Of a stretch of 64,000 bases of DNA, positions 1 through 64,000 are shown piece after piece; position 1 is the stretch's first letter, and each line of letters opens with the position of its first letter. The stretch spans positions 686 to 64,685 of the forward strand of contig CAZAOV010000003.1 in NCBI GenBank assembly GCA_964486995.1. The letters run 5' to 3'. The notes below the pieces were generated by a model, which was not told the origin of the DNA, made no database searches, and saw only the letters and a program-made list of their open reading frames with translations. The stretch is from an uncultured Gammaproteobacteria bacterium (GTDB taxonomy: Bacteria; Patescibacteriota; Patescibacteriia; SG8-24). Made by a program: the position numbers and the translations under genes.

Positions 1-543
1 AATATCATCGCCCCGAACGATGTCATCGGCGCGGCGTGGTATGTGGATCCGGACGAGCAGGTTCGGCGTCGCCTGGCTACTCCGCATGACGCCTGGTTAA
101 TCATGCAGGATGCGATTCCGGTAACTTCGGTTGATTTGGCCGGCGTACCGATTGAGGGGCTGGAAGACCCACGATTCGAGAGTGTGTCCGTGGCCGAAGT
201 GCTGGATGCCACCACCGTTAGTCTGTGCGATGGTCGCGAGGTGCGGTTGGTCAGCCTAGAGGTGCCGGACAATCCGGACAAGCAGCAGGCGGCCAAATAT
301 CGGTTGATGGACTTGTTGCTGGATCGAGATATTGTCATGGAGCGCGACGGAAAGAGTGAGGACGATGAGGGGCGGTTACTGCGTTTCTTGCATGCCGATG
401 ACGTGAATATGAATGTTGATTTGGTTCAGCAAGGGCTGGCGTTTGACGATATCGCTTTCCCACATTTTCGCTACGCCGAGCAATTAATAGTCGCCCGGCT
501 CGACGCCATGCGGCATGGAAACGGGTTTTGGGCGCAGGAATAG
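1..543 (+). CDS. Thermonuclease (staphylococcal nuclease-like) family protein, 5'-partial (frame is open to window edge)
   Basis: SNase-fold motifs: DGREVRLVSLEVPD resembles DGDT.VRL.GIDTPE, and ERDGKSEDDEGRLLRFLH...VNMNVDLVQQGLA resembles DRYGRLLAY..VN..LV..G.A. The reading frame is open back to base 1. Confidence 0.55.
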   Translation, partial: NIIAPNDVIGAAWYVDPDEQVRRRLATPHDAWLIMQDAIPVTSVDLAGVPIEGLEDPRFESVSVAEVLDATTVSLCDGREVRLVSLEVPDNPDKQQAAKYRLMDLLLDRDIVMERDGKSEDDEGRLLRFLHADDVNMNVDLVQQGLAFDDIAFPHFRYAEQLIVARLDAMRHGNGFWAQE

Positions 544-555
544 ATGGCAAATAAA

Positions 556-654
556 AAAGACCGCTCTAATCAAGGGCGGTTTTTGGTTTTCCTATAAACC
601 CCATCCGCGCTAGGGGTTTATAGGACAAAAAAGAGACCGCCATGAGGGCGGTCT
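556..654. terminator. Cluster of three hairpins in the gap between convergent genes. One is followed by a T-run; another is a perfect 10-bp inverted repeat TATAAACCCC/GGGGTTTATA. Likely bidirectional terminators.
   Basis: Inverted repeats read directly from the sequence: accgc..gcggt+TTTTT; tataaacccc..ggggtttata; gaccgcc..ggcggtc. They lie between the stops of convergent genes. Confidence 0.5.
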
Positions 655-660
655 GAATTG

Positions 661-1746
661 CTAATTTGTGCGCGGGCCGAGCCAGAACTTCTGGAACATC
701 TGGTCCGCCAGTTCGGCCATACGCTTGGTGTGCGGTACGGCCCTAATCCAGCTGGCTGGGATGTTGCCCTCGCCCATGTTGGCGCCGACCATGGCGCCGA
801 CCATGGCGGCGTTAGTGTCGGTGTCGCCGCCGGCGTTCACCGCTTCGAGCACCGCGGTGCGGTAGTCGTTGGGATGACGCAGGAACGTGCAGATGGAGAA
901 CGGCACCGACTCGAGCGAGTAGCAGGACACACCCGCGATTTCGCGGAGCGTTTCCGCGTTGTTTGCTGCCATCAGCGCGTTTTGGAATCGCTCGGAGAAC
1001 GTGTCTTCGGTTACACCCGAACGCATCTCCATGCCATGAGAATTGCAGATGATGGAGCGCGTAAGCTCAGCCAGGCCAAACCCGTCATCGCGGAGCGTGC
1101 CTCTGGCGAACGGCTCGATAATGGCGAGCGCCACACCCATCGCCGCGATCCAGGCGCGGTGGTCGCCGTGCGTCATCAGCCCGATGGACCGGACGTTCTC
1201 GAAGAATTCGGCGATACCATCCGGATAGATAAGCGCGTGATACAACGCGATTGGCGCGATCTTCATCGCCACGCCGTTGCCACAACTCTTGCCGGGTTCG
1301 GTCGGCGGGGGAGTGTCGGTGAGCGGTCTTCGTCCGGGTCGCTCGCCGTCAACCGGTTCACCGTACAGCCAATCAGCATACGCCTGCGCGGCCAGCTTCG
1401 TGGTGCCGCCCCACCCGTGCCTGCTCCGTCGATATTCCTCGACGAATTGCCGCACCTGGTCTTCGCGGTCGTAACCGTCGCAGCGCAGCAGTGACACCAG
1501 CGACGCTTCGGACAACTGCGTGTCATCCGTGATTGCACCAATCGGCCGCCCGCTTAGCCGCCGCTTGATTTGGTCGCTACACCCAGCGGGGTGTCGAATA
1601 AAACTGGTCACACCGTCCGGATCGTTCACACTGTATGCGATTTCCTCCCAGGTCAGGATTTCGTACGGTGCGCCCAAGGCGTCACCGACGGCCAACCCAA
1701 CCAAACAACCGCGAACCCGATTTCTGATAGTTTCAGCTTCGGTCAC
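661..1746 (-). CDS. ADP-ribosylglycohydrolase family protein (DraG/ARH-like)
   Basis: N-terminal GCLVGLAVGDALGAPYE is the canonical ADP-ribosylglycohydrolase signature. Length 361 aa. Confidence 0.85.
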   Translation of the reverse strand: MTEAETIRNRVRGCLVGLAVGDALGAPYEILTWEEIAYSVNDPDGVTSFIRHPAGCSDQIKRRLSGRPIGAITDDTQLSEASLVSLLRCDGYDREDQVRQFVEEYRRSRHGWGGTTKLAAQAYADWLYGEPVDGERPGRRPLTDTPPPTEPGKSCGNGVAMKIAPIALYHALIYPDGIAEFFENVRSIGLMTHGDHRAWIAAMGVALAIIEPFARGTLRDDGFGLAELTRSIICNSHGMEMRSGVTEDTFSERFQNALMAANNAETLREIAGVSCYSLESVPFSICTFLRHPNDYRTAVLEAVNAGGDTDTNAAMVGAMVGANMGEGNIPASWIRAVPHTKRMAELADQMFQKFWLGPRTN

Positions 1747-1840
1747 GTTAACCTCCTTTAAGGTTCATATAAGGCACTAGCCATATAATCCATCCTTGAT
1801 ACACTAGAAATATCGATTTGTCAATGGATTTGGACATAGA

Positions 1841-2962
1841 ATGAGCGATAACAGCCAGAAAAAACGGCCGACACTCGGAATCGACGCGTCGCGGGCCAAC
1901 TCGCAGTCACGAACCGGTACCGAGTGGTATGCGTACCACGTGATTCAGGAGCTGAAGAAAATAATTCCCGATTCGTATCGGGTGGTTTTGTATTCGCGCG
2001 AGGGGTTGCGGGATGGACTGGAGGATTTGCCGGCGGGTTGGGAGAGTCGGGTATTGCGGTGGCGGTGGCGGTTTTGGACGCAGTTGCGGTTGTCATGGGA
2101 GATGCTGCGACGGCCGCCGGATGTATTGTTTGTGCCGGCGCATGTGTTGCCGGTGGTGTTGCCGCGGCGGGCGGTGACTACGTTGCATGATGTTGGTTTT
2201 TTGACCGTGCCGGATGCGTATTCGTGGGGCGAGCGGTTGTATCATCGGTTGGCCGCGCGGTTTGCGGTGCGACGGGCGGCGCGGTTGCTGACTGTGTCCG
2301 AGTTTTCGCGCGGTGAGTTGGTGCGGTTGTTGGGGGTGGAGGAGAGTGATGTGGCGGTGACGCCGATTTCATATGATGCGAAGAGGTTTCGGGCTAGTGT
2401 TGTGCCGACTGCTGATGCCGAGCCATATTTTTTGTTCATCGGTCGGTTGGAGCGGAAGAAGAATTTGCCGGTGTTGCTCGAAGCTTTTTCTGAATACGTG
2501 CGCGCGGGCGGTTCTGCTCGGCTAAAGTTGGCGGGCAAGCGCGGTTTGGGTGCGGACGAAGTGTTGGATAACTTATCCGACGAAGTGTTGGAGCGCGTTG
2601 ATGAGTTGGGGTACGTTGCGGCGAAAGATTTGCCGGCGTTGTATGCGAGCGCTTTGGCATTTGTGTTTCCATCGCGATACGAGGGGTTCGGTATTCCGGT
2701 ATTGGAAGCGTTCGCTTGCGGTGTACCGGTAATCGCTTCCGATGCGACTTCAATTCCCGAGGTGGCTGGCGATGCGGCACTGCTGGTGTCGCCGGATAAT
2801 GTTGCCGGTTTTGCCGTGGCCATGCGAACGGTCGAGAATGATACTGACCGACGTGAACAGATGGTGGCGGCCGGCTTGGCACGAGTCCAACAATATTCGT
2901 GGTCAAAAACGGCTGAGCTGACTTGGGGCGAATTGCGTATTCTTCTTGACAAAGCGCAATAA
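1841..2962 (+). CDS. Glycosyltransferase family 4 (GT-B fold)
   Basis: C-terminal FPSRYEGFGIPVLEAFACGVPVIASD is the GT4/GT1 E-X7-E region. Length 373 aa. Confidence 0.85.
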   Translation: MSDNSQKKRPTLGIDASRANSQSRTGTEWYAYHVIQELKKIIPDSYRVVLYSREGLRDGLEDLPAGWESRVLRWRWRFWTQLRLSWEMLRRPPDVLFVPAHVLPVVLPRRAVTTLHDVGFLTVPDAYSWGERLYHRLAARFAVRRAARLLTVSEFSRGELVRLLGVEESDVAVTPISYDAKRFRASVVPTADAEPYFLFIGRLERKKNLPVLLEAFSEYVRAGGSARLKLAGKRGLGADEVLDNLSDEVLERVDELGYVAAKDLPALYASALAFVFPSRYEGFGIPVLEAFACGVPVIASDATSIPEVAGDAALLVSPDNVAGFAVAMRTVENDTDRREQMVAAGLARVQQYSWSKTAELTWGELRILLDKAQ

Positions 2963-3050
2963 ACAGGGCAGGATAGACTATCAAGAGATAAGTGTCAGTT
3001 GACTGACACATTTGCTGTAACTGCGGAGGTCACCTCCTCTGCCAATCGCT

Positions 3051-3803
3051 ATGGATGAAAATCTAGTCAAAGAATTGAAAGAAATCGGCCTGTCCGAAAA
3101 TGAAGCTAAAGTTTATTTGGCATCATTAGAATTAGGGCCGGCCACCGCCCAGCAGATTGCGGCCAAGGCAGTGGTATCTCGGCCGAATACTTATATAATG
3201 ATAGAGTCGCTGAAAGGGCGCGGTTTGATGAGTTCATCACCCAGAGGAAAAAAACAGCTTTTTTCTGCCTGCAGCCCTAAAAACCTTGAAGACATTATCG
3301 ATGCGCAAGCTAAAAGCCTTGAGCAAAAAAGGATTCGTTTGCCAGCAATTATGAAGTCCGTAGTAGAGGGTATTCCATCCGATCATGAATTAAAAATAAC
3401 CATGGTAGAAGACTTGGGGGGGTTGGTATTTCTTCAGCGAGACTTAGTTGCTGTGGCTAAAAAATGTGGCTGGATTGATAATGTCGCTTCAATTCCCGCT
3501 GCCAGAAAGTTCGTCTCGGAGCAATCGCTTGATCCTCTTTGGAAGGATTTAGGAAAGGCTAATGTCAGAATTCGCTCGTTAACCACAGGCACGAATAAAT
3601 TAGTGTCAGCTAGCCAAGAAAATTGGGAGAATCGAACAATTAAGCATGACCCATTTTCTTTTAAAGGAGAGCTTACAGTTTATGGTGATAGAGTGGCAAT
3701 GCTATCTTTTAGCAATAGAATTTTCGGAGTTTTAATTAGAGATAAAAATATCGCAGAAACAATGCGCACCATGTTTGAAATGGCCTGGCTAAGCACAAAA
3801 TAA
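3051..3803 (+). CDS. TrmB-family transcriptional regulator (N-terminal winged HTH)
   Basis: LKEIGLSENEAKVYLASLELGPATAQQIAAKAVVSRPNTYIMIESLKGRGLMS matches the TrmB HTH. The region is AT-rich (about 40% GC). Confidence 0.65.
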   Translation: MDENLVKELKEIGLSENEAKVYLASLELGPATAQQIAAKAVVSRPNTYIMIESLKGRGLMSSSPRGKKQLFSACSPKNLEDIIDAQAKSLEQKRIRLPAIMKSVVEGIPSDHELKITMVEDLGGLVFLQRDLVAVAKKCGWIDNVASIPAARKFVSEQSLDPLWKDLGKANVRIRSLTTGTNKLVSASQENWENRTIKHDPFSFKGELTVYGDRVAMLSFSNRIFGVLIRDKNIAETMRTMFEMAWLSTK

Positions 3804-3807
3804 TAAT

Positions 3808-4584
3808 ATGACATCCCAATTAGAGAGAGAATTAATCGAATTTGGCCTTAGTGAAAAAGCAGCAAAGGTATATCTTGCCAGCTTGGAATTGGGACCTTCG
3901 GCGGTGCAGGAAATTGCAAAGAAGGCAGATATCAATAGGCCTACATGTTACGTAATGATTGAAGATTTAACGGAAAAAGGTTTGATGAGCTCTTTTGAAA
4001 AAGGCAAGAGAAGATACTTTACAGCTGAGAATCCTGATCATTTCTTAAATATAATTAGAGAGAATAGGCGCGAGATAGAAAAAAAGGAAGAGAGAATTAA
4101 AAACATATTGGGTGACTTAAGGGCACTCAAAGCTTTTTCGGCCTCATCTCCAAACGTTAGCTATTATGAAGGTTTGGAGGGCATCAATGCGCTACGTGAG
4201 GATGTCATTCGTTCAAAAAGTAAAACAATTTATGAGTTAGTGCCGGTGGATGATGTGCGAAAATTTATTCCAGAAGAGCCAGCACCCGATGATTCCAGAA
4301 AAATTATTCGCGAAAAGGTCAGTGTTAAATCGCTCTACTATAGTAAAAAAGGAGCAATTTATCCGGAAAAAGATGGAATTAGCCAAAGACGTTTTGTTCC
4401 TGTAGAATTGTTTCCCATATCTTGTGAAGTGGTGATTTATGGAAATAAGGTCGCATTCCTGTCTTACTCTGGTAAGCCAACAGGTTTTCTAGTTGATAAT
4501 CAATATGTGGCCGATACCATGAAGATGATGTTTCAAGCACTTTGGGAAGCTGTAAAGCTAATGAATAAAAAAACGAAGCGGTAG
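3808..4584 (+). CDS. TrmB-family transcriptional regulator, tandem paralog of the preceding gene
   Basis: LIEFGLSEKAAKVYLASLELGPSAVQEIAKKADINRPTCYVMIEDLTEKGLMS aligns along the full length with the upstream gene. The start codon sits 4 nt after the previous stop. Confidence 0.65.
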   Translation: MTSQLERELIEFGLSEKAAKVYLASLELGPSAVQEIAKKADINRPTCYVMIEDLTEKGLMSSFEKGKRRYFTAENPDHFLNIIRENRREIEKKEERIKNILGDLRALKAFSASSPNVSYYEGLEGINALREDVIRSKSKTIYELVPVDDVRKFIPEEPAPDDSRKIIREKVSVKSLYYSKKGAIYPEKDGISQRRFVPVELFPISCEVVIYGNKVAFLSYSGKPTGFLVDNQYVADTMKMMFQALWEAVKLMNKKTKR

Positions 4585-4859
4585 CTTCGTTATTAAGTAG
4601 TTTCAGTCGTACTGTCACGCACCCTTGTCGCAATGTGCCACCGGACGCAGCTTCCATCGTCTCTGGTAGGTAGGGACATAATCAGCCTTACCATTGTTAG
4701 CTGGACCGCAATCTTTACTGGTCATATCGAACCTCTCTGTCTTTTCTGCATTAATCGCAGTTCACGATAACGTTTGATATTACACGTTAACGAAAAATTT
4801 GTCAAGGTTCAAGCGCGAACTCGCCATCATGGCGGGTTTTTGCTTTATTTAGCCTTATC

Positions 4860-5531
4860 CTAGCCTTCCTTAACTAGATGGCTACGCAGTGACAGCAGTC
4901 CAAGCACCGCGGCAACGAGCATCAGCCCGCTGCCAACCCGCATGAGCGTCAGAGAACTCAGCGCCAAACCCAACAGTACCGCTGACAGAGAAACAACTTC
5001 CGCAATGAGCTTTATCTTACCAGCCGGACGAGCCTTGATGTCCGAATGTCCGTCGGTATCAACATCAACGTCCTCTCGCCGCAGCATTTTCTTTACTCGC
5101 AGACCGGTCAGCAAACCGCCGGTCACAACTACGACACCGAACAGCCACCAACCAAACGGAATCATCGGGGCCAAAACGCCCAACAGCATCCATACGGTGA
5201 TCTTGTCCATCAGCGGATCCAGAAAAGCGCCGCATCTGGTCTTCAAATCCCGAGCTTCGGCCAGCGCACCATCCGCGAAATCCAACAACACGGAAAATGC
5301 GAACAGCACCAGCGCCCACCAGTACGATTGCGACAGCACCAGAATCATCACCGGAATCATCAGCACGGCGCGGAATGCGGTCACACAGTTCGGCGTAATC
5401 CAAATGGGCAGAGCGCACATCGTACGCCGCACCCAATCCTGCTCCTTGAACCGGACCACACGATTCACCAGCGACATCCCCGTGTTTTCAGTGGTCGAAA
5501 CGGTCGTTCTTTGTCCCGTTTGTTCTGTCAT
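4860..5531 (-). CDS. pgsA: CDP-alcohol phosphatidyltransferase (PgsA-like)
   Basis: DFADGALAEARDLKTRCGAFLDPLMDKI matches the D-x2-DG-x2-AR...G-x3-D-x3-D motif. A GGAGGT RBS sits 6 nt before ATG(5531). The track ORF extends upstream without an RBS. Confidence 0.75.
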   Translation of the reverse strand: MTEQTGQRTTVSTTENTGMSLVNRVVRFKEQDWVRRTMCALPIWITPNCVTAFRAVLMIPVMILVLSQSYWWALVLFAFSVLLDFADGALAEARDLKTRCGAFLDPLMDKITVWMLLGVLAPMIPFGWWLFGVVVVTGGLLTGLRVKKMLRREDVDVDTDGHSDIKARPAGKIKLIAEVVSLSAVLLGLALSSLTLMRVGSGLMLVAAVLGLLSLRSHLVKEG

Positions 5532-5894
5532 GTAATGACCTCCGAATGAGAAACGATACAACACCGCTAAAAAAGAGTCAATGTAAAAAGCTTGAATTCG
5601 AACCCGAAACGTAAGATAAGGCACACAAAATGAAAGCGGCACCTCGCTGGGATAAAATGGTCTTGCAAGATCCAATAACCCGGAGAGAGAATGCCGCACT
5701 CACACATTACATCAGAGGACCGTTCGGTCATGGTCGCCCTGCTCCAAGGCGGCAGAGCTCGCCGCTGCCCGTAGGAACAGGCGCTCCCCAAGCCGGACAG
5801 ATGTGATCTCTGCCGCTACGCGCATACAAACATACAAAAGCCCCATACGAGAACCACAAAACAAAAACCCGGCAAATACTGCCGGGTTGAGAGT

Positions 5895-6758
5895 CTAGTC
5901 CTCTGACGGAAACGGCAAGAAACCTTCAAGCTGCAACAGGTCTTCCAGAACAAACGGCGGAACCATCAGCGTGACGTTGCGATTCTCCAGGACGATGATA
6001 ATCATCCCCACGATTTGTCCTTGCTCGTTGAATACCGGTCCGCCGGAGTTACCGCGATTGGCCAGCCCAGTAATTAGGCTAACCTGCAGGACCGGGCAAG
6101 CCAGATCCTCGAACTGCTGCAGATTTCCGGATGCAAACCAGCTCGTCGGACGGTGCCTGGCGATGTATGACCCAGCGTCAGCTTCTCGATTCTCCTCGAA
6201 GCCGTACATATGCAGGGTTTCCAGCAGTTCAGGTTCGCTGGTGCTGAACCGCATCATCGGAGCGTTAGCAACCGGCGAACCCCCCACACGGACAAAGGCC
6301 ACGTCATAATCCGGCGCCCTGTAAACCACCGTGCCGATGTGCTTAGTTGGGTATCTTGGACCTGACGTAAAGCATCGCAGCGTTACCTGATCCGGTGAGT
6401 TATCAACCACATGATTAGCGGTCACCAAGATATTTTTAGTGAAGATAAATCCGCTGCCCGTGTTTTGGTCAGTCGAAATCATGCAAGTGCGGTTCATGAC
6501 CGCCCGCCCGCCAGAGTTTACGTAGCTCAGCTCAGATTCCGGCTGAAAAGCAATCGAGATGCTATCGCCCTCGGACTCGCATTCCACGTCGTTCGAACCG
6601 ATCTCTGGCGTACCGGCGATAACCAGCGCTCGGTGTTCATTCGGTGCACCCATCAAAAGGGCGACACCCAGCAAGACACAGAACGCGATCATCATCGCCG
6701 AGGCCAAAAGTCCGATTAGAATCGTGCGCGCATTACCGGGAAGACTTTCGCCTGCCAT
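5895..6758 (-). CDS. Trypsin-like serine protease, membrane-anchored (S1 family)
   Basis: Catalytic triad context: TANHVV (His), DYDVAFVRV (Asp), GNSGGPVFN (Ser). N-terminal TM helix. Confidence 0.8.
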   Translation of the reverse strand: MAGESLPGNARTILIGLLASAMMIAFCVLLGVALLMGAPNEHRALVIAGTPEIGSNDVECESEGDSISIAFQPESELSYVNSGGRAVMNRTCMISTDQNTGSGFIFTKNILVTANHVVDNSPDQVTLRCFTSGPRYPTKHIGTVVYRAPDYDVAFVRVGGSPVANAPMMRFSTSEPELLETLHMYGFEENREADAGSYIARHRPTSWFASGNLQQFEDLACPVLQVSLITGLANRGNSGGPVFNEQGQIVGMIIIVLENRNVTLMVPPFVLEDLLQLEGFLPFPSED

Positions 6759-6837
6759 TACTTCCTCCCACCTTCTTAATATATAGAAAGGACATTTAAC
6801 TTAAGCATATTCAGGCGATGTTTTCAACCCCTGACCC

Positions 6838-6904
6838 AAAAACTGTCAGACTTGTTTTAGGAGGGAGACGAAGCCTCCGCCTTAAAACAAGTCTGACAGT
6901 TTTT
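6838..6904. repeat. Palindromic repeat element, copy 1: 22-bp arms AAAAACTGTCAGACTTGTTTTA flank a 22-nt GC-rich centre that is itself a hairpin, with T/A-run flanks
   Basis: Perfect arms read from the sequence. A second copy with a different centre lies at 51133-51200. This copy sits in a divergent promoter region, so it is not simply a terminator. Confidence 0.7.
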
Positions 6905-6935
6905 AAACCTCGGTCGTTCGTGATAAGCTCAAGCC

Positions 6936-8276
6936 ATGAAATCCTTGCTTAAAAAGCTGATTCCAGCTCCGATGCTGGACGTTTATCATAGATTGCTGGC
7001 GCGGGTTGCGGCGGTGCGTTTTGGCTATCCGGCGAATCAGATGATTGTGATTGGCGTGACCGGCACTAACGGCAAATCAACGGTCTGCAACATGATTGCA
7101 CACGTGTTCGAAGGCAGGGGACAAAAGGTTGGCATGACCACCACCGCAAATTTCAAAATAGCGGAGCGTGAATGGCTGAACGACAAGAAGATGACCATGC
7201 TCGGGCGTTTTCAACTGCAGCGGCTGCTGCGGCAGATGGTTGATGCCGGCTGCAAATACGCGGTGATAGAAACTTCGTCCGAGGGGATTCGTCAGCATCG
7301 TCATCGCGGCATCAATTACGATATCGCGGTGTTCACCAATCTTACTCCAGAGCATATCGAATCGCACGGTGGTTTTGAGAACTACAAGAAAGCCAAGGGT
7401 GAATTGTTCGCCAAACTGTCAAAAGACAAGCGCAAGAAAATCGCCGGCTCGGAAGTTCCCAAAACGATCGTAGTAAACGCCATGGACGAGCATGCGCCAT
7501 ATTTCGCGTCGTTCACTGCCGACAACAAAATCGGTTACGTCGTGCCGCACGATAACGATGATACGCCCAAGACCACGGCGGAAACCGACGTGCTGAAAGC
7601 GACAGGCGTTTCCTGTTCCGGCCTTGGTTCAACTTGGGAGGTGGATGGCCAGCAGTTCAAACTAAACCTTCCCGGGCAGTTCAACGTAGAGAATGCCATG
7701 GCTGCAATCGTTGTCGGGCAGGTTCTGGGGCTGAAACTCGCGCAAATTTCTGCGGCCCTCGCCACCTTGCCTGTAGTTCCCGGTCGTCTGGAAAGAGTCG
7801 ACCGGGGTCAGGATTTTACGGCCATCGTTGATTACGCACCCGAGCCGGAGTCTTTTAGAAAATTATACGAAGTGGTTGACCGGTTAGAAAAAAACCGCGT
7901 GATTCATGTGCTGGGTTCGTGTGGCGGCGGTCGTGATGCCAGCCGTCGTCCGGTGCTGGGCGGTCTCGCCGCCGAGAAGGCAGATATTATTATCGTCACA
8001 AACGAAGATCCATACGATGACGACCCGATGGAAATAATTCAGGATGTTGCCGAGGGTGCGCGTCAGCACGGTTTTTGCAATCAGGAAAATCTATACACCA
8101 TAGAAGACAGAGGTGAGGCAATCGATTTCGCGGTGTCGCTCGCTGAGGCCAACGACCTGCTGCTGGTGACCGGTAAGGGTTGCGAGCAGGCCATTGCCAT
8201 CGCGAACGGCAAGAAAATTCCTTGGGATGACCGAAAACGTCTTCAATCCGCGATCGAAGCCAAACTTCATAAATAA
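6936..8276 (+). CDS. Mur ligase family protein, MurE-like (UDP-MurNAc-tripeptide synthetase-like), lacking the usual N-terminal domain
   Basis: GVTGTNGKST P-loop near residue 40. DIAVFTNLTPEHIESHGGFENYKKAK matches MurE DxAVFTNLxxDHLDxHG..E.Y..AK. Length 446 aa. Confidence 0.7.
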   Translation: MKSLLKKLIPAPMLDVYHRLLARVAAVRFGYPANQMIVIGVTGTNGKSTVCNMIAHVFEGRGQKVGMTTTANFKIAEREWLNDKKMTMLGRFQLQRLLRQMVDAGCKYAVIETSSEGIRQHRHRGINYDIAVFTNLTPEHIESHGGFENYKKAKGELFAKLSKDKRKKIAGSEVPKTIVVNAMDEHAPYFASFTADNKIGYVVPHDNDDTPKTTAETDVLKATGVSCSGLGSTWEVDGQQFKLNLPGQFNVENAMAAIVVGQVLGLKLAQISAALATLPVVPGRLERVDRGQDFTAIVDYAPEPESFRKLYEVVDRLEKNRVIHVLGSCGGGRDASRRPVLGGLAAEKADIIIVTNEDPYDDDPMEIIQDVAEGARQHGFCNQENLYTIEDRGEAIDFAVSLAEANDLLLVTGKGCEQAIAIANGKKIPWDDRKRLQSAIEAKLHK

Positions 8277-8372
8277 ATAATCAGCTGCGGAGCTTGCCCC
8301 CGCCCAGTCTGTTGAGAACGTGCTTGCCGCTACTTACTTGGCAAAAAGCTATAAAAAATTAACCAACCAACC

Positions 8373-9080
8373 ATGAACGTAAATAGAGTCGTCACAATGA
8401 AAGAGGGGGAGTCGGTGTTGCGTATCGTCCGCCGCTTTGGCCTGACTTACGTCCCTCATGTGCTACTGGCTGCGTTTCTGATTTGCGCACCGTTCTTCTT
8501 TATGGTTCCGCTTTTTTCTATGCGCATGTACGGCCTAGCGGCGTTCATGGTGTCAGTGCTGGTCGGTCTGCTGTTCGCCGCGCGCCTGTATAAAGAATAT
8601 TATTGGAACTCGTTCGTCATTACGACGCGGCGCGTTATCGACATCGATCAGGTTGGCTTTTTCAAACGCACGGTTTCCGAAGCCCCGTACGATCGCGTGC
8701 AGGACGTGTCGTTCACCATTGAAGGCGTGCTTGGAACGATTTTCAAATACGGTACCATTGTGGTTCAAACCGCAGGCACACACGTTAATCTCGAACTGAT
8801 TTACGTGCATCACCCACAAGATGTGCATCATCTAATTACCGAAACTGCGGGTGCACTGCAGGCCGAGTCGAACGGCGGAATCCGTAGTCAGAAAGTTGCG
8901 CACCTGTTGGATACCGCGGCCGACCTGTCTGATTCCGAAGCGCGGGCCTTTCTGGTGGCCCTGCAAGAAGCGGTCAGTCACGGCGGCGAGGAGCACCATC
9001 TTCAGATGCGACCGCTCGAAGTGATTATGAGCCAAGAGGAGGGTGACACCGAAGGGCCGATGGACGAACTGAAGCATTAA
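8373..9080 (+). CDS. Membrane protein with bacterial PH-like (YdbS/YdbT, bPH_2) domain
   Basis: Two TM helices, then FKRTVSEAPYDRVQDVSFTIEGVLGTIFKYGTIVVQTAG, which fits the bPH_2 pattern. Confidence 0.5.
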   Translation: MNVNRVVTMKEGESVLRIVRRFGLTYVPHVLLAAFLICAPFFFMVPLFSMRMYGLAAFMVSVLVGLLFAARLYKEYYWNSFVITTRRVIDIDQVGFFKRTVSEAPYDRVQDVSFTIEGVLGTIFKYGTIVVQTAGTHVNLELIYVHHPQDVHHLITETAGALQAESNGGIRSQKVAHLLDTAADLSDSEARAFLVALQEAVSHGGEEHHLQMRPLEVIMSQEEGDTEGPMDELKH

Positions 9081-9117
9081 AGTTATTGCACCGTATCTGA
9101 TATAATATGTTAACTTC

Positions 9118-9543
9118 ATGAAACAGAAATGCACCGGTATAGTTAGGCTTCTAGCGATGCGCCGTTTCCTAGTCGTAAATTTAGCGCTGCTTTTTTTGAT
9201 GGGCTGGGGTTTTACCAGTGAAATGATGCGCAACGGCTCAATGCAAGAAGAGATTGAGCAACTGGAATTGCAGGCTGAAGCCCTTGAGGGTCGTAACGTG
9301 GAGTTGCGCAATCTGGCACAAAAATATTCCGGTTCAGGCATGCTCGAACGCGAAGCGCGGCTCAAATTGAACCTAAAAAAACCGGGCGAAGAAGTGGTGG
9401 TCGTGCGTGACATAAATTCGCCAGCACTCACGACAGAAGGGGAGAGCCAGAATATATTTCGCGAACTAGCGACCGAAGAGGTCAAACCCCCCGATCAAAG
9501 CTCTAACATTAAGAAATGGATAAGTTATTTTTTTCCTTACTAA
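9118..9543 (+). CDS. Septum formation initiator family protein (FtsB/DivIC-like)
   Basis: Single TM helix, a coiled coil (EEIEQLELQAEALEGRNVELRNL), then EREARLKLNLKKPGEEVVVV, typical of FtsB/DivIC. Confidence 0.55.
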   Translation: MKQKCTGIVRLLAMRRFLVVNLALLFLMGWGFTSEMMRNGSMQEEIEQLELQAEALEGRNVELRNLAQKYSGSGMLEREARLKLNLKKPGEEVVVVRDINSPALTTEGESQNIFRELATEEVKPPDQSSNIKKWISYFFPY

Positions 9544-9561
9544 TTAGTTAACCCATATTTT

Positions 9562-10527
9562 ATGGAAGAAAAAGAGCCCAACAAAATTCCCCGCAAGAGA
9601 AAGACTGACGGCAAGAGCGTCATTAAGATGTTGCTTTTGGGTGTGGCAACCGGCGCAGTGGTAGTTCTGGTCGGTGTTGTTGCGTACTTCGGCTTCGGTA
9701 TTTATTGGCTTGAGTGGGAAGGGCCGATTACCCGAACGGCCGTGGATACGATTCCGTATCCGGTCGCCAAGGTTAACGACGTGACCATTAAATATTCTGA
9801 GTACTTGGATGATTACGATACGTTGCGGCGTTTCTTCGACAATCAAATTGCGGAAGGCGTGCCGGAAGATCAGATGCCGACAGATGATGAGATGCGCGAG
9901 AACGCCATGGAGCGGCTGATTTTTTCTGTCGTTCTGGAACAGGAGGCGGCCAAGCGCGGTATCACGGTCACGGACGAGGAGATTGACCAGGAATTTACCC
10001 AGCTGGAGATGCAGTCCGGTGGCAAAGAAGTAATGGAAGCCGAGCTGGAAACTTTGTATGGCTGGAAACCGGCCAAGTTCAAGGAAAAAGTTCTAGAACC
10101 GTATTTGCTGCAGCTTAAGTTAGCCGAGGCCCTGAACGAAGACATGGAACTCAATGCCGAAGCGCTCGAAAAGATCGAAACCATCAAAGCCCAGCTCGAG
10201 TCCGGCGCCGATTTCGAGGAGTTGGCCACTCAGTACAGTGACGACCCTTCGGTGCAGATGAATCGCGGCGATTTGGGTTGGTTTGAGCGCGGGGTGATGG
10301 TTCCGGCGTTCGAGGAGGCGGCTTTCGCGCTGGAGGTGGGCGAAATTAGCGAACCGGTGCTATCGGATTTCGGCTATCATCTGATTAGAGTTGACGACAC
10401 AGAAGAAGAGGACGGTGAGGTCGTTCGCGTGAGCGCCCATCACATTCTAATCAGTACGATGTCTGTCGAGGAATTCATCGAAGCCAAACTGCAAGAGGCG
10501 GACGTGACCAAATACATCAGCGACTAA
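9562..10527 (+). CDS. Peptidyl-prolyl cis-trans isomerase, parvulin (PpiC/PrsA/SurA-like), membrane-anchored
   Basis: RGDLGWFERGVMVPAFEEAAFALEVGEISEPVLSDFGYHLIRV is the rotamase domain. N-terminal TM helix. Confidence 0.8.
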   Translation: MEEKEPNKIPRKRKTDGKSVIKMLLLGVATGAVVVLVGVVAYFGFGIYWLEWEGPITRTAVDTIPYPVAKVNDVTIKYSEYLDDYDTLRRFFDNQIAEGVPEDQMPTDDEMRENAMERLIFSVVLEQEAAKRGITVTDEEIDQEFTQLEMQSGGKEVMEAELETLYGWKPAKFKEKVLEPYLLQLKLAEALNEDMELNAEALEKIETIKAQLESGADFEELATQYSDDPSVQMNRGDLGWFERGVMVPAFEEAAFALEVGEISEPVLSDFGYHLIRVDDTEEEDGEVVRVSAHHILISTMSVEEFIEAKLQEADVTKYISD

Positions 10528-10544
10528 TCAGCAAACAAAATTTA

Positions 10545-10575
10545 AAAGCCCGGCCACGGTCGGGTTTTTTGGTTG
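10545..10575 (+). terminator. Rho-independent terminator
   Basis: gcccggccacggtcggg followed by TTTTTT, immediately after the PPIase stop. Confidence 0.55.
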
Positions 10576-10709
10576 CCGGGGTTATGGCTCTGGGACAGGC
10601 CAAGAGCCTTAACCCCTTTCGGGTGGTTAATTCGTGAGCATTCCACAACAAAAAAGCATAAATATATGTATAATGAGTGTGTGCGATATTGAGAGCGATA
10701 AAGCTAATT

Positions 10710-11858
10710 ATGAATATTTTCTACTTAATCACCCGAGCTGAGCAGGGCGGGGCGCAGACTAAAGTTTTGACGCTCGCCAAGGCTGGTTTGGCACGCGGCC
10801 ACCAGGTGCGGATCGGCACTGGCGAAGGCGGATGGCTAGTGGAGCAGGCCGCGGCGGCCGGGATTCCGACCGTGGTGTTCAAGAATCTCAAGCGCACTTG
10901 GAGTCCGCTGTCTATACGGCCTTTTTTGCGCGAGCTTAAGCAGGAAATAACCGAACGTCCAACTGACGTTCTGCATATGCACAGTTCGAATACGCTGTTC
11001 GCGGCGTATTTGCGTGGTTGTTTGGACGACTTTCGACCAAAAACCATGGCTACGGTTTGCGGTTTGAGCATCATGAATCCGGGCTGGACCGGTAATCCGA
11101 TCAAGAAAGCGCTTTTCAATTTGGTTTCCAAGAAGATGTGGGCGCGATGCGACCACGTTATTTTTGTCTGTCAGTGGGATCGCGATTTCGCGGTGTCGAA
11201 CGGTTATGCGTCCGAGCGTACTTCCAGCGTGGTCTATAATGGCCTGCCGGACGACGTAAGTTATTTTTTGCGTGAAGAGGCGCGTCGTCGGTTGGAAATT
11301 AAAACTGACTGTTCGGAATTTTTGGTCGGCACGGTCGCGCGGCTTGATTATCAGAAAGACGTGGACTTGTTTATCGACATGGCGAACGAACTGCGCGATG
11401 ACGGCATGAAGTTTCGCGTGGTGGGCGCGGGCGAGGATCTAGAGAAGCTGGAGAAAAAAATCAGCGACCTGAACCTGCGCGATATCGTAAGCATAAAAGC
11501 GCAAGCCAAAGACGCGCGCCGCTATATGACCGGTTTCGACGTGTTCGTGCTCACTTCGCGCTATGAGGGTTTTCCGTGGACACTGCTCGAAGCCGAACAG
11601 GCCTGCACGCCCATGGTCAGTATGGACGTGGCCGGCTGTCCGGAGGTGGTTATCGACGGCGAGACCGGTTGGCTGGTTCACGAACGCGACCCGAAAGTTC
11701 TAGCCCGTATGGTGCGCGAGGTACGAGACAATCCGGACCGCGCCGCTCAATATGCGGACAACGCCTATCATCGCGGGCGGCAAATGTTCACGCAAGAAGT
11801 GCTGGTGAACGGCAACTATTCTACCTACGCTAAATTACTCAAAGATGAGAGCGCGTAA
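10710..11858 (+). CDS. Glycosyltransferase family 4
   Basis: SRYEGFPWTLLEAEQACTPMVSMDVAGCPEVV is the GT4 motif. The track ORF starts at 10677; the ATG at 10710 (MNIFYLITRAEQGG) is more likely the true start. Confidence 0.8.
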   Translation: MNIFYLITRAEQGGAQTKVLTLAKAGLARGHQVRIGTGEGGWLVEQAAAAGIPTVVFKNLKRTWSPLSIRPFLRELKQEITERPTDVLHMHSSNTLFAAYLRGCLDDFRPKTMATVCGLSIMNPGWTGNPIKKALFNLVSKKMWARCDHVIFVCQWDRDFAVSNGYASERTSSVVYNGLPDDVSYFLREEARRRLEIKTDCSEFLVGTVARLDYQKDVDLFIDMANELRDDGMKFRVVGAGEDLEKLEKKISDLNLRDIVSIKAQAKDARRYMTGFDVFVLTSRYEGFPWTLLEAEQACTPMVSMDVAGCPEVVIDGETGWLVHERDPKVLARMVREVRDNPDRAAQYADNAYHRGRQMFTQEVLVNGNYSTYAKLLKDESA

Positions 11859-13203
11859 CTTGATTTTATTTTTCGGTGATGTCGTCGCGATGTATGCGGC
11901 CCTGATTTTTGCGCTGGTAATTCGTGGTCGCTGGGATGCGTTGGCCGAGGATGTGCTTACGCACGTGTCGTCGTTCACGGTTTTGTTCTTGGTTTGGCTG
12001 GTGATTCTATACATTAACGATTTTTATTCACGACGACGGTTGCGGGTGGACATGAATTTTGGTCGGTCGTTGTTTAATGCGACATTGGTCAATCTGGGCG
12101 TGGCGGTGATGTTCTTCTATCTGATTGGGCCGTCGCTCGGTATCGCGCCGAAGACCAATTTGTTTTTGGTGGTGGCGTTGTTTGTCGGGTTGTTCCTGCT
12201 TTGGCGCCGCGCCGCGTCGGGCATGATGGTGAGCGACCGCAGTCGAAAGTCGGTGCTGTTTTTGGAGCCGGATCATCTGGGCGAGACGCTCATCAACCAA
12301 ATGGCGACCGACACGGCAGTTCCGTATCGCGCCGAAGGCGTGGTGCGGGCGAGCGGTGACGCGTCCGGCGTGCCGCATACTGTTCCCGTGCATTCTGACG
12401 TACAAAAAACGCACCACATCGCCAACCAGCTCGGGGTGGAGACCGTGGTCATCGGCAACACCTCGTACACCGATTTGCACCGCCAGCTGTATCGTCTCAC
12501 GTTGAACGGTTCGACCGTGGTGGATGCGGCATCGTTTTGGGAGGAGATAAATCGAGAGATTCCGATTTTTGTTATCGATACGCCGTGGTTGGTAAACAAC
12601 TTCGGCGATATGCATAAGCGCGAGTTTGAAATTCTCAAAAGGTTCCGAGACCTGCTCGGTGCGCTTGCTATTGGCGGTGCGTTGTCGGGATTAATTGTCG
12701 TCGTAGCCGTTGCCGTGCGTTTAAGCAGTTCGGGTCCGGTGTTTTTCCGCCAGACTCGCGTGGGCAAGGACGGTCGGCATTTCACTTTGGTGAAGTTCCG
12801 CACCATGCGCGAAGACGCGGAAAAAGACGGGCCGCAGTGGTCGGTCAAAGACGATAACCGCGTGACATCAGTTGGTAAAATTTTGCGGCATACTCATCTG
12901 GACGAGATACCGCAACTTTGGAATATTATCTGCGGCGACATGTCGTTTATCGGTCCACGTCCGGAACGTCCGGTGTTTGTCGAACAGCTTGAAGAGCAGA
13001 TTCCATACTATTCGATTCGTCACTTGGTGCGCCCGGGCGTGTCCGGTTGGGCGCAGATTAATTATCGCTACGGTGCATCGGTGGAGGATTCGGCTCGAAA
13101 ACTGGCATATGACCTCTACTACATCAAACGCCGTAATCATTTGTTGGATATAAAAATTGGACTTAAGACCGCGGCCACGGTTTTCCGCGGTGAAGGCAGA
13201 TAA
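11845..13203 (+). CDS. Polyprenyl-phosphate glycosyl-1-phosphate transferase (WbaP/bacterial sugar transferase family), initiating enzyme
   Basis: FRQTRVGKDGRHFTLVKFRTMREDAEKDGPQWSVKDDNRVTSVGKILRHTHLDEIPQLWNIICGDMSFIGPRPERP is the signature C-terminal domain. N-terminal TM helices. Confidence 0.85.
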   Translation: MRARNLILFFGDVVAMYAALIFALVIRGRWDALAEDVLTHVSSFTVLFLVWLVILYINDFYSRRRLRVDMNFGRSLFNATLVNLGVAVMFFYLIGPSLGIAPKTNLFLVVALFVGLFLLWRRAASGMMVSDRSRKSVLFLEPDHLGETLINQMATDTAVPYRAEGVVRASGDASGVPHTVPVHSDVQKTHHIANQLGVETVVIGNTSYTDLHRQLYRLTLNGSTVVDAASFWEEINREIPIFVIDTPWLVNNFGDMHKREFEILKRFRDLLGALAIGGALSGLIVVVAVAVRLSSSGPVFFRQTRVGKDGRHFTLVKFRTMREDAEKDGPQWSVKDDNRVTSVGKILRHTHLDEIPQLWNIICGDMSFIGPRPERPVFVEQLEEQIPYYSIRHLVRPGVSGWAQINYRYGASVEDSARKLAYDLYYIKRRNHLLDIKIGLKTAATVFRGEGR

Positions 13204-13208
13204 TAACT

Positions 13209-15494
13209 ATGGGAAAAAAACAGCGCAGAAAAAAACGCGCGTTAGTGCAGGCATCGTTCGAGCGCTATCCGTTTTTGTTTAAGCTGATTGGCTGGCTGGC
13301 GGTATTGTCGTTGGCCGTGCCGCTGCTGAAGCGACCGCATGCCTACTTAGCTTCGTACTACACGCAGTTTACGGTGATGCAGATTTTGATTGAAGTGATG
13401 TTTGCGTGCTGGCTGATACTGGCGATTAAAGACCGGCGCTTCCGCCCGGATTGGCGAAGTCCAGCGTTGTGGGGCTTGCTGGCGTTTATCGGCACCATGC
13501 TCTTGGCGCTGCCGTTTGCGGTTGACCCAGCATATTCTTTTTGGTCGCGGCCGACGCGCATGACCGGTGTGATTAACTACCTGCACTATGGAGCGTGGCT
13601 GTTTGTGCTGTTGGCGACCTTCAAAAAACCGGAGCAGTATCGCAAGCTGTTGATTGCAACGTCCATAGTATCCATCGTGATCGGGTTGATAGGTTTCGCG
13701 GATTGGTGGGTCAATCCGGGGAGTACGGTGCAGTCCTATTTGGGTAACCCGTCGTTTTTCGGCGTGTACATGCTGCTTCATGCCCTAATTGGCGTGTATC
13801 TGCTGGCCGGAACCAAGACTGTTAAGTCGCGAATATTACCGGTGGTCACGATTGTCGTTGCGGTGGTATCAGTGTTTCTGTCCGGAAGTCGCGGTGCGGT
13901 TCTGACGCTGTTCGCTTCTGTTGTGATTGGGGCAATTATCTATTTTTTGTATTCAAAGACCTATCGACCAGTCAAAATATCCGTAATAGTTGCGCTTTTG
14001 GTTTTGGCAATTTCCGCCGTTGCCGGATTCGCACTGCTGCGGTCGGACAGCATGCGCGGCTGGGTGGATGAGCATCTGTCCGGTCCCACGCATCGTCTGA
14101 TCACCCGCGATTTCGGCAGTGACCGTTGGGTGCTTTGGAACTACGGTTGGCGAGGCGTGCTGGAGCGACCGTTATTCGGTTGGGGTATGGAACAATACGA
14201 GGTGTCGTTCTATAAGCATTACGATCCGCTCACTGAGGATGTGGAAATAATGAACGAGCAGTATGCGGATCGCGCGCATAATCAATATCTTGACGTGCTG
14301 ATTGCTTCTGGATTCTTCGGTTTGGTCGGTTATCTGGCGTTCTTGTTGTTGTTATTGCATTCAGCCTGGACAGCAGTCAGGAAATCGGAAAACTCTATCG
14401 CGCTGTTAAAAAATTCCGCCCTGTCCGCAGCCGTGCTCGCTTACTGCGGTTACGGACTGATTATGTTTGATACGCCCATGGCAGTGATGGTGTCGTTTTT
14501 GGCCTATGGAGTAATCGCGGCTAATTATCGAAAGGTGTGCGGGCCTGCTGAGCCGGAAGCCGAGCTGATAATATCCAATAATTCTTTAGCGCTGGCCGCA
14601 CCAATTTTGGTCATGATGTTTGTGGTGGTGCTGTTGGTGAATGTCATGCCAGCCGTAAAAATTTGGCAGACAGAGGAGGCCGTGAAACTCACCGACACCA
14701 ATCGCACGGCCGCGCTAGAGCAGTATAAAATCGCAACCACCGGATACAATCCTTATGCGCTTGATTTGCGGTTGCGCCTGCTCACCAAAATAAAAAAATG
14801 GTCAGAGAACGTATCACTGCAATCGTCGCAGTTGCAAAAGTTGGTTGAATATACGGTGCCACTCATGGAAGACGCGGCGACAAAACGATCCTATAACATG
14901 CGTTTCCAGTTGGCGGCGGCCGCGATGTTTAGGATTTTTGGCGACTACAATCCGGCGGCCTACGCCATAGCCGAGGAATATGCGCAGACAGTTATACAGA
15001 CCGCACCCGGCAGGCCTGAGGCATATATCGAGCAGGGTGAAATCGATATTACGCAGAATGATGCTGATTCAGCGATTCTATACCTAATGAAGGCAATAGA
15101 GCGGGTGCCAATCAAAAACAGGCATGTCAGTCGGTATATCTATTTCCGACTCGCGAGCGCATATGCGCTAAAGTGTGACCATCAAGAATCAAAGAAGAAC
15201 TTTGATATTGCGGCTGAATACGGCCATCCGCATCATAAAGACACGCGGTTCTTGCTTGATTTGGATCGCGGCTGTCGGTCGGACCGGGATTTTTCCTGGG
15301 TCGCCGATCATGTCGATCAGTTGCTGGTGGTGTATCCCGACCATCCCCGAGTTCTGCCGGCCGCCGCGCGCATATATATGCTCTCCGAACAGCCAGACAA
15401 AGCCGTGGAGATGGTCGAAAGATTAGATAAGAGAGACCCAGGTTCTGCCAGACAGCTAGCCGAAGAACTCGAATTAATTAACGAGGAGGAATAA
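13209..15494 (+). CDS. O-antigen ligase/polymerase (Wzy_C) domain membrane protein with C-terminal TPR-like repeats (paralog 1 of 4)
   Basis: Multi-TM N-terminal half with SGSRGAVLTLFASV and HNQYLDVLIASGFFGLVGYLAFL (WaaL/Wzy_C-like). C-terminal helical repeats. Lys-rich N-terminus. Confidence 0.7.
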   Translation: MGKKQRRKKRALVQASFERYPFLFKLIGWLAVLSLAVPLLKRPHAYLASYYTQFTVMQILIEVMFACWLILAIKDRRFRPDWRSPALWGLLAFIGTMLLALPFAVDPAYSFWSRPTRMTGVINYLHYGAWLFVLLATFKKPEQYRKLLIATSIVSIVIGLIGFADWWVNPGSTVQSYLGNPSFFGVYMLLHALIGVYLLAGTKTVKSRILPVVTIVVAVVSVFLSGSRGAVLTLFASVVIGAIIYFLYSKTYRPVKISVIVALLVLAISAVAGFALLRSDSMRGWVDEHLSGPTHRLITRDFGSDRWVLWNYGWRGVLERPLFGWGMEQYEVSFYKHYDPLTEDVEIMNEQYADRAHNQYLDVLIASGFFGLVGYLAFLLLLLHSAWTAVRKSENSIALLKNSALSAAVLAYCGYGLIMFDTPMAVMVSFLAYGVIAANYRKVCGPAEPEAELIISNNSLALAAPILVMMFVVVLLVNVMPAVKIWQTEEAVKLTDTNRTAALEQYKIATTGYNPYALDLRLRLLTKIKKWSENVSLQSSQLQKLVEYTVPLMEDAATKRSYNMRFQLAAAAMFRIFGDYNPAAYAIAEEYAQTVIQTAPGRPEAYIEQGEIDITQNDADSAILYLMKAIERVPIKNRHVSRYIYFRLASAYALKCDHQESKKNFDIAAEYGHPHHKDTRFLLDLDRGCRSDRDFSWVADHVDQLLVVYPDHPRVLPAAARIYMLSEQPDKAVEMVERLDKRDPGSARQLAEELELINEEE

Positions 15495-15495
15495 A

Positions 15496-17742
15496 GTGAC
15501 AGCGATGGGAAAGAAGAAACGCAACAAAAAAAACCTGGCTAATCAAGCTGCGACCAAGAAGAACGACGAGCAACCGTCAATGTTGCCGGCGCTGATATTC
15601 TTTTGCGGATTGCTGGCTTTGGTCGCTCCATTGCTGCCGTCTTCAGCGCCGTCCATACCGGTCACTCTGACACAGGCCTCAGTGTTTCAGGCATTGGTCG
15701 CTGTTATGGTCGCCGCGTGGATTCCGTTGGCGATTACTGATAGGCGCTATCGGCCGCATTGGGGACTGCTTACGTTCGCAGTGCTCGGCTACGGCGTCAT
15801 GATTTTGGTGTCGCTGGCGTTTAGTGCCGACGGAGATCTGTCGTTCTGGTCGCAGCTGTGGCGCATGACCGGTGTTTGGAACATGCTGCATTACGTGGCT
15901 TGGTTTGTTGTGTTGGCGTCGGTAATGAAGAGTCACAAGGATTGGCGGATATTTTTGGCGATAAGTTGCGCGTTTGCCTTATATGCCAGCCTGTACGGAT
16001 TAAAGCAATGGCTCGCCAGTCCGATGTCGGCTAGCGTGCGTTCAACGCTCGGCAATCAGTCATTACTGGCGGCGTACGTGTTACCGCATATTTTTATCGC
16101 TTGGTATTTGAATATCGCTAACCGTGCTTGGTCTAAGTATTTTTATTACACGGTGATGGTCGCATGTTCGGCCACGATAATTGTTTCTGCCAGTCGTGGG
16201 GCGGTGTTGGCCTGGGTGATTAGTGTCGCACTCGCCGTAGCGGCGCTCGTCGCTTTATCTAAGTGGCCGAGAAAGCGGCGGTTGGCGTTGGTCAGTCTGA
16301 TAATTACGTTACCGGTTCTGGCTATCGGTGCGGTACTGTTAATGCGCACGCCGGTTGCCAAAGAAGTGGTTACTTCGAACATAAGGGTACCGCGTTTTTT
16401 CAGTCGTGTGGTTTATCGCGATATCGGCGAGGACCGCAAGCTGCTTTGGTCTTACGCTTGGCGCGGATTCACGGAGCGACCCGTGTACGGATGGGGTAAC
16501 GAGATGTACGGCTATTTGTACGACTATTATTTTGACCATACCGGGGAAGATATCGTGATTTTCAATGAGCGCTGGCAAGACCGAGCGCATAATCAGTATC
16601 TGGATATTCTGGTTTCGTACGGTGTCATAGGAATGCTGTCGGTAATTCTGATTTGGTTCGCGGTCGGCAGGAAGCTGTGGCTGGCGTTTCGGGCGACCGA
16701 TGAGCGTACGGAAAAAAAGAGGTTGGCCATGCTGGCGGTATTTAGTGTTTGCTACCTGACTTATGTGCTGACCATTTTTGACACGCCGGCACAGTTAACC
16801 GTAGTTTTTGCGGTACTGGCCTTAATTGCGACTCTTTCTGTTGATGAGAAACATGATGAGCGGCTGACAAAAACAAACACCAGATTGCGTTTGGCAATTC
16901 TAGCTGTCTGCATTCCAATATCGCTGTATGTGATTTGGCTCAACATGGCGCCGGTGGTTCGGGCGGCAGCGGTGCATGAAGGGCTGATTGCCATTCGTTC
17001 AGATCGGCAGGACATGCGCGCGACTTTTTCCGGGGCGTTCAAGTGGCCCAACGCTTACGTTCACGGCATGCGGTACGCGGCCATATTTGAGGTGCAGAAG
17101 TATATGGAGCTTGCACAGTTGAATTCCGCAGATATGCACGATGGTCTTGAGTATCTAGTCGAGCAGGCGGTCGATTCGGCTGAAGATCGGCCGCTGACGT
17201 CAAGATACCTAATTGGTGCCAGTACAGCTCTGCGACTGCTGGCCATGCACGAGCCAGAGAAACTTGATGACGCCGAGATGTACGCGCAGAAAATTATCGA
17301 TTTGATGCCGAACCGGTTTGACGGTTATGCCGAAATGGCCGAGATCAATATTTTGCGAGGCGAATTCCAGGAGGCGATTGCACAGCTCAAGAAAGCCGAA
17401 GAACGCGTTTATGCCAGGCGCAGAGATTTACAATCCAGAATCTACATGCTGATGGCAACCGCGTACGCCGGATTGGGGCAGATTGATCGGGTGGTCGAAT
17501 GCACCCAAAAAGCCGGCGAGTTGGATCAGAACGCGTTCTTCGATTCTCGGTTGGCGATTATTCTGTCAAAGAATATTCAATTCGGTGACAACATCGTCGG
17601 CTTGGACGGATACCTAAACATATTGCAGAGCCGCTATTCGCAGGTTTCGCCGGTTATGCAGGCTGTGGCAAAGATTATTCAGGCTGGCTCCAGCACGTCA
17701 GTCGATGTTGGAACCACATCCTTAGATGAGTCAGCTAACTAA
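15496..17742 (+). CDS. O-antigen ligase (Wzy_C)-TPR membrane protein (paralog 2 of 4)
   Basis: Aligns along its length with paralog 1 (SASRGAVLAWVISV; HNQYLDILVSYGVIGMLSVILIW). GGAGGA RBS 5 nt before GTG(15496). ATG at 15505 is an alternative start. Confidence 0.7.
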   Translation: MTAMGKKKRNKKNLANQAATKKNDEQPSMLPALIFFCGLLALVAPLLPSSAPSIPVTLTQASVFQALVAVMVAAWIPLAITDRRYRPHWGLLTFAVLGYGVMILVSLAFSADGDLSFWSQLWRMTGVWNMLHYVAWFVVLASVMKSHKDWRIFLAISCAFALYASLYGLKQWLASPMSASVRSTLGNQSLLAAYVLPHIFIAWYLNIANRAWSKYFYYTVMVACSATIIVSASRGAVLAWVISVALAVAALVALSKWPRKRRLALVSLIITLPVLAIGAVLLMRTPVAKEVVTSNIRVPRFFSRVVYRDIGEDRKLLWSYAWRGFTERPVYGWGNEMYGYLYDYYFDHTGEDIVIFNERWQDRAHNQYLDILVSYGVIGMLSVILIWFAVGRKLWLAFRATDERTEKKRLAMLAVFSVCYLTYVLTIFDTPAQLTVVFAVLALIATLSVDEKHDERLTKTNTRLRLAILAVCIPISLYVIWLNMAPVVRAAAVHEGLIAIRSDRQDMRATFSGAFKWPNAYVHGMRYAAIFEVQKYMELAQLNSADMHDGLEYLVEQAVDSAEDRPLTSRYLIGASTALRLLAMHEPEKLDDAEMYAQKIIDLMPNRFDGYAEMAEINILRGEFQEAIAQLKKAEERVYARRRDLQSRIYMLMATAYAGLGQIDRVVECTQKAGELDQNAFFDSRLAIILSKNIQFGDNIVGLDGYLNILQSRYSQVSPVMQAVAKIIQAGSSTSVDVGTTSLDESAN

Positions 17743-17748
17743 ATAAAT

Positions 17749-20043
17749 ATGAGCAAGAAGAAACGACGACAAAAAGCAGTGTCGAATAAGCATTGGCTGT
17801 CGTGGCTGATTTACATTTGCGCATTGCTCGCTGTAGCCACGCCCCTGCTGTCGCCGTACTGGCCGCTGATTAATTACACCCAGATTAAAACTTTCACTTT
17901 TCAGGCACTGGTCGAGATAATGTTCGTGGCTTGGGTCGTCTTGGCGGTGGCGGACAAGCGCTATCGTCCACGCCGGAACGCCTTGTCAATAACGTTGCTG
18001 CTGTTTATGGGCGCGGTGCTCGCTTCCTTACCTTTCAGCATTGATTCATCGCTGTCGTTTTGGCATATCAGCAATCGCATGACCGGAGTGGTGACTTTGC
18101 TGCATATGGCAGCTTGGTTTTTTGTTCTAGCAAATTCGCTGCATCACCGTGACGAATGGATTAAGCTGTTTAAGATAAGCGGGCTGATTTGTTACGCCAT
18201 CTTAGCGGTTGATTTGGTGGTCTGGTCGGGCAATACGCAAACTTCGGCCATGAAAAAAATATTTGGCAACTCGTTCTACATGATTTCCTATGTCATGCCG
18301 CACGTGTTTCTTGGTCTATATCTGTGGCTACGAGAAAAAACCCATAAAAAATATTTTTGGCTTTCCTTGTCTGTGGTGGCGTCGGTGGCGATTGTATTGA
18401 CGGGAAGCCGTTCTGGAATTCTGGCGTTGATAATTTCGGTGTTCATAGCCGTGCTATGCCTGACGTTGATTTCAGACAAAAGCCGGGGGAAGCGAGCGCT
18501 GATAGTGGTCTTGAGTACGGTCCTTACGCTAGCCGCGGTCGGAGGTTTTTTTGGCTTGCGCACAGAAGCCGGTCGAAATTGGGTTGCTGAAGCCAGTTAT
18601 GTCCCAGGCGCATTTCATCGCATGGCTCACCGAGATTTTGGCGGCGATCGGCTGGCGTTATGGAATATGGCGCTCAAAGGTATAGCCGAACGACCGATTT
18701 TCGGTTGGGGCAATCTGCAGTTCCTGCACGTATCTTCGAAGTATCTGGATATCGACAGCAGTGCCCTAGAGGTACTGAACGAAAGCTGGCAGGACTCCTC
18801 GCACAATCAGTATTTGGATCATTTGATGCATTACGGTGTAGTTGGTTTTACGGCGTATTTGGCGATGTGGATTGGTGTGCTGGTGTTGTTGATCCGCACG
18901 TATCGTCGTGCGGAATCGCTGAACGACAAGCGCAGCTTGCTGTTGGTCGGGGTACTGTTCGTTAATTATCTTATATATACGGTGTTTATTTTTGATACAC
19001 CACAGATGCTGATGCTGATGTTTATGATGTTTGCTTGGCTGGTGTTTATGCGAACTGGGCAGCTCCAGACCGAAGATCAGGATATTCTGGTCGGTAATCC
19101 CTCGGTAACGCTGTTCATGGTTTTGTTGATACCCATGTTGATGTTCTGCTGGTTTGCTAACGGCCAGCATTACGTCGCACAAAAACATTGGATTGCCGGA
19201 GCCGCTGCGGTAAGCGGCGGCAACTGGACTAAAGCGGCGGATGAATTTGGTCAGGCATATGGAAATACATCCAATCCGTACATATACGAGCTGCGCACTT
19301 TTGCTATGGAGCCGACCAGGAATTCCGTCGATTATTATTTTTCTGGCGGTCAGGAGAACGAAGAGGGGATTGACCTGTATCTGAAGACAATGGCTGATGC
19401 CACGACCGCCAATGTGGATGATCATCCGACTAACCCCAAAGCACTCTTCTTGGCTGGGCAGACACATCGGTATTTATACAAAGTAGACGATGCCGCCTGG
19501 CAGCAATCATATGATTACGTTCAGCGGTATCTGGAGATGGCGCCTGATAGATTTGACGCACACCTGCAGATGGCCGAGCTGAATGCCTTACGCGGCAATT
19601 ATGAAGAGGCCCACAAATGGTTCGATTCCGCTTACGAGCGACATTTTCGACTTTCAAGGCAATACGGCGGATTCATTCTGTATCGAAAAGCCTGCATCTA
19701 CGCTCGTCAGCGAAATTTTTCCGCGTTGGCCGAGACTATCTCGAAAAGCGCCAAGGTTTTTCCTGGCCATAAAGATGCGCGCTTAATTCTGATAATGGGA
19801 GAGGTGGTGCAAGAAGGTGATAACTTGAGCGGTTTTGAACCGTTCCTTGATCTTGCCATGACTCATTTTCAGCATGATGTAGAAGTGTTGACCGCTGGTG
19901 CGCGGCTGTATCATGTGCTGGGTCATAACGACATGGTTAGTCAGGTTCTCGAAGTTCCGGCCATGGTGGAATGGGGCAATTCCGAGGAAGGACGGGGACA
20001 ATATGATGCCCTAAAGAGAGAATTGGGCTACATTGAGTGGTAA
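17749..20043 (+). CDS. O-antigen ligase (Wzy_C)-TPR membrane protein (paralog 3 of 4)
   Basis: TGSRSGILALIISV; HNQYLDHLMHYGVVGFTAYLAMW; C-terminal RFDAHLQMAELNALRGNYEEAHKWF TPR-like repeat. Confidence 0.7.
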   Translation: MSKKKRRQKAVSNKHWLSWLIYICALLAVATPLLSPYWPLINYTQIKTFTFQALVEIMFVAWVVLAVADKRYRPRRNALSITLLLFMGAVLASLPFSIDSSLSFWHISNRMTGVVTLLHMAAWFFVLANSLHHRDEWIKLFKISGLICYAILAVDLVVWSGNTQTSAMKKIFGNSFYMISYVMPHVFLGLYLWLREKTHKKYFWLSLSVVASVAIVLTGSRSGILALIISVFIAVLCLTLISDKSRGKRALIVVLSTVLTLAAVGGFFGLRTEAGRNWVAEASYVPGAFHRMAHRDFGGDRLALWNMALKGIAERPIFGWGNLQFLHVSSKYLDIDSSALEVLNESWQDSSHNQYLDHLMHYGVVGFTAYLAMWIGVLVLLIRTYRRAESLNDKRSLLLVGVLFVNYLIYTVFIFDTPQMLMLMFMMFAWLVFMRTGQLQTEDQDILVGNPSVTLFMVLLIPMLMFCWFANGQHYVAQKHWIAGAAAVSGGNWTKAADEFGQAYGNTSNPYIYELRTFAMEPTRNSVDYYFSGGQENEEGIDLYLKTMADATTANVDDHPTNPKALFLAGQTHRYLYKVDDAAWQQSYDYVQRYLEMAPDRFDAHLQMAELNALRGNYEEAHKWFDSAYERHFRLSRQYGGFILYRKACIYARQRNFSALAETISKSAKVFPGHKDARLILIMGEVVQEGDNLSGFEPFLDLAMTHFQHDVEVLTAGARLYHVLGHNDMVSQVLEVPAMVEWGNSEEGRGQYDALKRELGYIEW

Positions 20044-20089
20044 GAATAACTTGTTGATGACATGCCGAAGTTATGCCGAAGCGTGTTAA

Positions 20090-22336
20090 GTGAGTACAAC
20101 TATGGTTTACGCAAATAATAAAATCGCCTCTTGGATGCTTTTGGCAGTCGTAGTCAGTATTGCTGCCATAATTGTGGCCGTGCCGTTATTGCCGGCCTGG
20201 ACTAGTTACACAACCTGTATTTTTTCCGAGGCGACTTTTTTTCAAATCGCGGTGGAGGTGATGCTGGCAGCATGGATACCGCTGGCCTTAGCCACACCAA
20301 GGTTTCGACCGCGTCGAAGTTGGCTTACCGGGGCGGTTGTATTTTACGCCGTCGTTATGATGGCATCTTTGTTTTTTGCGGTTGATCCATCTCTGTCAGC
20401 CTGGTCAAAAGTCACTCGCATGACCGGTGTCATCAATATGCTGCATATTGTTGGCTGGTTTTTGGTCTTGTCTTCCTCGCTGCGCGGCATCAGACAGTGG
20501 CGTTTTCTGCTCACTGCCAGCGTCGTTGTCAGCACCCTAATCAGCATAATCGCCATTATCGAAGGTGTGGCCGGATCAGGTCCTGTTGTGGCTACCATGT
20601 GCAACCAATCATTTTTGGCCGCTTATCTTCTGCCTCATGTGGGGATTGCAATGTTTTTGCTGTTCAGGGAGAAGCAATGGTTCTTTCGTGTAGCTCTATT
20701 GACCACCTCGACCATTCTGCATCTGATTGCGATGTATTTTTCTGCCAGTCGGTCGGGCATGCTGGCGTCACTTATTTTGGTGGCATCGTTCTTGGTGGTG
20801 TTGGTAGCTAGAACAAAGTTTAAGGCGCATAACAGGCGCTTTCTTGTCGCCCTGATTATTATTGCGTTTTGTGCGGTCATCGGGGCGGTCATCGGGCTAC
20901 GTTATTTGTCGGCCGTGGGTAAGTTGGACGCAAATCTGCCTCGACCCGTCAGCCGTCTGGTGCTGAAGGATTTTGGTGATGACCGGTTAGTTTTATGGAC
21001 ATATGCTTGGCGCGGTTTTATGGAGCGGCCCATATTCGGCTGGGGTAACGAACAGTTCAGCACGCTTTATAGCCAGCACTACAACCCGGCCGGTTTGGAT
21101 AAATACGTGTTTAATGAACGATGGCAGGATCGAGCGCATAATCAGTATCTAGATTCACTGGTGTCTTATGGAATTTTCGGGTTTTTGGCCTTTGTATTGA
21201 TTTGGGCGCTGGCCATTAAGCGGGTGCGTTCGTTGTATCGTGATGACGTGCTGGATGTTTATCAGTCATCGATGCTGATGTCGGTGTTTGTGGCGTTGAT
21301 GCTGTTTTACGCGTTCAATTTTGATACGCCGGCCGCGCTTATCGTAATTTACATGTTGTTTGCGTTCTGCGTTGGGGTCAGTCCGCCGCGCCGCGACGAT
21401 CGATTGTTCCATTCGGCTATGTTGGGTGCGGCGTTGATTACCATCAGTTTTGCCGTTGTGGGAATTAGGTTCATAAATGTGGTTCCGGCCATGAGCATGA
21501 AGACTTTCAGCGAAGCCGAGTCAACAATTTTGACCGATGGCATGAAATCGTTCGAAAAATATAGCGTGGCGCTGAAGGGTGTCGGCCCATACAGAAATGA
21601 TTTTAGGCTCAACCACCTGTTTGCCATCCAAAAATATGTCGATCACGCCGGAATGCGCGGTATGCCCCTGGAAACTCTAGTCCGTCAGGCAGTGCATGAA
21701 ACCAAAGATATGGTCGGTGATGCGCCGTACGACTATCGATCGCATTTGGCTAATGCGGTAGCTAATCGGCTAATGGCAGAGTTCGGCGAAGACACCATTC
21801 AAACCGCAAAGGTCAGCGCGCAAAAGGCTCTTGAGTTGGCGCCGACGCGATTTGACGCTCACTTTGAGTTGGGTGAGATTAGTTTAGCTGCGCGGAATTA
21901 TAGACAGTCCGAGCATCATTTTATGCGTGCCATTGAGTATTCTTATTGGAATTTGGCCGGTTTTGATGAATTGGTCTATTATCGCTTAGCTCAGCTGTAC
22001 GTTGAGCAAGGTGATTATGCTATGGCTCGGGAGTGGTTGGCACGCAGTCAGGCGGGTGCGGCATATCCGGCCACTCAAGATGCCAGACTGGTCATGGCCA
22101 TGGATAACCTGTTGGAGACGGATCAGGCCGCATCTGCATTTGCGTTCACATCTTATGTTGATGCGACATTGAATAATTTTATCGTTCATCCGGAGTTGCA
22201 CGCCGCTGCGGCAAGGTATTATGCGGCATTGGGCAACAAGAATCGTGCCGCTCAAATCGTAAATGGCATGGTCGCCACTACACCCGCTTTGGCTCGGCAG
22301 TTGGTAGAAGAATTGGACTTGCCGTTTACTGAATAA
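20090..22336 (+). CDS. O-antigen ligase (Wzy_C)-TPR membrane protein (paralog 4 of 4)
   Basis: SASRSGMLASLILV; HNQYLDSLVSYGIFGFLAFVLIW; C-terminal RFDAHFELGEISLAARNYRQSEHHF. Confidence 0.7.
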   Translation: MSTTMVYANNKIASWMLLAVVVSIAAIIVAVPLLPAWTSYTTCIFSEATFFQIAVEVMLAAWIPLALATPRFRPRRSWLTGAVVFYAVVMMASLFFAVDPSLSAWSKVTRMTGVINMLHIVGWFLVLSSSLRGIRQWRFLLTASVVVSTLISIIAIIEGVAGSGPVVATMCNQSFLAAYLLPHVGIAMFLLFREKQWFFRVALLTTSTILHLIAMYFSASRSGMLASLILVASFLVVLVARTKFKAHNRRFLVALIIIAFCAVIGAVIGLRYLSAVGKLDANLPRPVSRLVLKDFGDDRLVLWTYAWRGFMERPIFGWGNEQFSTLYSQHYNPAGLDKYVFNERWQDRAHNQYLDSLVSYGIFGFLAFVLIWALAIKRVRSLYRDDVLDVYQSSMLMSVFVALMLFYAFNFDTPAALIVIYMLFAFCVGVSPPRRDDRLFHSAMLGAALITISFAVVGIRFINVVPAMSMKTFSEAESTILTDGMKSFEKYSVALKGVGPYRNDFRLNHLFAIQKYVDHAGMRGMPLETLVRQAVHETKDMVGDAPYDYRSHLANAVANRLMAEFGEDTIQTAKVSAQKALELAPTRFDAHFELGEISLAARNYRQSEHHFMRAIEYSYWNLAGFDELVYYRLAQLYVEQGDYAMAREWLARSQAGAAYPATQDARLVMAMDNLLETDQAASAFAFTSYVDATLNNFIVHPELHAAAARYYAALGNKNRAAQIVNGMVATTPALARQLVEELDLPFTE

Positions 22337-22354
22337 TTGCTAGACAAATGACCA

Positions 22355-22386
22355 AAACACCCCATCTGCTGATGGGGTGTTTTGGT
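22355..22386 (+). terminator. Rho-independent terminator of the ligase array
   Basis: acacccca-tctgctga-tggggtgt followed by TTTT. Confidence 0.7.
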
Positions 22387-22417
22387 CGCATTCCGCTCCA
22401 AGTCTCTGCTTCCTGAT

Positions 22418-22487
22418 GCGCGGGACAAGGTAGACAGACGCCTGCCCACCTTGTCCCGCGCACCGAAGCCGGATACTTGGAACGGGA
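22418..22487 (-). repeat. Conserved 3' trailer after tRNA-Thr (about 50 nt shared with the tRNA-Gly trailer), containing a 14-bp perfect hairpin gcgcgggacaaggt/accttgtcccgcgc
   Basis: 22438-22487 matches 22635-22684 with 2 mismatches. The hairpin at 22418-22461 was read directly from the sequence. Confidence 0.6.
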
Positions 22488-22563
22488 TGGAGCCACCTCG
22501 CGGATTCGAACCGCGGACCTCTGCTTTACGAAAGCATTGCTCTACCGACTGAGCTAAGGTGGC
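22488..22563 (-). tRNA. tRNA-Thr (anticodon CGU), CCA encoded
   Basis: Reverse complement GCCACCTTAGCTCAGTCGGTAGAGCAATGCTTTCGTAAAGCAGAGGTCCGCGGTTCGAATCCGCGAGGTGGCTCCA folds as a cloverleaf. Anticodon loop TTCGTAA; GTTCGAATC T-loop. Confidence 0.85.
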
Positions 22564-22620
22564 ATGATAACGGCTGTATCGCATCTCGCTCCGGGTTTCT
22601 GTCGCTTGTGTCTTGCAGGA

Positions 22621-22684
22621 CACAGGGTGGATAAACGCCTGCCCACCTTGTCCCGCGCACCGAAGCCCGATACTCGGAACGGGA
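22621..22684 (-). repeat. Conserved 3' trailer after tRNA-Gly (second copy of the trailer element), with a degenerate hairpin
   Basis: acgcctgcccaccttgtcccgcgcaccgaagcccgatactcggaacgggatgg is near-identical to the copy after tRNA-Thr. Confidence 0.6.
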
Positions 22685-22758
22685 TGGAGCGGGGTACGGG
22701 AATCGAACCCGCGTTATTTGCTTGGGAAGCAGACGTACTACCATTGTACTAACCCCGC
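22685..22758 (-). tRNA. tRNA-Gly (anticodon CCC), CCA encoded
   Basis: Reverse complement GCGGGGTTAGTACAATGGTAGTACGTCTGCTTCCCAAGCAGATAACGCGGGTTCGATTCCCGTACCCCGCTCCA. Anticodon stem TCTGC/GCAGA, loop TTCCCAA. Confidence 0.85.
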
Positions 22759-22854
22759 ATTGAGTATATATCGTGGACTTCGACATAGTCCGCTGTACCA
22801 CTAACGCAACATATTATATACTTATTTTGAGGTATTGCAAGTGTTGTTGAAATC

Positions 22855-23535
22855 ATGATTCGGTTCAAAAACGTCTCTAAATACTATCCGCCAAAGGTGG
22901 TCGGAGTCCAAAATGTTAACCTGCATATCCGTCCAGGTGAATTTGTGTCTATTGTTGGGCAAAGCGGAACTGGAAAGACCACCCTAGTAAAGCTGTTGAT
23001 CGCTGAGGAGAAACCCACACGCGGTCAGATTGTAGTTGGCGGGTGGGATATTTCTGGCATCAAGTCCTCAGAGGTTCCGTTGCTGCGCCGGCAGATTGGC
23101 GTAGTGTTTCAGGATTTTAAGCTGCTACCCAAGAAGACCGTTTACGAAAATGTAGCCTTTGCGCTCGAAGTGTCTGGTGCGCGCCCTCGGCGGATTAAGA
23201 ACATCGTTCCGCAGGCGCTCAAGATAGTCGGGCTGACCGATAAGACATCTCGCTATCCGCGTCAATTATCGGGTGGCGAACAGCAACGCGTAGTGATTGC
23301 GCGCGCTTTGGTGCATCGACCGAAGATTATTGTCGCTGATGAGCCTACCGGAAATTTGGATTCGCTCAACACATGGGAGATTATAGATCTGCTGAAACGA
23401 ATAAACGGTTTTGGTACCACGGTCGTTCTGGTAACGCATGACCGCGAAGTCGTTAACGCCCTCAGTCGCCGCGTCATCACTATCGATAATGGCCTGATAG
23501 TGTCAGACGTGGAAGAGGGCAAGTATGTACTATGA
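22855..23535 (+). CDS. ftsE: Cell division ATP-binding protein FtsE
   Basis: Walker A GQSGTGKTT, signature LSGGEQQRV, Walker B IIVADEPTGNLD. Length 226 aa, immediately upstream of ftsX. Confidence 0.9.
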   Translation: MIRFKNVSKYYPPKVVGVQNVNLHIRPGEFVSIVGQSGTGKTTLVKLLIAEEKPTRGQIVVGGWDISGIKSSEVPLLRRQIGVVFQDFKLLPKKTVYENVAFALEVSGARPRRIKNIVPQALKIVGLTDKTSRYPRQLSGGEQQRVVIARALVHRPKIIVADEPTGNLDSLNTWEIIDLLKRINGFGTTVVLVTHDREVVNALSRRVITIDNGLIVSDVEEGKYVL

Positions 23536-24449
23536 GACCGGCACCAATGTTTAGAGTAATCAAATTTGGCTTACAGAATTTCTTTCGAAATATTTGGCTG
23601 TCATTCGCCACGGTAAGTGTTTTGACGCTGACCGTTATTTCGGTGAACGCGATTTTGGTGATGAACGTGCTGGGTCAGGTCGCGGTTTCCGCAGTCGAAT
23701 CTAAAGTGGACGTGAGCGCCCATTTTCGTCCGGACGTTGAGGAGGATCGTGTGCAGACAGTGAAGGTGGCGCTGCTTGGGATGCAGGAAGTACGCGACGT
23801 TGCTTACGTTTCGCCCGAGGATAATTTAACCGAGTTCAAGAGAATTAATGGGCATGATTCTGATTTGGTGGTTGCGCTTGAGGAAATCGATGAGAATCCG
23901 TTCGGTGCAACATTGATCGTGAAAGCTCGTGACGTGGCCGACTATCCGGCTGTGCTGCAGGCGCTGTCTCAGCCGTTGTTTACAAACCTTATTGAGGAAA
24001 AAGATTTTTCGGACTACGAAGCCATGGTGTCCAGATTGAACTACATCACGACACGGGTGGAAATCGTCATGTTGGCGTTAAGTGTGGCGTTTGGTCTGGT
24101 GGCGCTGTTAATCGTCATGAACGCGATTCGCGTTTCAATCTATACGCACAAGGAAGAAATTAGCATCATGCGTCTGGTTGGCGCGTCTAACTGGTTTATT
24201 CGTGGGCCGTTTTATGTTGAAGCGTTGCTGTGGACCGTGATTTCCGTCGGGGCGACCCTAGCTTTGCTTTACCCTTTATTGGTGGTCATTCAACCGTTTT
24301 TGCATCGCTTCTTCAATACTGAATCCATTGACTTGATTGCGTTCTACCAAGTGAATTTCATACAGGTTGTAGGCTTGCAGTTCTTAGGCGTTGCGGTCAT
24401 GACGCTGGTCACCACAAAAATGGCGACGGCGAGATATCTTAAGATATAA
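23532..24449 (+). CDS. ftsX: Cell division permease FtsX
   Basis: Start overlaps the ftsE stop by 4 nt. Four-TM topology with a large first extracellular loop. FtsX-like C-terminal helices. Confidence 0.8.
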   Translation: MRPAPMFRVIKFGLQNFFRNIWLSFATVSVLTLTVISVNAILVMNVLGQVAVSAVESKVDVSAHFRPDVEEDRVQTVKVALLGMQEVRDVAYVSPEDNLTEFKRINGHDSDLVVALEEIDENPFGATLIVKARDVADYPAVLQALSQPLFTNLIEEKDFSDYEAMVSRLNYITTRVEIVMLALSVAFGLVALLIVMNAIRVSIYTHKEEISIMRLVGASNWFIRGPFYVEALLWTVISVGATLALLYPLLVVIQPFLHRFFNTESIDLIAFYQVNFIQVVGLQFLGVAVMTLVTTKMATARYLKI

Positions 24450-24451
24450 CT

Positions 24452-25195
24452 ATGTTCTGGTCTGGGAGGAAAAAGATAAAGTCCGATGCGTCGGTTCTTT
24501 TTATTTTTATCGCGGCGGTAGGTACTTTGATTTTAGCCACTGCAGTTTTAGAAATCAGCTCGGTCAAACGAACTGTCGTTGAGGAAAAAGCGCCGGTGCC
24601 GTTGATGAACAATGATTCATCTTTACCAGAAGGGATTATAGATTCAGCTCGACGAATGGATATAGAGTTATTGGCGGAACCGGCTACCGTTTTGGCCTAT
24701 CGTCAGAACGGCCGTCAGATGTTGGGTCTGATGAAGTGGGACCGGCGTTCTGGGAAGAATGCTCTAAAAACGGAAATCGTATTGCATGGCACGATGAATC
24801 AGGCTGAACTGCCAGAGCTGTCGGTTAAAAAATATGGCTGGAGTCAGGATTTAGAGGTTGAGTTGCGCTGGTCCGCGGCGAACAGCGATCTCGACGTGCT
24901 GACTCATGTAATGGTTGATGGAACGCAATTGAAACAGCTCAAGATTGAACGTGCAGACGGCATCAGTCGGTACGAATTGTTTGAGGAGGGGGATACCGTA
25001 CTCGGCGAAACGTCTATAGAGATAAAAGATATGGATAACGATGGTGTGGCTGAACTACTTGCCGAGACGATCGATTCATACGGCAATCGCGTGGTTGACG
25101 TCTATCTGTGGGCTGGAGATCGGTTAGCCTGGAACGAAAGCTGGAGCAGAGCCATGACAGCGAGAGACGGTCTGTTTCCGGAGCCAGGAGAATAG
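24452..25195 (+). CDS. Hypothetical membrane-anchored protein, cotranscribed with ftsEX
   Basis: Start 3 nt after the ftsX stop. N-terminal TM helix. No recognised motif. Confidence 0.5.
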   Translation: MFWSGRKKIKSDASVLFIFIAAVGTLILATAVLEISSVKRTVVEEKAPVPLMNNDSSLPEGIIDSARRMDIELLAEPATVLAYRQNGRQMLGLMKWDRRSGKNALKTEIVLHGTMNQAELPELSVKKYGWSQDLEVELRWSAANSDLDVLTHVMVDGTQLKQLKIERADGISRYELFEEGDTVLGETSIEIKDMDNDGVAELLAETIDSYGNRVVDVYLWAGDRLAWNESWSRAMTARDGLFPEPGE

Positions 25196-25207
25196 CAAAA
25201 AATAGAA

Positions 25208-25235
25208 AAACAGCACCGATCGGTGCTGTTTTTGG
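25208..25235 (+). terminator. Rho-independent terminator
   Basis: aacagcaccg-atc-ggtgctgtt followed by TTTTT. Confidence 0.8.
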
Positions 25236-25270
25236 TTGTAAGGTGGCTGGCCAGCGAAATCTCAACCCAA

Positions 25271-25531
25271 TTATTTTATGAGCTTCAAATGCGGGGCGTC
25301 ATCAATTGGATAATGGCTGCCCACTTGTCTGATCGGCGTTCTGAAATGCAAGTGAATGATTTTACCGCTTTCGCCCAGGACGCGTTGGCAGATTGGACAA
25401 AATTTATCTGCGTTTCTCGTACCCACTGAATACGAACCGTCGAGATGTTGAAAAGTGAAGACCTTACCTTCTGGGTGCTTTTTGTTTCTTAGTTTTAGCT
25501 GGGCACCGCTGAGCAGTTCAAGTAGCGTCAT
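25271..25531 (-). CDS. Hypothetical small protein (86 aa)
   Basis: Clean ORF between a terminator and tRNA-Gln. No recognisable domain. Weak support. Confidence 0.2.
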   Translation of the reverse strand: MTLLELLSGAQLKLRNKKHPEGKVFTFQHLDGSYSVGTRNADKFCPICQRVLGESGKIIHLHFRTPIRQVGSHYPIDDAPHLKLIK

Positions 25532-25630
25532 TTTTTTTTCGCGCTAAAGGATGTCTCCCCCAAACCCCCTGTTCGAATCCTGGTTTTAGTTGTTGGGACA
25601 AAAAACCACCCTTCGCGGACGGTTAGTTGA

Positions 25631-25704
25631 TGGTTCGGGGACCAGGATTCGAACCTGGATTGACGGCTTCAAAGGCCGCTGTCCTACCATTGGACGATCC
25701 CCGA
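25631..25704 (-). tRNA. tRNA-Gln (anticodon UUG), CCA encoded
   Basis: Reverse complement TCGGGGATCGTCCAATGGTAGGACAGCGGCCTTTGAAGCCGTCAATCCAGGTTCGAATCCTGGTCCCCGAACCA. Anticodon loop CTTTGAA. Confidence 0.85.
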
Positions 25705-25908
25705 ATGCATGAAGTTGGAAATTTACCGATTATTCGGCGCAGGAGTTCTTTATTTGTCACCTGCCTGCCTTCCGCAGCCTTGGCGGAGGCGGGGACGACC
25801 CCCCAAATTAGTGCGTTAGCAGTTTACTTGATGAAAACAATCTAGGCAAGGACTCGGACTCCGTTGGCGATGGTGATATAATAACCACAGATTAATTAAA
25901 GCATTATT

Positions 25909-26439
25909 ATGGTGTCCGGAATAATAGTTCGATTTACAGCAGCCGCCTTTCTCCTGTTCAACATGATCATATTTATCGCTTCGGCTATTCGGTCCGTGCG
26001 GAGCCTGATGGCGCCGTCGGAAGACGAAAATATGATGTTTTCGGTAGTGTTTATGCTGTTGTCGTTGGTGTTTGCGGTCTGGGTGTGGGGGATGCTGAGC
26101 AAGGTATTCAAGAAGGATTGGCCTCGCAAATCGTTCATTCATATCAAGACCGATTGGCGTAAATATGTCGCCACGGTGCTGGTGCTAATAGGTCTGGTGT
26201 TGTTGTTCGGTTCGCCCATCGGGTTCTATGCGAGCATCGGGTACATGGCCGGTTCGCAGTTTGCCCAATTGGCGCAACAAGAATTCGCCGGACTGCTTGG
26301 TTTGGAATTGCCTGAACTCTTACTGAAATCGGTGGCTTGGACATTTCAATGGAATTTTGCCTCATTCATGGCGGGGTTCTGCATATGGATTTATTCGGCC
26401 ATAGCAGGTGCGATGACGCAGAGCAAGGCCTTCAAGTAA
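25909..26439 (+). CDS. Hypothetical integral membrane protein (4-5 TM)
   Basis: Hydrophobic segments throughout. Followed by a terminator at 26453-26480 (aaccgcttt..aaagcggtt+TTTT). Confidence 0.5.
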   Translation: MVSGIIVRFTAAAFLLFNMIIFIASAIRSVRSLMAPSEDENMMFSVVFMLLSLVFAVWVWGMLSKVFKKDWPRKSFIHIKTDWRKYVATVLVLIGLVLLFGSPIGFYASIGYMAGSQFAQLAQQEFAGLLGLELPELLLKSVAWTFQWNFASFMAGFCIWIYSAIAGAMTQSKAFK

Positions 26440-26485
26440 CGTTGACGCAAAGAAAAACCGCTTTTTGAAAGCGGTTTTATTGTTG

Positions 26486-26845
26486 CTAATCTCCGGATTC
26501 ATTAAGGTCTTCCGGAATGTTGGTGCCATACTTGAGAAGCAGCTGCATGGCCTGATCTTCACTGAATCCAGCCTTTATCAATGCCGAAAACCTGTCATGG
26601 AGGTTCGCGGCATGGATTTGGTATAGTGGCTTGGAGAAAAAAGACTGGGCGAATATCGTGATGATATCTACCTGTTCGTTATAGACGATTCGCTCGACTT
26701 TATCGCTCGTTAATTCGCGCCATTTGTCGATTGCCAGCTGAGTGATATCTTCCGCGCTTTCATCATCCGGCGATTGGTCGTTATGATACCGCACCAGTAA
26801 AGCGATAAGTTCTTTCGGTGGTTCCGGAATGTTGAATTGAGTCAT
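26486..26845 (-). CDS. Hypothetical small protein, paralog of 26932-27201 (shared C-terminal FSEDQAMQLLLKYG motif)
   Basis: GGAGGT RBS 3 nt before the internal ATG (MTQFNIPEPP). The C-terminus aligns with the neighbouring gene. Confidence 0.5.
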   Translation of the reverse strand: MTQFNIPEPPKELIALLVRYHNDQSPDDESAEDITQLAIDKWRELTSDKVERIVYNEQVDIITIFAQSFFSKPLYQIHAANLHDRFSALIKAGFSEDQAMQLLLKYGTNIPEDLNESGD

Positions 26846-26931
26846 GTTACCTCCAAAGCAAGTCACCCGAAAGTATAGCGGGCTAATGGATTAATGCAAT
26901 AGAAAACCACCCTCAACGGGTGGTGGCTGCG

Positions 26932-27201
26932 CTAAGTGTCCGTGAGATTGGCTTTTAGGCCCCAGCGCAGAAGCAGCTGCATGGCCTGATCTTCGTTAAA
27001 GCCGACGTTCAGAAACGCATCGAAACGAGCGCGCAGTAGAGTCGCCTGGTCGTGAAATAGTGTCGGATGACAGGCCTTCAGCAGCTGCAGTTCCTTGAAT
27101 TCTTCTGGGATTTGCGGCACATCGCTGTCGATGAGCTTGGTTTTCCCCTCGCAATTTTCGGTGTTGGCTGGAGGCAGGTCGAGACTATTTTTATCACTCA
27201 T
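26932..27201 (-). CDS. Hypothetical small protein, paralog of 26486-26845 (VGFNEDQAMQLLLRWG)
   Basis: Conserved C-terminal block RFDAFLNVGFNEDQAMQLLLRWG matches RFSALIKAGFSEDQAMQLLLKYG in the neighbour. Terminator hairpin at 26897-26925. Confidence 0.5.
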   Translation of the reverse strand: MSDKNSLDLPPANTENCEGKTKLIDSDVPQIPEEFKELQLLKACHPTLFHDQATLLRARFDAFLNVGFNEDQAMQLLLRWGLKANLTDT

Positions 27202-27260
27202 GCTTCCTCTTAAATAAGCTTTAGTAAACGTACTGCTCTAAAAAAAAACAGTCAATCGCC

Positions 27261-27289
27261 TTGACTGTCAGCACGATATAGATTAATAT
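27261..27289 (+). promoter_or_regulatory. Sigma70-like promoter: TTGACT-N17-TAATAT
   Basis: Read directly from the sequence. It lies 14 nt upstream of the ORF start at 27303. Confidence 0.45.
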
Positions 27290-27302
27290 TTCTTCGATAA
27301 GT

Positions 27303-27722
27303 TTGTTCTTTGGAGTCAGCATGGCAATAAAGTTGGTAGCATATGATTGGCTTTTGCGACCGGTGTGGTTGCAAGAGGTTTCGCTGCGTGACGGTGTGAG
27401 ATCAAAAACTCCGCGTCTTAGGAAGTTTTTGCTTATCGAAGACACTGGTGAGTTAGTGCTGGTAGTCGGACCTCGTTTCTCGTGGCCCATGGAGTATCAT
27501 CATTTTCTCCTGCGAGACAAGTATAAGCAGAGATACGGTATGCAGGGTCGGTGTTTGGGCGGTGGAGTGTTGTCTGCCGAACGTAATTGTGACGCTGGGT
27601 ATCAGGCTCAGCTAGCCTTTTGGAAGAATTTTGTCTGCGGAACGTATAACGACGATCTGGCCGGGCTGGAGAATATGCTTAACATCATGCTTAAGTGTCA
27701 GGTCAAAATTACTGTCGAATAA
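27303..27722 (+). CDS. Hypothetical protein (139 aa), orphan gene with its own promoter and terminator
   Basis: The ORF is bounded by the promoter above and by the terminator cagccag-cctgaa-ctggctg+TTTTTT at 27731-27756. Confidence 0.4.
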   Translation: MFFGVSMAIKLVAYDWLLRPVWLQEVSLRDGVRSKTPRLRKFLLIEDTGELVLVVGPRFSWPMEYHHFLLRDKYKQRYGMQGRCLGGGVLSAERNCDAGYQAQLAFWKNFVCGTYNDDLAGLENMLNIMLKCQVKITVE

Positions 27723-27754
27723 GACCGATACAGCCAGCCTGAACTGGCTGTTTT

Positions 27755-27794
27755 TTATCCCCAAATAGGTCCCTGGCACCTATTTTGTGGATAA
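27755..27794. promoter_or_regulatory. 40-bp palindrome TTATCCCCAAATAGGTCCCTGGCACCTATTTTGTGGATAA with DnaA-box-like ends (right end is a perfect TGTGGATAA)
   Basis: A near-identical element lies at 62445-62485. DnaA box consensus is TTATCCACA. Confidence 0.5.
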
Positions 27795-27831
27795 GTTGGT
27801 TGTTGTAGCTGGTCTGCTAAAATATAGACAT

Positions 27832-28626
27832 ATGAACAAAGTCGCAAAAACAACGGCTCAGGCCGATCTCAAAGCCTCGATTCTAGAGGTGATAAATCAG
27901 CTCGGTGGAATGGGGCAGTTTCTCCAAGAAGGGGAGCGGGTTTTAGTGAAGCCGAATTTTAATACAGCCGACCCGCCACCTGCCTCAACCGATCCGGAAT
28001 TTTTGGCGGCGTTCGTTGATTTGTTGAGCGAGCATGGTGCGGCGCAGGTTACGGTGGGGGAGTCGTCCACTTTTTACGACATCACGAATTATGATTTGCA
28101 GAAAGCCGGTGCGACCGCACTTACTGAAGGTCGACCGTGGCTCGAGGTGCTTTCATTCGACGAAGGGGAGTGGGTTAAAAAGAAAATCGAGGGAGGGGAG
28201 TCACTGAAGAGCGTTCGCGTCCCAAAGATGCTAGAGGATTTTGATAAGATGTTTTTTGTTTGTTGTTTGAAAACCCACTGCTATGCGCAGTTTACCGGTG
28301 CGATTAAATTATCGGTCGGACTGATGAAGCCAAATGAACGCATCGCTCTGCATATGCGAAATCTGCAGCTCAAGATTGCGGAGTTGGCATCGGTATTTTC
28401 GCCGGATTTATGCGTGATGGACGGACGGAAATGTTTTATCACTAAGGGGCCGAGTAAGGGTGAGGTGCGCGAGCCGAATTATATTTTCGCTTCTACTGAT
28501 CGCATCGCATTAGATATAGAGGGCATCAAGGAAATTCAAAAATTTGATGGTAACGATTTATCCGATGTGGTTCCAGAAGAGTTACCTCAAATAAAACGAG
28601 CACTGGAGTTGGGGATTGACAGATAA
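27832..28626 (+). CDS. DUF362 domain-containing protein
   Basis: ERVLVKPNFNTADPP matches the DUF362 core. The track ORF starts with GTG inside the palindrome; MNKVAK at 27832 is the more likely start. Confidence 0.55.
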   Translation: MNKVAKTTAQADLKASILEVINQLGGMGQFLQEGERVLVKPNFNTADPPPASTDPEFLAAFVDLLSEHGAAQVTVGESSTFYDITNYDLQKAGATALTEGRPWLEVLSFDEGEWVKKKIEGGESLKSVRVPKMLEDFDKMFFVCCLKTHCYAQFTGAIKLSVGLMKPNERIALHMRNLQLKIAELASVFSPDLCVMDGRKCFITKGPSKGEVREPNYIFASTDRIALDIEGIKEIQKFDGNDLSDVVPEELPQIKRALELGIDR

Positions 28627-28809
28627 CTCACAAAGGACCGTTTCGTCGGAGTCAAGCCTCCTCTGCAGGGGGAGGCCGGGGTGGAGGGTTTCGAATACGA
28701 GTGCATTCCCGAAACCACGCGGATTAATGTTCGTCGCACACATTTTAGGATTGACAGGGACACTTAGTTTTGATATCGTAACTCGCTAATTAAAATACGG
28801 AGGTCAACG

Positions 28810-29253
28810 ATGGACCTGCTGGCCGATTTGTTTAGCGTACTTCATTATATTTGGAGCGCGGCGTCGGTGCTGCTGTTTGTGGGCGCAATAGTGATGGTCA
28901 TCATCCTGTTCGCCAAGCCGTCCGCGGCCATAGTGAAGAAGATTGCTGCAATAACCGTATGGTCGTTCTTCGGCTGGTGTGGCATTACGATTTTTGCGCA
29001 GATGTTGCTCGGTGGTTGCCCGCTCACCATTATCGAAAATGAATTGCGTACGGCCGAGAATCCGCTGTTCGTTCCAATGGAATCGTTCCTGGTCACTTCG
29101 TGTCACCAGCATTTCGGCTGCAATGTGGGGTCGGAGGTTATCACCCACCTTACCTTAATGCTGGCCGGTTTTTCCGTATTGCTTCTGCTGCTCATGATTA
29201 TCATGGGTAAGGTGACGCAATATGCGCTTGAAGCACGGCGAAGAACAAAATAA
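28810..29253 (+). CDS. Small membrane protein, DUF2784-like (GGCPLT motif)
   Basis: Three or four TM segments with a central LLGGCPLTIIENELR. Confidence 0.45.
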   Translation: MDLLADLFSVLHYIWSAASVLLFVGAIVMVIILFAKPSAAIVKKIAAITVWSFFGWCGITIFAQMLLGGCPLTIIENELRTAENPLFVPMESFLVTSCHQHFGCNVGSEVITHLTLMLAGFSVLLLLLMIIMGKVTQYALEARRRTK

Positions 29254-29271
29254 TTAGATAGGCAGCGTTAT

Positions 29272-29306
29272 AAAGCGGCGGCACGGTAGTCCGCCGCTCT
29301 TTTTTT
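29272..29306. terminator. Bidirectional rho-independent terminator
   Basis: aaagcggcgg-cacggtagtc-cgccgctcttt followed by TTTTTTT. Lies between convergent genes. Confidence 0.75.
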
Positions 29307-29363
29307 GAAACCAAACCAGGTTTGTGTGGATAAAAAACCACCCAAACATGGGTGGCGTATGCG

Positions 29364-30173
29364 TTACTCGCTCGAATTGCGGTTTTCGCGCTCCTTGCGA
29401 ATGAGCTCTTTAAGCTCATCAGCGTATCCGATTTCGCTGCCGTCCTTTTCGGTGTCGGCGGGGCTTCCTTCGTTGGTGTCTTCGGTTCGCCCGGACTGCT
29501 GCTTCGGCTTTTTCTCGCCAGGACGAGTTGATATTGGCGCAGGCGGAGGGGTAGGGGCGTCCGATTTCTCGGGCGGCTGTTCCGGCGCCTGCTGCGCCTT
29601 GCGCTTTTCGTCCTCTTGCAGCTTGCGCTTCAGGCGGTCGATTTCTCGGCCTTCTTCCGTGCCGTTGCCAGGAACCGGGCTCGCATCATCGTCGTTTAGT
29701 CCGGTCTCTTCCCTGAGCCAGTCGCCGGCCCTACGACCCCATCGATTGACCCATCCTGCAGCCCGCCTGCTAGCTCGCTTTGACGCTTCATAGCTCAGTC
29801 GAGCGGTTTCCGCTGCGGTTCCGGCCAGGTCAGCTTCGTCTGTTTGCTCAGCCGCGGTCTTGTTCGCCGCGGCTCGCTGAGGGTCCAATGCATCGTCCTC
29901 TACGGCTCCGGCTTTATTCTGCCTAGTTTCAGCCTTCTTCTCAGCCTCGCGAGCAGATGCCTTGGTCTTATACTCCATGAACATCTGCATGATTTTGACC
30001 GGATCCACCTTAGCGGCGATTCCACGCATTACACTATCCACGCGCTTCTTAAACTCCTCGTCCTTTTTGTACTTCTCATGAAAATACTTGAAGACGTTGT
30101 CCAAAATTTTGAGAAGCACAGGCATGATTACAATCTGAACTAGCTTCAGAAGGTAATCGATCACGAGCTTCAT
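29364..30173 (-). CDS. Hypothetical protein, highly charged and low-complexity (K/E/A/D-rich), with a hydrophobic N-terminal helix
   Basis: ORF of 269 aa. No recognised domain. Confidence 0.4.
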   Translation of the reverse strand: MKLVIDYLLKLVQIVIMPVLLKILDNVFKYFHEKYKKDEEFKKRVDSVMRGIAAKVDPVKIMQMFMEYKTKASAREAEKKAETRQNKAGAVEDDALDPQRAAANKTAAEQTDEADLAGTAAETARLSYEASKRASRRAAGWVNRWGRRAGDWLREETGLNDDDASPVPGNGTEEGREIDRLKRKLQEDEKRKAQQAPEQPPEKSDAPTPPPAPISTRPGEKKPKQQSGRTEDTNEGSPADTEKDGSEIGYADELKELIRKERENRNSSE

Positions 30174-30284
30174 GACCCCTCCTTATCCGCAGTTAAACGA
30201 ATCCGATTTATAAAGGGCTTGTTACGTTACCTATTTTGCCATACTAAGTCAAGATATGGGAAGGGTAGGCGACATTCTAGACTG

Positions 30285-31322
30285 GTTGCACCACCCTGTG
30301 GCAGTATGACCCCTTAGAACATGACACCGAACGACATGCAACACAGGGAACTTTCGCTTCCCGAGCGGCAGTTCCTGGAGGTCCGGCTGCTCGGCAAGTG
30401 GAGCCTGCGGCGGACCGCTACAGCCATGGGCCGGGATCACTCGGCCCTCTCGAGGGAGGTCAGGAACAACCGCTGCCCGGACGGCAGGTACCGCGCGGCC
30501 GAGGCACAGCGACGGTCCGAGGCCGGGAAGCGCCGCTCCGGCCGGGGGCGCAAGCTCGACCGGGACCGGGCGCTGGCGGACTGGGTGACGGACAGGCTCC
30601 GGGACGGATGGTCGCCGGAGAGGATCGCCGGGAGGCTGAAGGCCAGTCCGCCGGAGGGCCTCGAGGGCCGGACGTTGAGCCACGAGACGGTCTACCGCTG
30701 GCTGTACGACGGGGACGGGCGGTACGGCGGGCTGTACAAATACCTCTGGTCGAGACGGAAACGGCGGTACGCGAGGAGGGGCAGGAAGCCGAAAATGGCC
30801 ATGACTGAGGGAAAAGTGCCGCTCTCGGAGCGTCCCGCGGACGGCCTGCCGGGGCACCTAGAGACCGACTCGATGGTCTGGTACGGGTCGAGGGGGCTGC
30901 TCTCGGCCCAGGTCGACCGGGCCACGCTCGCCTGCCGGCTGCGGTGGTGCCCGGACCGGACGGCGGAGGAGACGGCGCACGCGCTGCGGCGCGCGGTCGA
31001 GACCCTGCCGCACCGGTTCGTGCGGGACGTGGCCTTCGACAACGGCTCCGAGTCCGCCCGTCACGGAATCCTCGGCGAGGAGTACGGCATACCGACCTAC
31101 TTCTGCGAGCCGTACTCGCCCTGGCAGAAGTCGCAGGTCGAGAACCTGAACCGCACGATTCGGCACTGGGTGCCGAGGAAAACGAAAGCCCACGACCTTG
31201 CGGCCGTGGACTGGAAGACGCTCGAGGACTGGCTGAACAACCTCCCTCGAAAGTCACTGGGATACCTTACGCCGAACGAGGCGATTAATCAATACCTGTC
31301 AGGTGGTGCAACTGAAACTTGA
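30285..31322 (+). mobile_element. IS30-family insertion sequence (about 1.03 kb) with imperfect terminal inverted repeats. GC about 70% versus about 50% in the flanks.
   Basis: IRL GTTGCACCACCCTGTGGCAGTA (30285-30306). IRR TACCTGTCAGGTGGTGCAAC (31293-31312), whose reverse complement is GTTGCACCACCTGACAGGTA. Encloses one transposase ORF. Confidence 0.8.
30321..31322 (+). CDS. IS30-family DDE transposase
   Basis: N-terminal HTH (WSLRRTATAMGRDHSALSREV). DDE triad context: HLETDSMVW, AFDNGSE, PYSPWQKSQVENLNRTIR. The stop codon lies just past the IRR. Confidence 0.9.
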   Translation: MTPNDMQHRELSLPERQFLEVRLLGKWSLRRTATAMGRDHSALSREVRNNRCPDGRYRAAEAQRRSEAGKRRSGRGRKLDRDRALADWVTDRLRDGWSPERIAGRLKASPPEGLEGRTLSHETVYRWLYDGDGRYGGLYKYLWSRRKRRYARRGRKPKMAMTEGKVPLSERPADGLPGHLETDSMVWYGSRGLLSAQVDRATLACRLRWCPDRTAEETAHALRRAVETLPHRFVRDVAFDNGSESARHGILGEEYGIPTYFCEPYSPWQKSQVENLNRTIRHWVPRKTKAHDLAAVDWKTLEDWLNNLPRKSLGYLTPNEAINQYLSGGATET

Positions 31323-31440
31323 ACTTCCGTAGATAATATATTATTTCGCAGTAAGATTGTTGACATTTTTTGCTGGTCATGATACAATCGCGTGCTCTAG
31401 AGGCGGCATGGTGTCGCATCGGAAGCAGGGAGGATGTGAT

Positions 31441-32349
31441 ATGAAGCTTAGGTCTTTCGCTATGTCTATCGTGGTGGCAGTCATCGCGTTCAGCAGCTTT
31501 GGCTGCGGTTCGCAGGATATTCCACCGGCCATGCGCGGGCAGATGTACGACGCTACGGGCGCGGCTGCGCTCTGGATGTCCGGTGGTCAGGGTCTGACCG
31601 GTCCCGTTCTGGGTCCTGGGACCTATTACACCGGTCTTTATGACAGCATCCGCATGGTAGACTGTTCAGAGTCCGTAGAGCACGAGGGTCTCTCCAGTCT
31701 CACCCGCGACGGTATCCAGTTTGGCCTGGAGGCAGAGATTACCTATTCCATCGACTGTTCGGATGATGTGGTTGGCAAGGTGCTGACTACGCTGCGGCCG
31801 AACGAGCAGGGGGTGATTTCCAGCAAGTCAGCCTACTTGCGTTACGTGCGGCCGTCCATTCGTGAGGTGGTTCGTGAGGCTATTGCGCCGCATATGGCCA
31901 ACGAGGTCAACTCCGAGCGTGACGCCATCATCAACGAGATTCAGAGCAGCTTCATCAAGTCCATGCAGGACGGCAACCGGCGCTTCGTTAAGGTGTCGAC
32001 GCTGGCGCTGACCAACATGGATTTCCCGGAGAAGCTCGACCAGGCGAACGTGGACCGAGCTCAGCAGGACATTTTGCGCGAAAAAGCCATTGCCGAGCGC
32101 GAGCGGGTTGAGGCCGAGACCGAGACCGCGCGCATGCGCAAGCAGCTGCGCACTCGTGAAGGTGAAGCCGAGGCCGCTCGTATCGATATCATCGGGAAGG
32201 CGCTTCAGCGTTACCCTGAATATCTGCGTTACGACATGCAGCAGCGGATGAGTGGTATTTATCGTGAGGCCGGCCAACAGGGCAACATGGTCATTACGGC
32301 ACCTGATCCCAATATTATGATTCAGCCGCCAACCAAGTCGGGGCAGTAG
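31441..32349 (+). CDS. SPFH/band-7 (stomatin/prohibitin-like) domain protein with signal peptide/TM and a C-terminal coiled coil
   Basis: LTRDGIQFGLEAEITYSI SPFH core. Coiled coil AQQDILREKAIAERERVEAETETARMRKQ. The track ORF starts at 31357; MKLRSFAMSIVVA at 31441 is the more likely start. GC about 60%. Confidence 0.65.
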   Translation: MKLRSFAMSIVVAVIAFSSFGCGSQDIPPAMRGQMYDATGAAALWMSGGQGLTGPVLGPGTYYTGLYDSIRMVDCSESVEHEGLSSLTRDGIQFGLEAEITYSIDCSDDVVGKVLTTLRPNEQGVISSKSAYLRYVRPSIREVVREAIAPHMANEVNSERDAIINEIQSSFIKSMQDGNRRFVKVSTLALTNMDFPEKLDQANVDRAQQDILREKAIAERERVEAETETARMRKQLRTREGEAEAARIDIIGKALQRYPEYLRYDMQQRMSGIYREAGQQGNMVITAPDPNIMIQPPTKSGQ

Positions 32350-32350
32350 C

Positions 32351-32605
32351 ATGTTGGTGGTGCTGTATATCGTGGTGGCCGGGGGTGTCATCTATGGTCT
32401 TACCCGGATTGGGCTCAGGCTGCTCGACAACCACAAGGAGCTGAAGATGCTTCGCGAGGAGCGCGCCGCACGTCTCGAAACGGCCAAAACCGCTGAGCAC
32501 GTGGTGCATGAGCTGTTGCTCGATAAGGAGATGGCCTGCGAGGTGCAGGAACGTCTCGAGGAGGGGCTTCGGCGAGAGCATCTTTCGTCGAAAGCGGACG
32601 ACTAA
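32351..32605 (+). CDS. Small membrane protein cotranscribed with the SPFH gene (possible NfeD-like partner)
   Basis: Start codon 1 nt after the SPFH stop. One TM helix, then charged helices. Terminator cggtcgcat-t-atgcggccg+TTTTTT at 32608-32640. Confidence 0.45.
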   Translation: MLVVLYIVVAGGVIYGLTRIGLRLLDNHKELKMLREERAARLETAKTAEHVVHELLLDKEMACEVQERLEEGLRREHLSSKADD

Positions 32606-32688
32606 TCTTATGGCGGTCGCATTATGCGGCCGTTTTTTGTTACCAATAATTTCTGTATTATTAATTCATTATTTCTAAATAACTTTCC

Positions 32689-33288
32689 ATGCGCATAACA
32701 TCTCGCATCCAACAGGCGATTGATAAGGCGGCTCAGCTGCACGATGGCCAGCGACGCAAGGCCGATGATTTGCCGTATATTGTTCATCCGATGACCGTAG
32801 CGGCGACGCTGTTGCCGTTTACCGACGACGAGGACGTGATAATTGCGGCGTTATTTCATGATGTGTTGGAGGATGTGGTTGGATATTCGGCGGATGATAT
32901 GCGGCGCGAATGGGGTGAGCGGATTACTGGCATTGTGCAGGCAGTAACCGAGACTGGGAGTCGGCCAGGGATGTCCGATGAAGAGGAGCGGGCGAGCTGG
33001 CGCGCTCGTAAGGACGCGTATTTGGTGGCGATTCAACGGGACAGCACGGATGCGCTGATGATTTGCGCGGCCGATAAGTTGCATAATCTGCGCGCTACGA
33101 TGATTGCCATCGCGCGCGACGGGCATGATGTGGTTGAGTCGAGGTTTAACTCCACGTTTAAACAGCAGTTGTGGTTTTACGGCGAGGTGCTGAAGATTTT
33201 GCAGGAGCGGCTGCCCGGACCGCTTAGCGAGGATGTGGCCGCAGAATACGAACGATCTAAGGTGATGATGAGCCGCTCGGAGCTTTGA
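32689..33288 (+). CDS. HD-domain (p)ppGpp-hydrolase-like protein (small alarmone hydrolase / Mesh1-like)
   Basis: LHDGQRRKADDLPYIVHPMTVAATLL and AALFHDVLEDV match the Rel/SpoT hydrolase HD motif (HxxQxRK...PY..HP..VA). 199 aa with no synthetase domain. Confidence 0.65.
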   Translation: MRITSRIQQAIDKAAQLHDGQRRKADDLPYIVHPMTVAATLLPFTDDEDVIIAALFHDVLEDVVGYSADDMRREWGERITGIVQAVTETGSRPGMSDEEERASWRARKDAYLVAIQRDSTDALMICAADKLHNLRATMIAIARDGHDVVESRFNSTFKQQLWFYGEVLKILQERLPGPLSEDVAAEYERSKVMMSRSEL

Positions 33289-33357
33289 CTCGCGATATAA
33301 TATATGGTAGATTAACGCGCTGACTTTGGTCGGCGTGTTTTCAAAAATGGAGACGAC

Positions 33358-33741
33358 ATGAGTGATGTCTGTGAGGTCGACGCACAGCACTGCTGTGAAG
33401 ATGAGTACTATGAGGAATTTTTCGATGAGGAAGATGTTGCGTTTCCGTTCGAGCCGTGGCCACTGATGCCGTATCCGCCGATGTTGTACACGCGTTGGCG
33501 ATTGCCCAAGCATCTCGAGGAGGGGCATAGGACGGGGGATCCAACCATGAAGCAGGCCACCTGGCTGTTTCGGACTAAGCGCCCGCGACTTCATGTGAGC
33601 TCTTTGCCGGCGGTGTGTCGCGTTGCGCGGAACATGGCTAGGCGGTTAGCGGCCAGACAGAACGTGCTGTTCGCGCGTCGCCCGTTTCGGGATAGGCATA
33701 TCGTCGTTCCGAGTCGTCGGTGTGTTAAAATAAATCTATGA
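33358..33741 (+). CDS. Hypothetical protein (acidic N-terminus, basic C-terminus)
   Basis: GGAGA RBS 5 nt upstream. No domain recognised. An overlapping minus-strand ORF is less convincing. Confidence 0.3.
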   Translation: MSDVCEVDAQHCCEDEYYEEFFDEEDVAFPFEPWPLMPYPPMLYTRWRLPKHLEEGHRTGDPTMKQATWLFRTKRPRLHVSSLPAVCRVARNMARRLAARQNVLFARRPFRDRHIVVPSRRCVKINL

Positions 33742-33843
33742 ATCGAAGCCGTCTGTAAGGGGCGGTTTTTTGTTTTCGTATGGTTGTCCAGCTTTGGTTG
33801 GGTGCTATAGTATTTACGTTTCTATCAATGTACCCACAAACTT

Positions 33844-34041
33844 ATGCGCGACGGAACAAACCGAGCGGACATCTACCCCGGTCTGGCGGTAGCGATTACG
33901 CTTAAAAAAGACCAAGGCACCAACAAGCTAACGCAGGGTTTTGTTAAGGATATCCTCACCAACAAACCGTTTCACCCGCGTGGCATAAAAGTGCGGCTCG
34001 ACACCGGCGAGGTTGGTCGGGTGCAGGTGATTGTTGATTAG
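33844..34041 (+). CDS. YwbE-family small protein (DUF2196)
   Basis: 65 aa with GIKVRLDTGEVGRVQVIV, characteristic of the YwbE family. Confidence 0.55.
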   Translation: MRDGTNRADIYPGLAVAITLKKDQGTNKLTQGFVKDILTNKPFHPRGIKVRLDTGEVGRVQVIVD

Positions 34042-34163
34042 TTGCGTACGAAAAATCGTCAGATAGTCTAATAAAGCACATATCCACATATCGAACCTGT
34101 TTTCGCTTGTGGATATGTGTTTATATTTTGTCATAGCTCATTAAAAAAATAGAGGAGGTTAAA

Positions 34164-35426
34164 ATGACGACTGGCGCTCCGATTGCTGGGGGCAAGACCA
34201 AGATTATTTACGCCGATCCGCTTAATCCGCACCTAGTGACGATTCAATCCAAGGATGATCTTACCGCTGGTGACGGTGCCAAGCACGATGTGATGGCCGG
34301 CAAGGCCGTGATGGCCAATCAGACCACGTGCAATAACTTTCGGTTCTTGAGCAAATGCGGCGTAGAGTCCGCGTTTCTGCAGCAGCTCGGCGACACCGCG
34401 TTTCAGGCCGTTAAATGCGACATGATTCCGCTCGAGGTGGTAACGCGGCGCGAGGCTCACGGGTCGTTTTTGAAGCGCGAACCGCAGTTGCACAAGGGTC
34501 ATCTGTTTCCACGATTGCGCGTTGAGTTTTATCTGAAGACCGCAGGTGGGATGTGGCGAGCACAGCCGCTTCAGAAAGATGATCCGTATATGCTGCTGAG
34601 CGAAGATGGCTTGGCTCATTTGTATCGACCGGATCAGCCGTTCGTTGGTGCGCAGTCGTTTTTGACCATCAGCGACGCGCCGCTCGACGCCGACCCGGCG
34701 AAGTACGCCGAGCTTGATGGTGTTGCACGCCATGTTTTTCTCGCACTCGAGAAAGCCTGGCAGTTGCAGGGGCGGCGGCTGGTGGACATGAAAATCGAAT
34801 TCGGTATCGGGCCGTCCGGAAAAATTATGCTCGCCGACGTTATCGACAATGACTCGTGGCGGGTGCTCGAGGAGGGTCAGTACATCGACAAGCAGGTGTA
34901 TCGCGACGGCGGTGCGCTAGAGGCGGTGTCCTCGCGCCACAAAAAGGTGATGCAGCTTACCGGACAGTTTCAGTGCCCGCCGCAGCAGATAATTATCTGG
35001 CGCGGTTCCGAATCCGACAACGTGGATTTGTATCCAGAGACTTTTTACTCCATCGTCAACGACTGGTCGTGCCGATTGGAGTTTGTTGCCTGCTCGATGC
35101 ACAAGAATCCAGAACGCGGACTGGAACAACTGCGCAACATGCTGCAGGAACGACCAGACTCAGTGGTGATCGCGCACATTGGACGAAGTAACGGCGCCGG
35201 TCCGACCATCGCCGCGCATACCAATGTGCCGGTAATCACCGTACCTGCATCGTATCGCGAGTTTCCGAACGACGTTTGGTCGTCCCTGCGCACGCCGAGC
35301 GATGTGCCGGTCATGACCGTGCTCGAACCGAAAAACGCCACGTTCGCCGCGATTCGTATTCTCGGTCAGCGTAACCCTGCTCTGTATGCGCCCATACGCC
35401 TGCGGACCGAAGATCATTGGGCCTAG
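34164..35426 (+). CDS. Bifunctional PAICS-like fusion: SAICAR synthetase (PurC) N-terminal domain + class II AIR carboxylase (PurE) C-terminal domain
   Basis: PurC domain: GKTKIIYADP..LTAGDGAK, IPLEVVTRREAHGSFLKR, LVDMKIEFG. PurE domain: IIIWRGSESD, SMHK (class II SAHK-type rather than class I SAHR), GRSNGAGP, DVWSSLRTPS (close to the human PAICS C-terminal domain). Confidence 0.8.
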   Translation: MTTGAPIAGGKTKIIYADPLNPHLVTIQSKDDLTAGDGAKHDVMAGKAVMANQTTCNNFRFLSKCGVESAFLQQLGDTAFQAVKCDMIPLEVVTRREAHGSFLKREPQLHKGHLFPRLRVEFYLKTAGGMWRAQPLQKDDPYMLLSEDGLAHLYRPDQPFVGAQSFLTISDAPLDADPAKYAELDGVARHVFLALEKAWQLQGRRLVDMKIEFGIGPSGKIMLADVIDNDSWRVLEEGQYIDKQVYRDGGALEAVSSRHKKVMQLTGQFQCPPQQIIIWRGSESDNVDLYPETFYSIVNDWSCRLEFVACSMHKNPERGLEQLRNMLQERPDSVVIAHIGRSNGAGPTIAAHTNVPVITVPASYREFPNDVWSSLRTPSDVPVMTVLEPKNATFAAIRILGQRNPALYAPIRLRTEDHWA

Positions 35427-35493
35427 CAATAATTTTATGACCGTACGATATGTGCGGTTTTTTGTTTGCTAAACCGGACCGCTCGTAATAGAA

Positions 35494-37227
35494 TTGGCTC
35501 ATCAAATATTAATTATCAAACATATGCCTGGTAGCAAAAATGCCGCACTGACCATGATTCTAATTGCGGCGATAATCGCACTGATTGGATATTTTTTGTT
35601 TAGGGATGATTTCTCGCCGCCGGAGCCCGCTCCATCAGAAGCCGAAGCCGAGGAACAAGTCACCACCTTGGGCGGGCAAATTATTTACGTCGAAGGTGCA
35701 GTCGAATGGCGTCGGGCTGGTGGCGAATGGTTGCGTGCCGGCACCGGCATCAATCTGAGTGAGGGCGATTCGGTGGAAACGCTCATCGGCGGGAGGGTGA
35801 TTGTAAGTTTGGACGACGGTAGTATGTTGCGGTTGGATTCTGAATCCAGGCTCACGTTATCATCAATGGATCCGGAACATATGATTGTTTCCAACAACAG
35901 CGGTTCGGTTTACTCACGCGTCGTGCAGTCCGAACGCGTGTTCGAGGTGCAGGCTGACGACATCATTTACGAATCACTGGGTACGGCCTACCTGACGCAC
36001 AATAAAGAAAAACTCAAAGGTGTAGAGGTGTACCACAGCAAGGTGAAAGTCAAAGACGCCGAAAACAACGAAATTATCGTAGACGAAGGCAAGATGTATT
36101 TCACATTGCATACGGATGAACCGGATTCGGCCGGTAAGGTGTTTGACATCGATAAGGAGCAGGCGCAGAAAGACGATTTCATTAAATGGAACAAGGATGA
36201 GGATTACATCAAGTTTAAAGATCATCTCGGCTATCTGGCTGATAGCGACGAGTCGCTAGTGGAAAGCATCGCGCTCGAAAATAGTGGTGGCAGTCAGGTG
36301 AGTTGGCGGGCATCGAGCGAATCCGTGTCCGGCTACAAGCTGGTCTGGTCCAAGACTTCCGGCCCGACCTATCCGATCCGCGATACCGATCAATACATAT
36401 ATTATGATGACCCGACCGTGAGCAGTGGCGAGGTTTATCCGTTCGACGGGGCCGGCACTTATTACGTACGTGTCTGCGAATATCTTAACGGTCCGTGCGG
36501 GGAGTATTCGAATGAGGTGACGGTAGAATTGGAGACCGAAGAGACAGATTTTAGTTCGGCTAAAGCTGTACCAGAAGACGAGAAATATGAAGTGTCGAAC
36601 GAGAAAAAAAACGAGCCGAAATCCGGCGGTGTAACCTCCATCAGCGCAACCGCAAATGATTCTGGTGCGGTAAGCTGGATTGTTGACGGTTATTCGGCGC
36701 AGGGCTACAAAGTGGTCTGGTCTAAAAATCCAGGTCCAGCCTACCCGACCCGCAGCGGCGACCGCTATGAGTATTATTCAGATTCCTCGCGTCGTTCCGG
36801 TTCGGTGTGGGCTTTTTCCGGTGACGGTACCTACTACGTTCGCGTTTGCGAATATCTCGGCGGCCGATGCGGCGTGTATTCGAATCAGGTGACGGTTGAT
36901 TTAGCTGGAAAAACCAAAGACGTTTCAGACAGTGGTGACGTTGACGGACAAGTGCTCGGGCTAACAATAACCTCAGGAAGCGGCGGTAATGTCAGATGGG
37001 CAGTGAACGGCTATTCAGAAATGGGATTTAAGGTAGTTTGGTCCAAGAACCCCAGCCCCACCTACCCGACCCGCAGCGGCGACCGGTATCTGTATTACGA
37101 CGATCCGTTTCGTGTCGCGGCGCTCGTCGAGGCTTTCGACGGTCCAGGCACTTACTATGTGCGAGTTTGTGAATACCTTGGTGGAAAATGCGGCGTGTAC
37201 TCGAATGAGATTTCAATAGAGATGTAA
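35494..37227 (+). CDS. Membrane-anchored FecR-domain protein with three C-terminal tandem repeats of about 110 aa, each with a conserved Cys pair
   Basis: FecR-like: GGQIIYVEGAVEWRRAGGEWLRAGTGINLSEGDSVETLIGGRVIVSLDDGSMLRL. Repeat unit GYKVVWSKNPGP.YPTRSGDRY.YY...GTYYVRVCEYLGG.CGVYSN occurs three times. Confidence 0.6.
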   Translation: MAHQILIIKHMPGSKNAALTMILIAAIIALIGYFLFRDDFSPPEPAPSEAEAEEQVTTLGGQIIYVEGAVEWRRAGGEWLRAGTGINLSEGDSVETLIGGRVIVSLDDGSMLRLDSESRLTLSSMDPEHMIVSNNSGSVYSRVVQSERVFEVQADDIIYESLGTAYLTHNKEKLKGVEVYHSKVKVKDAENNEIIVDEGKMYFTLHTDEPDSAGKVFDIDKEQAQKDDFIKWNKDEDYIKFKDHLGYLADSDESLVESIALENSGGSQVSWRASSESVSGYKLVWSKTSGPTYPIRDTDQYIYYDDPTVSSGEVYPFDGAGTYYVRVCEYLNGPCGEYSNEVTVELETEETDFSSAKAVPEDEKYEVSNEKKNEPKSGGVTSISATANDSGAVSWIVDGYSAQGYKVVWSKNPGPAYPTRSGDRYEYYSDSSRRSGSVWAFSGDGTYYVRVCEYLGGRCGVYSNQVTVDLAGKTKDVSDSGDVDGQVLGLTITSGSGGNVRWAVNGYSEMGFKVVWSKNPSPTYPTRSGDRYLYYDDPFRVAALVEAFDGPGTYYVRVCEYLGGKCGVYSNEISIEM

Positions 37228-37651
37228 GAGCATAGAAAAAGTTCGAGCGTTCAATGCAGAGTTCTAGAATTAGAATCCGAAAGGCCTAGTAAAGTCGCAA
37301 GCTCCCCAAATCCTCAATCAGCCGCAAAAAGCCAAAAGTGCGGGCCGTAGCTAACACCTGCACCCAAGACCTTCTCGTATGGACAGCCTATACTTGGAGA
37401 TTTGGGTGCAGGATTTAATTATGAGCTCCAGGTGAGGGGATTGAGGTGAGGGCGTCTCGGATTCGAGCGCGTGCAAAGTACAGGCATTCCGTACTCGGAG
37501 GGTTGTGGCACGGGCCTTAGCTGCCATGTTTCGGGTTCTGGTTTATGGTTTGGGGGCGCGTAAGATACAGTTCTGTCGCACGAATGCATTTAAAGCCGAG
37601 CTTGACCAAACCCATACAAACCGTCTTTAATGATACGAGCTTGAGCTGCCT

Positions 37652-37972
37652 ATGTTTTGGAACCGAAGTAAAAAGGCCGATGCGCCTGCCGAGGAGGAAG
37701 AAGCAAGATCCACCCATTGGTACACCTATATGGTCCGGTGCGCGGACGGTTCGCTGTACACTGATGTCACGGACGATATTAGTGCGACTATGCTGACCAT
37801 CAATGCCGGTCACGGACCGGTTTATACTCGTACCCGTTATCCAGTTTTTTTGGTGCATCACGAAGAGTTCATGAACGAAGCTGACGCTGAGCGCCGCGCC
37901 GACCTCATCAGAAAAATGAACAAACGCCGTAAAGAAGTATTTATATCCGACATTATGGTCGGTTCGTTGTAG
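37652..37972 (+). CDS. GIY-YIG nuclease-domain protein (UPF0213/YhbQ-like)
   Basis: WYTYMVRCADGSLYTDVTDDISATMLTINAGHGPVYTRTRYPVFLVHHEEF matches the GIY-YIG core (Y..Y 'GIY', R, E). Confidence 0.75.
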   Translation: MFWNRSKKADAPAEEEEARSTHWYTYMVRCADGSLYTDVTDDISATMLTINAGHGPVYTRTRYPVFLVHHEEFMNEADAERRADLIRKMNKRRKEVFISDIMVGSL

Positions 37973-38060
37973 AGATTTGTGTTAGCGGGGGTATCCCTGC
38001 TATTTTTTATTTTCCGCATCTACCTTATACTTATAGCTAGTGTTGTTAAGGCTGCGTTAA

Positions 38061-38723
38061 ATGTTCAGAATCAGAAAACCAAAAGTTAATCGCATCGTGT
38101 TGATATTGGTTTACGCCGATATGATTTTTTATACCGCGGTCGGGTTGGTTTCTCCGATTGTGGCCATTTTCTATGCCGATCACATCCAAGGTGGAAACAT
38201 CGCCCTGGCTGGCTTGGCCACCGCAGTTTTTTGGGTTGTTAAATCGGGAGTGCAGATTCCGGTTTCTTTGTATGCCGACAACAAAAAGGGTGAGCGAGAT
38301 GATTTCGCCATGATGGTAGTAGGCTTCTTCATATCAGCCTTGGTGCCGTTTTTTTACTTCCTGTTCGTCACCGAGGTTTGGCAGGTGTATCTGATGGAAG
38401 TGATACGCGGTATTGGTTACGCTTTGGCGGTACCAACGTACTTAGCCATATTTACTCGACACATTGATCAGCAAAAAGAAAATTTCGAGTGGACGCTACA
38501 CAGCAATGCGGTTGGTCTGGGATACGCCGCCGCGGCTGCGGTCGGTGGAATATTGGCCGAGCGGTTTGGTTTTGGCGTGATGTTCCTGATTACATCCATA
38601 TTAATGTTCCTCGCCCCGGTGGCGCTTTTATTCATTAAAAAAGACATTGATCGTTCTGACGGCTTCGACGGCGTTAATCCGAGTATCGGAATGAAACGCG
38701 AGAAGCTTCCAAGACATTTATAA
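38061..38723 (+). CDS. Hypothetical 6-TM membrane protein (resembles half of an MFS transporter)
   Basis: Six hydrophobic segments. No upstream half in frame. Confidence 0.45.
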   Translation: MFRIRKPKVNRIVLILVYADMIFYTAVGLVSPIVAIFYADHIQGGNIALAGLATAVFWVVKSGVQIPVSLYADNKKGERDDFAMMVVGFFISALVPFFYFLFVTEVWQVYLMEVIRGIGYALAVPTYLAIFTRHIDQQKENFEWTLHSNAVGLGYAAAAAVGGILAERFGFGVMFLITSILMFLAPVALLFIKKDIDRSDGFDGVNPSIGMKREKLPRHL

Positions 38724-38731
38724 TTATCCAT

Positions 38732-39424
38732 ATGGGCGCACTCTGGCACGACTATCTTTATACACCCCTGTTAAATTTTTTGATTTTTTTGTATAACGGT
38801 CCGGCGTTCGGCAATCTCGGTGTGGCCATTATCGAGCTGACCATTTTATTGCGTCTGTTGCTGCTGCCGTTATCTATCCTGGATGAACGAAATCGGTATC
38901 GTTTTGAGAGGTTGGATCGGTATGTGCAAACCATCAAGCAGGACTTCAAGGATGACCAGATAAAGATGAAAGAGAAGGTGCGTGAGCTGTTACGGCAACA
39001 TAAGGTGAACTATTGGTCTAAGGTTGGTCTGCTCGGCATTCAGCTGTTGGTGCTGGTTTTGTTGTATCAGGTTTTTGTTGGCGGTATTGAATTCACCAAG
39101 CACGAAGAGCTGTTTTCTTGGGTGCAGATACCGGAAAAGATAAACACATTTTTCTTAGGTTTTGATATCGGTAAACGCAGCATGTTTTGGGCCGCAATAG
39201 TGGCAGCGTTATTGTTTACAAAGATATATACTGAGCAAAAGCAACGGGTGCATTTGGTGACTAAGTCCGACATCATGTACCTGTTCACATTTCCGTTGTT
39301 CACATTTGTAATTTTGGCCGTTCTGCCGATGGTCAAGGCACTTTTTATTCTGACCACGATGATATTCACCATGGTAGTGTTCGGTTTGCGAAAGGCGCTG
39401 TTCAAGGTAAAATTACCTGAGTAA
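38732..39424 (+). CDS. yidC: Membrane protein insertase YidC (short Oxa1-type)
   Basis: NFLIFLYNGPAFGNLGVAIIELTILLRLLLLPLSI..IKQDFKDDQIKMKEKVRELLRQHKVNYW matches the YidC signature (GN.G.AII..T..VRL...PL, ..Y.KD.Q......ELY...GVNP). Confidence 0.8.
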   Translation: MGALWHDYLYTPLLNFLIFLYNGPAFGNLGVAIIELTILLRLLLLPLSILDERNRYRFERLDRYVQTIKQDFKDDQIKMKEKVRELLRQHKVNYWSKVGLLGIQLLVLVLLYQVFVGGIEFTKHEELFSWVQIPEKINTFFLGFDIGKRSMFWAAIVAALLFTKIYTEQKQRVHLVTKSDIMYLFTFPLFTFVILAVLPMVKALFILTTMIFTMVVFGLRKALFKVKLPE

Positions 39425-39589
39425 AAAATTAGCTCTAATTAGCCAAGCATAAGTCAAATTTGCAACTAAAACTCTTGACAAATAGGCCGTCCTGTGGCTA
39501 AGCTGATTTATCACGTTAATGCATAAATCAGGGGGATTGTATAATGTGTCGGCGACAGGCTACGCATAGCTAGTTCCCGATTGTAATAT

Positions 39590-40219
39590 ATGTCCGAAAG
39601 TTTGGATAAAATGATGTATTCGTTTGTCGTTGAGGATGTCCTCAAGGGCTTGTTTGTGTACGTGCCGCCGGGCTATGTGGCTTGCGTGTACGATTTAGGT
39701 AGGGGGGTGTTGAAAAAGGTTTATACACCAGGATTGCATTTGAAGATTCCGTTTTGGCAGAAGGCCAAGCTGTTTAACACGCAGACTCTGGAGTACTCGG
39801 TTACCAAATCATTCAACGCCGATAATCTGCAGTCCATGGGTGACGTGCCGATTGTGGCGCAGACTCGCGACGGAAAGCGAATTTCTGTGGAGGGTACGGT
39901 GCTGCTGCGTTTGGACATCAATCAGATTCCGATGATTTGGCAGACCATTGGTGAGGATTTTGTCTCAAAGATTGTGCGGCCTACCATTCGGTCGCGCATG
40001 CGCATGATAGCGTCGCGCTACGATCATAACGATGTCGCTTCCATGCGGCGTGACTCGGTAGAGGTCGAGGCTAAGAATGAACTGGAGCGAATCTTCTACC
40101 CGCGCGGCATTTTTGTGGAGAACGTACTATTGTCAGAAATCAATCATGTGAGCGGTGAAAACGAGAAGAAGGAGGAAGATGATGTGCCGCAGACCACTCG
40201 CGAGATGCATTTCGCGTAA
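39590..40219 (+). CDS. SPFH/band-7 domain protein (soluble, prohibitin-like)
   Basis: VYTPGLHLKIPFWQKAKLFNTQT and IVAQTRDGKRISVEGTVLLRL match the SPFH core. Terminator at 40234-40264. Confidence 0.65.
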   Translation: MSESLDKMMYSFVVEDVLKGLFVYVPPGYVACVYDLGRGVLKKVYTPGLHLKIPFWQKAKLFNTQTLEYSVTKSFNADNLQSMGDVPIVAQTRDGKRISVEGTVLLRLDINQIPMIWQTIGEDFVSKIVRPTIRSRMRMIASRYDHNDVASMRRDSVEVEAKNELERIFYPRGIFVENVLLSEINHVSGENEKKEEDDVPQTTREMHFA

Positions 40220-40291
40220 TGAGCTAGAGATTAAAAAACAGCCTCCGCGAGGAGGTTGTTTTGATAGAATGTTTTTTGCCCTACATGGTTA

Positions 40292-40371
40292 TCATTCCCG
40301 CGAAGGCGGGAATCCATGATTCATCAGCTAGAGCGTTTCCGCACCGTGGATTCCCGCCTTCGCGGGAATGA
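40292..40371. promoter_or_regulatory. Pair of 25-bp palindromic sites in inverted orientation (TCATTCCCGCGAAGGCGGGAATCCA ...30 nt... TGGATTCCCGCCTTCGCGGGAATGA) upstream of the TolB-like gene
   Basis: Exact reverse-complement copies were read from the sequence. Each is itself a hairpin (attcccgc/gcgggaat). Confidence 0.55.
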
Positions 40372-40394
40372 CAGTGTCATCGAGTCATTTTTTT

Positions 40395-41342
40395 ATGAAA
40401 CCACGCACAAAAATTATTGTTTTAATTATCGTCGCGGTTATGGTGATTTGGCTTTCGATTGCTTCAAATCAGGAGGCGTATGTCCCACCGGCGCGCGAAA
40501 GCAAAATTCCAGACGACATCGAAAAGATGACACCGGAGCTGGATCCGCTTCCGCCGATTTTACATTCGGATGAATTCGAGACGCCGGTACCGCTTGCGGT
40601 AATTAATACCGCCGGCGGGGAAGATTCAGCGTTCATCCCAGAAAGCGGCGATGAGTTGTATTTCTTTTTTACACCCGACGTGCGCGTACCGGTCGAACGG
40701 CAGGTTACCGATGAGGTCACCGGAATCTATGTCTCCAGGGACATCGACGGTGCCTGGCAGGAGCCAACCCGAGTCATGCTGCAAAAACCAGGTAAGCCTT
40801 CGCTCGACGGTTGCCAGTTCGTGCAGGGTGACTACATGTTGTTTTGCTCTGTGCGCGAGGGCTATGCCGGAATACATTGGTTTTCCGCCGAGCGTAAGAA
40901 TAATCGGTGGGTGAACTGGCGGCTGGAAGATTTCGATCCAGAATACGACGTCGGCGAACTTCATATCCACGGTGACGAGCTTTATTACCACTCGCACTAT
41001 CCCGGCAACCAAGCTGACTATAATATATGGAAGATGAAGCGCGTTGACGGTGAGTGGCAGAATTCGGTGCTAGTCACAGCAGTGAGTTCTAATGTAAATG
41101 ACGGTTGGCCGTACATCACTCCAGACGGCAGCGAACTCTGGTTCACTCGCTGGCATTCCGGCTCGCCGGCGATATTTCGCTCCAAACGCGTGCAAGACCA
41201 GTGGCAAGAATCTGAACTAATAGTCTCCCAATTCGCCGGCGAACCAACTCTCGATCGCGACGGCAATCTATATTTCACGCATCATTACTACGAGAATGGC
41301 GAGATGCTCGATGCTGATATCTACGTCGCCTACAAAAAATAG
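40395..41342 (+). CDS. Membrane-anchored WD40-like beta-propeller (PD40/TolB-like) repeat protein
   Basis: PD40-type repeats: GGEDSAFIPESGDELYFF, DGWPYITPDGSELWFT, AGEPTLDRDGNLYFT. The TM helix follows MKPRTK (track ORF starts at 40368). Confidence 0.6.
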   Translation: MKPRTKIIVLIIVAVMVIWLSIASNQEAYVPPARESKIPDDIEKMTPELDPLPPILHSDEFETPVPLAVINTAGGEDSAFIPESGDELYFFFTPDVRVPVERQVTDEVTGIYVSRDIDGAWQEPTRVMLQKPGKPSLDGCQFVQGDYMLFCSVREGYAGIHWFSAERKNNRWVNWRLEDFDPEYDVGELHIHGDELYYHSHYPGNQADYNIWKMKRVDGEWQNSVLVTAVSSNVNDGWPYITPDGSELWFTRWHSGSPAIFRSKRVQDQWQESELIVSQFAGEPTLDRDGNLYFTHHYYENGEMLDADIYVAYKK

Positions 41343-41376
41343 TCGGGCAAGACGATTTAGCGCAAGGTATTTTTAA

Positions 41377-42189
41377 GTGTTATTATTGAGTGGTATGCGG
41401 CTAAAGTTATACAACACACAATTCAAGTTGGCGTGGCAGGACGCGCTGGAGTATCGGCTGAACACGCTGGTTTTTTTTGGGATTGCCGCGCTTGGGGTAA
41501 TCTCGATGTATTTTTTGTGGGGTGAGGTGTTTTCAGACCGTGTAAAAATTCTTGGCTATACTCGCAACGAAATAATCACTTACTACATCATGGTGACCTA
41601 TGTGATAAATACGTCCTTTGCCGGAAATCCGATCGGTAATCACATTCGTACGGGGCAATTGTCTTCGGTCTTGGCTGAACCGGTTAATTACCTGTGGTTG
41701 ACATATTTGGAAGGTTTGGGCAATCGTCTTTTTAGACTGCTGGTCGGGTTACCGGTGGTGGTCGCACTGTTTATCGTATTAAGTGATAGCGTTTTTATTC
41801 CGACCGATCCGCGTGGATATATCGCATTGATTGCGGCTGCCTTTAGCGCTCTCAACATTCTATTCTTGATAGACAGCATTGTTTTGTCGATCGAGTTTTG
41901 GGTGCTGAACGCCGGTAACGTGTTTTGGGTAATCGAAATTATAGTTTACCTGTTCTCAGGGTTTATGATTCCACTGGTGTTTTTACCGGATTGGCTGCAG
42001 ACTGTGGCGGCACTGCTGCCGTTTAAATATGTTGCCAGTTTTCCCGTGGATGCGTTTATGGGTCGTTTACCTTGGAATGAGGTGCTGGCTGGATTGGCAA
42101 TTCAGGTGGTTTGGACTCTGGTGCTGATTGTGATTTTGACTTTGATTTGGCGGCGCGGTATTAAGCGTTTTGAATCTTTCAGCGGTTAA
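41377..42189 (+). CDS. ABC-2 family transporter permease
   Basis: Six TM segments, ABC-2 type. First gene of a three-gene transporter operon. Confidence 0.6.
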   Translation: MLLLSGMRLKLYNTQFKLAWQDALEYRLNTLVFFGIAALGVISMYFLWGEVFSDRVKILGYTRNEIITYYIMVTYVINTSFAGNPIGNHIRTGQLSSVLAEPVNYLWLTYLEGLGNRLFRLLVGLPVVVALFIVLSDSVFIPTDPRGYIALIAAAFSALNILFLIDSIVLSIEFWVLNAGNVFWVIEIIVYLFSGFMIPLVFLPDWLQTVAALLPFKYVASFPVDAFMGRLPWNEVLAGLAIQVVWTLVLIVILTLIWRRGIKRFESFSG

Positions 42190-42982
42190 TATGATAGCGG
42201 GATTAAAACATCACAGCATGGTACTGCTACAGACCGTTCGACTACAACTGATGAGTCTGATGGAGGACCGGATATTCTTTGTTGCGTTTACTGTCGGCTC
42301 AATTGCCGGCATTCTGCTGAATGTTGTTTTGTTTCAGGCGATTTGGGGGCAGGTTAATACTTTGGCCGGATGGACATTGCCCGAAGCGTACGTGCTCTTG
42401 GGTACTTGGCAGTTGGTCGAGAACATTTCATGGATGACCTTTTTGCGCGGCTTGAATCGGGTATCATATTGGGTGCGCAACGGAGAGTTTGATAGGTTTC
42501 TAGTGATACCTCTTAAAACTAAGACATATATCTCCTATAGATTTGCAAATGTTACTATGTCGTTGCCCGCCTTGGTAACATCTTGTTTGCTGATTGCTTA
42601 CGGCATAATTCAAGCCGAGATGTCATTGAATCCGCTTGGCTTTGCGGCCTTGTTATTATGTGGACTAGCCATGAATTTTGCGATCCGCACCATTGTTGCG
42701 GCAGTCAGCATCACTAACCCAGTTGAATCGCCGTTTTATCTGACGTCCGAGTTGATGCATCTCGGTAAATATCCGCTGCAAATTTATCGTGGTTTGACCA
42801 AGCACATCCTGACATTTCTGGTTCCGGTTGGAATTATGGTCACCGTTCCGGTCAGAACTCTTTTTGGAACCGCTACCATGACAGAAATAATAACCGCAGT
42901 AATCGTAGCCGCTACTTTTTATCTATTTTCCGATTGGCTGTTCACTCATCAGCTTCGTCGATATGAAAGCTCGCACGGGTAA
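42170..42982 (+). CDS. ABC-2 family transporter permease (second subunit)
   Basis: Overlaps the upstream gene by 20 nt. Six TM segments. Confidence 0.6.
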   Translation: MNLSAVNMIAGLKHHSMVLLQTVRLQLMSLMEDRIFFVAFTVGSIAGILLNVVLFQAIWGQVNTLAGWTLPEAYVLLGTWQLVENISWMTFLRGLNRVSYWVRNGEFDRFLVIPLKTKTYISYRFANVTMSLPALVTSCLLIAYGIIQAEMSLNPLGFAALLLCGLAMNFAIRTIVAAVSITNPVESPFYLTSELMHLGKYPLQIYRGLTKHILTFLVPVGIMVTVPVRTLFGTATMTEIITAVIVAATFYLFSDWLFTHQLRRYESSHG

Positions 42983-42987
42983 ACCAT

Positions 42988-43986
42988 ATGCCTGAAAAAA
43001 GAACAATTATCAGCGTTAAGAATCTCGTGAAGGATTTTCGCTATCACGAGAAAGCCGAAGGCTTGCGCGGGTCTTTGGTCGCGTTGGTGAAACGCAAAAA
43101 GAAGAATAAGCATGCGGTGCGAAATATTTCGTTTAAGATTCGTCGCGGTGAGTTTGTCGGTTTTATCGGGCCCAACGGAGCGGGTAAGACTACCACGCTG
43201 AAGGTGCTGTCTGGAATATTGACCGCGACTTCCGGCGATGTTCGGGTATTGGGTTTTAATCCAGCTAAACGGGAAAACGATTTTCGTCGGCAGATTTCTA
43301 TCGTGCTCGGCACCAAAGAAAATCTATATCCTACTTTGCCGCCAACCGAATCATTCGAACTGCATCGGTTGATATATGGTGTATCCAAAGATGATTACAA
43401 ACGTCGGCTTAAGCGTTTGGCCAAACTGCTGAACGTCGAAGAATATTTACATCGTCAAACTCGTAAACTTTCATTGGGACAGCGCATGAAGTGCGAGCTG
43501 ATTCAGTCTCTGCTCCATGACCCGAAGGTGTTGTTCTTGGATGAACCGACTATCGGTTTGGACGTATTGTCGCAGCGCCGTATTCGAAAATTCTTAACCG
43601 AATACAACCAGCGAAAAGGGACGACCATAATTTTGACTTCGCACAATATGGACGACGTAGAGGACTTGTGCGCGCGGTTGATTATCATTAACGAAGGTGA
43701 GATTGGTTATGATGGATCGCTTGATAAAATCATTCACGATTACAGTAAGGTGAGGTACATTAGTGCGCGTTTTGGGCATGCGGTTCTGCGCGAAAAGTTA
43801 GAGACACTAGGAGATGTGGTCGAGTATTCACCGCTCGAAGTGCAACTGTGTGTACCGACTGCGGACATCCCAAAAAGAATTAATGAATTGACCACACGGT
43901 TTGATGTGAAAGATATTGGACTCCAAGACGTGCATCTGGAAGAAATTGTCAGCGATATTTTCGTCAAAGCCGAACATAATGAATAA
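42988..43986 (+). CDS. ABC transporter ATP-binding protein
   Basis: Walker A GPNGAGKTT, signature LSLGQRMK, Walker B LFLDEPTIGLD, H-loop TSHNMDD. Confidence 0.85.
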   Translation: MPEKRTIISVKNLVKDFRYHEKAEGLRGSLVALVKRKKKNKHAVRNISFKIRRGEFVGFIGPNGAGKTTTLKVLSGILTATSGDVRVLGFNPAKRENDFRRQISIVLGTKENLYPTLPPTESFELHRLIYGVSKDDYKRRLKRLAKLLNVEEYLHRQTRKLSLGQRMKCELIQSLLHDPKVLFLDEPTIGLDVLSQRRIRKFLTEYNQRKGTTIILTSHNMDDVEDLCARLIIINEGEIGYDGSLDKIIHDYSKVRYISARFGHAVLREKLETLGDVVEYSPLEVQLCVPTADIPKRINELTTRFDVKDIGLQDVHLEEIVSDIFVKAEHNE

Positions 43987-44225
43987 TGACAGATCCAGAA
44001 CGCAATCGCGAAAACAAAGAATTACATTGGGAAAAACGCCGGCTGGCCGAACGCATCGAGAAAGACTTGCGAGAGCGGCTGAACGCCGGTAAGGAAACCA
44101 TGCCCGACATGGTGACCTGCCCCAACCAGTCATGTCGCTATCCGTTGCGGGTGAAATTTTTCGGGGACCGTGTCGAAGTCACCTGCCAGAACTGCGACTT
44201 CAGGCGAATCATCAAAAAGGATTAA
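43986..44225 (+). CDS. Small zinc-ribbon protein (CPNQSC...CQNC)
   Basis: 79 aa. ATG overlaps the ATPase stop. Two CxxC pairs. Bidirectional terminator gaccaccg-gcgggtggtc+TTTT at 44227-44256. Confidence 0.45.
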   Translation: MTDPERNRENKELHWEKRRLAERIEKDLRERLNAGKETMPDMVTCPNQSCRYPLRVKFFGDRVEVTCQNCDFRRIIKKD

Positions 44226-44266
44226 TAAAAAAGACCACCGGCGGGTGGTCGTTTTAATGTTGAAGT

Positions 44267-45061
44267 TCATTTTTCGTCAGGTTCGTGACTCCAGCCCCTC
44301 TCGGTCTCGCACATACCGGTTATGGTGGTCATGAAATCGATGGTCAGCTTCATGGCGTGATACATCGGTTCGTTGATGCATACCAGAGTGGCGCAGTCCT
44401 CGTCGTCGCTCGTCTCTTCGGTCGGCAGCATGCCGGCCAGGCAGACACCCACCGCCTTGAGGTTGGTAAACGTATCCTTGTCGAAACCGACTCGAATGTC
44501 CAGACGTTCCACTGGCTCGGTCGGCTCCTCGCAACTGCAGTTTGGTCGGCCACAACCGGTGCCTCCCTTGCTGATGCAGTTGGGTCCGCAGTCGTGACTC
44601 TCGGAGCATTCGTGGTCGTGTGACTCGTCGCAGTCGTCGGCCTGGTCGCAATTGCTGCAATCGCCATCGCATTGATGCTGTTGCGCCGAGTAGGAGAAGA
44701 CCCGCCAGCGCGCATCGATTACGATGTTTACATGGTCCGCGATGTTGTATCGAGTACGTACGGCGCGCTCGAATAGGAACAAGAGCGCATTGATGAGTAG
44801 TGCGTGCGGGCGCATGCGCGGTAGATGGTTGGCATTTGGGTCGTCCGGCTGCCGCGAGATTTCCACCGCCCGCTCACGCGCATCGACGAACAGCGCATAC
44901 AAGCGCTTGATCTCCGGTTCGGTAATCGTGCAGAGCTGCTGAAAATTTGGCTCGTCGTCGAGTTCTGGCGTCTTGGTCGGCGCTACCCCCGTGTCGGCAT
45001 CAAGGCGCAGATTCTGCGCCAGTCGATCAACGGTGGACTTGGTGAGCATCCACATGGACAT
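44267..45061 (-). CDS. Hypothetical Cys/His/Asp-rich protein, paralog C of a three-gene family
   Basis: IKRLYALFVDARERAV...IADHVNIVIDARWRVFSYS, then CDGDCSNCDQADDCDESHDHECSESHDCGPNC...C.C. Aligns with the two upstream genes. Confidence 0.5.
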   Translation of the reverse strand: MSMWMLTKSTVDRLAQNLRLDADTGVAPTKTPELDDEPNFQQLCTITEPEIKRLYALFVDARERAVEISRQPDDPNANHLPRMRPHALLINALLFLFERAVRTRYNIADHVNIVIDARWRVFSYSAQQHQCDGDCSNCDQADDCDESHDHECSESHDCGPNCISKGGTGCGRPNCSCEEPTEPVERLDIRVGFDKDTFTNLKAVGVCLAGMLPTEETSDDEDCATLVCINEPMYHAMKLTIDFMTTITGMCETERGWSHEPDEK

Positions 45062-45157
45062 TCAGCCTCCTTTCAATGAACAGTTTTTAGGTTACGCCCG
45101 CAATGAGGCAACGTCAATAATGACAAAATTACCCGAGTAAATCGGGTGATGTGCTGA

Positions 45158-45532
45158 CTATTTTGTCAGGTCGAGCGCAATCACTTGCCAGCCCTGAACA
45201 GTCCAGATATTTGAATCTTGGACATCGAGAAGTTTGGGCCGGCGTCGGCGGAGGCCGTAGTAGAACGTCGTGCGGATAGCATCGATGGCGAAACTGGCCT
45301 GCTTGATACGACGAACGTCTTCCTCGGGTGGTTGATACTCGCCCGTGCCGACGTCGCAGATGGAAAGGTGTTCGGCGATTTCCGTCCCGCCAAAGTGGTA
45401 GTAGCTATATAGCCGCTTGAGATCGTCGTCGTCGATGGCACCAATCAAGTGACACGTGGGTGATCCACCCGTTGATGCAGTTCTGGTTCTACGATTTTGG
45501 TGCTGGCGACATCTTTTTCGAGATATCGCCAT
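45158..45532 (-). CDS. Hypothetical protein, paralog B (LKRLYSYY...NIWTVQGWQVIALD)
   Basis: Shares the (I/L)KRLY..., RR.....A..I, and (I/V).(V/T)(V/I)...W(R/Q)V blocks with its neighbours. Confidence 0.4.
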   Translation of the reverse strand: MAISRKRCRQHQNRRTRTASTGGSPTCHLIGAIDDDDLKRLYSYYHFGGTEIAEHLSICDVGTGEYQPPEEDVRRIKQASFAIDAIRTTFYYGLRRRRPKLLDVQDSNIWTVQGWQVIALDLTK

Positions 45533-45546
45533 TATTTAAATATGTC

Positions 45547-46017
45547 TTACTCCTTTACTTCTTCGTCAGTGCCTGACGATTGCTCCGGCTTATTCTGTTT
45601 TCCCGCAGCCGGACAAGCCGCCGAGCAGCTGCCACACATCGAGGGCGGGGAAGTGGAATATACTCGCCAACCTTCCACCACCACGATTTCGCGTGAGTCC
45701 GTAATGTCATAAGTGAATCGCATGTCAGCATCGAGCAGAAGCTTGAACGACTGCATGATATTCATCCACCGACGCAAACCAATCGCGTCCGCATCTTCCG
45801 GATTTGTCGCTTGGCGACGCAGGCGATGCATCGTCAATGCCTGCTCGCGCGCTTGCTGTATCAACGAATACATCTGCTGGGCACCGTTCGCATCCAGCAC
45901 TCCATGAAACTGAATATCCGGAATCTTCTCATACTCATCCGGATCATCCGGAGCCAACACAATGTCCGAATCCAACCCATGCATCCCAGCCAACGCCTCA
46001 ACGATGTCCTTGCGCAT
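45547..46017 (-). CDS. Hypothetical protein, paralog A (QQMYSLIQQAREQAL...REIVVVEGWRVYSTS...CGSCSAAC)
   Basis: First gene of the minus-strand operon. Shares conserved blocks with paralogs B and C. Has a C-terminal CxxCxxxC. Confidence 0.45.
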   Translation of the reverse strand: MRKDIVEALAGMHGLDSDIVLAPDDPDEYEKIPDIQFHGVLDANGAQQMYSLIQQAREQALTMHRLRRQATNPEDADAIGLRRWMNIMQSFKLLLDADMRFTYDITDSREIVVVEGWRVYSTSPPSMCGSCSAACPAAGKQNKPEQSSGTDEEVKE

Positions 46018-46169
46018 ATCTCCTCCGTTTTAATGGACGGACTTACATTATATATAAGCGCATTTTGACGTCAAACATCAGGAGATAAAATAACCCGGCT
46101 ATTTTGGGGATTATATAGACAGGCCACCGCATGGGCTTGACGTTTTTATGAGGTGGCCTTATTATGCCA

Positions 46170-46196
46170 TTAGCAGTCCATGGGTTAGACTGCTAA
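46170..46196 (+). promoter_or_regulatory. CIRCE-like HrcA operator variant TTAGCAGTC-N9-GACTGCTAA
   Basis: The consensus CIRCE is TTAGCACTC-N9-GAGTGCTAA. Here the CA(C>G)TC and GA(G>C)TG positions change symmetrically. It lies 80 nt upstream of hrcA. Confidence 0.65.
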
Positions 46197-46207
46197 TCCA
46201 TTAATAT

Positions 46208-46270
46208 CCTGCCTGTCTGTACTTTCTTGAGTACAGACAGGCAGTACTTGAGAAAGTACAGACAGGCAAG
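46208..46270 (+). promoter_or_regulatory. Second N9 inverted repeat CCTGCCTGTCTGTAC-TTTCTTGAG-GTACAGACAGGCAG, followed by a third half-site (TACTTGAGAAA-GTACAGACAGGCAAG) abutting the hrcA start
   Basis: Read directly from the sequence. Same 9-nt-spacer geometry as CIRCE but with unrelated arms. The half-site GTACAGACAGGCA(A)G occurs twice in direct orientation. Confidence 0.55.
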
Positions 46271-46275
46271 AATGC

Positions 46276-46977
46276 ATGAGCGACTCACCAGAAAAAAGAA
46301 AGCTGCGCATACTGAAGGCTGTGGTGCGCGAGTATTTGGAGACGGCCGAACCAGTCAGCTCTGGAGCTTTAGTTTCTAAATACGACTTGGGAGTTTCGCC
46401 GGCGACGGTTCGTAATGATATGGTCGAGCTGACCGAACGCGGATTACTGGAACAGCCGCACACTTCGGCTGGACGTCGGCCGACCGAAGCTGGGTATCGG
46501 CTGTATGTGCAGGAGTTCGTCGGCGACGGCATTCGAATTATGGAAGACGTGATTTGTCAGGTGCAGTTCATGGCTGCGGAACTGGCTCGCCAGCGCAAAG
46601 CCGCAGCGCAGCATTTTGCACGCTATGTGTCCGAGCTTACCGGCGAGACCGCGTTCGTCAGTTATAACGATGCGGTGTTTATGACTGGTGTCAGCAACCT
46701 CTTCCGCAAGCCGGAGTTCCGCACGCTCGAATTAATGCAGGACTTCTCGGTCATGTTCGACCAGATTGATGACTTGGTGCGTGACGTGCGGCCGCGAATG
46801 AACGCCGATATTGCTATTTATATCGGTCGGGAAAACCCTTTCTGTCCACGGCTATCGTCGGTGCTGACCAGTTGGGATCGGGGTGAGGGTCTAATTGGCA
46901 TCATCGGTCCGACTCGTATGGACTATGAATTAAACGTTGGCGTCATGCGTCAGGTGCATGAGGCTTTGGAGACATAA
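46276..46977 (+). CDS. hrcA: Heat-inducible transcription repressor HrcA
   Basis: RKLRILKAVVREYLETAEPVSSGALVSKYDLGVSPATVRNDMVELTERGLLEQPHTSAGRRPTEAGYRLYV is the HrcA N-terminal wHTH. It precedes grpE-dnaK-dnaJ. Confidence 0.9.
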   Translation: MSDSPEKRKLRILKAVVREYLETAEPVSSGALVSKYDLGVSPATVRNDMVELTERGLLEQPHTSAGRRPTEAGYRLYVQEFVGDGIRIMEDVICQVQFMAAELARQRKAAAQHFARYVSELTGETAFVSYNDAVFMTGVSNLFRKPEFRTLELMQDFSVMFDQIDDLVRDVRPRMNADIAIYIGRENPFCPRLSSVLTSWDRGEGLIGIIGPTRMDYELNVGVMRQVHEALET

Positions 46978-46989
46978 CTACTTATATAT

Positions 46990-47529
46990 ATGGACGAGGA
47001 GAATAACAAAAAAGATTCGAGCACTGATGGATCGAGTGAAGGAGTGAAGGAGAAAAAGAGTGAAGGAGATGGGTGTCAGTGCGAGCAGATGACCGAGGTG
47101 AAGATTGTGGAGGAGAACCTCGATTACAAAGACGCTCATGCGCGCGCGGTGGCCGACTACGATAATTTGAAGAAAGAAACCGCTCGGTTGCGTAGCGAAT
47201 ATGCGCGGTATGCGGCTTGTGAGGTGGTCGAACAGATGCTGCCGGTGCTGGATAATCTGAATAAGGCACTCGAGCAGGCTCCGGAAGAATGCGCCCGATG
47301 GGTGGACGGCATCAAGCTCATTCGTGAGCAGTTTCAGAAAGTGATGGAGGCAGCAGGCGTTCAACCGCTTGGCGCGGAAGGCGAGGAGTTCGATCCCGTC
47401 ATTCACGAGGCGCTCATGCGTGAGGAACGTGAGGGCATCAAATCAGACACCGTAGTCCAGGTCATCGAACCCGGCTACAAAATGCACGATAAAACATTAA
47501 GACCCGCCAAGGTAATAGTGGCGGAATAG
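46990..47529 (+). CDS. grpE: Nucleotide exchange factor GrpE
   Basis: DNLKKETARLRSEYARYAA..VVEQMLPVLDNLNKAL...FDPVIHEALMRE...VVQVIEPGYKMHDKTLRPAKVIVA matches GrpE. Confidence 0.85.
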   Translation: MDEENNKKDSSTDGSSEGVKEKKSEGDGCQCEQMTEVKIVEENLDYKDAHARAVADYDNLKKETARLRSEYARYAACEVVEQMLPVLDNLNKALEQAPEECARWVDGIKLIREQFQKVMEAAGVQPLGAEGEEFDPVIHEALMREEREGIKSDTVVQVIEPGYKMHDKTLRPAKVIVAE

Positions 47530-47662
47530 AATAATCATCAATGCTGTCGTCCTGAGCGAAGCGCCAGGATCCCGTTGATTCAAGGTGAGCGTTCATCTTG
47601 CTGTCACGGGATCGTCAGCTACGCTCGCGATGACATATAGAAATGAACGAACAATTAATGAT

Positions 47663-49576
47663 ATGCCAAAGATATTAGGAATCGACCTAGGAACAACCAA
47701 CTCATGCATGGCCGTCATCGAAGGTGGCCAGCCCAAGGTCGTTGAAAATAAAGAGGGTAATCGCACCACCCCGTCAGTGGTCGCGGTGACCAAAACCGGT
47801 GAGCGTCTAGTGGGCCAGATGGCCAAGCGACAGGCGGTCGTTAATCCGCATAACACCCTGTATTCGGTGAAGCGGTTCATTGGTCGTCGTTGGGAGGATA
47901 GTGAAGTGCAGGAGGAAAACGGCATGTTGCCGTTCGAGCTGGTCAAAGCCGGTGACGGCATAAAGGTGAAGATGGCGGACAAGGAATACACTCCGCAGGA
48001 GATTTCCGCCATGGTTCTGCAGAAGATGAAGGCTGATGCCGAGGAGAAACTCGGCGAGACAATCACCGAAGCGGTCATCACCGTTCCGGCGTATTTCGAT
48101 GACGCTCAGCGTCAAGCCACCAAGAACGCGGGTGAGATTGCGGGCCTGACCGTGAAGCGTATCATCAACGAACCTACGGCCGCCGCGCTCGCTTACGGTT
48201 TCGATAAAAAGCAGGGCAAGATTGTGGTGTACGACTTGGGTGGCGGCACGTTCGACGTATCCGTGCTGGACGTTGCCGAGGACACCGTGGAGGTGATGGC
48301 CACCAACGGCGATACCCATTTGGGCGGCGACGATTTCGATCAGAAACTGATTGCCTGGATTATCGGTGAGTTCAAGAAAGCCGAGGGAATCGATCTCTCC
48401 AAGGACACTCTGGCGTTACAGCGCATCAAGGAGTCGGCCGAGAAAGCGAAGATTGAGCTGTCGACCGCACAGCAGACCGAAATCAACCAGCCGTTCATCA
48501 CTTCCGACGAGAACGGCCCGAAGCACCTGGTACTCAATATGACCCGCGCCAAGCTCGAGGAGCTGGTGGGGGATTTGGTGACCAAGACCCTAGAGCCGTG
48601 CAAGAAGGCGTTGGCCGATGCCGGTATCGACAAGGGCGCCATCAACGAGGTGGTCATGGTCGGTGGTATGACCCGCATGCCTCTAGTGCTGAAGATCGTC
48701 GAGGAGTTTTTCGGCAAGAAGCCGAACGTTTCCGTGAATCCGGACGAGGTGGTCGCCATGGGTGCGGCGGTTCAGGCCGGTGTGCTGCAGGGCGACGTGA
48801 AGGACGTGCTGTTGCTGGACGTCACTCCGCTGTCACTCGGTATCGAAACTCTGGGCGGCGTGATGACGAAACTTATTGACCGCAACACTACCATCCCGAC
48901 CTCTAAGACCCAGACTTTCTCCACTGCCGCCGACAATCAGGCGTCGGTCGAGATTCATGTTTTGCAGGGAGAGCGCGAGTTCTCTAAGGACAACAAGACT
49001 TTAGGGCGATTCATCTTGGATGGCATTCCGCCGTCACCGCGCGGCATTCCGCAGATCGAGGTAGCGTTTGATATTGACGCCAATGGCATTCTGTCGGTGA
49101 GCGCCAAGGACAAGGCTTCCGGCAAGGAGCAGAAGATTACCATTACCGCCTCGACCGGCCTGTCCGAGGAAGAAATTGAAAAGATGAAGAAAGACGCCGA
49201 AGCGCACGCCGAAGAGGACAAGAAGAAGAAAGAAATGGTCGAGCTCAAGAACAACGCCGAGAGCATGGTGTATACCACCGAGAAGATGCTCAAGGATTAT
49301 GCCGACAAGGTTGATGAAGAGAAGCTGAAGCCAGTGAAGGAAAAGCTCGAAGCGCTGAAGGCCGTCAAAGACAGCGAAGACGCCGAAGCCATCAAGAAAG
49401 CCGCCGACGAACTCGGCGAGGCCGCCCAAGTTATCGGTACTGAGATGTACCAGAAGGAGCAGGAAGCCGCGGCCGCCGCCGGTGGCGCCGACGCCAAACA
49501 AGAACAACCCGCCGACGGTGAAGCCAAAAAAGACGACGGCCCGATTGATGCGGAGTTTGAGGAGAAGAAAGATTAA
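47663..49576 (+). CDS. dnaK: Molecular chaperone DnaK (Hsp70)
   Basis: [40 protein letters not shown]. The track ORF begins 78 nt upstream in a structured leader; the conserved N-terminus fixes the start at 47663. Confidence 0.95.
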
Positions 49577-49594
49577 ACTTTAATTGAGAAGATC

Positions 49595-49891
49595 ATGCAA
49601 TCTCAACAACAGAACCAAAAACAACTCCAACTAAAAGCCGACGACGCAACCCTCAAAGGCGTGTACACCAACAACATGCAGGTTGCACACACCAAGGAGG
49701 AGTTCATCGTTGACTTCATGAACATGTTCCCGCCGGTGGCGACGCTGAACGCGCGGGTCATCGTGTCGCCCGGACACATGAAGCGCATGCTCGCCGCGCT
49801 TGCCGAGAACGTCAAGCGCTACGAAGAAACCCATGGCGTCATCGAAGCGGCCAACGCCCCGGAGAACGAGATGGGTTTCAAGACTGCGTAG
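49595..49891 (+). CDS. DUF3467 family protein, inserted between dnaK and dnaJ
   Basis: LKGVYTNNMQVAHTKEEFIVDFMNMFPP matches the DUF3467 core (YAN...V.HT.EEF.LDF). 98 aa. Confidence 0.55.
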   Translation: MQSQQQNQKQLQLKADDATLKGVYTNNMQVAHTKEEFIVDFMNMFPPVATLNARVIVSPGHMKRMLAALAENVKRYEETHGVIEAANAPENEMGFKTA

Positions 49892-50035
49892 TTGTTTGAC
49901 ATTTCTGTGACCAAAAGGTAAGTCGTGACCGTAATTAATCTCCCGTGTCATTTCTGCGAAGGCAAGAATGATACGGGGAAGGCAGGTGTAACAGAGAGGG
50001 CAATACATAAAAAGCAAGGAACTAATTAGTGATAG

Positions 50036-51115
50036 ATGGCAGGAGACTACTACGACCTACTAGGAATCCAAAAAAACGCCTCACAAGACGAAGTGAAGCG
50101 TGCTTTTCGTAAACTCGCCAAGGAATATCATCCGGATCGTGGCGGAGACGAGAAGAAGTTCAAGGAAATCAACACGGCCTATCAGACACTGGGCGACGAA
50201 AAGAAGCGCGCTCAATACGACCAGTTTGGTCATTCCGCCTACGAACAGATGGGCGGCATGGGCGGAGGCCCGCAAGGTAATCCGTTCGGCGGCGGTTTCG
50301 GCGGCGCGCAAGGCTTCAACATCAACATGGAAGACTTGGGTGACCTGTTTGGTTCCGCGTTCGGCGGGGCGTTCGGCGGCGGCGGTCGATCGCGCGGCCC
50401 CAAACGCGGACGTCATATCGAAATGGACATCCCGCTCACGTTCGAAGAAGCCGCGTTCGGCGTGGAGAAAAAAATCAATCCATACAAAACCGTCACCTGC
50501 GACGATTGCGAAGGAACCGGGGCCGAGAAAGGCACCAAAATGAATACCTGCACCAACTGCGACGGAGCCGGCCAAGTCAAAACAGTACAGAACACCATTC
50601 TTGGGAGCTTTCAAGCCGTTCGGCCCTGCACCCGCTGCAGCGGTGAGGGCAAGACCCCAGAAAAACTCTGCTCAACCTGCGGCGGTGCCGGCGTCATCAA
50701 GAAAGCCAAAGAAATCGAAGTAAAAATTCCAGCTGGCATCAACGACGGCGAGGTGTTGCGCGTGGGCGGTGAAGGCGAAGCGGTCAAAGGCGGGCGTGCC
50801 GGTGACCTGTATCTCACCATGCACCTAAAGCCACACAATAAATTCGAACGCGACGGTTTTAACGTGTACGCAGAAGAAGAAATTTCTTTTGCCCAAGCCG
50901 CTCTTGGCGACAAAGTAGAAACCGACACTCTAGATGGCAAGGTAGATTTAAAAATCCCAGCCGGCGTCCAACCGGAAACCGTGCTCAGACTCAAGGGTAA
51001 AGGTGTGCCGTTCCTCAAGGGGTCTGGCCGCGGTGATCACTACGTTACTATCAAAGTGAAAGTCCCCGCCAAACTCTCGCGCAAGCAAAAGAAGATTCTC
51101 GAGGAATGGGATTAA
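50036..51115 (+). CDS. dnaJ: Molecular chaperone DnaJ
   Basis: J-domain DYYDLLGIQKNASQDEVKRAFRKLAKEYHPDRGG. Gly/Phe-rich linker. Four CxxCxGxG zinc-finger repeats. Confidence 0.9.
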   Translation: MAGDYYDLLGIQKNASQDEVKRAFRKLAKEYHPDRGGDEKKFKEINTAYQTLGDEKKRAQYDQFGHSAYEQMGGMGGGPQGNPFGGGFGGAQGFNINMEDLGDLFGSAFGGAFGGGGRSRGPKRGRHIEMDIPLTFEEAAFGVEKKINPYKTVTCDDCEGTGAEKGTKMNTCTNCDGAGQVKTVQNTILGSFQAVRPCTRCSGEGKTPEKLCSTCGGAGVIKKAKEIEVKIPAGINDGEVLRVGGEGEAVKGGRAGDLYLTMHLKPHNKFERDGFNVYAEEEISFAQAALGDKVETDTLDGKVDLKIPAGVQPETVLRLKGKGVPFLKGSGRGDHYVTIKVKVPAKLSRKQKKILEEWD

Positions 51116-51132
51116 CAATCACGCGCTCGAGA

Positions 51133-51200
51133 AAAAACCGTCAGACTTGTTTTATGGGAGAGGCGTAGCCGATGCCTTAAAACAAGTCTGACGGTTTTTT
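51133..51200. repeat. Palindromic repeat element, copy 2: arms AAAAACCGTCAGACTTGTTTTA / TAAAACAAGTCTGACGGTTTTT around a variable 22-nt centre. Likely acts here as the terminator of the dnaK operon.
   Basis: Same 22-bp arms as the element at 6838-6904 (1 mismatch). The central loop differs. Flanked by A-run/T-run. Confidence 0.7.
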
Positions 51201-51311
51201 AGAAGGAACCAAAAAATCCTTATTGTGGATATCCGCACGACACTACCCGCATCCCATGCTATACTAACAACGATTAAGGAGGAATAATGCGACATTGTCG
51301 CTAATTGGGCG

Positions 51312-51908
51312 ATGCCCATACTATTAGTTGCAACAGTATCAGCCGATTCAGCTGGCAGCGGTCTAGCAAAGGCCGCCGGCAGTCTTATTGGTTATGTACA
51401 AGCTCAGTTCATGTCTGTTAATTGGGCCTCGCCAACTTGGGACTTATTCATCGTGATGTTCTTCATACTGACCGTTTTCCTATACGGCATGTCACTCGGT
51501 CGCGATCGTATCATTGTGATTTTGGTTTCTATCTATATGGCCATGGCTGTGGTGTCGAACGCACCCATAATCGGCGGCGCCAATCCCAATCATGACGTGC
51601 AGTTCGGCAATATTTTCGCCATGAAAGTATCAGCCTTCCTAGGACTGTTTATTCTGCTGTTCTTTCTGTTGTCACGCTCCGCACTAATGAAAACTTTTGG
51701 CAACATGGCGGCCGGAAAATGGTGGCAAGTTCTGGCGTTTTCGATTTTTCATGTTGGTTTATTGATTAGCATCACGCTGTCTTTTTTGCCGGCCGAGGCG
51801 GTTGGGCAGTTGGCTCCCATCACTCGAAACTTGTTCGCCTCGGATATCGCAAAGTTCGTGTGGGTGGTAGCGCCGATAACCGGCATGATTTTTTTGAAGG
51901 GTGATTGA
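51312..51908 (+). CDS. Hypothetical integral membrane protein
   Basis: Five hydrophobic segments. Terminator agagc-gtcag-gctct+TTTTGTTT at 51944-51968. Confidence 0.45.
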   Translation: MPILLVATVSADSAGSGLAKAAGSLIGYVQAQFMSVNWASPTWDLFIVMFFILTVFLYGMSLGRDRIIVILVSIYMAMAVVSNAPIIGGANPNHDVQFGNIFAMKVSAFLGLFILLFFLLSRSALMKTFGNMAAGKWWQVLAFSIFHVGLLISITLSFLPAEAVGQLAPITRNLFASDIAKFVWVVAPITGMIFLKGD

Positions 51909-52095
51909 GCTGATCGCATTAAATTTAGTGTAATAATTTTACAAGAGCGTCAGGCTCTTTTTGTTTGTATTCAAATCTTGCGGCGTTAGCCCGGGGGTTG
52001 TAAATTTTGTTGATTAACAAAAGATGACAGGTAAGCATGTACGAAAATCACTAAACAAAAATCACCTCGTTGCCGAGGTGATTTTTTATCCAATG

Positions 52096-52818
52096 CTATT
52101 CCGCAGTATCCGGTTCCGGAATCTCATCTACCGGTTGAATATCATCCGGCGGTGGCTCTGGCAGCGGAATGTCACCTGGTGGCGTCGGAGGATTAAATGG
52201 CGCGTCCTCTATCCCTATTTCAGCTGACAGCGATATTTCGGTTGCGTCAAACGAGCTGTTTTCTCGGATATTGACATCCGTTGTGACATTCACAGTCGAG
52301 CCTATTTTCAGGTCTGATAATGACAGCTCTTCTTCCTCGAAGATTTCAGGTGGCTCCGGTGGCGTGCCGTCACTTTCCGGATCGAAGTTCGAAATAGCTT
52401 CATCGAATGCTCGAAAAGCTGCGTTTAACTCTTCCGGATCCTTCGGTGTCTGTTGAACAATCGTGACATCAGACGGGATACTGACACGAAAAGTTCTGGC
52501 GTCCTCAATCGGTGACAAGGCGGCGCTGATTTCGATATAGCCAGATCCGACTTCCGTAATCTCGCCCTCAACGTAATAAACAGTTGAATTAGGATCGAAC
52601 TCCGGCGGCAGGTATCCGGAATTCAGTAGGCGCTGTAAGACCTCGGAGTCTGAACAGTCCGCGCCCCCAGAAATAATGTTTTTTCCAGGGAGTACGCCCT
52701 TTCCGCTACCGACCGTATAGCCAATCAGGAACGATGCGGCAATCAGTATTACCCCAATTAATATCGCCAACACCAGCGTCATCTTACCGCGTGGCGGGCT
52801 TGTTGTGTCTCCATTCAT
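52096..52818 (-). CDS. Hypothetical membrane-anchored acidic Pro/Glu/Asp-rich protein
   Basis: N-terminal TM (LVLAILIGVILIAASFLIGY). C-terminal PEPP/PPTPP low-complexity region. Bidirectional terminator aaatcacctcg-ttgc-cgaggtgattt at 52058-52090. Confidence 0.5.
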   Translation of the reverse strand: MNGDTTSPPRGKMTLVLAILIGVILIAASFLIGYTVGSGKGVLPGKNIISGGADCSDSEVLQRLLNSGYLPPEFDPNSTVYYVEGEITEVGSGYIEISAALSPIEDARTFRVSIPSDVTIVQQTPKDPEELNAAFRAFDEAISNFDPESDGTPPEPPEIFEEEELSLSDLKIGSTVNVTTDVNIRENSSFDATEISLSAEIGIEDAPFNPPTPPGDIPLPEPPPDDIQPVDEIPEPDTAE

Positions 52819-52954
52819 ATAATTTTTTAAAGAATGTTTTAGTTGATTCTATTACATTATAATCCCTTATCGTATGGTTAGTCATTGGTCGTTGTGGATA
52901 AGGAATAATATAAGAAGACAAAATGTGGTAAAATCGAGACAGATTCATTCGATT

Positions 52955-54334
52955 ATGCCAGCAAAGAAAAAGGCATCGAGTAAGCCAGCCACGAAGCGAG
53001 CCGTCAAGAAATCGATTACAGCTCGTTCCGCCAAAGTCGCGCCCAAGAAACGGGCGACGCCTTCTTCTGGTGCCTCAAAGAAGAAAATGACGAGTAAAGC
53101 CAAGACAAGAAAAACCGCGGCCCAGAAGACGGCCAAGAATACAACCACGAAAAAAATCACCAAGAAAACTGCTGAGGTGAAGACCGCTACTGTACCGGTT
53201 AAACATAAACCTCGATACGAGTATGCGCTGGCGTTTATTTTGACGCTCAGCGCAATTTTGTTGATTGGCTATACGGCTCGGATAGTAACCGCCGCGGAAT
53301 TCGCAGAACCGCCAGGCGGTCCGTCTGAAGGCAATATTCCGGTTACGGTTTGGAATCGTGACGCTACGGTCATTGGCAGTGAGGGTGGTATTTGGCCAGA
53401 GAAGCAACAGGACACTTCTATTAACATCGACGGACAAATATATTTTGGCGATGTATCGCTTCAGCTGGCCAATGATGGGGTGCCTCAATACGGACTGTAT
53501 GGACAGATTCATTACTACGATGGTTTGACCGGCATTACTTACATGGGCTCGGAAGATTATTTTATCAAGATGGATGCGACTCATACTAATTATCCTGGGG
53601 CTGGAGACACTAGCAACTACTCACGTTTTTACGTCAACCGTGGCGGGACGCTATATGGTGCCGGCGGCGGTTCCATCGGTAGTTATTTTGTGGTTGGTAG
53701 CTCCAACAAACAAATGCTTGAAAACGGTTCTTCGACTTATATCTATCAAGGCCTAGCCAGATTTGATGAGACAAGTCCCGGCGGAGACTATTATGCCGAC
53801 CCGGACTTAGACTATTTTTTGTGGATGAAGTCGTATGACTATACCGGTAGTCCGGATGTGGGTTATACTGACCGATTTACCGTAGATGTAACCGGAGACG
53901 TTTGGGCCAGCGAAGACATCAAAGCCGACGGCTGCTTCGGTCCAAGTTTTATCGGTCTAACCGTCACCGGCGGACAGGGCGGTGGCGTGTTTCGTCCTCA
54001 AGATGTAGCTGGGTATTACGGGGGCAACAATCGTTGCCAAGTTGATTATCCCGATTACGAAGGCACACATGTTTGTCAGATTTCAGAGCTGCTCGAAAGC
54101 ATCAAGTGTTCCGAACCCGGTGACGCATTTCGTAGCGTACTTGATGGGACTCGAGCTTGGGTAAACGGCGGTCCCCCAGGACATATTTCTAATTACAACG
54201 ATTGTGAAGGCTGGTCCAGTTCGTCCGCGGACAGCTATGCTCGCTATTGGATTTTTGACACGATTACCGGCGGGCGCGGAACAGGGGTTTCTTGTAATAC
54301 CGTAAACGGACTCCAGTTCGCCTGCTGTTACTAG
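52955..54334 (+). CDS. Hypothetical membrane protein with Lys-rich (histone H1-like) cytoplasmic N-terminal tail, one TM helix, and a Gly/Tyr/Asp-rich extracellular domain with a C-terminal Cys cluster
   Basis: MPAKKKASSKPATKRAVKK...KKITKKTAEVK, then the TM helix ALAFILTLSAILLIGY. The track ORF starts at 52874; MPAKKK at 52955 is preferred. Confidence 0.5.
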   Translation: MPAKKKASSKPATKRAVKKSITARSAKVAPKKRATPSSGASKKKMTSKAKTRKTAAQKTAKNTTTKKITKKTAEVKTATVPVKHKPRYEYALAFILTLSAILLIGYTARIVTAAEFAEPPGGPSEGNIPVTVWNRDATVIGSEGGIWPEKQQDTSINIDGQIYFGDVSLQLANDGVPQYGLYGQIHYYDGLTGITYMGSEDYFIKMDATHTNYPGAGDTSNYSRFYVNRGGTLYGAGGGSIGSYFVVGSSNKQMLENGSSTYIYQGLARFDETSPGGDYYADPDLDYFLWMKSYDYTGSPDVGYTDRFTVDVTGDVWASEDIKADGCFGPSFIGLTVTGGQGGGVFRPQDVAGYYGGNNRCQVDYPDYEGTHVCQISELLESIKCSEPGDAFRSVLDGTRAWVNGGPPGHISNYNDCEGWSSSSADSYARYWIFDTITGGRGTGVSCNTVNGLQFACCY

Positions 54335-54584
54335 TCACCAAACCAAAAACAAAATAAAAACAGCTCCGTCTTAGCGGCGCTGAATTTATTTTAGGTTATG
54401 TGATTGATAAAGGTTCACAACTCATAGATTTGAGCGAGCATTTGGCATGTCAGAATATAGATTTTTACCTAAAAATGAAAGATAAACCGTCAGAAATCCC
54501 TGCGGTTCATTTTAAGTTTTGAAACAAAATAGTTATTCACGTGTTAAGACAGCATTTTTTCAATATAATTAAGGCTAGGAAACC

Positions 54585-54604
54585 TGTGGATAATTTGATA
54601 TAAT
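54585..54604 (+). promoter_or_regulatory. DnaA box (TGTGGATAA) immediately upstream of an extended -10 promoter element (TGATATAAT), about 60 nt before the 2573-aa surface-protein gene
   Basis: A perfect 9-mer match to the reverse complement of TTATCCACA at 54585-54593. TG-n-TATAAT at 54596-54604. Confidence 0.4.
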
Positions 54605-54664
54605 ATAAAGGTAGATAAGTTGCTAGATGTGACCGGCATTTAGCACAGTTTAACCCCCGCAACC

Positions 54665-57600
54665 ATGAAGTACGCTGTATCCACCCGAACACATTGGGCG
54701 ATGCTTATTGTGCTGACGGTTGTTTTTGTATTTGTTTCATTTTTTACCTCAGTCGATTTGGTTCGCGCAGTAACGTATTGCCCCTATGACAGCACACAAG
54801 CGACCTGCGAATGTCCCACGTCCGGTCCTGGGGTGACCTGTATTGAGCCGCAGCTCTACGCCCAGGGTTCTTGCTACAACGATGTCCGGCCGTGCGCTTC
54901 GAATCAGCGCATGAATTGCGATACCGGCAGTTGCGTCTGTAACACGCCCGATTATCCGTGTTCCGGCTGTACCGCGGCTCAGACCACAGTGGGCGCGATT
55001 TGCGATCACCGTTCGACCGACGCTGGCGATTGTGCCGACAGCTCTGAATACACTAGCCAGTGCGGAGCATGGACTTGCCCTGCAGGTACGACTCTGTGTA
55101 ATTCTCCGGCCCCCGGGGTATGTGTACCCAACCGCACCTGTCCGCCGGGTATGACTTGGGACGTTTGTAGTGACACTTGCTCAACGTACTACGTTTTGAC
55201 CAATCCAACCCCAGAGGTTTCGCCACAGCCGGCCAACCCAGAAATCGAAGGTAATTTCACCGTGTTTGGTGACGATGCCGGAGAGGGTGATATCTACATG
55301 TCCAACGGCAAGGCATTGCGCGTGGACGGAACCGGTTCCACCACTCTGAATATCGGCAACTGGGGCGGCGGCGGCTTTTCGTTCGAGGCCTTTGGCTCAC
55401 TCAAGGCCGACGATATCACGACTGACACCGGCAACATTGATTCTACGACCGGCACTCTAAATCTTGGAGGCGGCGCATCTTCTAGCGGATGTACGGTTAC
55501 CACCGCTGGAGACTACAGCTGCAGCGGTGATTTTGTCGAAGCCGGTGCGCCACTATCGAACAAGTATTTGGCGTATGACAGTTACGTGCAGAGCAACAAC
55601 CCCTTCAGCCCCAAAGGAAAATTTTTCATCCCGGAAATTAATAACGGATTCTTTCGTGGTGAATCTAGATTTGCCGTAAATCATACTGGATTCGATCATT
55701 TCTGCTCGACCAATTATCTTTTTGATAACAATTATGAAAGTGGGTGCATCATCGGCACTGGCGGTGGACCTGCCGTAGTTACTATTGATTTGACGGCAAA
55801 AACTGAGTTTTCACCGACTTCAGGTATTGTCTATCCTCAAGGCTATATTTACTTCAACATAAATTATACATTTGGCATTCAGAGTGTTAGCGGTCGGATG
55901 TTTTGGTCGCACCCGTCTAATGGCACGTCTGGTTGGGTAACTCTGTCCGCAGAAGATGTTAGTGCAGCCAGTCAGTTACAACAGTGGAGGATGACTGTTC
56001 CGGCAGTTGTGAATTACGTCAAAAAATTTGAATTTACCATCGAAGCACTCCCCACTGCACCCAGTCCACCCAATCCGCAGCATAACGGCTGGATAACCGA
56101 GATTGAATACTTTCAGACGCGTCCAGCTGGCGCTGCTCCGTCGCTTTTTACAAAATACAAGGAAAATAGGACCTATTCGAATTTTTATTTAAATGATGCT
56201 GCCAATTCCCCGGTAGTGACGTTGGACACCTCAGGAAACATCGATGCGGAGGGAGATATTGGAGTGGGTGATGCGCTGTGCCTGCGCGGCGATTGTATCA
56301 CCGATTGGATGGATGGTTTTACGCCAGGCAGCTCTAGCGGTGATACGTTGCGCTGGAACGGCACCGATTGGATTGCGAGTTCCAATCTGACAAATACGGG
56401 TACGCGGGTTGGCATAGGCACGGATACCCCGGCGGGCGCGTTGGATGTTCATCCTGGAGGTGCGCAAACTGCTGGCGACTTGGTGGTCGATACTACCGGC
56501 AAGACAGTATACGTCGGTCGCATTAGCACCACGGGGGGCGACAACAGCAATTTCGTGTTTAGAGATCGGCTGGGCAACGCCAGATTTACGCTGTCCCCTG
56601 GCATGCATCGCTGGAATCCGGAAGTCGGACACATTATGCTGATGCCGTCATCTTCCTATGGTGTTGCGGTTGGTGCGGCAAATGCCGGTACAGCCAAACT
56701 ATATGTAAACGGCAGTCTCGGCGTTAATACCAGCAGTCCGGCATATGATGTCGACATTGACGGAGACGTACGTATCACGGGGCAGTTGATAGTTGAAGGT
56801 GGCGGCGTAATTGGCGGCAGTGGCACGGCTAATACCATACCCAAATTTACCGCCGGTTCGATAATTGGTAATTCTGCCATTACAGAATCTGGCGGAAACG
56901 TTGGTATCGGAGACGTATCCCCAGCCACCATCCTGGATTTGAATAATACCTATGGAGATCCCGGAACAGTTCCAAATAAAATCGCACTGTGGTATGGCGG
57001 AGCCAATAACTATATGGGTTTCGGTGTGAGTGGTGGTGATTTAGATTATTTCTCTCAGGGGAATCATCGTTTCTATACTCAGTACAATGGCACACCCGGC
57101 ACTGAAAAGATGGTGATTGCGGACAACGGTAACGTTGGTATCGGCACATCTAGTCCCGTGCTCAAACTTCAGGTCACGGGTGATATACAGGCCAGTGATG
57201 GAATAGGTTTTGGTGGTCTGTCCCCGGGATATGTTTTAGGCGGGAGGCCGTTTAGCATGGCTGGCCGGAGTCCGCAAGAAGATGCTGGTGCCGCCGTTTT
57301 GTTCGGTAGCGGTGCATACGGACCAAACTATATCGAATTGATGCGGCAAAGTTACGGGATTTTAAGCAATAGCCACATCTACACCACTGCCAATATCTAT
57401 TCGTATGGACATACATACTTAGGCGACGCAGCCACTGATACCGTTTTTTGGCGAAGTGCTAATAGTTACATATATAACGATCACAATTTCCGTGACGCTG
57501 TGACCGGCAGTACGATGTTGTATCTGGACAATGATACGCAATATGTTGGAGTCAATACCACTACGCCGACTCGAACCCTGTCGGTTGCTGGAGATATCGC

Positions 57601-60600
57601 GGTTGGCAGCAACCAATACATAACTGAGTATGGCGCTAGTCTCCGTGTCGGGAACCCCTCGGGATACGTGAGCATTACCCCGCAAAATACTAGCTATGCG
57701 CATTTTTACACTGATAGACCTAAATTCATTTTTAATAAGCCGATAGATGTTATCGGCGGTCGTTACGGCTCCTATACCGGTAACGTAATTTTAAGTGCTG
57801 GGAGCATTCGGGATGATTTGGTCATCGATAATGCTACCGGTGTCACCACCATCAATAATGGCTTGCGTCTGCCGACCGGTGCGGTGGCCGGTCATGCCCT
57901 AGTGTCAGACGCCAGCGGTAACGCTACTTGGCAGGCGTTGAGTGGAATTGGCGGCGGAGGTACACAGAATTACTTGCCGAAGTTTTCGGCGGCGACCACA
58001 TTAGCTGATTCCCAAGTTTATGATAACGGCTCAAATGTTGGTATCGGTACAGCCACCCCCGAGTATAAATTGGACGTTAATGGAGACATCGTTAATCGCG
58101 GCCGACTCTATCAATATACTCAGCTTGGCTCGTCAAACGCAGCACACGGCATCAGCTGGTATCAACCGAGTTACGTGACTTGGATTGACTACATGGCCGC
58201 ACCTGGTACGGTCAACGCACCAAATGGCACGCCGGCACCGGCCGATTCAGATAACGGCGTCACTCATTGGGCGCGTCGATTTAACATCGAAAATCAGGCG
58301 AACTTCGGCTGGGTGTTCGAATCCGGCACAAACAACGCCACACAGCCGAGCGTCAAGCTGTCCATTAACGCCGCTTCTGGAAACTTACATACAGTCGGCT
58401 CCGGTTATTTTGACGATAATGTCGGCGTGGGAACTACGACTCCTAGCGCACCATTGCATGTAGCATCAGCAGATTCGGCAAATCCGGGCATCCAGGTAGG
58501 TGACGGCAGTACCGGTCGAATTCAGATTGGCGTAAACGGCTGGTTTGATGATGGGACATATTTCAGCCCGATTGGCGGCAGATCACTCTATGTACGCTCA
58601 ACTACTCCGGCTACTTACATTTATTCTCCCAATATCTTTCTTGGTTCTACTACCGGTCAGTACGTTCGTGTACGTGACAATCAGTTGTTTGGCGACGATT
58701 GGGTAATCAATAATGGTTTCGGTGGCAATTGGGGGATCGGCACCATCACCCCGGCGTACACCCTAGATGTCAATGGGACCGTTCGTGTTACTGACTCGCT
58801 GATAATCGACGGCAGTAACGCCATTACCGACCCAGACGACACCAAGAACACCATGCTTGGCTATAATGCCGGTCAGAACATCACTACTGGCTGGGGTGTT
58901 ACATTGATTGGTGAATACGCCGGTGCCGAACACACGACCGCTTATGCCAACACATTCGTTGGTTATCAGTCCGGCGAATCGGTGTCGGGTGTGGGAAATG
59001 CAACTTCGAACGTGGTCATGGGTTTTCGCGCTGGTCGATGGCTTACGGGATCAGAAAATACTCTAATCGGTACCGAAGCTGGAGCCGGATATAACGCAGG
59101 AAGTTGTTGCGATTATGTTGGCGGAGAGAATTCTGGCTCAGAGAATACCTTTGTCGGTATTTTTGCTGGAAATCGCAACTCCACCGGCAGCTATAATGTT
59201 GGCCTGGGTAAGCATGCCGGGTACTACAATACCGTCGGTAACCTAAATACCTATCTTGGTTATCAAGCCGGCCTGTATCACCAGGGGAGTCAGAACATCA
59301 TTATCGGCGGGGATGCCGGGGCGCAAACGAGCGGCGATTCCAGTACCGGGAATAACCTAATCTTGATTGGCTACGGAATTCAGCCACGCACCACTGCCGT
59401 CAGCGATTATTTGAACATTGGCGACACTTTGTATGGTGATTTGGCTGCCGGACGAATTGGTATCGGGACAGCTGCTCCTGCCAGGGCGCTTGACTTAAGC
59501 AGTTCTGGCCAAATAACTTTCGGTAACAACGTGACCTTGGATTCGACCGCCGGTATTTATTGGTACAGCGGTTCTGATTACGGCATCTATCGCGGTGCCG
59601 GTGCTTGGTCGAGCCCTGACTATCGGCAACTGTACATGAAGTGGTCCACGGGCCTGGTTTTAGACGGAGGTAGCGCATACGGCAAGAGTGGCACCACTAT
59701 TCAGCCTGGCGCTGGAAATGTTGGTATTGGTACTTATCCCTCGGCGTATAAGTTAGATGTTAATGGTCAGGTAAACGGTACCGAGCTGTGTATCGCCGGT
59801 GACTGTCGTAGCGTTTGGCCCGGTGCCGGTGCGACGAGCGGATCTGGTGTGCAGTATGGCACGACGGTTTGGTCGGGCGGCAGCACCTTGACTTCGGTTG
59901 GCACCGGACAGCCCGGACAGCTGTATATTTCCAAAGGGGCTTCCGCATATCCAGAATTTGTCACGATGAGCGGTGATGCGACCATTTCTTCGACCGGTGT
60001 AGTGACTGTTGCAAACGGTTCACATACGCATAGTGCCGCTAATATCACATCAGGAATATTGGCGGTAGCCCGCGGTGGAACCGGCAGCAGCACCCTGAGC
60101 AATCTCATCACCCTTGGCACGCATACGACCGGCAATTACGTTAACGATATAACCGCTGGCACCGGAATTACGGTCAGTGGAGTGGCCGGCGAAGGCTGGA
60201 GTCCGACCCTTGCGGTGGACGAGGGTGCATTAACCCTCGGTAACATCGGCGGCTCGCTGTCATTGGGAACTAAGACCAGTGGAGACTACGTTGCGTCACT
60301 GATTGCCGGTAGTGGGGTAACCATAACTGGCGGGACGGGTGAAGGTTCCACCCCCACCATCAGCGTGAGCGGTGGCGCAGTGCCAAGCGGACCGGCCGGC
60401 GGAGACTTAAACGGCAACTATCCTAATCCGCAGGTTGATAACAATTCACATACGCACATTTCCAGCAATATTACCGGCTCTGCGGCTGGGCAGTTTATGG
60501 TTTCAAATTCATCAAATGTTCCTACATGGGTAAGTATGAGTGGTGACGCTTCGATGAATTCCGCTGGGAGTGTAACCGTGAGTAACAACTCACACGTCCA

Positions 60601-62386
60601 TACATTGGGGTCATACACCACCGGTGATTATGTCGAGGGCTTGGTTGCCGGCTCCGGAATTAGCATTACTGGAAGCGGTGGTGAGGGTTCGCTTCCGGTC
60701 ATTACTGCCACTGGTGCCCCGCCGTCCGGTAGCGCTGGCGGTGATTTGAGTGGCAGTTATCCTAACCCACAAGTTAATAATAATTCCCACTACCACGTGG
60801 ACTCAAATATCTACGGAGGTGCCAGCGGTCAGGTGCTGATTGCCGACAATAGCGGATACGGTGATTGGAGAACCGTGGGCGGGGACGCGAGCATCAACTA
60901 TGTGGGTACATTGACCATCAATTCCAATGCTGTGGACTTAGGCGGAAACACTACCGGAGACTATGTTAAAGGTCTGCAGGCCGGCTCCGGCATCAGCATC
61001 AGCGGCAGCGGCGGCGAAGGCTCCAGTCCGATTATTAGCTCTACAATCAGTAGTCCGTGGTCGGTCAGCGGTTCAAATGTATATCGTAGTTCTGGCATGG
61101 TCGGAATACTGGACTCTTCACCGAGCTATCCGCTCGACGTCAATGGCATCATCCGTTCAACTAGCAGCATCTACGGAAACTACGGTTCATTCACCACTGG
61201 CTTGTCAGCCGGTACCGAATCATTATTCCTGGTCACCGATTCAAGTGGCCGGGTGGACGTCAATGGCACGTTTTGTATCAATAGTTCTTGTCGCACTACC
61301 TGGCCGTCTGCATCCAGCCCCTGGACCACCAGCGGCAGCAATGTCTATCGATCTTCCGGTAATGTCGGCATAGGCACGTCCGCGCCGTCGTATAATCTGG
61401 ACGTCTCCGGCACCGGACGTTTTACCGGAACAGTCTCGACCGGAGGTGCGAGCGTCTCTTCCTCTTACGGTATCCGCGCGCAGGGTTCAACGATGGGCGG
61501 TTACTTTAACGATACGGACGGTACTTATGTGTATATCGGTTACGGCACCAGTGGAATCTACACGCCCGGCGGAGCGTATTTTGGAGGTCCAGTCGGAATC
61601 AATACCTCGTCTCCAGTCGGTGATTTCCAGGTCATCGGTGACGCGAACGTAAGCGGCAGTCTGTTCGGAAATTTTGTATATGGCAACAGCGCCTCGTTTT
61701 CGGGAACCGTGGAAGGCGACGATTTCTTCTCGCCTGGCAACGCCGCCTTCGGCGGAGCGACAGCCAGCACCAGCTATGGGCTAAAGGCGCAGGGTTCTAC
61801 TATGGGCGGATGGTTTTATGACGAGGGCGGAACGTCAAGAACTTATCTGGCTTACGGTGGTTATGGGGTATATGTTTCGACAGGTAGTGCCGCAAAACCA
61901 GGTGGCGGCAGCTGGACATCTACCTCTGATAGGCGAACCAAGAAGGATATCAGTTCTTTTAACGGGGGGCTAGATCTTGTCGATCAGCTTAATCCCGTCA
62001 ATTACACATATAACGGCTTGGCCGAAACACCGGAGGGATTGGAAGGCATAGGGTTCATCGCACAAGATATCATGGATGTGACTCCGTGGATGGTGGAAAG
62101 CAACTCGATAAAGCTTCATCCGGAAGATGAAGAAGAAAGTGACGTATATTATGTTAATCCCAGTTCCCTGCCTTTCATAAATTTGAATGCTATCAAGGAT
62201 TTGAAGGCGCTGATTGATGATGAGAATGCCGAGTTGGCCTCTTTCAAGATTGACACCGATGGTCGTATGGTTGAGGTGGAAGCGGCGGTGCGGAAGTTGG
62301 AGGAAGAAAATGTAGAGTTAAAAGCTAAGACCGAAGAATTGGAACAGCGATTACAGCAGCTTGAATGGCAGATGTTGAGCAACTAG
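54665..62386 (+). CDS. 2573-aa secreted/surface fibre protein: signal/TM, an N-terminal Cys-rich module of about 150 aa, a long Gly/Thr/Ser-rich beta-helix-like region with phage tail-fibre-type repeats, then a C-terminal Peptidase_S74 (endosialidase-type intramolecular chaperone) domain and a coiled-coil tail
   Basis: N-terminus MKYAVSTRTHWAMLIVLTVVFVFVSFF. About 30 Cys in residues 40-190. Recurrent GNVGIGT..P...LDVNG units (at least 7 copies). Three C(I/L).GDC(R/I)(S/T).W motifs. Recurrent NNSH.H and GDYV..L.AGSGI.I.G units. C-terminal TSDRRTKKDISSFNGGLDLVDQLNPVNYTYNG...GIGFIAQDIMDVTPWMV matches the S74 autoproteolytic chaperone signature (S-D-R-x-K...Y.Y...G.IAQE). Confidence 0.8.
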   Translation: MKYAVSTRTHWAMLIVLTVVFVFVSFFTSVDLVRAVTYCPYDSTQATCECPTSGPGVTCIEPQLYAQGSCYNDVRPCASNQRMNCDTGSCVCNTPDYPCSGCTAAQTTVGAICDHRSTDAGDCADSSEYTSQCGAWTCPAGTTLCNSPAPGVCVPNRTCPPGMTWDVCSDTCSTYYVLTNPTPEVSPQPANPEIEGNFTVFGDDAGEGDIYMSNGKALRVDGTGSTTLNIGNWGGGGFSFEAFGSLKADDITTDTGNIDSTTGTLNLGGGASSSGCTVTTAGDYSCSGDFVEAGAPLSNKYLAYDSYVQSNNPFSPKGKFFIPEINNGFFRGESRFAVNHTGFDHFCSTNYLFDNNYESGCIIGTGGGPAVVTIDLTAKTEFSPTSGIVYPQGYIYFNINYTFGIQSVSGRMFWSHPSNGTSGWVTLSAEDVSAASQLQQWRMTVPAVVNYVKKFEFTIEALPTAPSPPNPQHNGWITEIEYFQTRPAGAAPSLFTKYKENRTYSNFYLNDAANSPVVTLDTSGNIDAEGDIGVGDALCLRGDCITDWMDGFTPGSSSGDTLRWNGTDWIASSNLTNTGTRVGIGTDTPAGALDVHPGGAQTAGDLVVDTTGKTVYVGRISTTGGDNSNFVFRDRLGNARFTLSPGMHRWNPEVGHIMLMPSSSYGVAVGAANAGTAKLYVNGSLGVNTSSPAYDVDIDGDVRITGQLIVEGGGVIGGSGTANTIPKFTAGSIIGNSAITESGGNVGIGDVSPATILDLNNTYGDPGTVPNKIALWYGGANNYMGFGVSGGDLDYFSQGNHRFYTQYNGTPGTEKMVIADNGNVGIGTSSPVLKLQVTGDIQASDGIGFGGLSPGYVLGGRPFSMAGRSPQEDAGAAVLFGSGAYGPNYIELMRQSYGILSNSHIYTTANIYSYGHTYLGDAATDTVFWRSANSYIYNDHNFRDAVTGSTMLYLDNDTQYVGVNTTTPTRTLSVAGDIAVGSNQYITEYGASLRVGNPSGYVSITPQNTSYAHFYTDRPKFIFNKPIDVIGGRYGSYTGNVILSAGSIRDDLVIDNATGVTTINNGLRLPTGAVAGHALVSDASGNATWQALSGIGGGGTQNYLPKFSAATTLADSQVYDNGSNVGIGTATPEYKLDVNGDIVNRGRLYQYTQLGSSNAAHGISWYQPSYVTWIDYMAAPGTVNAPNGTPAPADSDNGVTHWARRFNIENQANFGWVFESGTNNATQPSVKLSINAASGNLHTVGSGYFDDNVGVGTTTPSAPLHVASADSANPGIQVGDGSTGRIQIGVNGWFDDGTYFSPIGGRSLYVRSTTPATYIYSPNIFLGSTTGQYVRVRDNQLFGDDWVINNGFGGNWGIGTITPAYTLDVNGTVRVTDSLIIDGSNAITDPDDTKNTMLGYNAGQNITTGWGVTLIGEYAGAEHTTAYANTFVGYQSGESVSGVGNATSNVVMGFRAGRWLTGSENTLIGTEAGAGYNAGSCCDYVGGENSGSENTFVGIFAGNRNSTGSYNVGLGKHAGYYNTVGNLNTYLGYQAGLYHQGSQNIIIGGDAGAQTSGDSSTGNNLILIGYGIQPRTTAVSDYLNIGDTLYGDLAAGRIGIGTAAPARALDLSSSGQITFGNNVTLDSTAGIYWYSGSDYGIYRGAGAWSSPDYRQLYMKWSTGLVLDGGSAYGKSGTTIQPGAGNVGIGTYPSAYKLDVNGQVNGTELCIAGDCRSVWPGAGATSGSGVQYGTTVWSGGSTLTSVGTGQPGQLYISKGASAYPEFVTMSGDATISSTGVVTVANGSHTHSAANITSGILAVARGGTGSSTLSNLITLGTHTTGNYVNDITAGTGITVSGVAGEGWSPTLAVDEGALTLGNIGGSLSLGTKTSGDYVASLIAGSGVTITGGTGEGSTPTISVSGGAVPSGPAGGDLNGNYPNPQVDNNSHTHISSNITGSAAGQFMVSNSSNVPTWVSMSGDASMNSAGSVTVSNNSHVHTLGSYTTGDYVEGLVAGSGISITGSGGEGSLPVITATGAPPSGSAGGDLSGSYPNPQVNNNSHYHVDSNIYGGASGQVLIADNSGYGDWRTVGGDASINYVGTLTINSNAVDLGGNTTGDYVKGLQAGSGISISGSGGEGSSPIISSTISSPWSVSGSNVYRSSGMVGILDSSPSYPLDVNGIIRSTSSIYGNYGSFTTGLSAGTESLFLVTDSSGRVDVNGTFCINSSCRTTWPSASSPWTTSGSNVYRSSGNVGIGTSAPSYNLDVSGTGRFTGTVSTGGASVSSSYGIRAQGSTMGGYFNDTDGTYVYIGYGTSGIYTPGGAYFGGPVGINTSSPVGDFQVIGDANVSGSLFGNFVYGNSASFSGTVEGDDFFSPGNAAFGGATASTSYGLKAQGSTMGGWFYDEGGTSRTYLAYGGYGVYVSTGSAAKPGGGSWTSTSDRRTKKDISSFNGGLDLVDQLNPVNYTYNGLAETPEGLEGIGFIAQDIMDVTPWMVESNSIKLHPEDEEESDVYYVNPSSLPFINLNAIKDLKALIDDENAELASFKIDTDGRMVEVEAAVRKLEEENVELKAKTEELEQRLQQLEWQMLSN

Positions 62387-62444
62387 GATTTAGCTGCATA
62401 ATATATAGAAGACCCGTCGGGAAACCGGCGGGCTTTTTGAATTA

Positions 62445-62485
62445 TTATCCACAGAATAGGTGCCTGGCACCTATTCTGTGGATAA
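62445..62485. promoter_or_regulatory. 41-bp perfect palindrome TTATCCACAGAATAGGTGCCTGGCACCTATTCTGTGGATAA: two perfect inverted DnaA boxes flanking a 23-bp core. Second member of the family seen at 27755-27794.
   Basis: Read directly from the sequence. It lies between the terminator of the surface-protein gene (62411-62440) and cysS. Confidence 0.6.
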
Positions 62486-62548
62486 CGTAATCAGTCCAAG
62501 GGGCGATAACATTGCAGGGCTAAAAGTGCCGTGTTAGCATTCTTTTGT

Positions 62549-63979
62549 ATGCTAAAACTCTACGACTCATATACCAAAAAGAAGCGGACCTTTAAGCCAC
62601 TAAAGAAGGGGCAGGTTGCGATATATAACTGCGGGCCGACGGTTTACGGCAATATCCATATTGGCAACCTTCGTGCTTTTTTGTTCGCAGATATCTTGCG
62701 GCGGTACTTGGAACACTCTGGCTATGAGGTGACGCAGGTAATGAACATTACCGATGTGGGGCACATGTTGCAGGACGCGGACGAAGGCGAGGACAAGTTG
62801 GAAGTAGCGGCCGAGAAGGAAGGTAAAACTCCGCAAGAAGTGGCGGAGCATTACACGAAATCTTTTTTTCACGATATTGATCGGCTGAATATTCGTCGCG
62901 CACAGGTGTACCCCAAAGCGTCGGAGCATGTCGATGAGATGATAGATATTATTTCTAAACTGCTCGAGAAAGGTCATGCTTATAAGGTGAATCATGATGG
63001 GGGATTCAGCGTTTATTTTGACGTTTCGACCTTTGCGGATTACGGCAAGCTTTCCGGCAACAAGGTGGAAAAGTTAAATCCGGGCGCGCGTATTGAGGTG
63101 CGTGACGACAAGAGAAGTCCGGCCGATTTTGCGTTGTGGATTTACAATCCTAAACATGTGATGCAATGGGAAGCGCCTTGGGGAGCTGGATATCCTGGGT
63201 GGCATATCGAATGTTCGGCTATGGCCATGAAATATCTGGGCAAGACCATCGACATTCATACCGGCGGCGAGGATAATAAATTCCCGCACCATGAATGCGA
63301 AATCGCTCAGTCCGAGTGCTCGAGCGGCGTAGAGTTTGCGCGCTATTGGCTGCACGTTACGCACCTGATGTTCGAAGGCAAGAAAATGTCCAAGTCGCTT
63401 GGCAACGTGCATACTCTAGATAGCTTGATTGATAAAGGTTATGGCGCTCGCGAGATTAGATATCTGCTGTTGTCTTCGCATTATCGTCAGACGTTGAATT
63501 TTACTGAACATGGTTTAGAGTCTTCTCGGTCGGCGCTTGAGCGGCTAGATGCTTTCGCTGACGCTTTGTCGCGTTATGCCCACAAGAAGAAGGGGAGGGG
63601 GAAGGGGCAAGCTGTAGATGTGCTGAAGCAGTTTACCGCGGCGCTTGACGATGACATGAATATTGCCGAAGCTTTGGCCGCTTTGTTCGATTTCGTGAAG
63701 TCAGCCAATGACCGCATGAACAAAGAGGAAATGACCGAAGCAGAGAAAGAGGGCGCAGAAGAGTTGCTCGAGACCATCGGAAAGATTCTAGGCTTCACTT
63801 TTGGTCGGTCCTTGGACGACACCGATATCCCGCATAGCATTCGAGAAATGGTCGAGCGTCGCGAGCAGGCGCGCAAGAATAAGAGTTTCAAAGAAGCCGA
63901 TCGCATACGCGGTGAGTTGTTGGAAAAAGGGTTCGAAGTGGAGGATACTTCCGACGGGCCGGTTATTAAGAGAAAATAG
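62549..63979 (+). CDS. cysS: Cysteine--tRNA ligase
   Basis: CGPTVYGNIHIGNLRAFLFADILRRYLE (HIGH motif), Zn-binding Cys/His, KMSKSLGNV (KMSKS), and an anticodon-binding C-terminal domain. The track ORF starts at 62531; MLKLYDSY at 62549 is preferred. Confidence 0.9.
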   Translation: MLKLYDSYTKKKRTFKPLKKGQVAIYNCGPTVYGNIHIGNLRAFLFADILRRYLEHSGYEVTQVMNITDVGHMLQDADEGEDKLEVAAEKEGKTPQEVAEHYTKSFFHDIDRLNIRRAQVYPKASEHVDEMIDIISKLLEKGHAYKVNHDGGFSVYFDVSTFADYGKLSGNKVEKLNPGARIEVRDDKRSPADFALWIYNPKHVMQWEAPWGAGYPGWHIECSAMAMKYLGKTIDIHTGGEDNKFPHHECEIAQSECSSGVEFARYWLHVTHLMFEGKKMSKSLGNVHTLDSLIDKGYGAREIRYLLLSSHYRQTLNFTEHGLESSRSALERLDAFADALSRYAHKKKGRGKGQAVDVLKQFTAALDDDMNIAEALAALFDFVKSANDRMNKEEMTEAEKEGAEELLETIGKILGFTFGRSLDDTDIPHSIREMVERREQARKNKSFKEADRIRGELLEKGFEVEDTSDGPVIKRK

Positions 63980-64000
63980 AGTCTTGCTTTAAAAACAGTC

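Follow-up and report, generated by a model that had tools for sequence, protein, structure and literature searches.

A PAICS-type PurC-PurE fusion of a patescibacterium belongs to a little-studied bacterial family and probably converts AIR to SAICAR without PurK

PurK together with class I PurE has been presented as the route of most microbes through the AIR carboxylation step of purine synthesis, and class II PurE as the human form (PMC10484210). The fused PurCE protein has been called 'common in eukaryotes' (PMC3261824), and one of these two papers builds an antimicrobial-target rationale on the difference between the PurE classes. For the AIR carboxylase (AIRc) site of human PAICS, a QM study describes side-chain action on the substrate for S274, S276, D277, S301, H303, K304 and R331, a water-bridging role for S332 and a contribution of A302 through its backbone NH (PMC9376930). 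Our literature search found no paper that describes or assays a bacterial PurC-PurE fusion. Here we analyse such a gene, located in a 64,000-nucleotide stretch of bacterial DNA (hereafter the window; positions are counted from its first letter).

The original prediction, made from the sequence of the window, held that the gene joins a PurC and a PurE domain in the order found in animal PAICS, and the domain searches agree. Pfam places SAICAR_synt (PF01259, E=5e-40; best stretch residues 8–127, with a second stretch further on) ahead of AIRC (PF00731, E=1e-20) in the same chain. Among solved structures, PAICS of Bombyx (4JA0, E=6e-57) and of human (2H31, E=2e-55) match the sequence best. The alignment to these two is collinear, takes in both domains in order and has a strength far beyond chance; stand-alone PurC (E=3e-24) matches far less strongly, and so does stand-alone PurE, at E=7e-8 and weaker. 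Identity to human PAICS is 39% over the 350 residues aligned by HMMER. The two best NCBIfam models are purC and purE, both scoring under their curated cut-offs (TIGR01162, the class I PurE model, gives 68.6 bits against a cut-off of 149.6), and the sequence is therefore divergent from the canonical bacterial enzymes. The features of the gene and its immediate surroundings are collected in Table 1.

Table 1. Coordinates of the fusion gene, its domains and motifs, and its flanking signals and genes in the window.
Feature	Position	Strand	Basis or counterpart
PAICS-type, predicted bifunctional PurC-PurE gene; complete, 420 aa, ATG start	34164..35426	+	ORF listing, Pfam, PAICS alignment, model
Shine-Dalgarno GAGGAGG, 5 nt before the ATG	34152..34158	+	Sequence reading
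SAICAR synthetase (PurC) domain, residues 1–265	34164..34958	+	PF01259 in two stretches, active-site residues, PurC superposition
GKTK ATP-binding loop of the PurC domain, residues 10–13	34191..34202	+	Human G16–K19
Class II-type AIR carboxylase (PurE) domain, residues 276–411	34989..35396	+	PF00731
PurE ribose-phosphate binding loop, S282-E-S284-D285	35007..35018	+	Human S274, S276, D277, identical
Catalytic loop S311-M312-H313-K314, class II His-Lys	35094..35105	+	Human S301-A302-H303-K304
Class II-type '70s loop', G340-R-S-N-G-A-G-P347	35181..35204	+	Human G330-R331-S332-N333-G334
Conserved class II loop, D370-V-W-S-S-L-R-T-P-S379	35271..35300	+	Human DVWSSLRLPS, T. denticola DIYSSLRMPS
Terminator-like hairpin then T-run, 13 nt past the stop codon	35439..35459	+	Consensus scan
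Strong hairpin between ywbE and the fusion gene, then U-rich tract	34076..34120	+	Sequence; RNA fold
DUF2196/YwbE neighbour	33844–34041		Pfam
FecR-domain protein neighbour	35494–37227		Pfam

The active-site residues listed for human PAICS (PMC9376930) were mapped onto the window protein through the HMMER alignment. At the SAICAR synthetase (SAICARs) site, 20 of the 22 mapped residues are identical, the exceptions being N43 to D and F129 to Y. In window numbering, the identical residues are G10, K11, T12 and K13, T34, A35 and G36, E91 and V93, K125, M209, K210 and E212, D225, D230, S231, W232 and R233, K243, and R247; the human ATP, CAIR and Asp residues thus covered are G16–K19, T40–G42, E97, K131, K191, E193, D207, D212–R215, K228 and R232. 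Human D133 and D137 lie within an unaligned insertion; relative to human PAICS, the PurC domain has an insertion of about 24 residues somewhere in roughly residues 127–187. At the AIRc site, human S274, S276, D277, S301, H303, K304, G330, R331, S332, N333 and G334 have identical counterparts in S282, S284, D285, S311, H313, K314 and G340–G344. The changes at this site, human to window, are M272R, T275E, A302M, V328H, A329I and L335A, six positions to which that study assigns no catalytic role of the side chain (PMC9376930). The alignment was checked for loss of PurE active-site residues, and those that act in catalysis through their side chains are all identical to the human ones. In a 20-member family alignment the GKTK loop, S282 and D285, and G340 and S342–P347 of the GRSNGAGP loop are invariant, and R341 is present in 115 of 117 family members.

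An AlphaFold monomer model built from a 20-sequence alignment is a confident one (pLDDT 87.4, pTM 0.88), with residues 368–378, in the DVWSSLRTPS loop, as its sole low-confidence stretch. The top whole-chain matches of the model in Foldseek are human PAICS (6YB8; E=1e-33, TM 0.70) and Bombyx 4JA0, with TM values of 0.67–0.70, and stand-alone PurC structures superpose on the PurC domain of the model at TMt 0.85–0.92. Judged by its sequence and modelled fold, the fusion qualifies as a PAICS-type bifunctional enzyme.

We consider it probable, with good confidence, that the gene encodes a functional PAICS-type enzyme that takes AIR to SAICAR in de novo purine synthesis independently of PurK. The mechanism proposed here draws on the conserved residues and on the animal and Treponema denticola enzymes. 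The class II PurE domain would add CO2 directly to C4 of AIR, yielding CAIR without ATP or PurK; in this reaction His313 would serve as the base, Ser311 would hold the imidazole, and Lys314, Arg341, Ser282 and Ser284 would hold the phosphate. The SAICAR synthetase domain would then convert CAIR, aspartate and ATP/Mg to SAICAR. We infer that the fusion would be catalytically active, to judge from its sequence, that it would assemble as an octamer, and that the enzymes making AIR and consuming SAICAR are encoded elsewhere in the host genome. Three observations run counter to this explanation. In place of the Ala that separates the catalytic Ser from His in characterised class II enzymes, the window protein has Met, and its clade V, I, L or M. 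The window gene stands alone, lacking the purH that is adjacent in its closest relative. The NCBIfam purC and purE scores, being under the curated cut-offs, mark the sequence as divergent.

The window DnaK is 86–88% identical to proteins of 'Patescibacteria group bacterium' and 75–84% identical to those of Candidatus Uhrbacteria; by this marker the host belongs to the Patescibacteria, and Uhrbacteria are among the named lineages closest to it. The closest relative of the fusion protein, P0003 (60% identity), is encoded on L082, a metagenome contig that shares a collinear block of 15 genes with the window. The block begins with FtsX (23532) and ends with an ABC ATPase (43977), its proteins are 36–92% identical, and PurCE occupies the same slot in both. 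Between the HD-domain gene and PurCE, L082 carries purH, divergently adjacent to the fusion gene; the window has in that place an unannotated 127-aa ORF and ywbE. By this comparison of gene order, purH has been lost from its syntenic position in the window. The 127-aa ORF carries a terminator-like hairpin of its own. Both of the neighbours named in the original prediction, YwbE and the FecR protein, were found (Table 1), and so was the predicted absence of adjacent pur genes: no other pur gene was detected in the window by Pfam, which covered 41 ORFs including the target and excluded a few large ORFs at 15496–22336 and 54665–62386, or by tblastn of the whole 64 kb with purH, purB and the fusion's own two domains. 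Remnants of purH or purB were also sought in the window by tblastn, with nothing below E=0.5.

The genomic contexts of the relatives were read from pre-annotated loci and supplemented with targeted tblastn. In one locus (L083) the fusion gene lies downstream of a purB whose score on TIGR00928, 361 bits, exceeds the cut-off; three others, L055 (Vogelbacteria), L076 (Taylorbacteria) and L058, have it in a cluster with purB as well as purH, and in L058 a purM-like gene (TIGR00878, 163 bits, below the cut-off) stands beside purH. The adjacent gene is purH in L077 and purB in L048, probably also in L074. On a 19.6-kb metagenome contig from an uncultured prokaryote (L088), a SAHK-type fusion is embedded in the operon purH-PurCE-purM-purS-purQ-purL-guaB-guaA, with genes resembling pyrC, pyrF and pyrE, as judged by Pfam domain, upstream on the opposite strand. 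The fusion gene is not beside pur genes in the examined Alphaproteobacteria-like and Verrucomicrobiota-like contexts, and L084, L085 and L087 are among the carriers in which it is away from them; such separation from other pur genes is common for housekeeping pur genes. By tblastn, no second stand-alone purC or purE was found near the fusion gene in any locus. Among the top 25 of 130 Pfam families in 113 Patescibacteria neighbour proteins, the purF, purD and purN families are absent; one FolD-like protein was seen among these families.

The description of the gene as an isolated two-step module accordingly holds only for the window; in relatives the fusion forms clusters with purB, purH and a purM-like gene. 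Because of this linkage in orthologues, an ordinary role in purine synthesis is favoured, and the simplest reading is that purH and other pur genes are located elsewhere in the host genome. It is also conceivable, but in our estimation unlikely, that the gene is an orphan or salvage module in which the upstream pathway, the downstream pathway or both were lost, in which case the enzyme would use scavenged AIR (or AIR riboside after its phosphorylation) of host origin, or would be kept for another reason. A narrower version, which we hold to be similarly doubtful, would make it the stand-alone remnant of a 'lower-half' module that shed purH, possibly lost the AIR-making steps and processes host-derived AIR or its riboside; if true, this would be purine scavenging at the level of an intermediate, which has not been described for CPR bacteria. 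The loss of purH from the slot that it holds in the closest relative and the failure to find any pur gene in 64 kb speak for such readings. So does the general state of CPR genomes, from which complete nucleotide synthesis is often missing (PMC8407418). The premise that reduced genomes often lack de novo purine synthesis is borne out as far as gaps are frequent, but it does not extend to all, for in one survey the de novo purine module was complete in about 32% of 399 CPR genomes or MAGs and incomplete in the remaining two thirds or so (PMC11608272). On the other hand, gene order is silent on the rest of the genome, the fusions of L084, L085 and L087 being away from pur genes as well, and SAICAR would be useless without PurB and PurH.

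The constraint on the window copy also bears on this question. Mean identity to the 115 other family members is 54.1% for the window copy and 54.3% for its purH-linked sister P0003; an equal evolutionary rate combined with retained catalytic residues is what would be expected of a gene still embedded in a working pathway, which argues against an orphan. At 148 highly conserved columns the window copy deviates eight times (E9G, L61F, Q163A, P165S, L169I, Y259H, L349I and R418H), always at non-catalytic positions. Taken together, its sequence suggests neither decay nor relaxed constraint. The view that the gene is a relic, decaying or no longer catalytic since its neighbour purH was lost, could appeal to that loss from the syntenic position and to the eight deviations, which tie the maximum in the 117-member set; it is nevertheless highly improbable, as the reading frame has no frameshift or stop, the ribosome-binding site is strong, the catalytic residues are all kept, and there is no rate acceleration relative to P0003, which itself has six deviations.

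The hairpin between ywbE and the fusion gene has perfect 12-bp arms (34077–34088 and 34108–34119) and an RNA fold of −29.4 kcal/mol (z=−3.2). It is most simply the ywbE terminator, and no counterpart is kept upstream of the L082 orthologue. The hairpin that follows the fusion gene is by itself no evidence of function. The Rfam scan of the window returned three tRNAs only, and neither a purine nor a ZTP riboswitch was found.

The PurK independence that we propose depends on the class of the PurE domain. The assignment to class II made in the original prediction stands up: the His-Lys, GRSN and SSLR-PS signatures are present and the class I signatures absent. In the catalytic loop, the 70s loop and the third loop, respectively, the window protein has SMHK, GRSNGAGP and WSSLRTPS, human PAICS has SAHK, GRSNGLGP and WSSLRLPS, and the class II PurE of T. 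denticola has SAHK, GRSNALSG and YSSLRMPS; the class I PurE of Thermotoga maritima has SAHR, GGAAHLPG and FSIVQMPG (the third loop in full being SLFSIVQMPGG). The blocks that had been singled out in the window protein, including DVWSSLRTPS, are therefore all in place and align to their human equivalents (DVWSSLRLPS for the last). When the PurE domain alone was used as the query, PAICS sequences were the best matches (E=4e-13) and stand-alone PurEs were weaker (E=2e-8 and above). Met312 takes the place of the SAHK alanine of characterised class II enzymes; because A302 acts through its backbone NH in human PAICS, we treat Met312 as a clade variant and see in it no ground for exclusion. Apart from that alanine, every feature of sequence and modelled structure that could be compared points to a class II-type AIR carboxylase. 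The domain could in principle be a class I N5-CAIR mutase dependent on a PurK encoded elsewhere, and by raw score stand-alone T. maritima class I PurE does match it slightly better (E=2e-8) than the T. denticola class II enzyme (E=4e-7); we consider this very improbable, however, given His-Lys and not His-Arg, GRSNG and not GGAAHLPG, SSLR-PS and not S-VQMPGG, and carboxylase domains of PAICS as the best matches. No ATP-grasp PurK-like gene was detected in the Pfam-scanned ORFs of the window.

In order to place the fusion, we searched 5.8 billion proteins (clustered at 90%) with a word-indexed method, which returned 3115 matches. The best 120 are all PurC+PurE fusions of 419–538 aa with 48–60% identity, and the named members among them come from Xanthobacteraceae, Hyphomicrobiales, Pseudolabrys, Verrucomicrobiota, Chthoniobacteraceae and Gracilibacteria. 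A scan with one genome per species found a relative in at least 560 genomes; the best 80 are essentially all full-length and include about 12 Patescibacteria (Staskawicz-, Vogel-, Giovannoni- and Taylorbacteria, Paceibacterota, Gracilibacteria and Saccharibacteria). When 1.84 billion cluster representatives were searched exhaustively with HMMER, 423 clusters were obtained at E<=1e-30. In IMG/VR, two viral-collection scans found no full-length fusion and only PurC-only phage genes. SMHK is not peculiar to the window gene: 117 family members share a loop of the form S-[V/I/L/M/A]-H-K, in which catalytic Ser, His and Lys are near-invariant, and position 312 is V in 60, I in 28, L in 15, M in 6, A in 6 and T in 2. 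SMHK is thus a clade trait; SAHK is kept in the animal-related clade of the distance tree. JGI names the bacterial fusions 'phosphoribosylaminoimidazole carboxylase / phosphoribosylaminoimidazole-succinocarboxamide synthase', and NCBI only 'SAICAR synthase' or 'AIR carboxylase family protein'. It appears that the bacterial members are experimentally uncharacterised, though databases already annotate them. The window protein is an ordinary member of this little-studied bacterial family and not an exceptional one.

The label 'eukaryote-style' given to the fusion does not survive these comparisons, for the nearest relatives of the window protein are all bacterial-type fusions, at 53–60% identity against 39% for the human enzyme. 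In a bootstrapped distance tree, the window protein and P0003 are sisters (96%), and animal PAICS forms its own clade (97%) inside a group that has 100% support and is distant from the window protein; a prokaryotic lineage with an operon-embedded fusion joins animal PAICS at 100% bootstrap. The GC and GC3 values of the fusion gene (0.57 and 0.68) resemble those of DnaK (0.56 and 0.71). An IS30-like transposase nearby has a GC of 0.68 and a GC3 of 0.87, unlike the fusion gene. The suggested horizontal acquisition is likewise not upheld as a recent event, the gene having the composition of its neighbours and the same slot in collinear L082; on this evidence it is vertically inherited in the patescibacterium. 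A recently acquired eukaryotic, animal-type PAICS gene, which the domain order and the striking motif similarity to human PAICS might bring to mind, can be set aside almost entirely, because the gene keeps its slot in the collinear 15-gene block, matches DnaK in GC/GC3 and groups with P0003 away from the separate animal clade (100% support), and because dozens of bacterial fusion clusters are closer (E from 1e-127) than the animal-type sequences (E<=1e-55, 39%).

For the window itself, the result is mostly a clarification, in that a supposed eukaryotic import turns out to have the marks of a normal, vertically inherited enzyme of the purine pathway. A modest but real point of wider scope is the wide occurrence and diversity of PAICS-type fusions among prokaryotes, beyond the picture of a human or eukaryotic solution. 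For CPR biology, such genes would indicate lineages still able to make their own purines. Leads worth following are the catalytic-loop variant S-[V/I/L/M]-H-K, the prokaryotic relatives of animal PAICS, and the possible retention of just the lower half of the pathway in some CPR.

Among the known systems, the PurC-PurE fusion may be compared with the canonical route of PurK, class I PurE and PurC (E. coli, A. aceti, T. maritima). The net conversion of AIR to SAICAR would be the same and the PurE and PurC folds are homologous to the window domains, but the canonical route needs PurK, which depends on ATP, and an N5-CAIR mutase that carries SAHR and GGAAHLPG, and is spread over three separate polypeptides. 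The PurE of T. denticola (3RG8), a characterised bacterial class II AIR carboxylase, shares S-x-H-K, GRSN and SSLR-PS with the window protein and has the same fold (TMt 0.76); its sequence match to the window PurE domain is weak (E=4e-7), and it is a stand-alone protein of 159 aa with no PurC domain and with SAHK, not SMHK. Animal PAICS (human 2H31 and 6YB8, Bombyx mori 4JA0) has the same domain order and the same catalytic residues in both sites, whereas the window protein belongs to a bacterial host and a separate tree clade, has SMHK in place of SAHK, and differs in its PurC domain by about 24 additional residues and by the two substitutions in the SAICARs site. Closest are the bacterial PurC-PurE fusions of Patescibacteria, Hyphomicrobiales/Xanthobacteraceae, Verrucomicrobiota, Tepidisphaerales and Polyangiaceae. 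These are the window protein's own family, with the same length and the same invariant motifs; within it, the window copy and its sister P0003 are divergent (54% identity to the rest, against 65% among the rest), and several Patescibacteria orthologues adjoin purB or purH, which the window copy does not.

The fusion protein most closely related to that of the window is encoded on L082, a metagenome contig collinear with the window over 15 genes. According to the family alignment, this protein, P0003, carries a leucine at the position of the otherwise near-invariant Arg341, which corresponds to R331 of human PAICS, a residue reported in a QM study to shift toward the substrate phosphate (PMC9376930). 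In addition, Trp372 of the window protein is replaced by methionine. Despite both changes, the P0003 gene is still adjoined by purH. Comparison of the collinear segments preceding the two fusion genes (window 33289-34163 and L082:5743-9881) revealed that purH and two radical-SAM genes, all present in the L082 segment, are missing from the window, where their place is taken by an unannotated 127-aa ORF and ywbE/DUF2196 (see the table). The hairpin located between ywbE and the fusion gene possesses perfect 12-bp arms (34077-34088 and 34108-34119), extending to ~15 bp, and a folding energy of -29.4 kcal/mol (z=-3.2). It is probably the terminator of ywbE, and is not conserved upstream of the orthologous gene of L082.

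Features of the window and of loci encoding related PurC-PurE fusions
Feature	Location	Remarks
Four consecutive same-strand ORFs, 748-764 aa	window 13209-22336	
IS30-like transposase	window 30321-31322	HTH_38 and rve domains
SPFH gene	window 31357-32349	no L082 counterpart
Unannotated ORF, 127 aa	window 33358-33741	
Terminator-like hairpin	window 33745-33769	3' of the 127-aa ORF
ywbE/DUF2196	window 33844-34041	
Strong hairpin	window 34076-34120	separates ywbE from the fusion gene; a U-rich tract follows
FecR gene	window 35494-37227	no L082 counterpart
ORF	window 40368-41342	no L082 counterpart
Single ORF, 2573 aa	window 54665-62386	+ strand
P0003 gene	L082:10001-11275	
P0296 gene, PurC-PurE fusion	L086:8001-9347	NCBI GCA_024449895.1, contig JAANSX012452938.1
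Prokaryotic operon purH-PurCE-purM-purS-purQ-purL-guaB-guaA	L088:6464-16653	JGI metagenome 3300020193, contig Ga0194131_10004966

Upstream of the fusion gene, at a distance of ~3 kb, lies an IS30-like transposase gene, the GC content of which (0.68; GC3 0.87) exceeds the window mean of 0.51. The gene is overlapped by several long spurious ORFs and probably represents a recently inserted foreign element. Elsewhere in the window, a run of four long ORFs is preceded by genes for two GT4 glycosyltransferases and a sugar transferase, and its first member contains Wzy_C (O-antigen ligase-like) and TPR repeats. Given this first ORF and the preceding genes, the region resembles a locus for surface polysaccharides in which paralogues are arranged in tandem.

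Bifunctionality of the PurC-PurE fusions is under-annotated in NCBI records. The window protein, encoded at 34164-35426, scores 80.8 bits against the NCBIfam purC model and 68.6 bits against the purE model, versus cut-offs of 189.9 and 149.6, respectively. Family members are named at NCBI for one activity only ('SAICAR synthase' or 'AIR carboxylase family protein') and at JGI for both.

A further fusion, P0296, displays an SGHK loop and a GMSNG motif; in the tree, it belongs to a large clade of fusion clusters without labels. Its gene resides in a phage-like context, neighbouring genes for DEAD-box and DnaB-type helicases, dCMP deaminase and HNH endonuclease as well as numerous small same-strand ORFs. 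Scans of IMG/VR retrieved no full-length PurC-PurE fusion; the matches were to PurC-only phage genes (31-37% identity).

The pur/gua operon of L088 encodes P0329, a PAICS-type fusion with an SAHK loop, which shares 46-50% identity with the PAICS enzymes of human and Bombyx. Since P0329 and the metazoan PAICS representatives fall together in a clade with 100% bootstrap support in the distance tree, these sequences point to an exchange of the fused gene, in one direction or the other, between prokaryotes and the animal lineage.

Finally, ~42 cluster representatives of 257-330 aa (P0300, P0302, P0307, P0309 and ~38 others) match the window protein over its PurC half only, with identities of 41-49% and E-values down to 1e-68. 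They are either stand-alone PurCs belonging to the same 'PAICS-like' subfamily or fragments. Some archaeal PurCs are reported to be less close to other archaeal PurCs than to their eukaryotic counterparts (PMC3261824), and may represent the same group.

Follow-up and report, generated by a model that had tools for sequence, protein, structure and literature searches.

A lineage-restricted family of paralogous proteins, some with cysteine clusters, encoded back-to-back with the hrcA heat-shock operon in a branch of Patescibacteria

HrcA and its operator CIRCE form the most widespread bacterial heat-shock switch, and to our knowledge the sole established input into it is chaperone titration, through GroEL. 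Two described systems lie close to the locus considered here. In the bacterial metallothioneins SmtA/BmtA, nine cysteines (plus histidine) form a Zn4 cluster, and smtA is transcribed divergently from smtB, the gene of a winged-helix repressor. DafA, which the dnaK operon of Thermus thermophilus encodes, is an assembly factor for DnaK-DnaJ that is specific to its lineage. Orphan families, for their part, are common in CPR genomes.

In the window (the whole 64-kb stretch of DNA that was analysed), three minus-strand genes, which we call A, B and C, lie divergent from hrcA, the first gene of an hrcA-grpE-dnaK-DUF3467-dnaJ operon. A family gene is thus divergent from a winged-helix repressor gene, as smtA is from smtB. 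The first-pass annotation had called minus-strand genes of 156, 124 and 264 aa at this place, and open reading frames of these lengths were found exactly where it put them. The genes and the domains of C are as follows.

45547-46017, minus strand: gene A, 156 aa, pI 4.7; N-domain, short Cys tail and acidic end
45158-45532, minus strand: gene B, 124 aa, pI 9.1; N-domain alone, without a Cys tail
44267-45061, minus strand: gene C, 264 aa, pI 4.6; the N-domain is followed by the Cys-rich insert, the C-terminal helical domain and an acidic end
44687-45061, minus strand: N-domain, C residues 1-125, from alignments and AlphaFold2; common to all family members
44531-44671, minus strand: Cys-rich insert, C residues 131-177, from an 8-sequence alignment of C-type inserts
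44291-44506, minus strand: C-terminal domain, C residues 186-257; predicted helices 195-209 and 231-255, INEPMY-AMK motif, conserved Cys251
46276-46977, plus strand: hrcA, short form, 233 aa; Pfam HrcA match at 1.8e-17

The family and its shared domain

The description of A, B and C as three divergent paralogs is borne out by sequence comparison. A aligns with C over 123 aa at 28% identity (BLASTP E=1e-12), and B, whose pairwise E values of 0.04 and 0.007 are marginal, is retrieved with the family profile (E=5.5e-18 in a search of 1.84e9 proteins, 1.2e-18 in a local search); the similarities are therefore not spurious. The motifs that had been reported are present. The W(R/Q)V-type motif is found in the three proteins in the forms GWRVYS, GWQVIA and RWRVFS, and KRLY is present in B and C, A having QQMY.

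Genes A and C are each preceded by a strong Shine-Dalgarno sequence (GGAGGAG, 6 nt 5' of the start, and AGGAGG, respectively), and the ribosome-binding site of B is badly spaced. Residues 1 to about 27 of B are Arg-rich and stand where its orthologs have the N-terminal helix. Because an ortholog-like peptide, IVEPELHQRVDHPRV, can be read in a different frame at this end, these residues apparently reflect a frameshift-like lesion or an assembly error. B is also the only family member outside a pI range of 4.1-5.6, all others being acidic. The state of its N-terminus and its ribosome-binding site would be in keeping with spurious or decaying reading frames that yield no functional proteins, a reading that we consider hardly credible for the family, since several lineages keep the A, B and C types intact, dN is lower than dS, and the model of the shared domain has high confidence. 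Intact B-type orthologs are found in L004, L007 and L027 and A-type orthologs in L007, L027, P0010 and others, and the C orthologs are 37-58% identical to the C protein of the window. For the same genome pairs, dN is 0.55-0.58 for the family and 0.11-0.13 for hrcA, an approximately fivefold faster rate; dS is saturated, which leaves dN relative to hrcA and grpE as the one meaningful measure.

No known family could be assigned, as the first-pass annotation had also held. Profile searches of A, B and C against Pfam, NCBIfam, PHROGs and PADLOC gave no match at the curated thresholds, and none of the 20 collected family members has a significant Pfam match. The best Pfam match, of A to Fer4_10, has an E value of 0.032 and scores 14.6 bits, where the cut-off is 25.5. 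The family profile likewise has no significant match among all PDB sequences. According to the libraries searched, the family fits no known family or fold.

We further note that all members share an alpha/beta N-domain of about 125 residues. An AlphaFold2 model of C, built with a 16-sequence alignment, is of good quality, with a mean pLDDT of 79.9, and most of residues 10-125 exceed 90. The N-domain is predicted to comprise a helix (8-18), a strand (41-45), a long hairpin of helices (49-70 and 80-105) and, at 112-124, a beta-hairpin that terminates in the family signature GW(K/R)V(Y/F). Family alignments place an invariant tryptophan, W119, and an almost invariant aspartate, D109, in this region. 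The C-terminal helical domain, which is also found in the long-type members P0009 and P0015, is modelled at pLDDT 76-90 and is followed by the acidic tail, and the Cys-rich insert has low pLDDT in the metal-free model. Foldseek searches with two models against the PDB and with the better model against BFVD returned nothing significant (best E values 0.46, 1.2 and 0.1). The N-domain, with no structural relative found in PDB or BFVD, is a candidate new fold as judged from the model, whatever the function of the family proves to be.

The family is small. When 1.84 billion cluster representatives were searched exhaustively with the profile, 12 proteins were found. Word-indexed searches of 5.8 billion proteins returned five C-type sequences, a query with A retrieved A alone, and the third such search brought in nothing beyond the D type. 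A scan of GTDB genomes with patterns drawn from C found none, these patterns also missing L009, which was later found through its HrcA; a scan of metagenome contigs returned duplicates of known loci and nothing else. All carriers are Patescibacteria-like contigs, and their HrcA proteins share 54% identity or more with the HrcA of the window. Among named genomes, the closest is a "Patescibacteria group bacterium" MAG (L009), and one other locus, L027, belongs to the NCBI assembly GCA_043804985.1. In more distant Patescibacteria and in Rokubacteria loci, no family gene was found within 6 kb of hrcA. By these searches the family is lineage-restricted, seen in one small branch of Patescibacteria. 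We found no paper that links hrcA to such a neighbour in CPR.

Gene order and promoters beside hrcA

The divergent placement from hrcA is retained in all ten independent loci with sufficient flanking sequence, each of which has one to four family genes immediately divergent from CIRCE-hrcA-grpE-dnaK. L004 and L022 were left out of this count, as their flanks are too short. The family genes that adjoin hrcA are the following.

Window: A-B-C
L007: A-B-C-D
L027: B-A-C
L001, L003, L005 and L009: C in each
L008 and L021: long type in each
L023: A type

The C type is the member retained in most loci. In L003, the 480-bp gap was searched for remnants of A or B, and none were found. At least one Cys-bearing member is present in each of the ten loci. 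The adjacency to hrcA is kept despite a family identity that drops to about 20-25%, a varying number of paralogs and turnover of the intergenic sequence, and it is the strongest functional clue. Within so small a clade, common descent and not selection may account for part of it.

The HrcA protein of the window lacks a segment that matches about residues 112-213 of 1STZ, corresponding to roughly 100 residues of the T. maritima protein. Short HrcA proteins are widespread among those other Patescibacteria in which no family gene lies within 6 kb. The length difference raises the idea that the family stands in, in trans, for the inserted dimerising domain absent from short HrcA, and the N-domain is indeed of similar size, with three strands mixed with helices. 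We disfavour this idea as highly improbable: hhalign assigns a probability of 0.1% to a match between the family and full-length HrcA, 1STZ is absent among the best 50 Foldseek matches listed, and the short form of HrcA is common where the family is absent from the neighbourhood.

Inspection of the intergenic regions suggests the following promoters, operators and terminators.

46137-46165, plus strand: hrcA promoter-like site, TTGACG-17-TATTAT
46170-46196: CIRCE, TTAGCAGTC-N9-GACTGCTAA, directly 3' of the hrcA -10; the sole copy in the 64-kb window
46047-46074, minus strand: A(-B) promoter-like site, TTGACG-16-TATAAT, near-consensus sigma-70 with 11/12 matches; -35 at 46074-46069
45131-45147, minus strand: weak terminator-like hairpin between B and C
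45089-45117, minus strand: C promoter-like site, TTGACG-17-TAACCT, followed by the conserved leader TCATTGAAAGGAGGC
44233-44250: bidirectional intrinsic-terminator-like hairpin between C and a convergent 79-aa Zn-ribbon ORF

This layout does not bear out two proposals of the first-pass annotation. The first was that the family genes and hrcA are co-regulated through a shared operator. CIRCE follows the -10 of hrcA and lies about 95 bp upstream of the -35 of A's own promoter-like site, a geometry that recurs in the single-gene loci; HrcA bound to CIRCE would thus not be positioned to occlude the A promoter. CIRCE also adjoins a family gene in 13 fetched loci. By its position, CIRCE is placed to control hrcA and not the A promoter. 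Judged by position, A is accordingly not supported as a member of the CIRCE/HrcA regulon, CIRCE neither overlapping nor directly following the promoter of A, and co-regulation through the shared operator, though conceivable, finds no support. The second proposal, a single operon, gives way to two transcription units, which A-B-C probably form because a hairpin follows B and C has a conserved promoter-like site of its own: the stand-alone C gene of L003 is preceded by TTGACG-17-TAACGT and the same leader, TCATTGAAAGGAGGC.

The hrcA/A intergenic region also holds three exact copies and one degenerate copy of GCCTGTCTGTAC, a motif that is confined to this region within the 64-kb window. Together with the divergent regulator-target layout and the related palindromes in L001 and L007, these repeats could point to a DNA-binding transcription factor that acts on its divergent neighbour. 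We regard such a role as very unlikely. These acidic proteins gave no match to helix-turn-helix or other DNA-binding families, the motif is missing from the intergenic regions of five family loci (L003, L005, L009, L021 and L023), and the repeats of the window make up a leader hairpin within the hrcA transcript. Action through protein-protein contacts is favoured instead, because the proteins are acidic and without a DNA-binding signature.

Cysteine clusters and a proposed function

In the A and C types, the N-domain is followed directly by a Cys-rich stretch that is also rich in Gly and Asp. In the C protein of the window, this stretch forms two clusters, cluster I with the spacing C131-x3-C135-x2-C138-x5-C144 and cluster II with the spacing C158-x3-C162-x7-C170-x4-C175-x-C177. 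Eight of these nine cysteines (C131, C135, C138 and all five of cluster II) are invariant in the 8-sequence alignment of C-type inserts, and C144 is invariant in the five closest C-type proteins. The tail of A in the window reads C128-x2-C131-x3-C135-P and contains CGSCSAAC, which, like the long Cys run in C, had been noted in the first reading of the sequence and is present. Other A-type members carry CGGCGGGCGGCGGGC-like runs or no Cys run, some have Gly-rich CGGCGGGC runs, and P0009 and P0015 carry ferredoxin-like CxxCxxCxxxC runs; Cys number and Gly-Cys repeats differ widely between members of the family. The only conserved residue in these segments is Cys. The designation of the family as "Cys/His-rich" therefore holds for its clustered, conserved cysteines but not for His, which is not conserved, and it does not extend to the B type, the D type or the A type of L027, all of which lack a Cys cluster. 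The absence of the tail from these members indicates that the function of the common domain does not require it.

The conservation and spacing of the cysteines fit metal-thiolate or Fe-S chemistry, in line with the metal or redox role earlier suggested from composition. We infer that the clusters would bind metal through thiolates, with Zn as the first candidate; an Fe-S cluster is a further possibility, because some members have CxxCxxCxxxC runs or the C-x2-C-x5-C spacing of WhiB-like proteins.

From composition and gene order, we tentatively read the family as a metal-thiolate stress sensor or buffer that serves as an accessory of the HrcA/DnaK heat-shock system through protein contacts. Such an accessory role is the most likely of those considered, because a Cys-bearing member is always found back-to-back with CIRCE-hrcA-grpE-dnaK. 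Under this reading, A, B and C would be lineage-restricted, acidic, cytoplasmic proteins built on the common alpha/beta domain of about 125 residues, and the clusters of the A and C types (3-9 Cys) would hold Zn, or possibly Fe-S, through their thiolates. The Cys-bearing member would sense or buffer thiol-reactive stress, such as oxidants or soft metals, and would pass the signal by protein-protein contact to HrcA or to the DnaK/DnaJ machine, or would itself be a stress-activated holdase. The Cys-less paralogs, B and D, would be partner subunits. In this scheme the binding of metal, a switch that responds to redox state or metal, and any contact made with HrcA or DnaK are presumed.

The main rival is a metallothionein-like store or detoxifier of metal (Zn, Cd or Cu) that has no tie to HrcA or DnaK and whose position beside hrcA is inherited gene order. 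It would account for the 4+5 layout of the cysteines and the GCGxxxCxC motif, which resemble SmtA, for the high variability in Cys number and Gly-Cys repeats, and for promoters of the family's own that are independent of CIRCE. Large conserved domains outside the Cys segments and Cys-free paralogs are unexpected for a protein of this kind, the Pfam model for prokaryotic metallothioneins is unmatched, and the adjacency to hrcA has outlasted divergence to about 20-25% identity, the gain and loss of genes, with one to four paralogs per locus, and the turnover of the intergenic sequence. We consider a metal store possible and not probable.

A redox-activated holdase that follows the logic of Hsp33, in which client-binding surfaces would become exposed as oxidation or loss of metal partly unfolds the protein, strikes us as rather doubtful. 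The position in a heat-shock locus, the acidic and cytoplasmic nature of the proteins, and a Cys cluster that lies between two folded domains and is of low confidence or disordered in the model are all compatible with it. The family is nonetheless without sequence or fold similarity to Hsp33 or other chaperone families, it includes Cys-free paralogs, and evolution as fast as that seen here is unusual among general chaperones.

The accessory reading can be drawn more sharply, as a structurally new, Patescibacteria-specific sensor in which a metallothionein-like Zn-thiolate (or Fe-S) cluster would read oxidant or soft-metal stress and act directly on the unusually short, IDD-less HrcA or on DnaK/DnaJ, with hetero-oligomers formed among A to D. 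In this specific form we hold it to be speculative. If true, it would add a second input, redox or metal, to the CIRCE heat-shock regulon of minimal-genome bacteria. A clade-specific Cys-cluster protein encoded beside hrcA would be a concrete, testable candidate for such an input in CPR/Patescibacteria, whose stress biology is little explored.

Comparison with described systems

Several established Cys-rich families share single features with the proteins described here, and membership in the WhiB-like, Hsp33 and DnaJ zinc finger/anti-TRAP families and, by sequence, in SmtA/BmtA was rejected. WhiB-like (Wbl) proteins are helical proteins of about 80-120 aa in which C-Xn-C-X2-C-X5-C is conserved, and their C-x2-C-x5-C spacing also occurs inside cluster I of the window C protein, where it varies among orthologs and is accompanied by no Pfam match. 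The CxxCxxCxxxC runs of P0009 and P0015 and the CxxCxxxCP of A recall [4Fe-4S] proteins of the ferredoxin type. In contrast to both groups, the spacing is not kept across the family, the matches fall under the Pfam thresholds, and neither fold is seen in the model.

A second group may share a regulatory logic with the family. In Hsp33 (HslO), the RsrA/ZAS anti-sigma factors and anti-TRAP, as possibly here, a Cys cluster may couple oxidation or metal loss to protein contacts in a stress regulon, and the CGGCGGGC runs of some A types recall the CxxCxGxG motif of anti-TRAP and DnaJ-like zinc fingers. Unlike in these systems, neither the CxC...CxxC of Hsp33, the HxxxCxxC of ZAS nor four CxxCxGxG repeats are present as such, and the family is without sequence or fold similarity to any of them. 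Membership in Hsp33 was rejected for want of a Pfam, PDB-sequence or Foldseek match and of the CxC...CxxC zinc-centre motif, and membership in the DnaJ zinc finger/anti-TRAP group because PF00684 matches the DnaJ of the window and none of the family members.

The closest likeness is to SmtA/BmtA, the sequence of the cyanobacterial SmtA being checked against PDB 1JJD. The C type and SmtA both have nine cysteines arranged as 4+5, both have a His adjoining the cluster, and cluster II is near the C32-x3-C36-x10-C47-x4-C52-x-C54 of SmtA, with the GCGxxxCxC motif in both. The C cluster differs in being an insert between two large unrelated domains and in the spacing of cluster I, and the zinc-finger-like N-terminal part of SmtA is absent from the C type. 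As to membership in the SmtA/BmtA family, no Pfam model matches significantly (at E<=10, Metallothi_Euk2 alone appears among metallothionein models, at 0.72, and the prokaryotic model is unmatched), the PDB profile search is empty, and hhalign finds a likeness to SmtA over 14 columns only (43% identity, pairwise E=0.012, probability 3.7%). Judged by sequence, the match of cluster II to SmtA is thus a resemblance and not membership.

DafA differs in sitting within its operon and in having no Cys cluster, and no homology to it is expected. It nevertheless offers a precedent for what we tentatively propose for the present family, namely a small, clade-restricted protein that is encoded with dnaK and acts by binding to chaperones.

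Genes A to C and the convergent ORF

The N-terminus of gene B, one of the three tandem Patescibacteria-restricted paralogs (A, B and C), looks frameshifted from the sequence (window 45450-45546). The annotated frame gives an Arg-rich N-terminal peptide, and a peptide that matches B orthologs, IVEPELHQRVDHPRV..., is readable there in a different frame without a start codon. This frameshift-like N-terminus stems from decay of the gene or from an error in the assembly. At gene A, a perfect 12-bp palindrome (TTTGACGTCAAA, window 46063-46074) overlaps the -35 element of the promoter and is not conserved in the remaining family loci.

Gene C is convergent with a small ORF:

Window 43986-44225, +: basic Zn-ribbon ORF of 79 aa, CPxxxC...CxxC

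This ORF overlaps the stop of an ABC-transporter ATPase gene (ATGA), and a predicted bidirectional terminator is common to the ORF and gene C. Homologs occupy the same convergent position in three other loci that carry family genes beside hrcA (L003, L009 and L027), and none is found at that position in a further such locus, L007. The only database matches of the ORF are to IBR and RecQ-Zn, both weak.

Other genes in the window

We further note two large features on the plus strand:

Window 13209-22336, +: tandem array of four ~750-aa paralogs
Window 54665-62386, +: giant ORF of 2573 aa

Each of the ~750-aa paralogs combines a Wzy_C (O-antigen ligase-like) membrane domain with subsequent TPR repeats. 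The giant ORF matches Pfam only at its C-terminal end, in a Peptidase_S74 (endosialidase intramolecular chaperone) domain; this points to a surface protein of the fibre or adhesin-like type that cleaves itself.

Short HrcA and the dnaK operon

At 233 aa, the window HrcA (46276-46977) is a short form: the inserted dimerising domain that full-length HrcA has, ~100 residues long (approximately residues 112-213 of the T. maritima structure 1STZ), is missing from it. The short form is also found in other Patescibacteria loci (L010-L015). Downstream, one gene lies between dnaK and dnaJ:

Window 49595-49891, +: DUF3467 gene

Because the dnaK-DUF3467-dnaJ order recurs in L001, L023 and L027, the DUF3467 gene is a conserved dnaK-operon member of this lineage.

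Repeats in the hrcA leader

Between the CIRCE operator and the hrcA ATG (46276), the motif GCCTGTCTGTAC occurs three times without mismatch in the leader, once in inverted orientation:

Window 46211-46222, 46231-46242 and 46256-46267: exact GCCTGTCTGTAC repeats
Window 46113-46124: degenerate GCCTGTCTGTAC copy, on the other side of CIRCE

GCCTGTCTGTAC was not found elsewhere in the 64-kb window. The exact copies form a 25-28 bp hairpin (46207-46271; -55 kcal/mol, z = -7.85). Its end is separated by 5 nt from the start codon, and any hrcA ribosome-binding site would be buried within the hairpin. This element could serve to block translation, provide a site for RNase III or act as a second operator, or it could be a small mobile palindrome. 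Related palindromes in L001 and L007 lie on the opposite side of the hrcA promoter. The hrcA leaders of L021 and L023, two more distant family loci, contain a different repeated palindromic motif:

L021 3045-3135: two copies of GGTGCCTGGC(A/T)C
L023 3469-3640: four copies of GGTGCCTGGC(A/T)C inside a ~75-bp tandem duplication

These leaders parallel that of the window in being repeat-bearing.

What the first reader, a model, noticed from the sequence alone, without database searches (positions are those of the whole stretch)
46150..46280. Double, non-canonical operator architecture upstream of the hrcA-grpE-dnaK-dnaJ operon
Two inverted repeats with CIRCE geometry (9-nt arms or longer, 9-nt spacer) lie back to back. 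The first is TTAGCAGTC-N9-GACTGCTAA, a symmetric two-position variant of the canonical TTAGCACTC-N9-GAGTGCTAA. The second is CCTGCCTGTCTGTAC-N9-GTACAGACAGGCAG, which has the same spacing but unrelated arms. Its right half-site GTACAGACAGGCA(A)G is repeated again immediately before the hrcA ATG. The second element could be a site for a different regulator, a degenerate second HrcA site, or an RNA structure in the hrcA 5'UTR (the repeat runs to within 5 nt of the start codon, leaving no obvious SD). The dnaK leader (47530-47662) carries further inverted repeats (TGTCGTCCTGAGCG...CGCTCGCGATGACA; GATCCCG...CGGGATC).
Basis: seen in the sequence. Interest (0 to 1): 0.65.

Follow-up and report, generated by a model that had tools for sequence, protein, structure and literature searches.

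The report
Second operator-like repeat beside hrcA CIRCE
Upstream of the heat-shock operon of an uncultivated Patescibacteria (CPR) bacterium, the usual HrcA operator carries a symmetric variant, and next to it lie three copies of a clade-specific box that in sister lineages lies upstream of the promoter, so it is probably a site for an unidentified second regulator that here also makes a very stable hairpin in the hrcA leader RNA.

Summary
The repeats are real, but the second one does not have CIRCE geometry. The window is from a Patescibacteria genome with the gene order hrcA-grpE-dnaK-DUF3467-dnaJ.

- **Core promoter and CIRCE.** A conserved sigma70-type promoter (TTGACG-17-TATTAT) is followed by TTAGCAGTC-N9-GACTGCTAA at 46170-46196. 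The same symmetric variant occurs in one sister lineage. Every other relative examined has the canonical CIRCE. The HrcA DNA-binding region is virtually unchanged between the two groups.
- **Second element.** Its conserved core is TGCCTGTC-N18-GACAGGCA, with perfect 15-bp arms and a 6-nt loop in this genome. A third box follows 25 nt downstream. A fourth, half-decayed site lies upstream of the -35 box.
- **Relatives.** In two sister lineages the same palindrome lies in untranscribed DNA centred at about -62 (and at about -112 in one of them). This argues for a DNA-level protein-binding site rather than a second HrcA site.
- **Leader RNA.** In this genome the copy lies in the leader at about +38 to +97. 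The transcript folds into a -42 kcal/mol hairpin that ends 4 nt before the AUG and is still folded at 75 C, so it is not a thermometer.
- **Distribution.** No other copy exists in the 64 kb window. The regulator and its regulon are unknown.

Overall this is a modestly interesting, lineage-specific variant of the known dual-operator heat-shock promoters.

The parts
46137..46165 (+). hrcA operon promoter: -35 TTGACG (46137-46142), 17-nt spacer, -10 TATTAT (46160-46165). The inferred transcription start is about 46172.
   Evidence: Promoter scan, 10 of 12 matches. The -35, spacer and -10 are conserved in six sister lineages. The start site is inferred, not measured.
46170..46196 (.). CIRCE variant TTAGCAGTC-N9-GACTGCTAA. 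Position 7 of each arm is swapped symmetrically (C to G, G to C). It overlaps the inferred transcription start.
   Evidence: The same variant with a different spacer occurs in L120/L171. The other distinct full palindromic CIRCEs at Patescibacteria hrcA loci have arms ending CTC, or CTT in one case.
46092..46125 (.). Upstream box U. The right half is GACAGGCC (46118-46125, extended ATATAGACAGGCCA). The left half has decayed to AACCCGGC (4 of 8 matches). It is centred at about -63, between the divergent promoters.
   Evidence: PWM score 16.6 bits. It aligns with the -62 sites of L003 and L171, including the TTTTGGGG spacer core.
46210..46243 (.). Downstream palindrome D: TGCCTGTC-N18-GACAGGCA, with perfect 15-bp arms at 46209-46223 / 46230-46244 and a 6-nt loop. 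It is centred at about +55 in the transcribed leader.
   Evidence: I3; 21.5 bits for each half. The geometry is identical to the two L003 sites.
46256..46268 (+). Third box, GTACAGACAGGCA. It belongs to the second copy of a 25-nt direct repeat (46219-46243 / 46244-46268, 80% identical).
   Evidence: (D1), (20.4 bits).
46207..46271 (+). Long leader hairpin: 28-nt arms and a 9-nt loop AGACAGGCA, giving 25 consecutive pairs including two G.U pairs, plus 2 closing pairs. It ends 4 nt before the AUG. The alternative is the short 15-bp (16 pairs as RNA) hairpin 46209-46244, at -28.3 kcal/mol.
   Evidence: (I1). Energy is -41.8 kcal/mol and it is still folded at 75 C. The reverse-complement strand folds equally well at -42.1 kcal/mol.
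46276..46977 (+). hrcA, encoding the short 233-aa form typical of Patescibacteria.
   Evidence: Pfam HrcA and an HTH domain. Homologues of 226-256 aa are found across Patescibacteria.
45547..46017 (-). Divergent gene of 156 aa with unknown function and a Cys-rich C-terminus. Its promoter is TTGACG-16-TATAAT at 46074-46047 on the minus strand. It shares the intergenic region that carries box U.
   Evidence: It is homologous to the divergent genes of L003 (40% identity) and L120 (27%, E 1e-7).
46121..46159 (.). Inverted repeat AGGCCACCGCAT / ATGAGGTGGCCT that brackets the -35 hexamer. It is found only in this genome.
   Evidence: I4. It is absent from the aligned relatives. Its significance is unknown.
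47535..47646 (+). Long imperfect hairpin in the grpE-dnaK spacer, with no U-tract.
   Evidence: -52.2 kcal/mol, z = -5.5. Relatives L001, L002 and L171 carry equally long hairpins at this position with largely unrelated sequences.
51132..51200 (.). Bidirectional terminator-like hairpin after dnaJ, marking the end of the operon.
   Evidence: I1. A second copy of the same element lies at 6838-6904.

Best explanation
The hrcA-grpE-dnaK-DUF3467-dnaJ operon is driven by a conserved sigma70-type promoter. An HrcA operator, a symmetric single-position CIRCE variant, overlaps the transcription start. The second element is an array of a clade-specific box with consensus GTAYAGACAGGCA. Its functional unit is the palindrome TGCCTGTC-N18-GACAGGCA. 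Most likely this is the operator of a second, still unidentified dimeric DNA-binding protein that co-regulates hrcA and/or the divergent gene.

In sister lineages the operator lies in untranscribed DNA centred at about -62, with a second copy at about -112 in one lineage. In this genome the -62 copy has half decayed. A perfect copy plus an extra half-site, created by a 25-nt duplication, lies between CIRCE and the start codon at about +38 to +97. A bound protein there would act as a roadblock or repressor.

Because this copy is transcribed, the leader RNA folds into a -42 kcal/mol hairpin that ends 4 nt before the AUG. This should strongly limit HrcA translation and/or stabilise the 5' end.

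Shown: the sequences, their positions, their conservation in relatives and the predicted folding energies. Inferred: protein binding, the transcription start site and any regulatory effect.
For: - **Same geometry in three lineages.** The same 8-mer pair with 18-nt spacing (19 nt in L171) occurs in the window at 46210-46243, twice in L003 (2438-2471 and 2488-2521), and in L120/L171 as TGCCTGTC-N19-GACAGTCA.
- **Untranscribed in relatives.** In L003 and L171 the sites lie upstream of the hrcA -35 and between the divergent promoters, at a conserved distance. Centres are about -61.5 in L003, about -61 in L171 and about -63.5 for box U in the window, counted.
- **Phylogenetic footprint.** The only 6- and 7-mers shared by all three upstream regions derive from the motif: GACAGGC, AGACAG, ACAGGC and CCTGTC (P about 0.02-0.03). 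The spacers diverge while the 8-mers are kept.
- **Confined to this promoter.** In the PWM scan the four hrcA sites score 16.6-21.5 bits and the next best site in 64 kb scores 12.0. All four AGACAGGC 8-mers fall within 150 bp.
- **Precedent.** Helicobacter pylori HspR sites are centred 72 and 117 bp upstream of the groES and hrcA start sites, and HrcA binds the core promoter (PMC6032397).
- **Leader insertion.** The leader segment 46197-46271 is an insertion relative to L003, L171, L002 and L170.
Against: - No candidate regulator was identified. No HspR/MerR, CtsR or other obvious partner gene lies next to the locus.
- Only three lineages carry the motif. Sister lineages L001, L002 and L170 at the same evolutionary distance lack it, so it is dispensable.
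- The copies share internal spacer sequence (TTTTGGGG, TTGGGTAA). They are therefore related by descent or duplication, which could also fit a neutral local repeat.
- The centre-to-centre distance of the half-sites is 26 bp, about 2.5 helical turns, which is unusual for a simple dimer.
- A perfect 15-bp arm and a third repeat are more than an operator needs.
- The regulon, for example groESL, could not be examined. The genome-wide scan was swamped by chance hits.
Confidence: 0.45

Rival explanations
1. The element acts purely at the RNA level in this genome. The leader hairpin, 27 bp ending at -5, or the switch between the short 15-bp hairpin and the long one, controls HrcA translation or mRNA stability and processing, for example as an RNase III substrate. 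The resemblance to the upstream boxes of relatives only reflects where the sequence was copied from.
For: - The minimum-free-energy structure contains the long hairpin (z = -7.8 for the leader). It is -41.8 kcal/mol against -28.3 for the short form.
- Two of the three mismatches in the 28-nt inverted repeat are G.U pairs on the sense strand.
- Relatives place the CIRCE hairpin itself 5-12 nt from the AUG, so a hairpin next to the AUG is a shared architecture.
- The grpE-dnaK spacer carries lineage-specific long hairpins in four lineages, so structured untranslated regions recur in this operon.
Against: - The hairpin occurs in no relative, so there is no covariation support.
- The antisense strand folds equally well at -42.1 kcal/mol, so the G.U argument carries no energetic weight. 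It follows from CTTGAG being self-complementary.
- It does not explain box U at -63, nor the untranscribed copies in L003 and L171.
- No Rfam family matches. The only hits are sub-threshold generic miRNA-precursor hairpins.
Confidence: 0.25
2. The array is a non-functional local repeat. An old palindromic sequence near hrcA was duplicated, inverted and moved by slippage or recombination in a rearrangement-prone intergenic region, or it is the remnant of a small mobile palindromic element. It has no dedicated regulatory role.
For: - Copy number and position vary between lineages: 1, 2, and 1.5 plus a decayed copy.
- The copies share spacer sequence, which indicates descent.
- Three sister lineages lack it, and the L001 leader may hold a decayed copy (13 of 15 match, p about 0.004 before correction for multiple tests).
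- The neighbourhood is rearranged. Paralogous Cys-rich genes have been gained or lost next to hrcA.
- The genome does contain other repeated hairpin families.
Against: - The 8-mer ends are kept exactly while the spacers drift.
- The -62 position is conserved in three lineages.
- There are no further copies in 64 kb or in the flanks of relatives.
- There are no hits in viral contigs.
Confidence: 0.2
3. The element is a second, degenerate HrcA operator, giving a double CIRCE.
For: It is adjacent to CIRCE, palindromic and lies in an HrcA-controlled promoter.
Against: - The arms share nothing with TTAGCACTC. The spacing is 6, 8 or 18 nt rather than 9.
- The HrcA wHTH and wing are virtually identical (one V/A position differs) in lineages with and without the element.
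- In relatives the box lies about 60 bp upstream, separate from CIRCE.
Confidence: 0.03
4. The near-perfect nested palindrome and the 25-nt duplication in the leader are an assembly or amplification artefact of the MAG contig.
For: The structure is found in a single assembly. Exact-protein look-ups found no second contig that carries this hrcA or grpE.
Against: - The flanking sequence is collinear with relatives, and the reading frame and promoter are intact.
- The repeat copies differ at defined positions (80% identity), which is not typical of chimeric fold-back artefacts.
- Related boxes exist in independent assemblies.
Confidence: 0.05

Closest known systems
CIRCE / HrcA operator (TTAGCACTC-N9-GAGTGCTAA) of class I heat-shock operons
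   Same: The first repeat has 9-nt arms and a 9-nt spacer. It lies immediately downstream of the -10 box of the hrcA-grpE-dnaK-dnaJ promoter, and an HrcA homologue is encoded directly downstream.
   Different: Position 7 of both arms is swapped (C to G, G to C). This variant is shared with only one sister lineage among the Patescibacteria hrcA loci examined. The HrcA DNA-binding region shows no accompanying change. The preserved symmetry may therefore reflect a need for base-pairing, since established knowledge holds that CIRCE also acts as an mRNA stem-loop in Bacillus subtilis. It could also reflect simple tolerance at that position.
Dual-repressor heat-shock promoters: HspR (HAIR) plus HrcA (CIRCE) in Helicobacter pylori and Campylobacter jejuni, and CtsR plus HrcA tandem operators in Staphylococcus aureus (the latter from general knowledge)
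   Same: A second palindromic site, unrelated to CIRCE, lies at an HrcA-controlled hrcA operon promoter. In sister lineages it is centred at about -62 and -112, comparable to the H. pylori HspR sites centred 72 and 117 bp upstream (PMC6032397).
   Different: The box sequence is neither HAIR nor a CtsR box. No HspR or CtsR gene was seen. In this genome the site lies downstream of CIRCE in the transcribed leader rather than upstream. Binding has not been shown.
Structured 5' leaders that occlude translation initiation regions (RNA thermometers such as ROSE and fourU; 5' stabiliser hairpins)
   Same: A hairpin abuts the start codon of a heat-shock regulator gene.
   Different: At -42 kcal/mol with 25 consecutive pairs it is predicted to stay folded at 75 C. 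Thermometers are weak, mismatched helices that melt at around 37-45 C. There is no Rfam match.

Membership tests
CIRCE/HrcA operator (first repeat, 46170-46196) | Inverted repeat with 9-nt arms close to TTAGCACTC / GAGTGCTAA separated by exactly 9 nt | tested here: met
   TTAGCAGTC-N9-GACTGCTAA matches 8 of 9 positions per arm, is perfectly palindromic and has a 9-nt spacer.
CIRCE/HrcA operator (first repeat, 46170-46196) | Located at or just downstream of a vegetative-type promoter of a dnaK or groE operon | tested here: met
   It starts 4 nt after the -10 TATTAT of the hrcA-grpE-dnaK-dnaJ promoter. The position is identical in all relatives.
CIRCE/HrcA operator (first repeat, 46170-46196) | An HrcA repressor is encoded in the genome | tested here: met
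   Pfam HrcA matches at E 1.8e-17.
CIRCE/HrcA operator (first repeat, 46170-46196) | HrcA binds the site and represses transcription | not testable with these tools
   This needs EMSA, footprinting or genetics.
CIRCE/HrcA operator (second repeat, 46207-46271) | Arms resembling TTAGCACTC with a 9-nt spacer | tested here: not met
   The arms are CTGCCTGTCTGTACT / AGTACAGACAGGCAG with a 6-nt loop, and the conserved core is an 8-mer pair with an 18-nt spacer. There is no CIRCE match in the window other than 46170.
HAIR / HspR operator | Inverted repeat CTTGAGT-N7-ACTCAAG (consensus from general knowledge) | tested here: not met
   Only the half-site CTTGAGT (46226-46232) and a direct copy CTTGAGA (46247-46253; coordinates counted) are present. 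There is no ACTCAAG partner. CTTGAG occurs 31 times in the window.
HAIR / HspR operator | A MerR-family HspR gene, often in the dnaK operon | tested here: inconclusive
   No MerR domain was found among the operon genes or the roughly 40 window ORFs scanned. The rest of the genome was not available.
CtsR operator | Tandem heptad direct repeat (A/G)GTCAAA-NAN-(A/G)GTCAAA (from general knowledge) | tested here: not met
   No such sequence lies in 46050-46290.
RNA thermometer (ROSE, fourU and similar) | A weak, imperfect hairpin that occludes the SD/AUG and melts within the physiological temperature range | tested here: not met
   The hairpin is -41.8 kcal/mol and its helix is intact in minimum-free-energy folds from 20 to 75 C. 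No Rfam thermometer family matched.
Intrinsic terminator / attenuator | A GC-rich hairpin followed by a U-tract | tested here: not met
   The hairpin is followed by AGAAUGCAUG. The terminator scan found nothing at 46207-46280.
Dispersed palindromic repeat (REP/MITE-like) | Many copies scattered in intergenic regions of the same genome | tested here: inconclusive
   No copy lies outside the hrcA promoter in 64 kb or in the flanks of relatives. The whole genome was not available, and the public genome scan was saturated by chance hits.

The most novel reading that the evidence does not exclude
A small clade of Patescibacteria uses a previously undescribed DNA-binding regulator, with operator TGCCTGTC-N18-GACAGGCA, as a second controller of the hrcA-dnaK heat-shock operon alongside HrcA-CIRCE. 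In this genome the operator has turned over, moving from an upstream position at about -62 to a position in the leader. That converts it into a roadblock site and, at the same time, into an RNA hairpin that throttles translation of the HrcA repressor, rewiring HrcA autoregulation.
Probability: 0.3. Interest if true: 0.55.

Novelty: new variant of a known kind. Interest (0 to 1): 0.4.

Why it matters
Almost nothing is known experimentally about transcriptional regulation in Patescibacteria (CPR), which have very few recognisable regulators.

- A conserved, promoter-specific palindrome next to CIRCE would give a concrete and testable cis-element for finding a second heat-shock or stress regulator in this group.
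- It also illustrates operator turnover: the same box lies upstream in sister lineages and inside the leader here.
- The symmetric CIRCE variant, with no change in the HrcA recognition elements, is a small natural experiment on whether CIRCE symmetry is kept for the protein or for base-pairing.

The element is confined to a few closely related uncultivated lineages, so its general importance is limited.

Tried and rejected
- **Public genome scan.** The pattern had only 16 specified bases and was too unspecific.
- **Exact-protein look-ups.** Look-ups for the window's HrcA, for P0001 and for GrpE found nothing. The DUF3467 look-up returned only a 1.6-kb contig without the leader. No strain variant of the leader was obtained.
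- **Divergent 156-aa protein.** The homologue search returned only the protein itself. The single-sequence AlphaFold model was unusable (pLDDT 43.5), so no fold search was run.
- **Rfam.** The leader gave only sub-threshold miRNA-precursor hits, which reflect a generic hairpin.
- **Viral contig scan.** A scan with a 21-base version of the motif found nothing.
- **Rejected readings.**
  - HAIR, CtsR, E. coli-type LexA (CTGT-N8-ACAG) and RheA-like readings do not fit by sequence inspection.
  - The thermometer reading is rejected on hairpin stability.
  - The argument that the missing SD is caused by the repeat is rejected because SD motifs are rare genome-wide.
- **Weak lead, not pursued.** Two TrmB-family regulators lie at 3051-4584, and the centre of the window palindrome reads TACT-N6-AGTA. 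This central palindrome is absent from the copies in relatives.
Full report
**What is in the window**

The region belongs to a Patescibacteria (CPR) genome. The HrcA encoded here is the short form of 233 aa. Its closest homologues are unnamed metagenomic proteins and proteins from 'Patescibacteria group bacterium' MAGs. The best named relatives are Candidatus Uhrbacteria, at about 61% identity.

The gene order is as follows:

| Gene | Coordinates |
|---|---|
| hrcA | 46276-46977 |
| grpE | 46990-47529 |
| dnaK | 47663-49576 |
| DUF3467 gene | 49595-49891 |
| dnaJ | 50036-51115 |

A long terminator-like hairpin at 51132-51200 closes the operon. A sigma70-type promoter, TTGACG-17-TATTAT, lies at 46137-46165. 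It is conserved almost base for base in six sister lineages.

**Check of the observation**

The first repeat is exactly as described: TTAGCAGTC-CATGGGTTA-GACTGCTAA at 46170-46196. It is the only CIRCE-like site in the 64 kb even with three mismatches allowed, against 0.01 expected.

The second repeat is real but was mis-measured.
- The perfect arms are 15 nt (46209-46223 / 46230-46244) with a 6-nt loop.
- A larger inverted repeat has 28-nt arms (46207-46234 / 46244-46271, 89% complementary) with 9 nt between them.
- A 25-nt direct repeat lies at 46219-46243 / 46244-46268.
- A fourth box, TATAGACAGGC, lies at 46114-46124 upstream of the -35.
- All four AGACAGGC 8-mers in the window fall within 46117-46267.
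- A PWM built from ten half-sites scores these four at 16.6-21.5 bits. The next best site anywhere in the window scores 12.0.

The dnaK-leader repeats fold into one long imperfect hairpin of -52.2 kcal/mol, z = -5.5.

The remark about a missing SD is not specific to this gene. Only about 10 of 42 genes here have an SD-like motif, and none of the five operon genes does.

**Comparative evidence**

All HrcA relatives above 80% identity were retrieved with their upstream DNA, together with several at 58-66% identity. The six close lineages form an unresolved star at 78-86% pairwise identity.

| Lineage | CIRCE | Second box |
|---|---|---|
| Window | TTAGCAGTC variant | Half-decayed copy centred at about -63.5, plus a perfect copy and an extra half-site in the leader |
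| L120/L171 | TTAGCAGTC variant, different spacer | One copy, TGCCTGTC-N19-GACAGTCA, centred at about -61 |
| L003 | Canonical | Two exact copies of TGCCTGTC-N18-GACAGGCA, centred at about -61.5 and -111.5 |
| L001 | Canonical | None; the leader may hold a decayed copy |
| L002, L170, L172, L121-L123 | Canonical | None |

*The CIRCE variant.*
- Every other distinct full palindromic CIRCE found at Patescibacteria hrcA loci has arms ending CTC. One has arms ending CTT, which is also a symmetric change.
- The HrcA winged-helix region, including the recognition helix SPATVRNDM and the wing PHTSAGRRPT, is identical in lineages with variant and canonical CIRCE.
- The double substitution therefore does not track a visible change in the repressor.
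- It may reflect tolerance at position 7 or selection to keep the two arms complementary.

*The second box.*
- The L003 and L171 copies lie between the predicted divergent promoters, so they are untranscribed in both directions.
- The window's box U aligns with these copies, including the TTTTGGGG spacer core. Its left half has decayed to 4 of 8 matches.
- Upstream of the -35, the only 6- and 7-mers common to the three lineages derive from the motif.
- The window's segment 46197-46271 is an insertion relative to L003, L171, L002 and L170. In those lineages the ATG follows CIRCE by 5-14 nt.
- The possible decayed copy in the L001 leader is a 13 of 15 match to L003 site B (p about 0.004 uncorrected).

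**Interpretation**

The conserved unit is 8-mer ends with a drifting 18-nt spacer, at a fixed position around -62 in untranscribed DNA. That is the signature of a protein-binding operator. It is neither an RNA element nor an HrcA site.

The arrangement in sister lineages is a second palindrome at about -62 and -112 plus CIRCE at the transcription start. This parallels the HspR plus HrcA promoters of Helicobacter pylori, where HspR sites are centred 72 and 117 bp upstream and HrcA covers the core promoter (PMC6032397). The box is not a HAIR site: only a CTTGAGT half-site is present, with no inverted partner. It is not a CtsR box either. No matching regulator gene was found in the window.

In this genome the operator has turned over. 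The upstream copy is decaying. A perfect copy with an extra half-site lies at about +38 to +97, where a bound protein would block elongation.

Because that copy is transcribed, the leader is predicted to fold into a hairpin of 25 consecutive pairs plus 2 closing pairs. Its energy is -41.8 kcal/mol and it ends 4 nt before the AUG. A 15-bp (16 pairs as RNA) alternative at -28.3 kcal/mol would form first during transcription. The long hairpin stays folded at 75 C, so it is not a thermometer. It has no U-tract, so it is not a terminator. The antisense strand folds equally well, so there is no strand-specific signal.

Structured untranslated regions recur in this operon. Four lineages carry long hairpins with largely unrelated sequences in the grpE-dnaK spacer. 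An RNA-level role, such as lowering HrcA translation, stabilising the 5' end or providing a processing site, is therefore plausible. It rests on one genome only.

**Rivals**

A neutral local repeat or the remnant of a small mobile palindrome cannot be excluded.
- For this reading: copy number and position vary, the copies share spacer sequence, three of six sister lineages lack the box, and the neighbourhood is rearranged. Paralogous Cys-rich genes have been gained or lost next to hrcA.
- Against it: the 8-mers are preserved exactly, the -62 position is conserved, and there are no other copies in 64 kb, in the flanks of relatives or in viral contigs.

An assembly artefact is unlikely but could not be tested, because no second contig with this leader was found. 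A second HrcA site is rejected.

**What could not be done**

It could not be run. groEL is not in the window.

**Verdict**

This is a genuine dual cis-element architecture. It combines a rare but conserved symmetric CIRCE variant with a clade-specific operator-like palindrome that has moved into the leader and forms a very stable RNA hairpin there. It is a new variant of the known dual-operator heat-shock promoters, with an unidentified binding partner. Interest is moderate (0.4): it is useful as an entry point into regulation in Patescibacteria, but it is confined to a few lineages and has no functional data.

Noticed in passing
window 47535-47646; L001 4237-4310; L002 4256-4375; L171 1471-1555: The grpE-dnaK spacer holds a long stable hairpin (-34 to -63 kcal/mol for the folded spacer) in four closely related lineages, but the sequences are largely unrelated. 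The arms are built from short internal repeats, for example GCTGTTGA in L171 and AGATGTT in L002. None has a U-tract. L003 and L172 have short spacers without a hairpin. The structure appears to be conserved while the sequence is replaced, which may point to an mRNA processing or stability element.
   Followed up: partly
window 6838-6904 and 51132-51200: Two copies of the same roughly 70-nt bidirectional terminator-like hairpin (AAAAACYGTCAGACTTGTTTTA...TAAAACAAGTCTGACRGTTTTT) with a compensatory C-G / T-A change in the stem. One copy terminates the dnaK operon. This is a dispersed hairpin family.
   Followed up: partly
window 44267-46017 (minus strand); L003 607-2373; L120 156-953; L001 2046-2813: A fast-evolving family of Cys-rich proteins with no Pfam match is always encoded divergently from hrcA in this clade. 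The window has three tandem paralogues of 156, 124 and 264 aa. L001 and L120 have only the long form, which carries a CGPNC...GCG(R/K)P(D/N)C(S/T)CEEP motif, next to hrcA. Function is unknown, and the link to hrcA suggests a stress or redox role.
   Followed up: partly
window 46121-46159: An inverted repeat, AGGCCACCGCAT / ATGAGGTGGCCT, brackets the -35 hexamer of the hrcA promoter. It is found only in this genome. The -10 is TATTAT here but TATAAT in all relatives.
   Followed up: no
window 62445-62485 and 34074-34122: A perfect 20-nt-arm palindrome, TTATCCACAGAATAGGTGCC / GGCACCTATTCTGTGGATAA, lies just upstream of cysS. A second inverted repeat contains TATCCACA / TGTGGATA. Both contain sequences resembling DnaA boxes.
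   Followed up: no
window 40292-40371: A perfect 25-nt inverted repeat, TCATTCCCGCGAAGGCGGGAATCCA / TGGATTCCCGCCTTCGCGGGAATGA, runs into the start codon of the ORF at 40368. From memory, it resembles a palindromic repeat common in many bacterial phyla. The dnaK-leader hairpin arms (GTCGTCCTGAGCGAAGCG...) look like the same type.
   Followed up: no
window 30321-31322 (GC 0.56 in 28-32 kb): An IS30-like transposase ORF (HTH_38 plus rve domains) lies in a segment whose GC content is higher than that of its surroundings.
   Followed up: no
window 13209-22336 and 54665-62386: Four tandem paralogous genes of about 750-760 aa. The first has an O-antigen ligase (Wzy_C) domain and TPR repeats. Separately, there is a giant ORF of 2573 aa.
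   Followed up: no
window 46276-46977 and homologues: HrcA in Patescibacteria is consistently about 226-256 aa, roughly 100 aa shorter than typical HrcA. It matches only positions 95-212 of the Pfam HrcA C-terminal domain model.
   Followed up: no
L124, L125, L132; L133-L139: Other Patescibacteria hrcA loci show another symmetric CIRCE variant (TTAGCACTT-N9-AAGTGCTAA). Several others are asymmetric, with a right arm of TTCTGCTAA or TACTGCTAA.
   Followed up: partly
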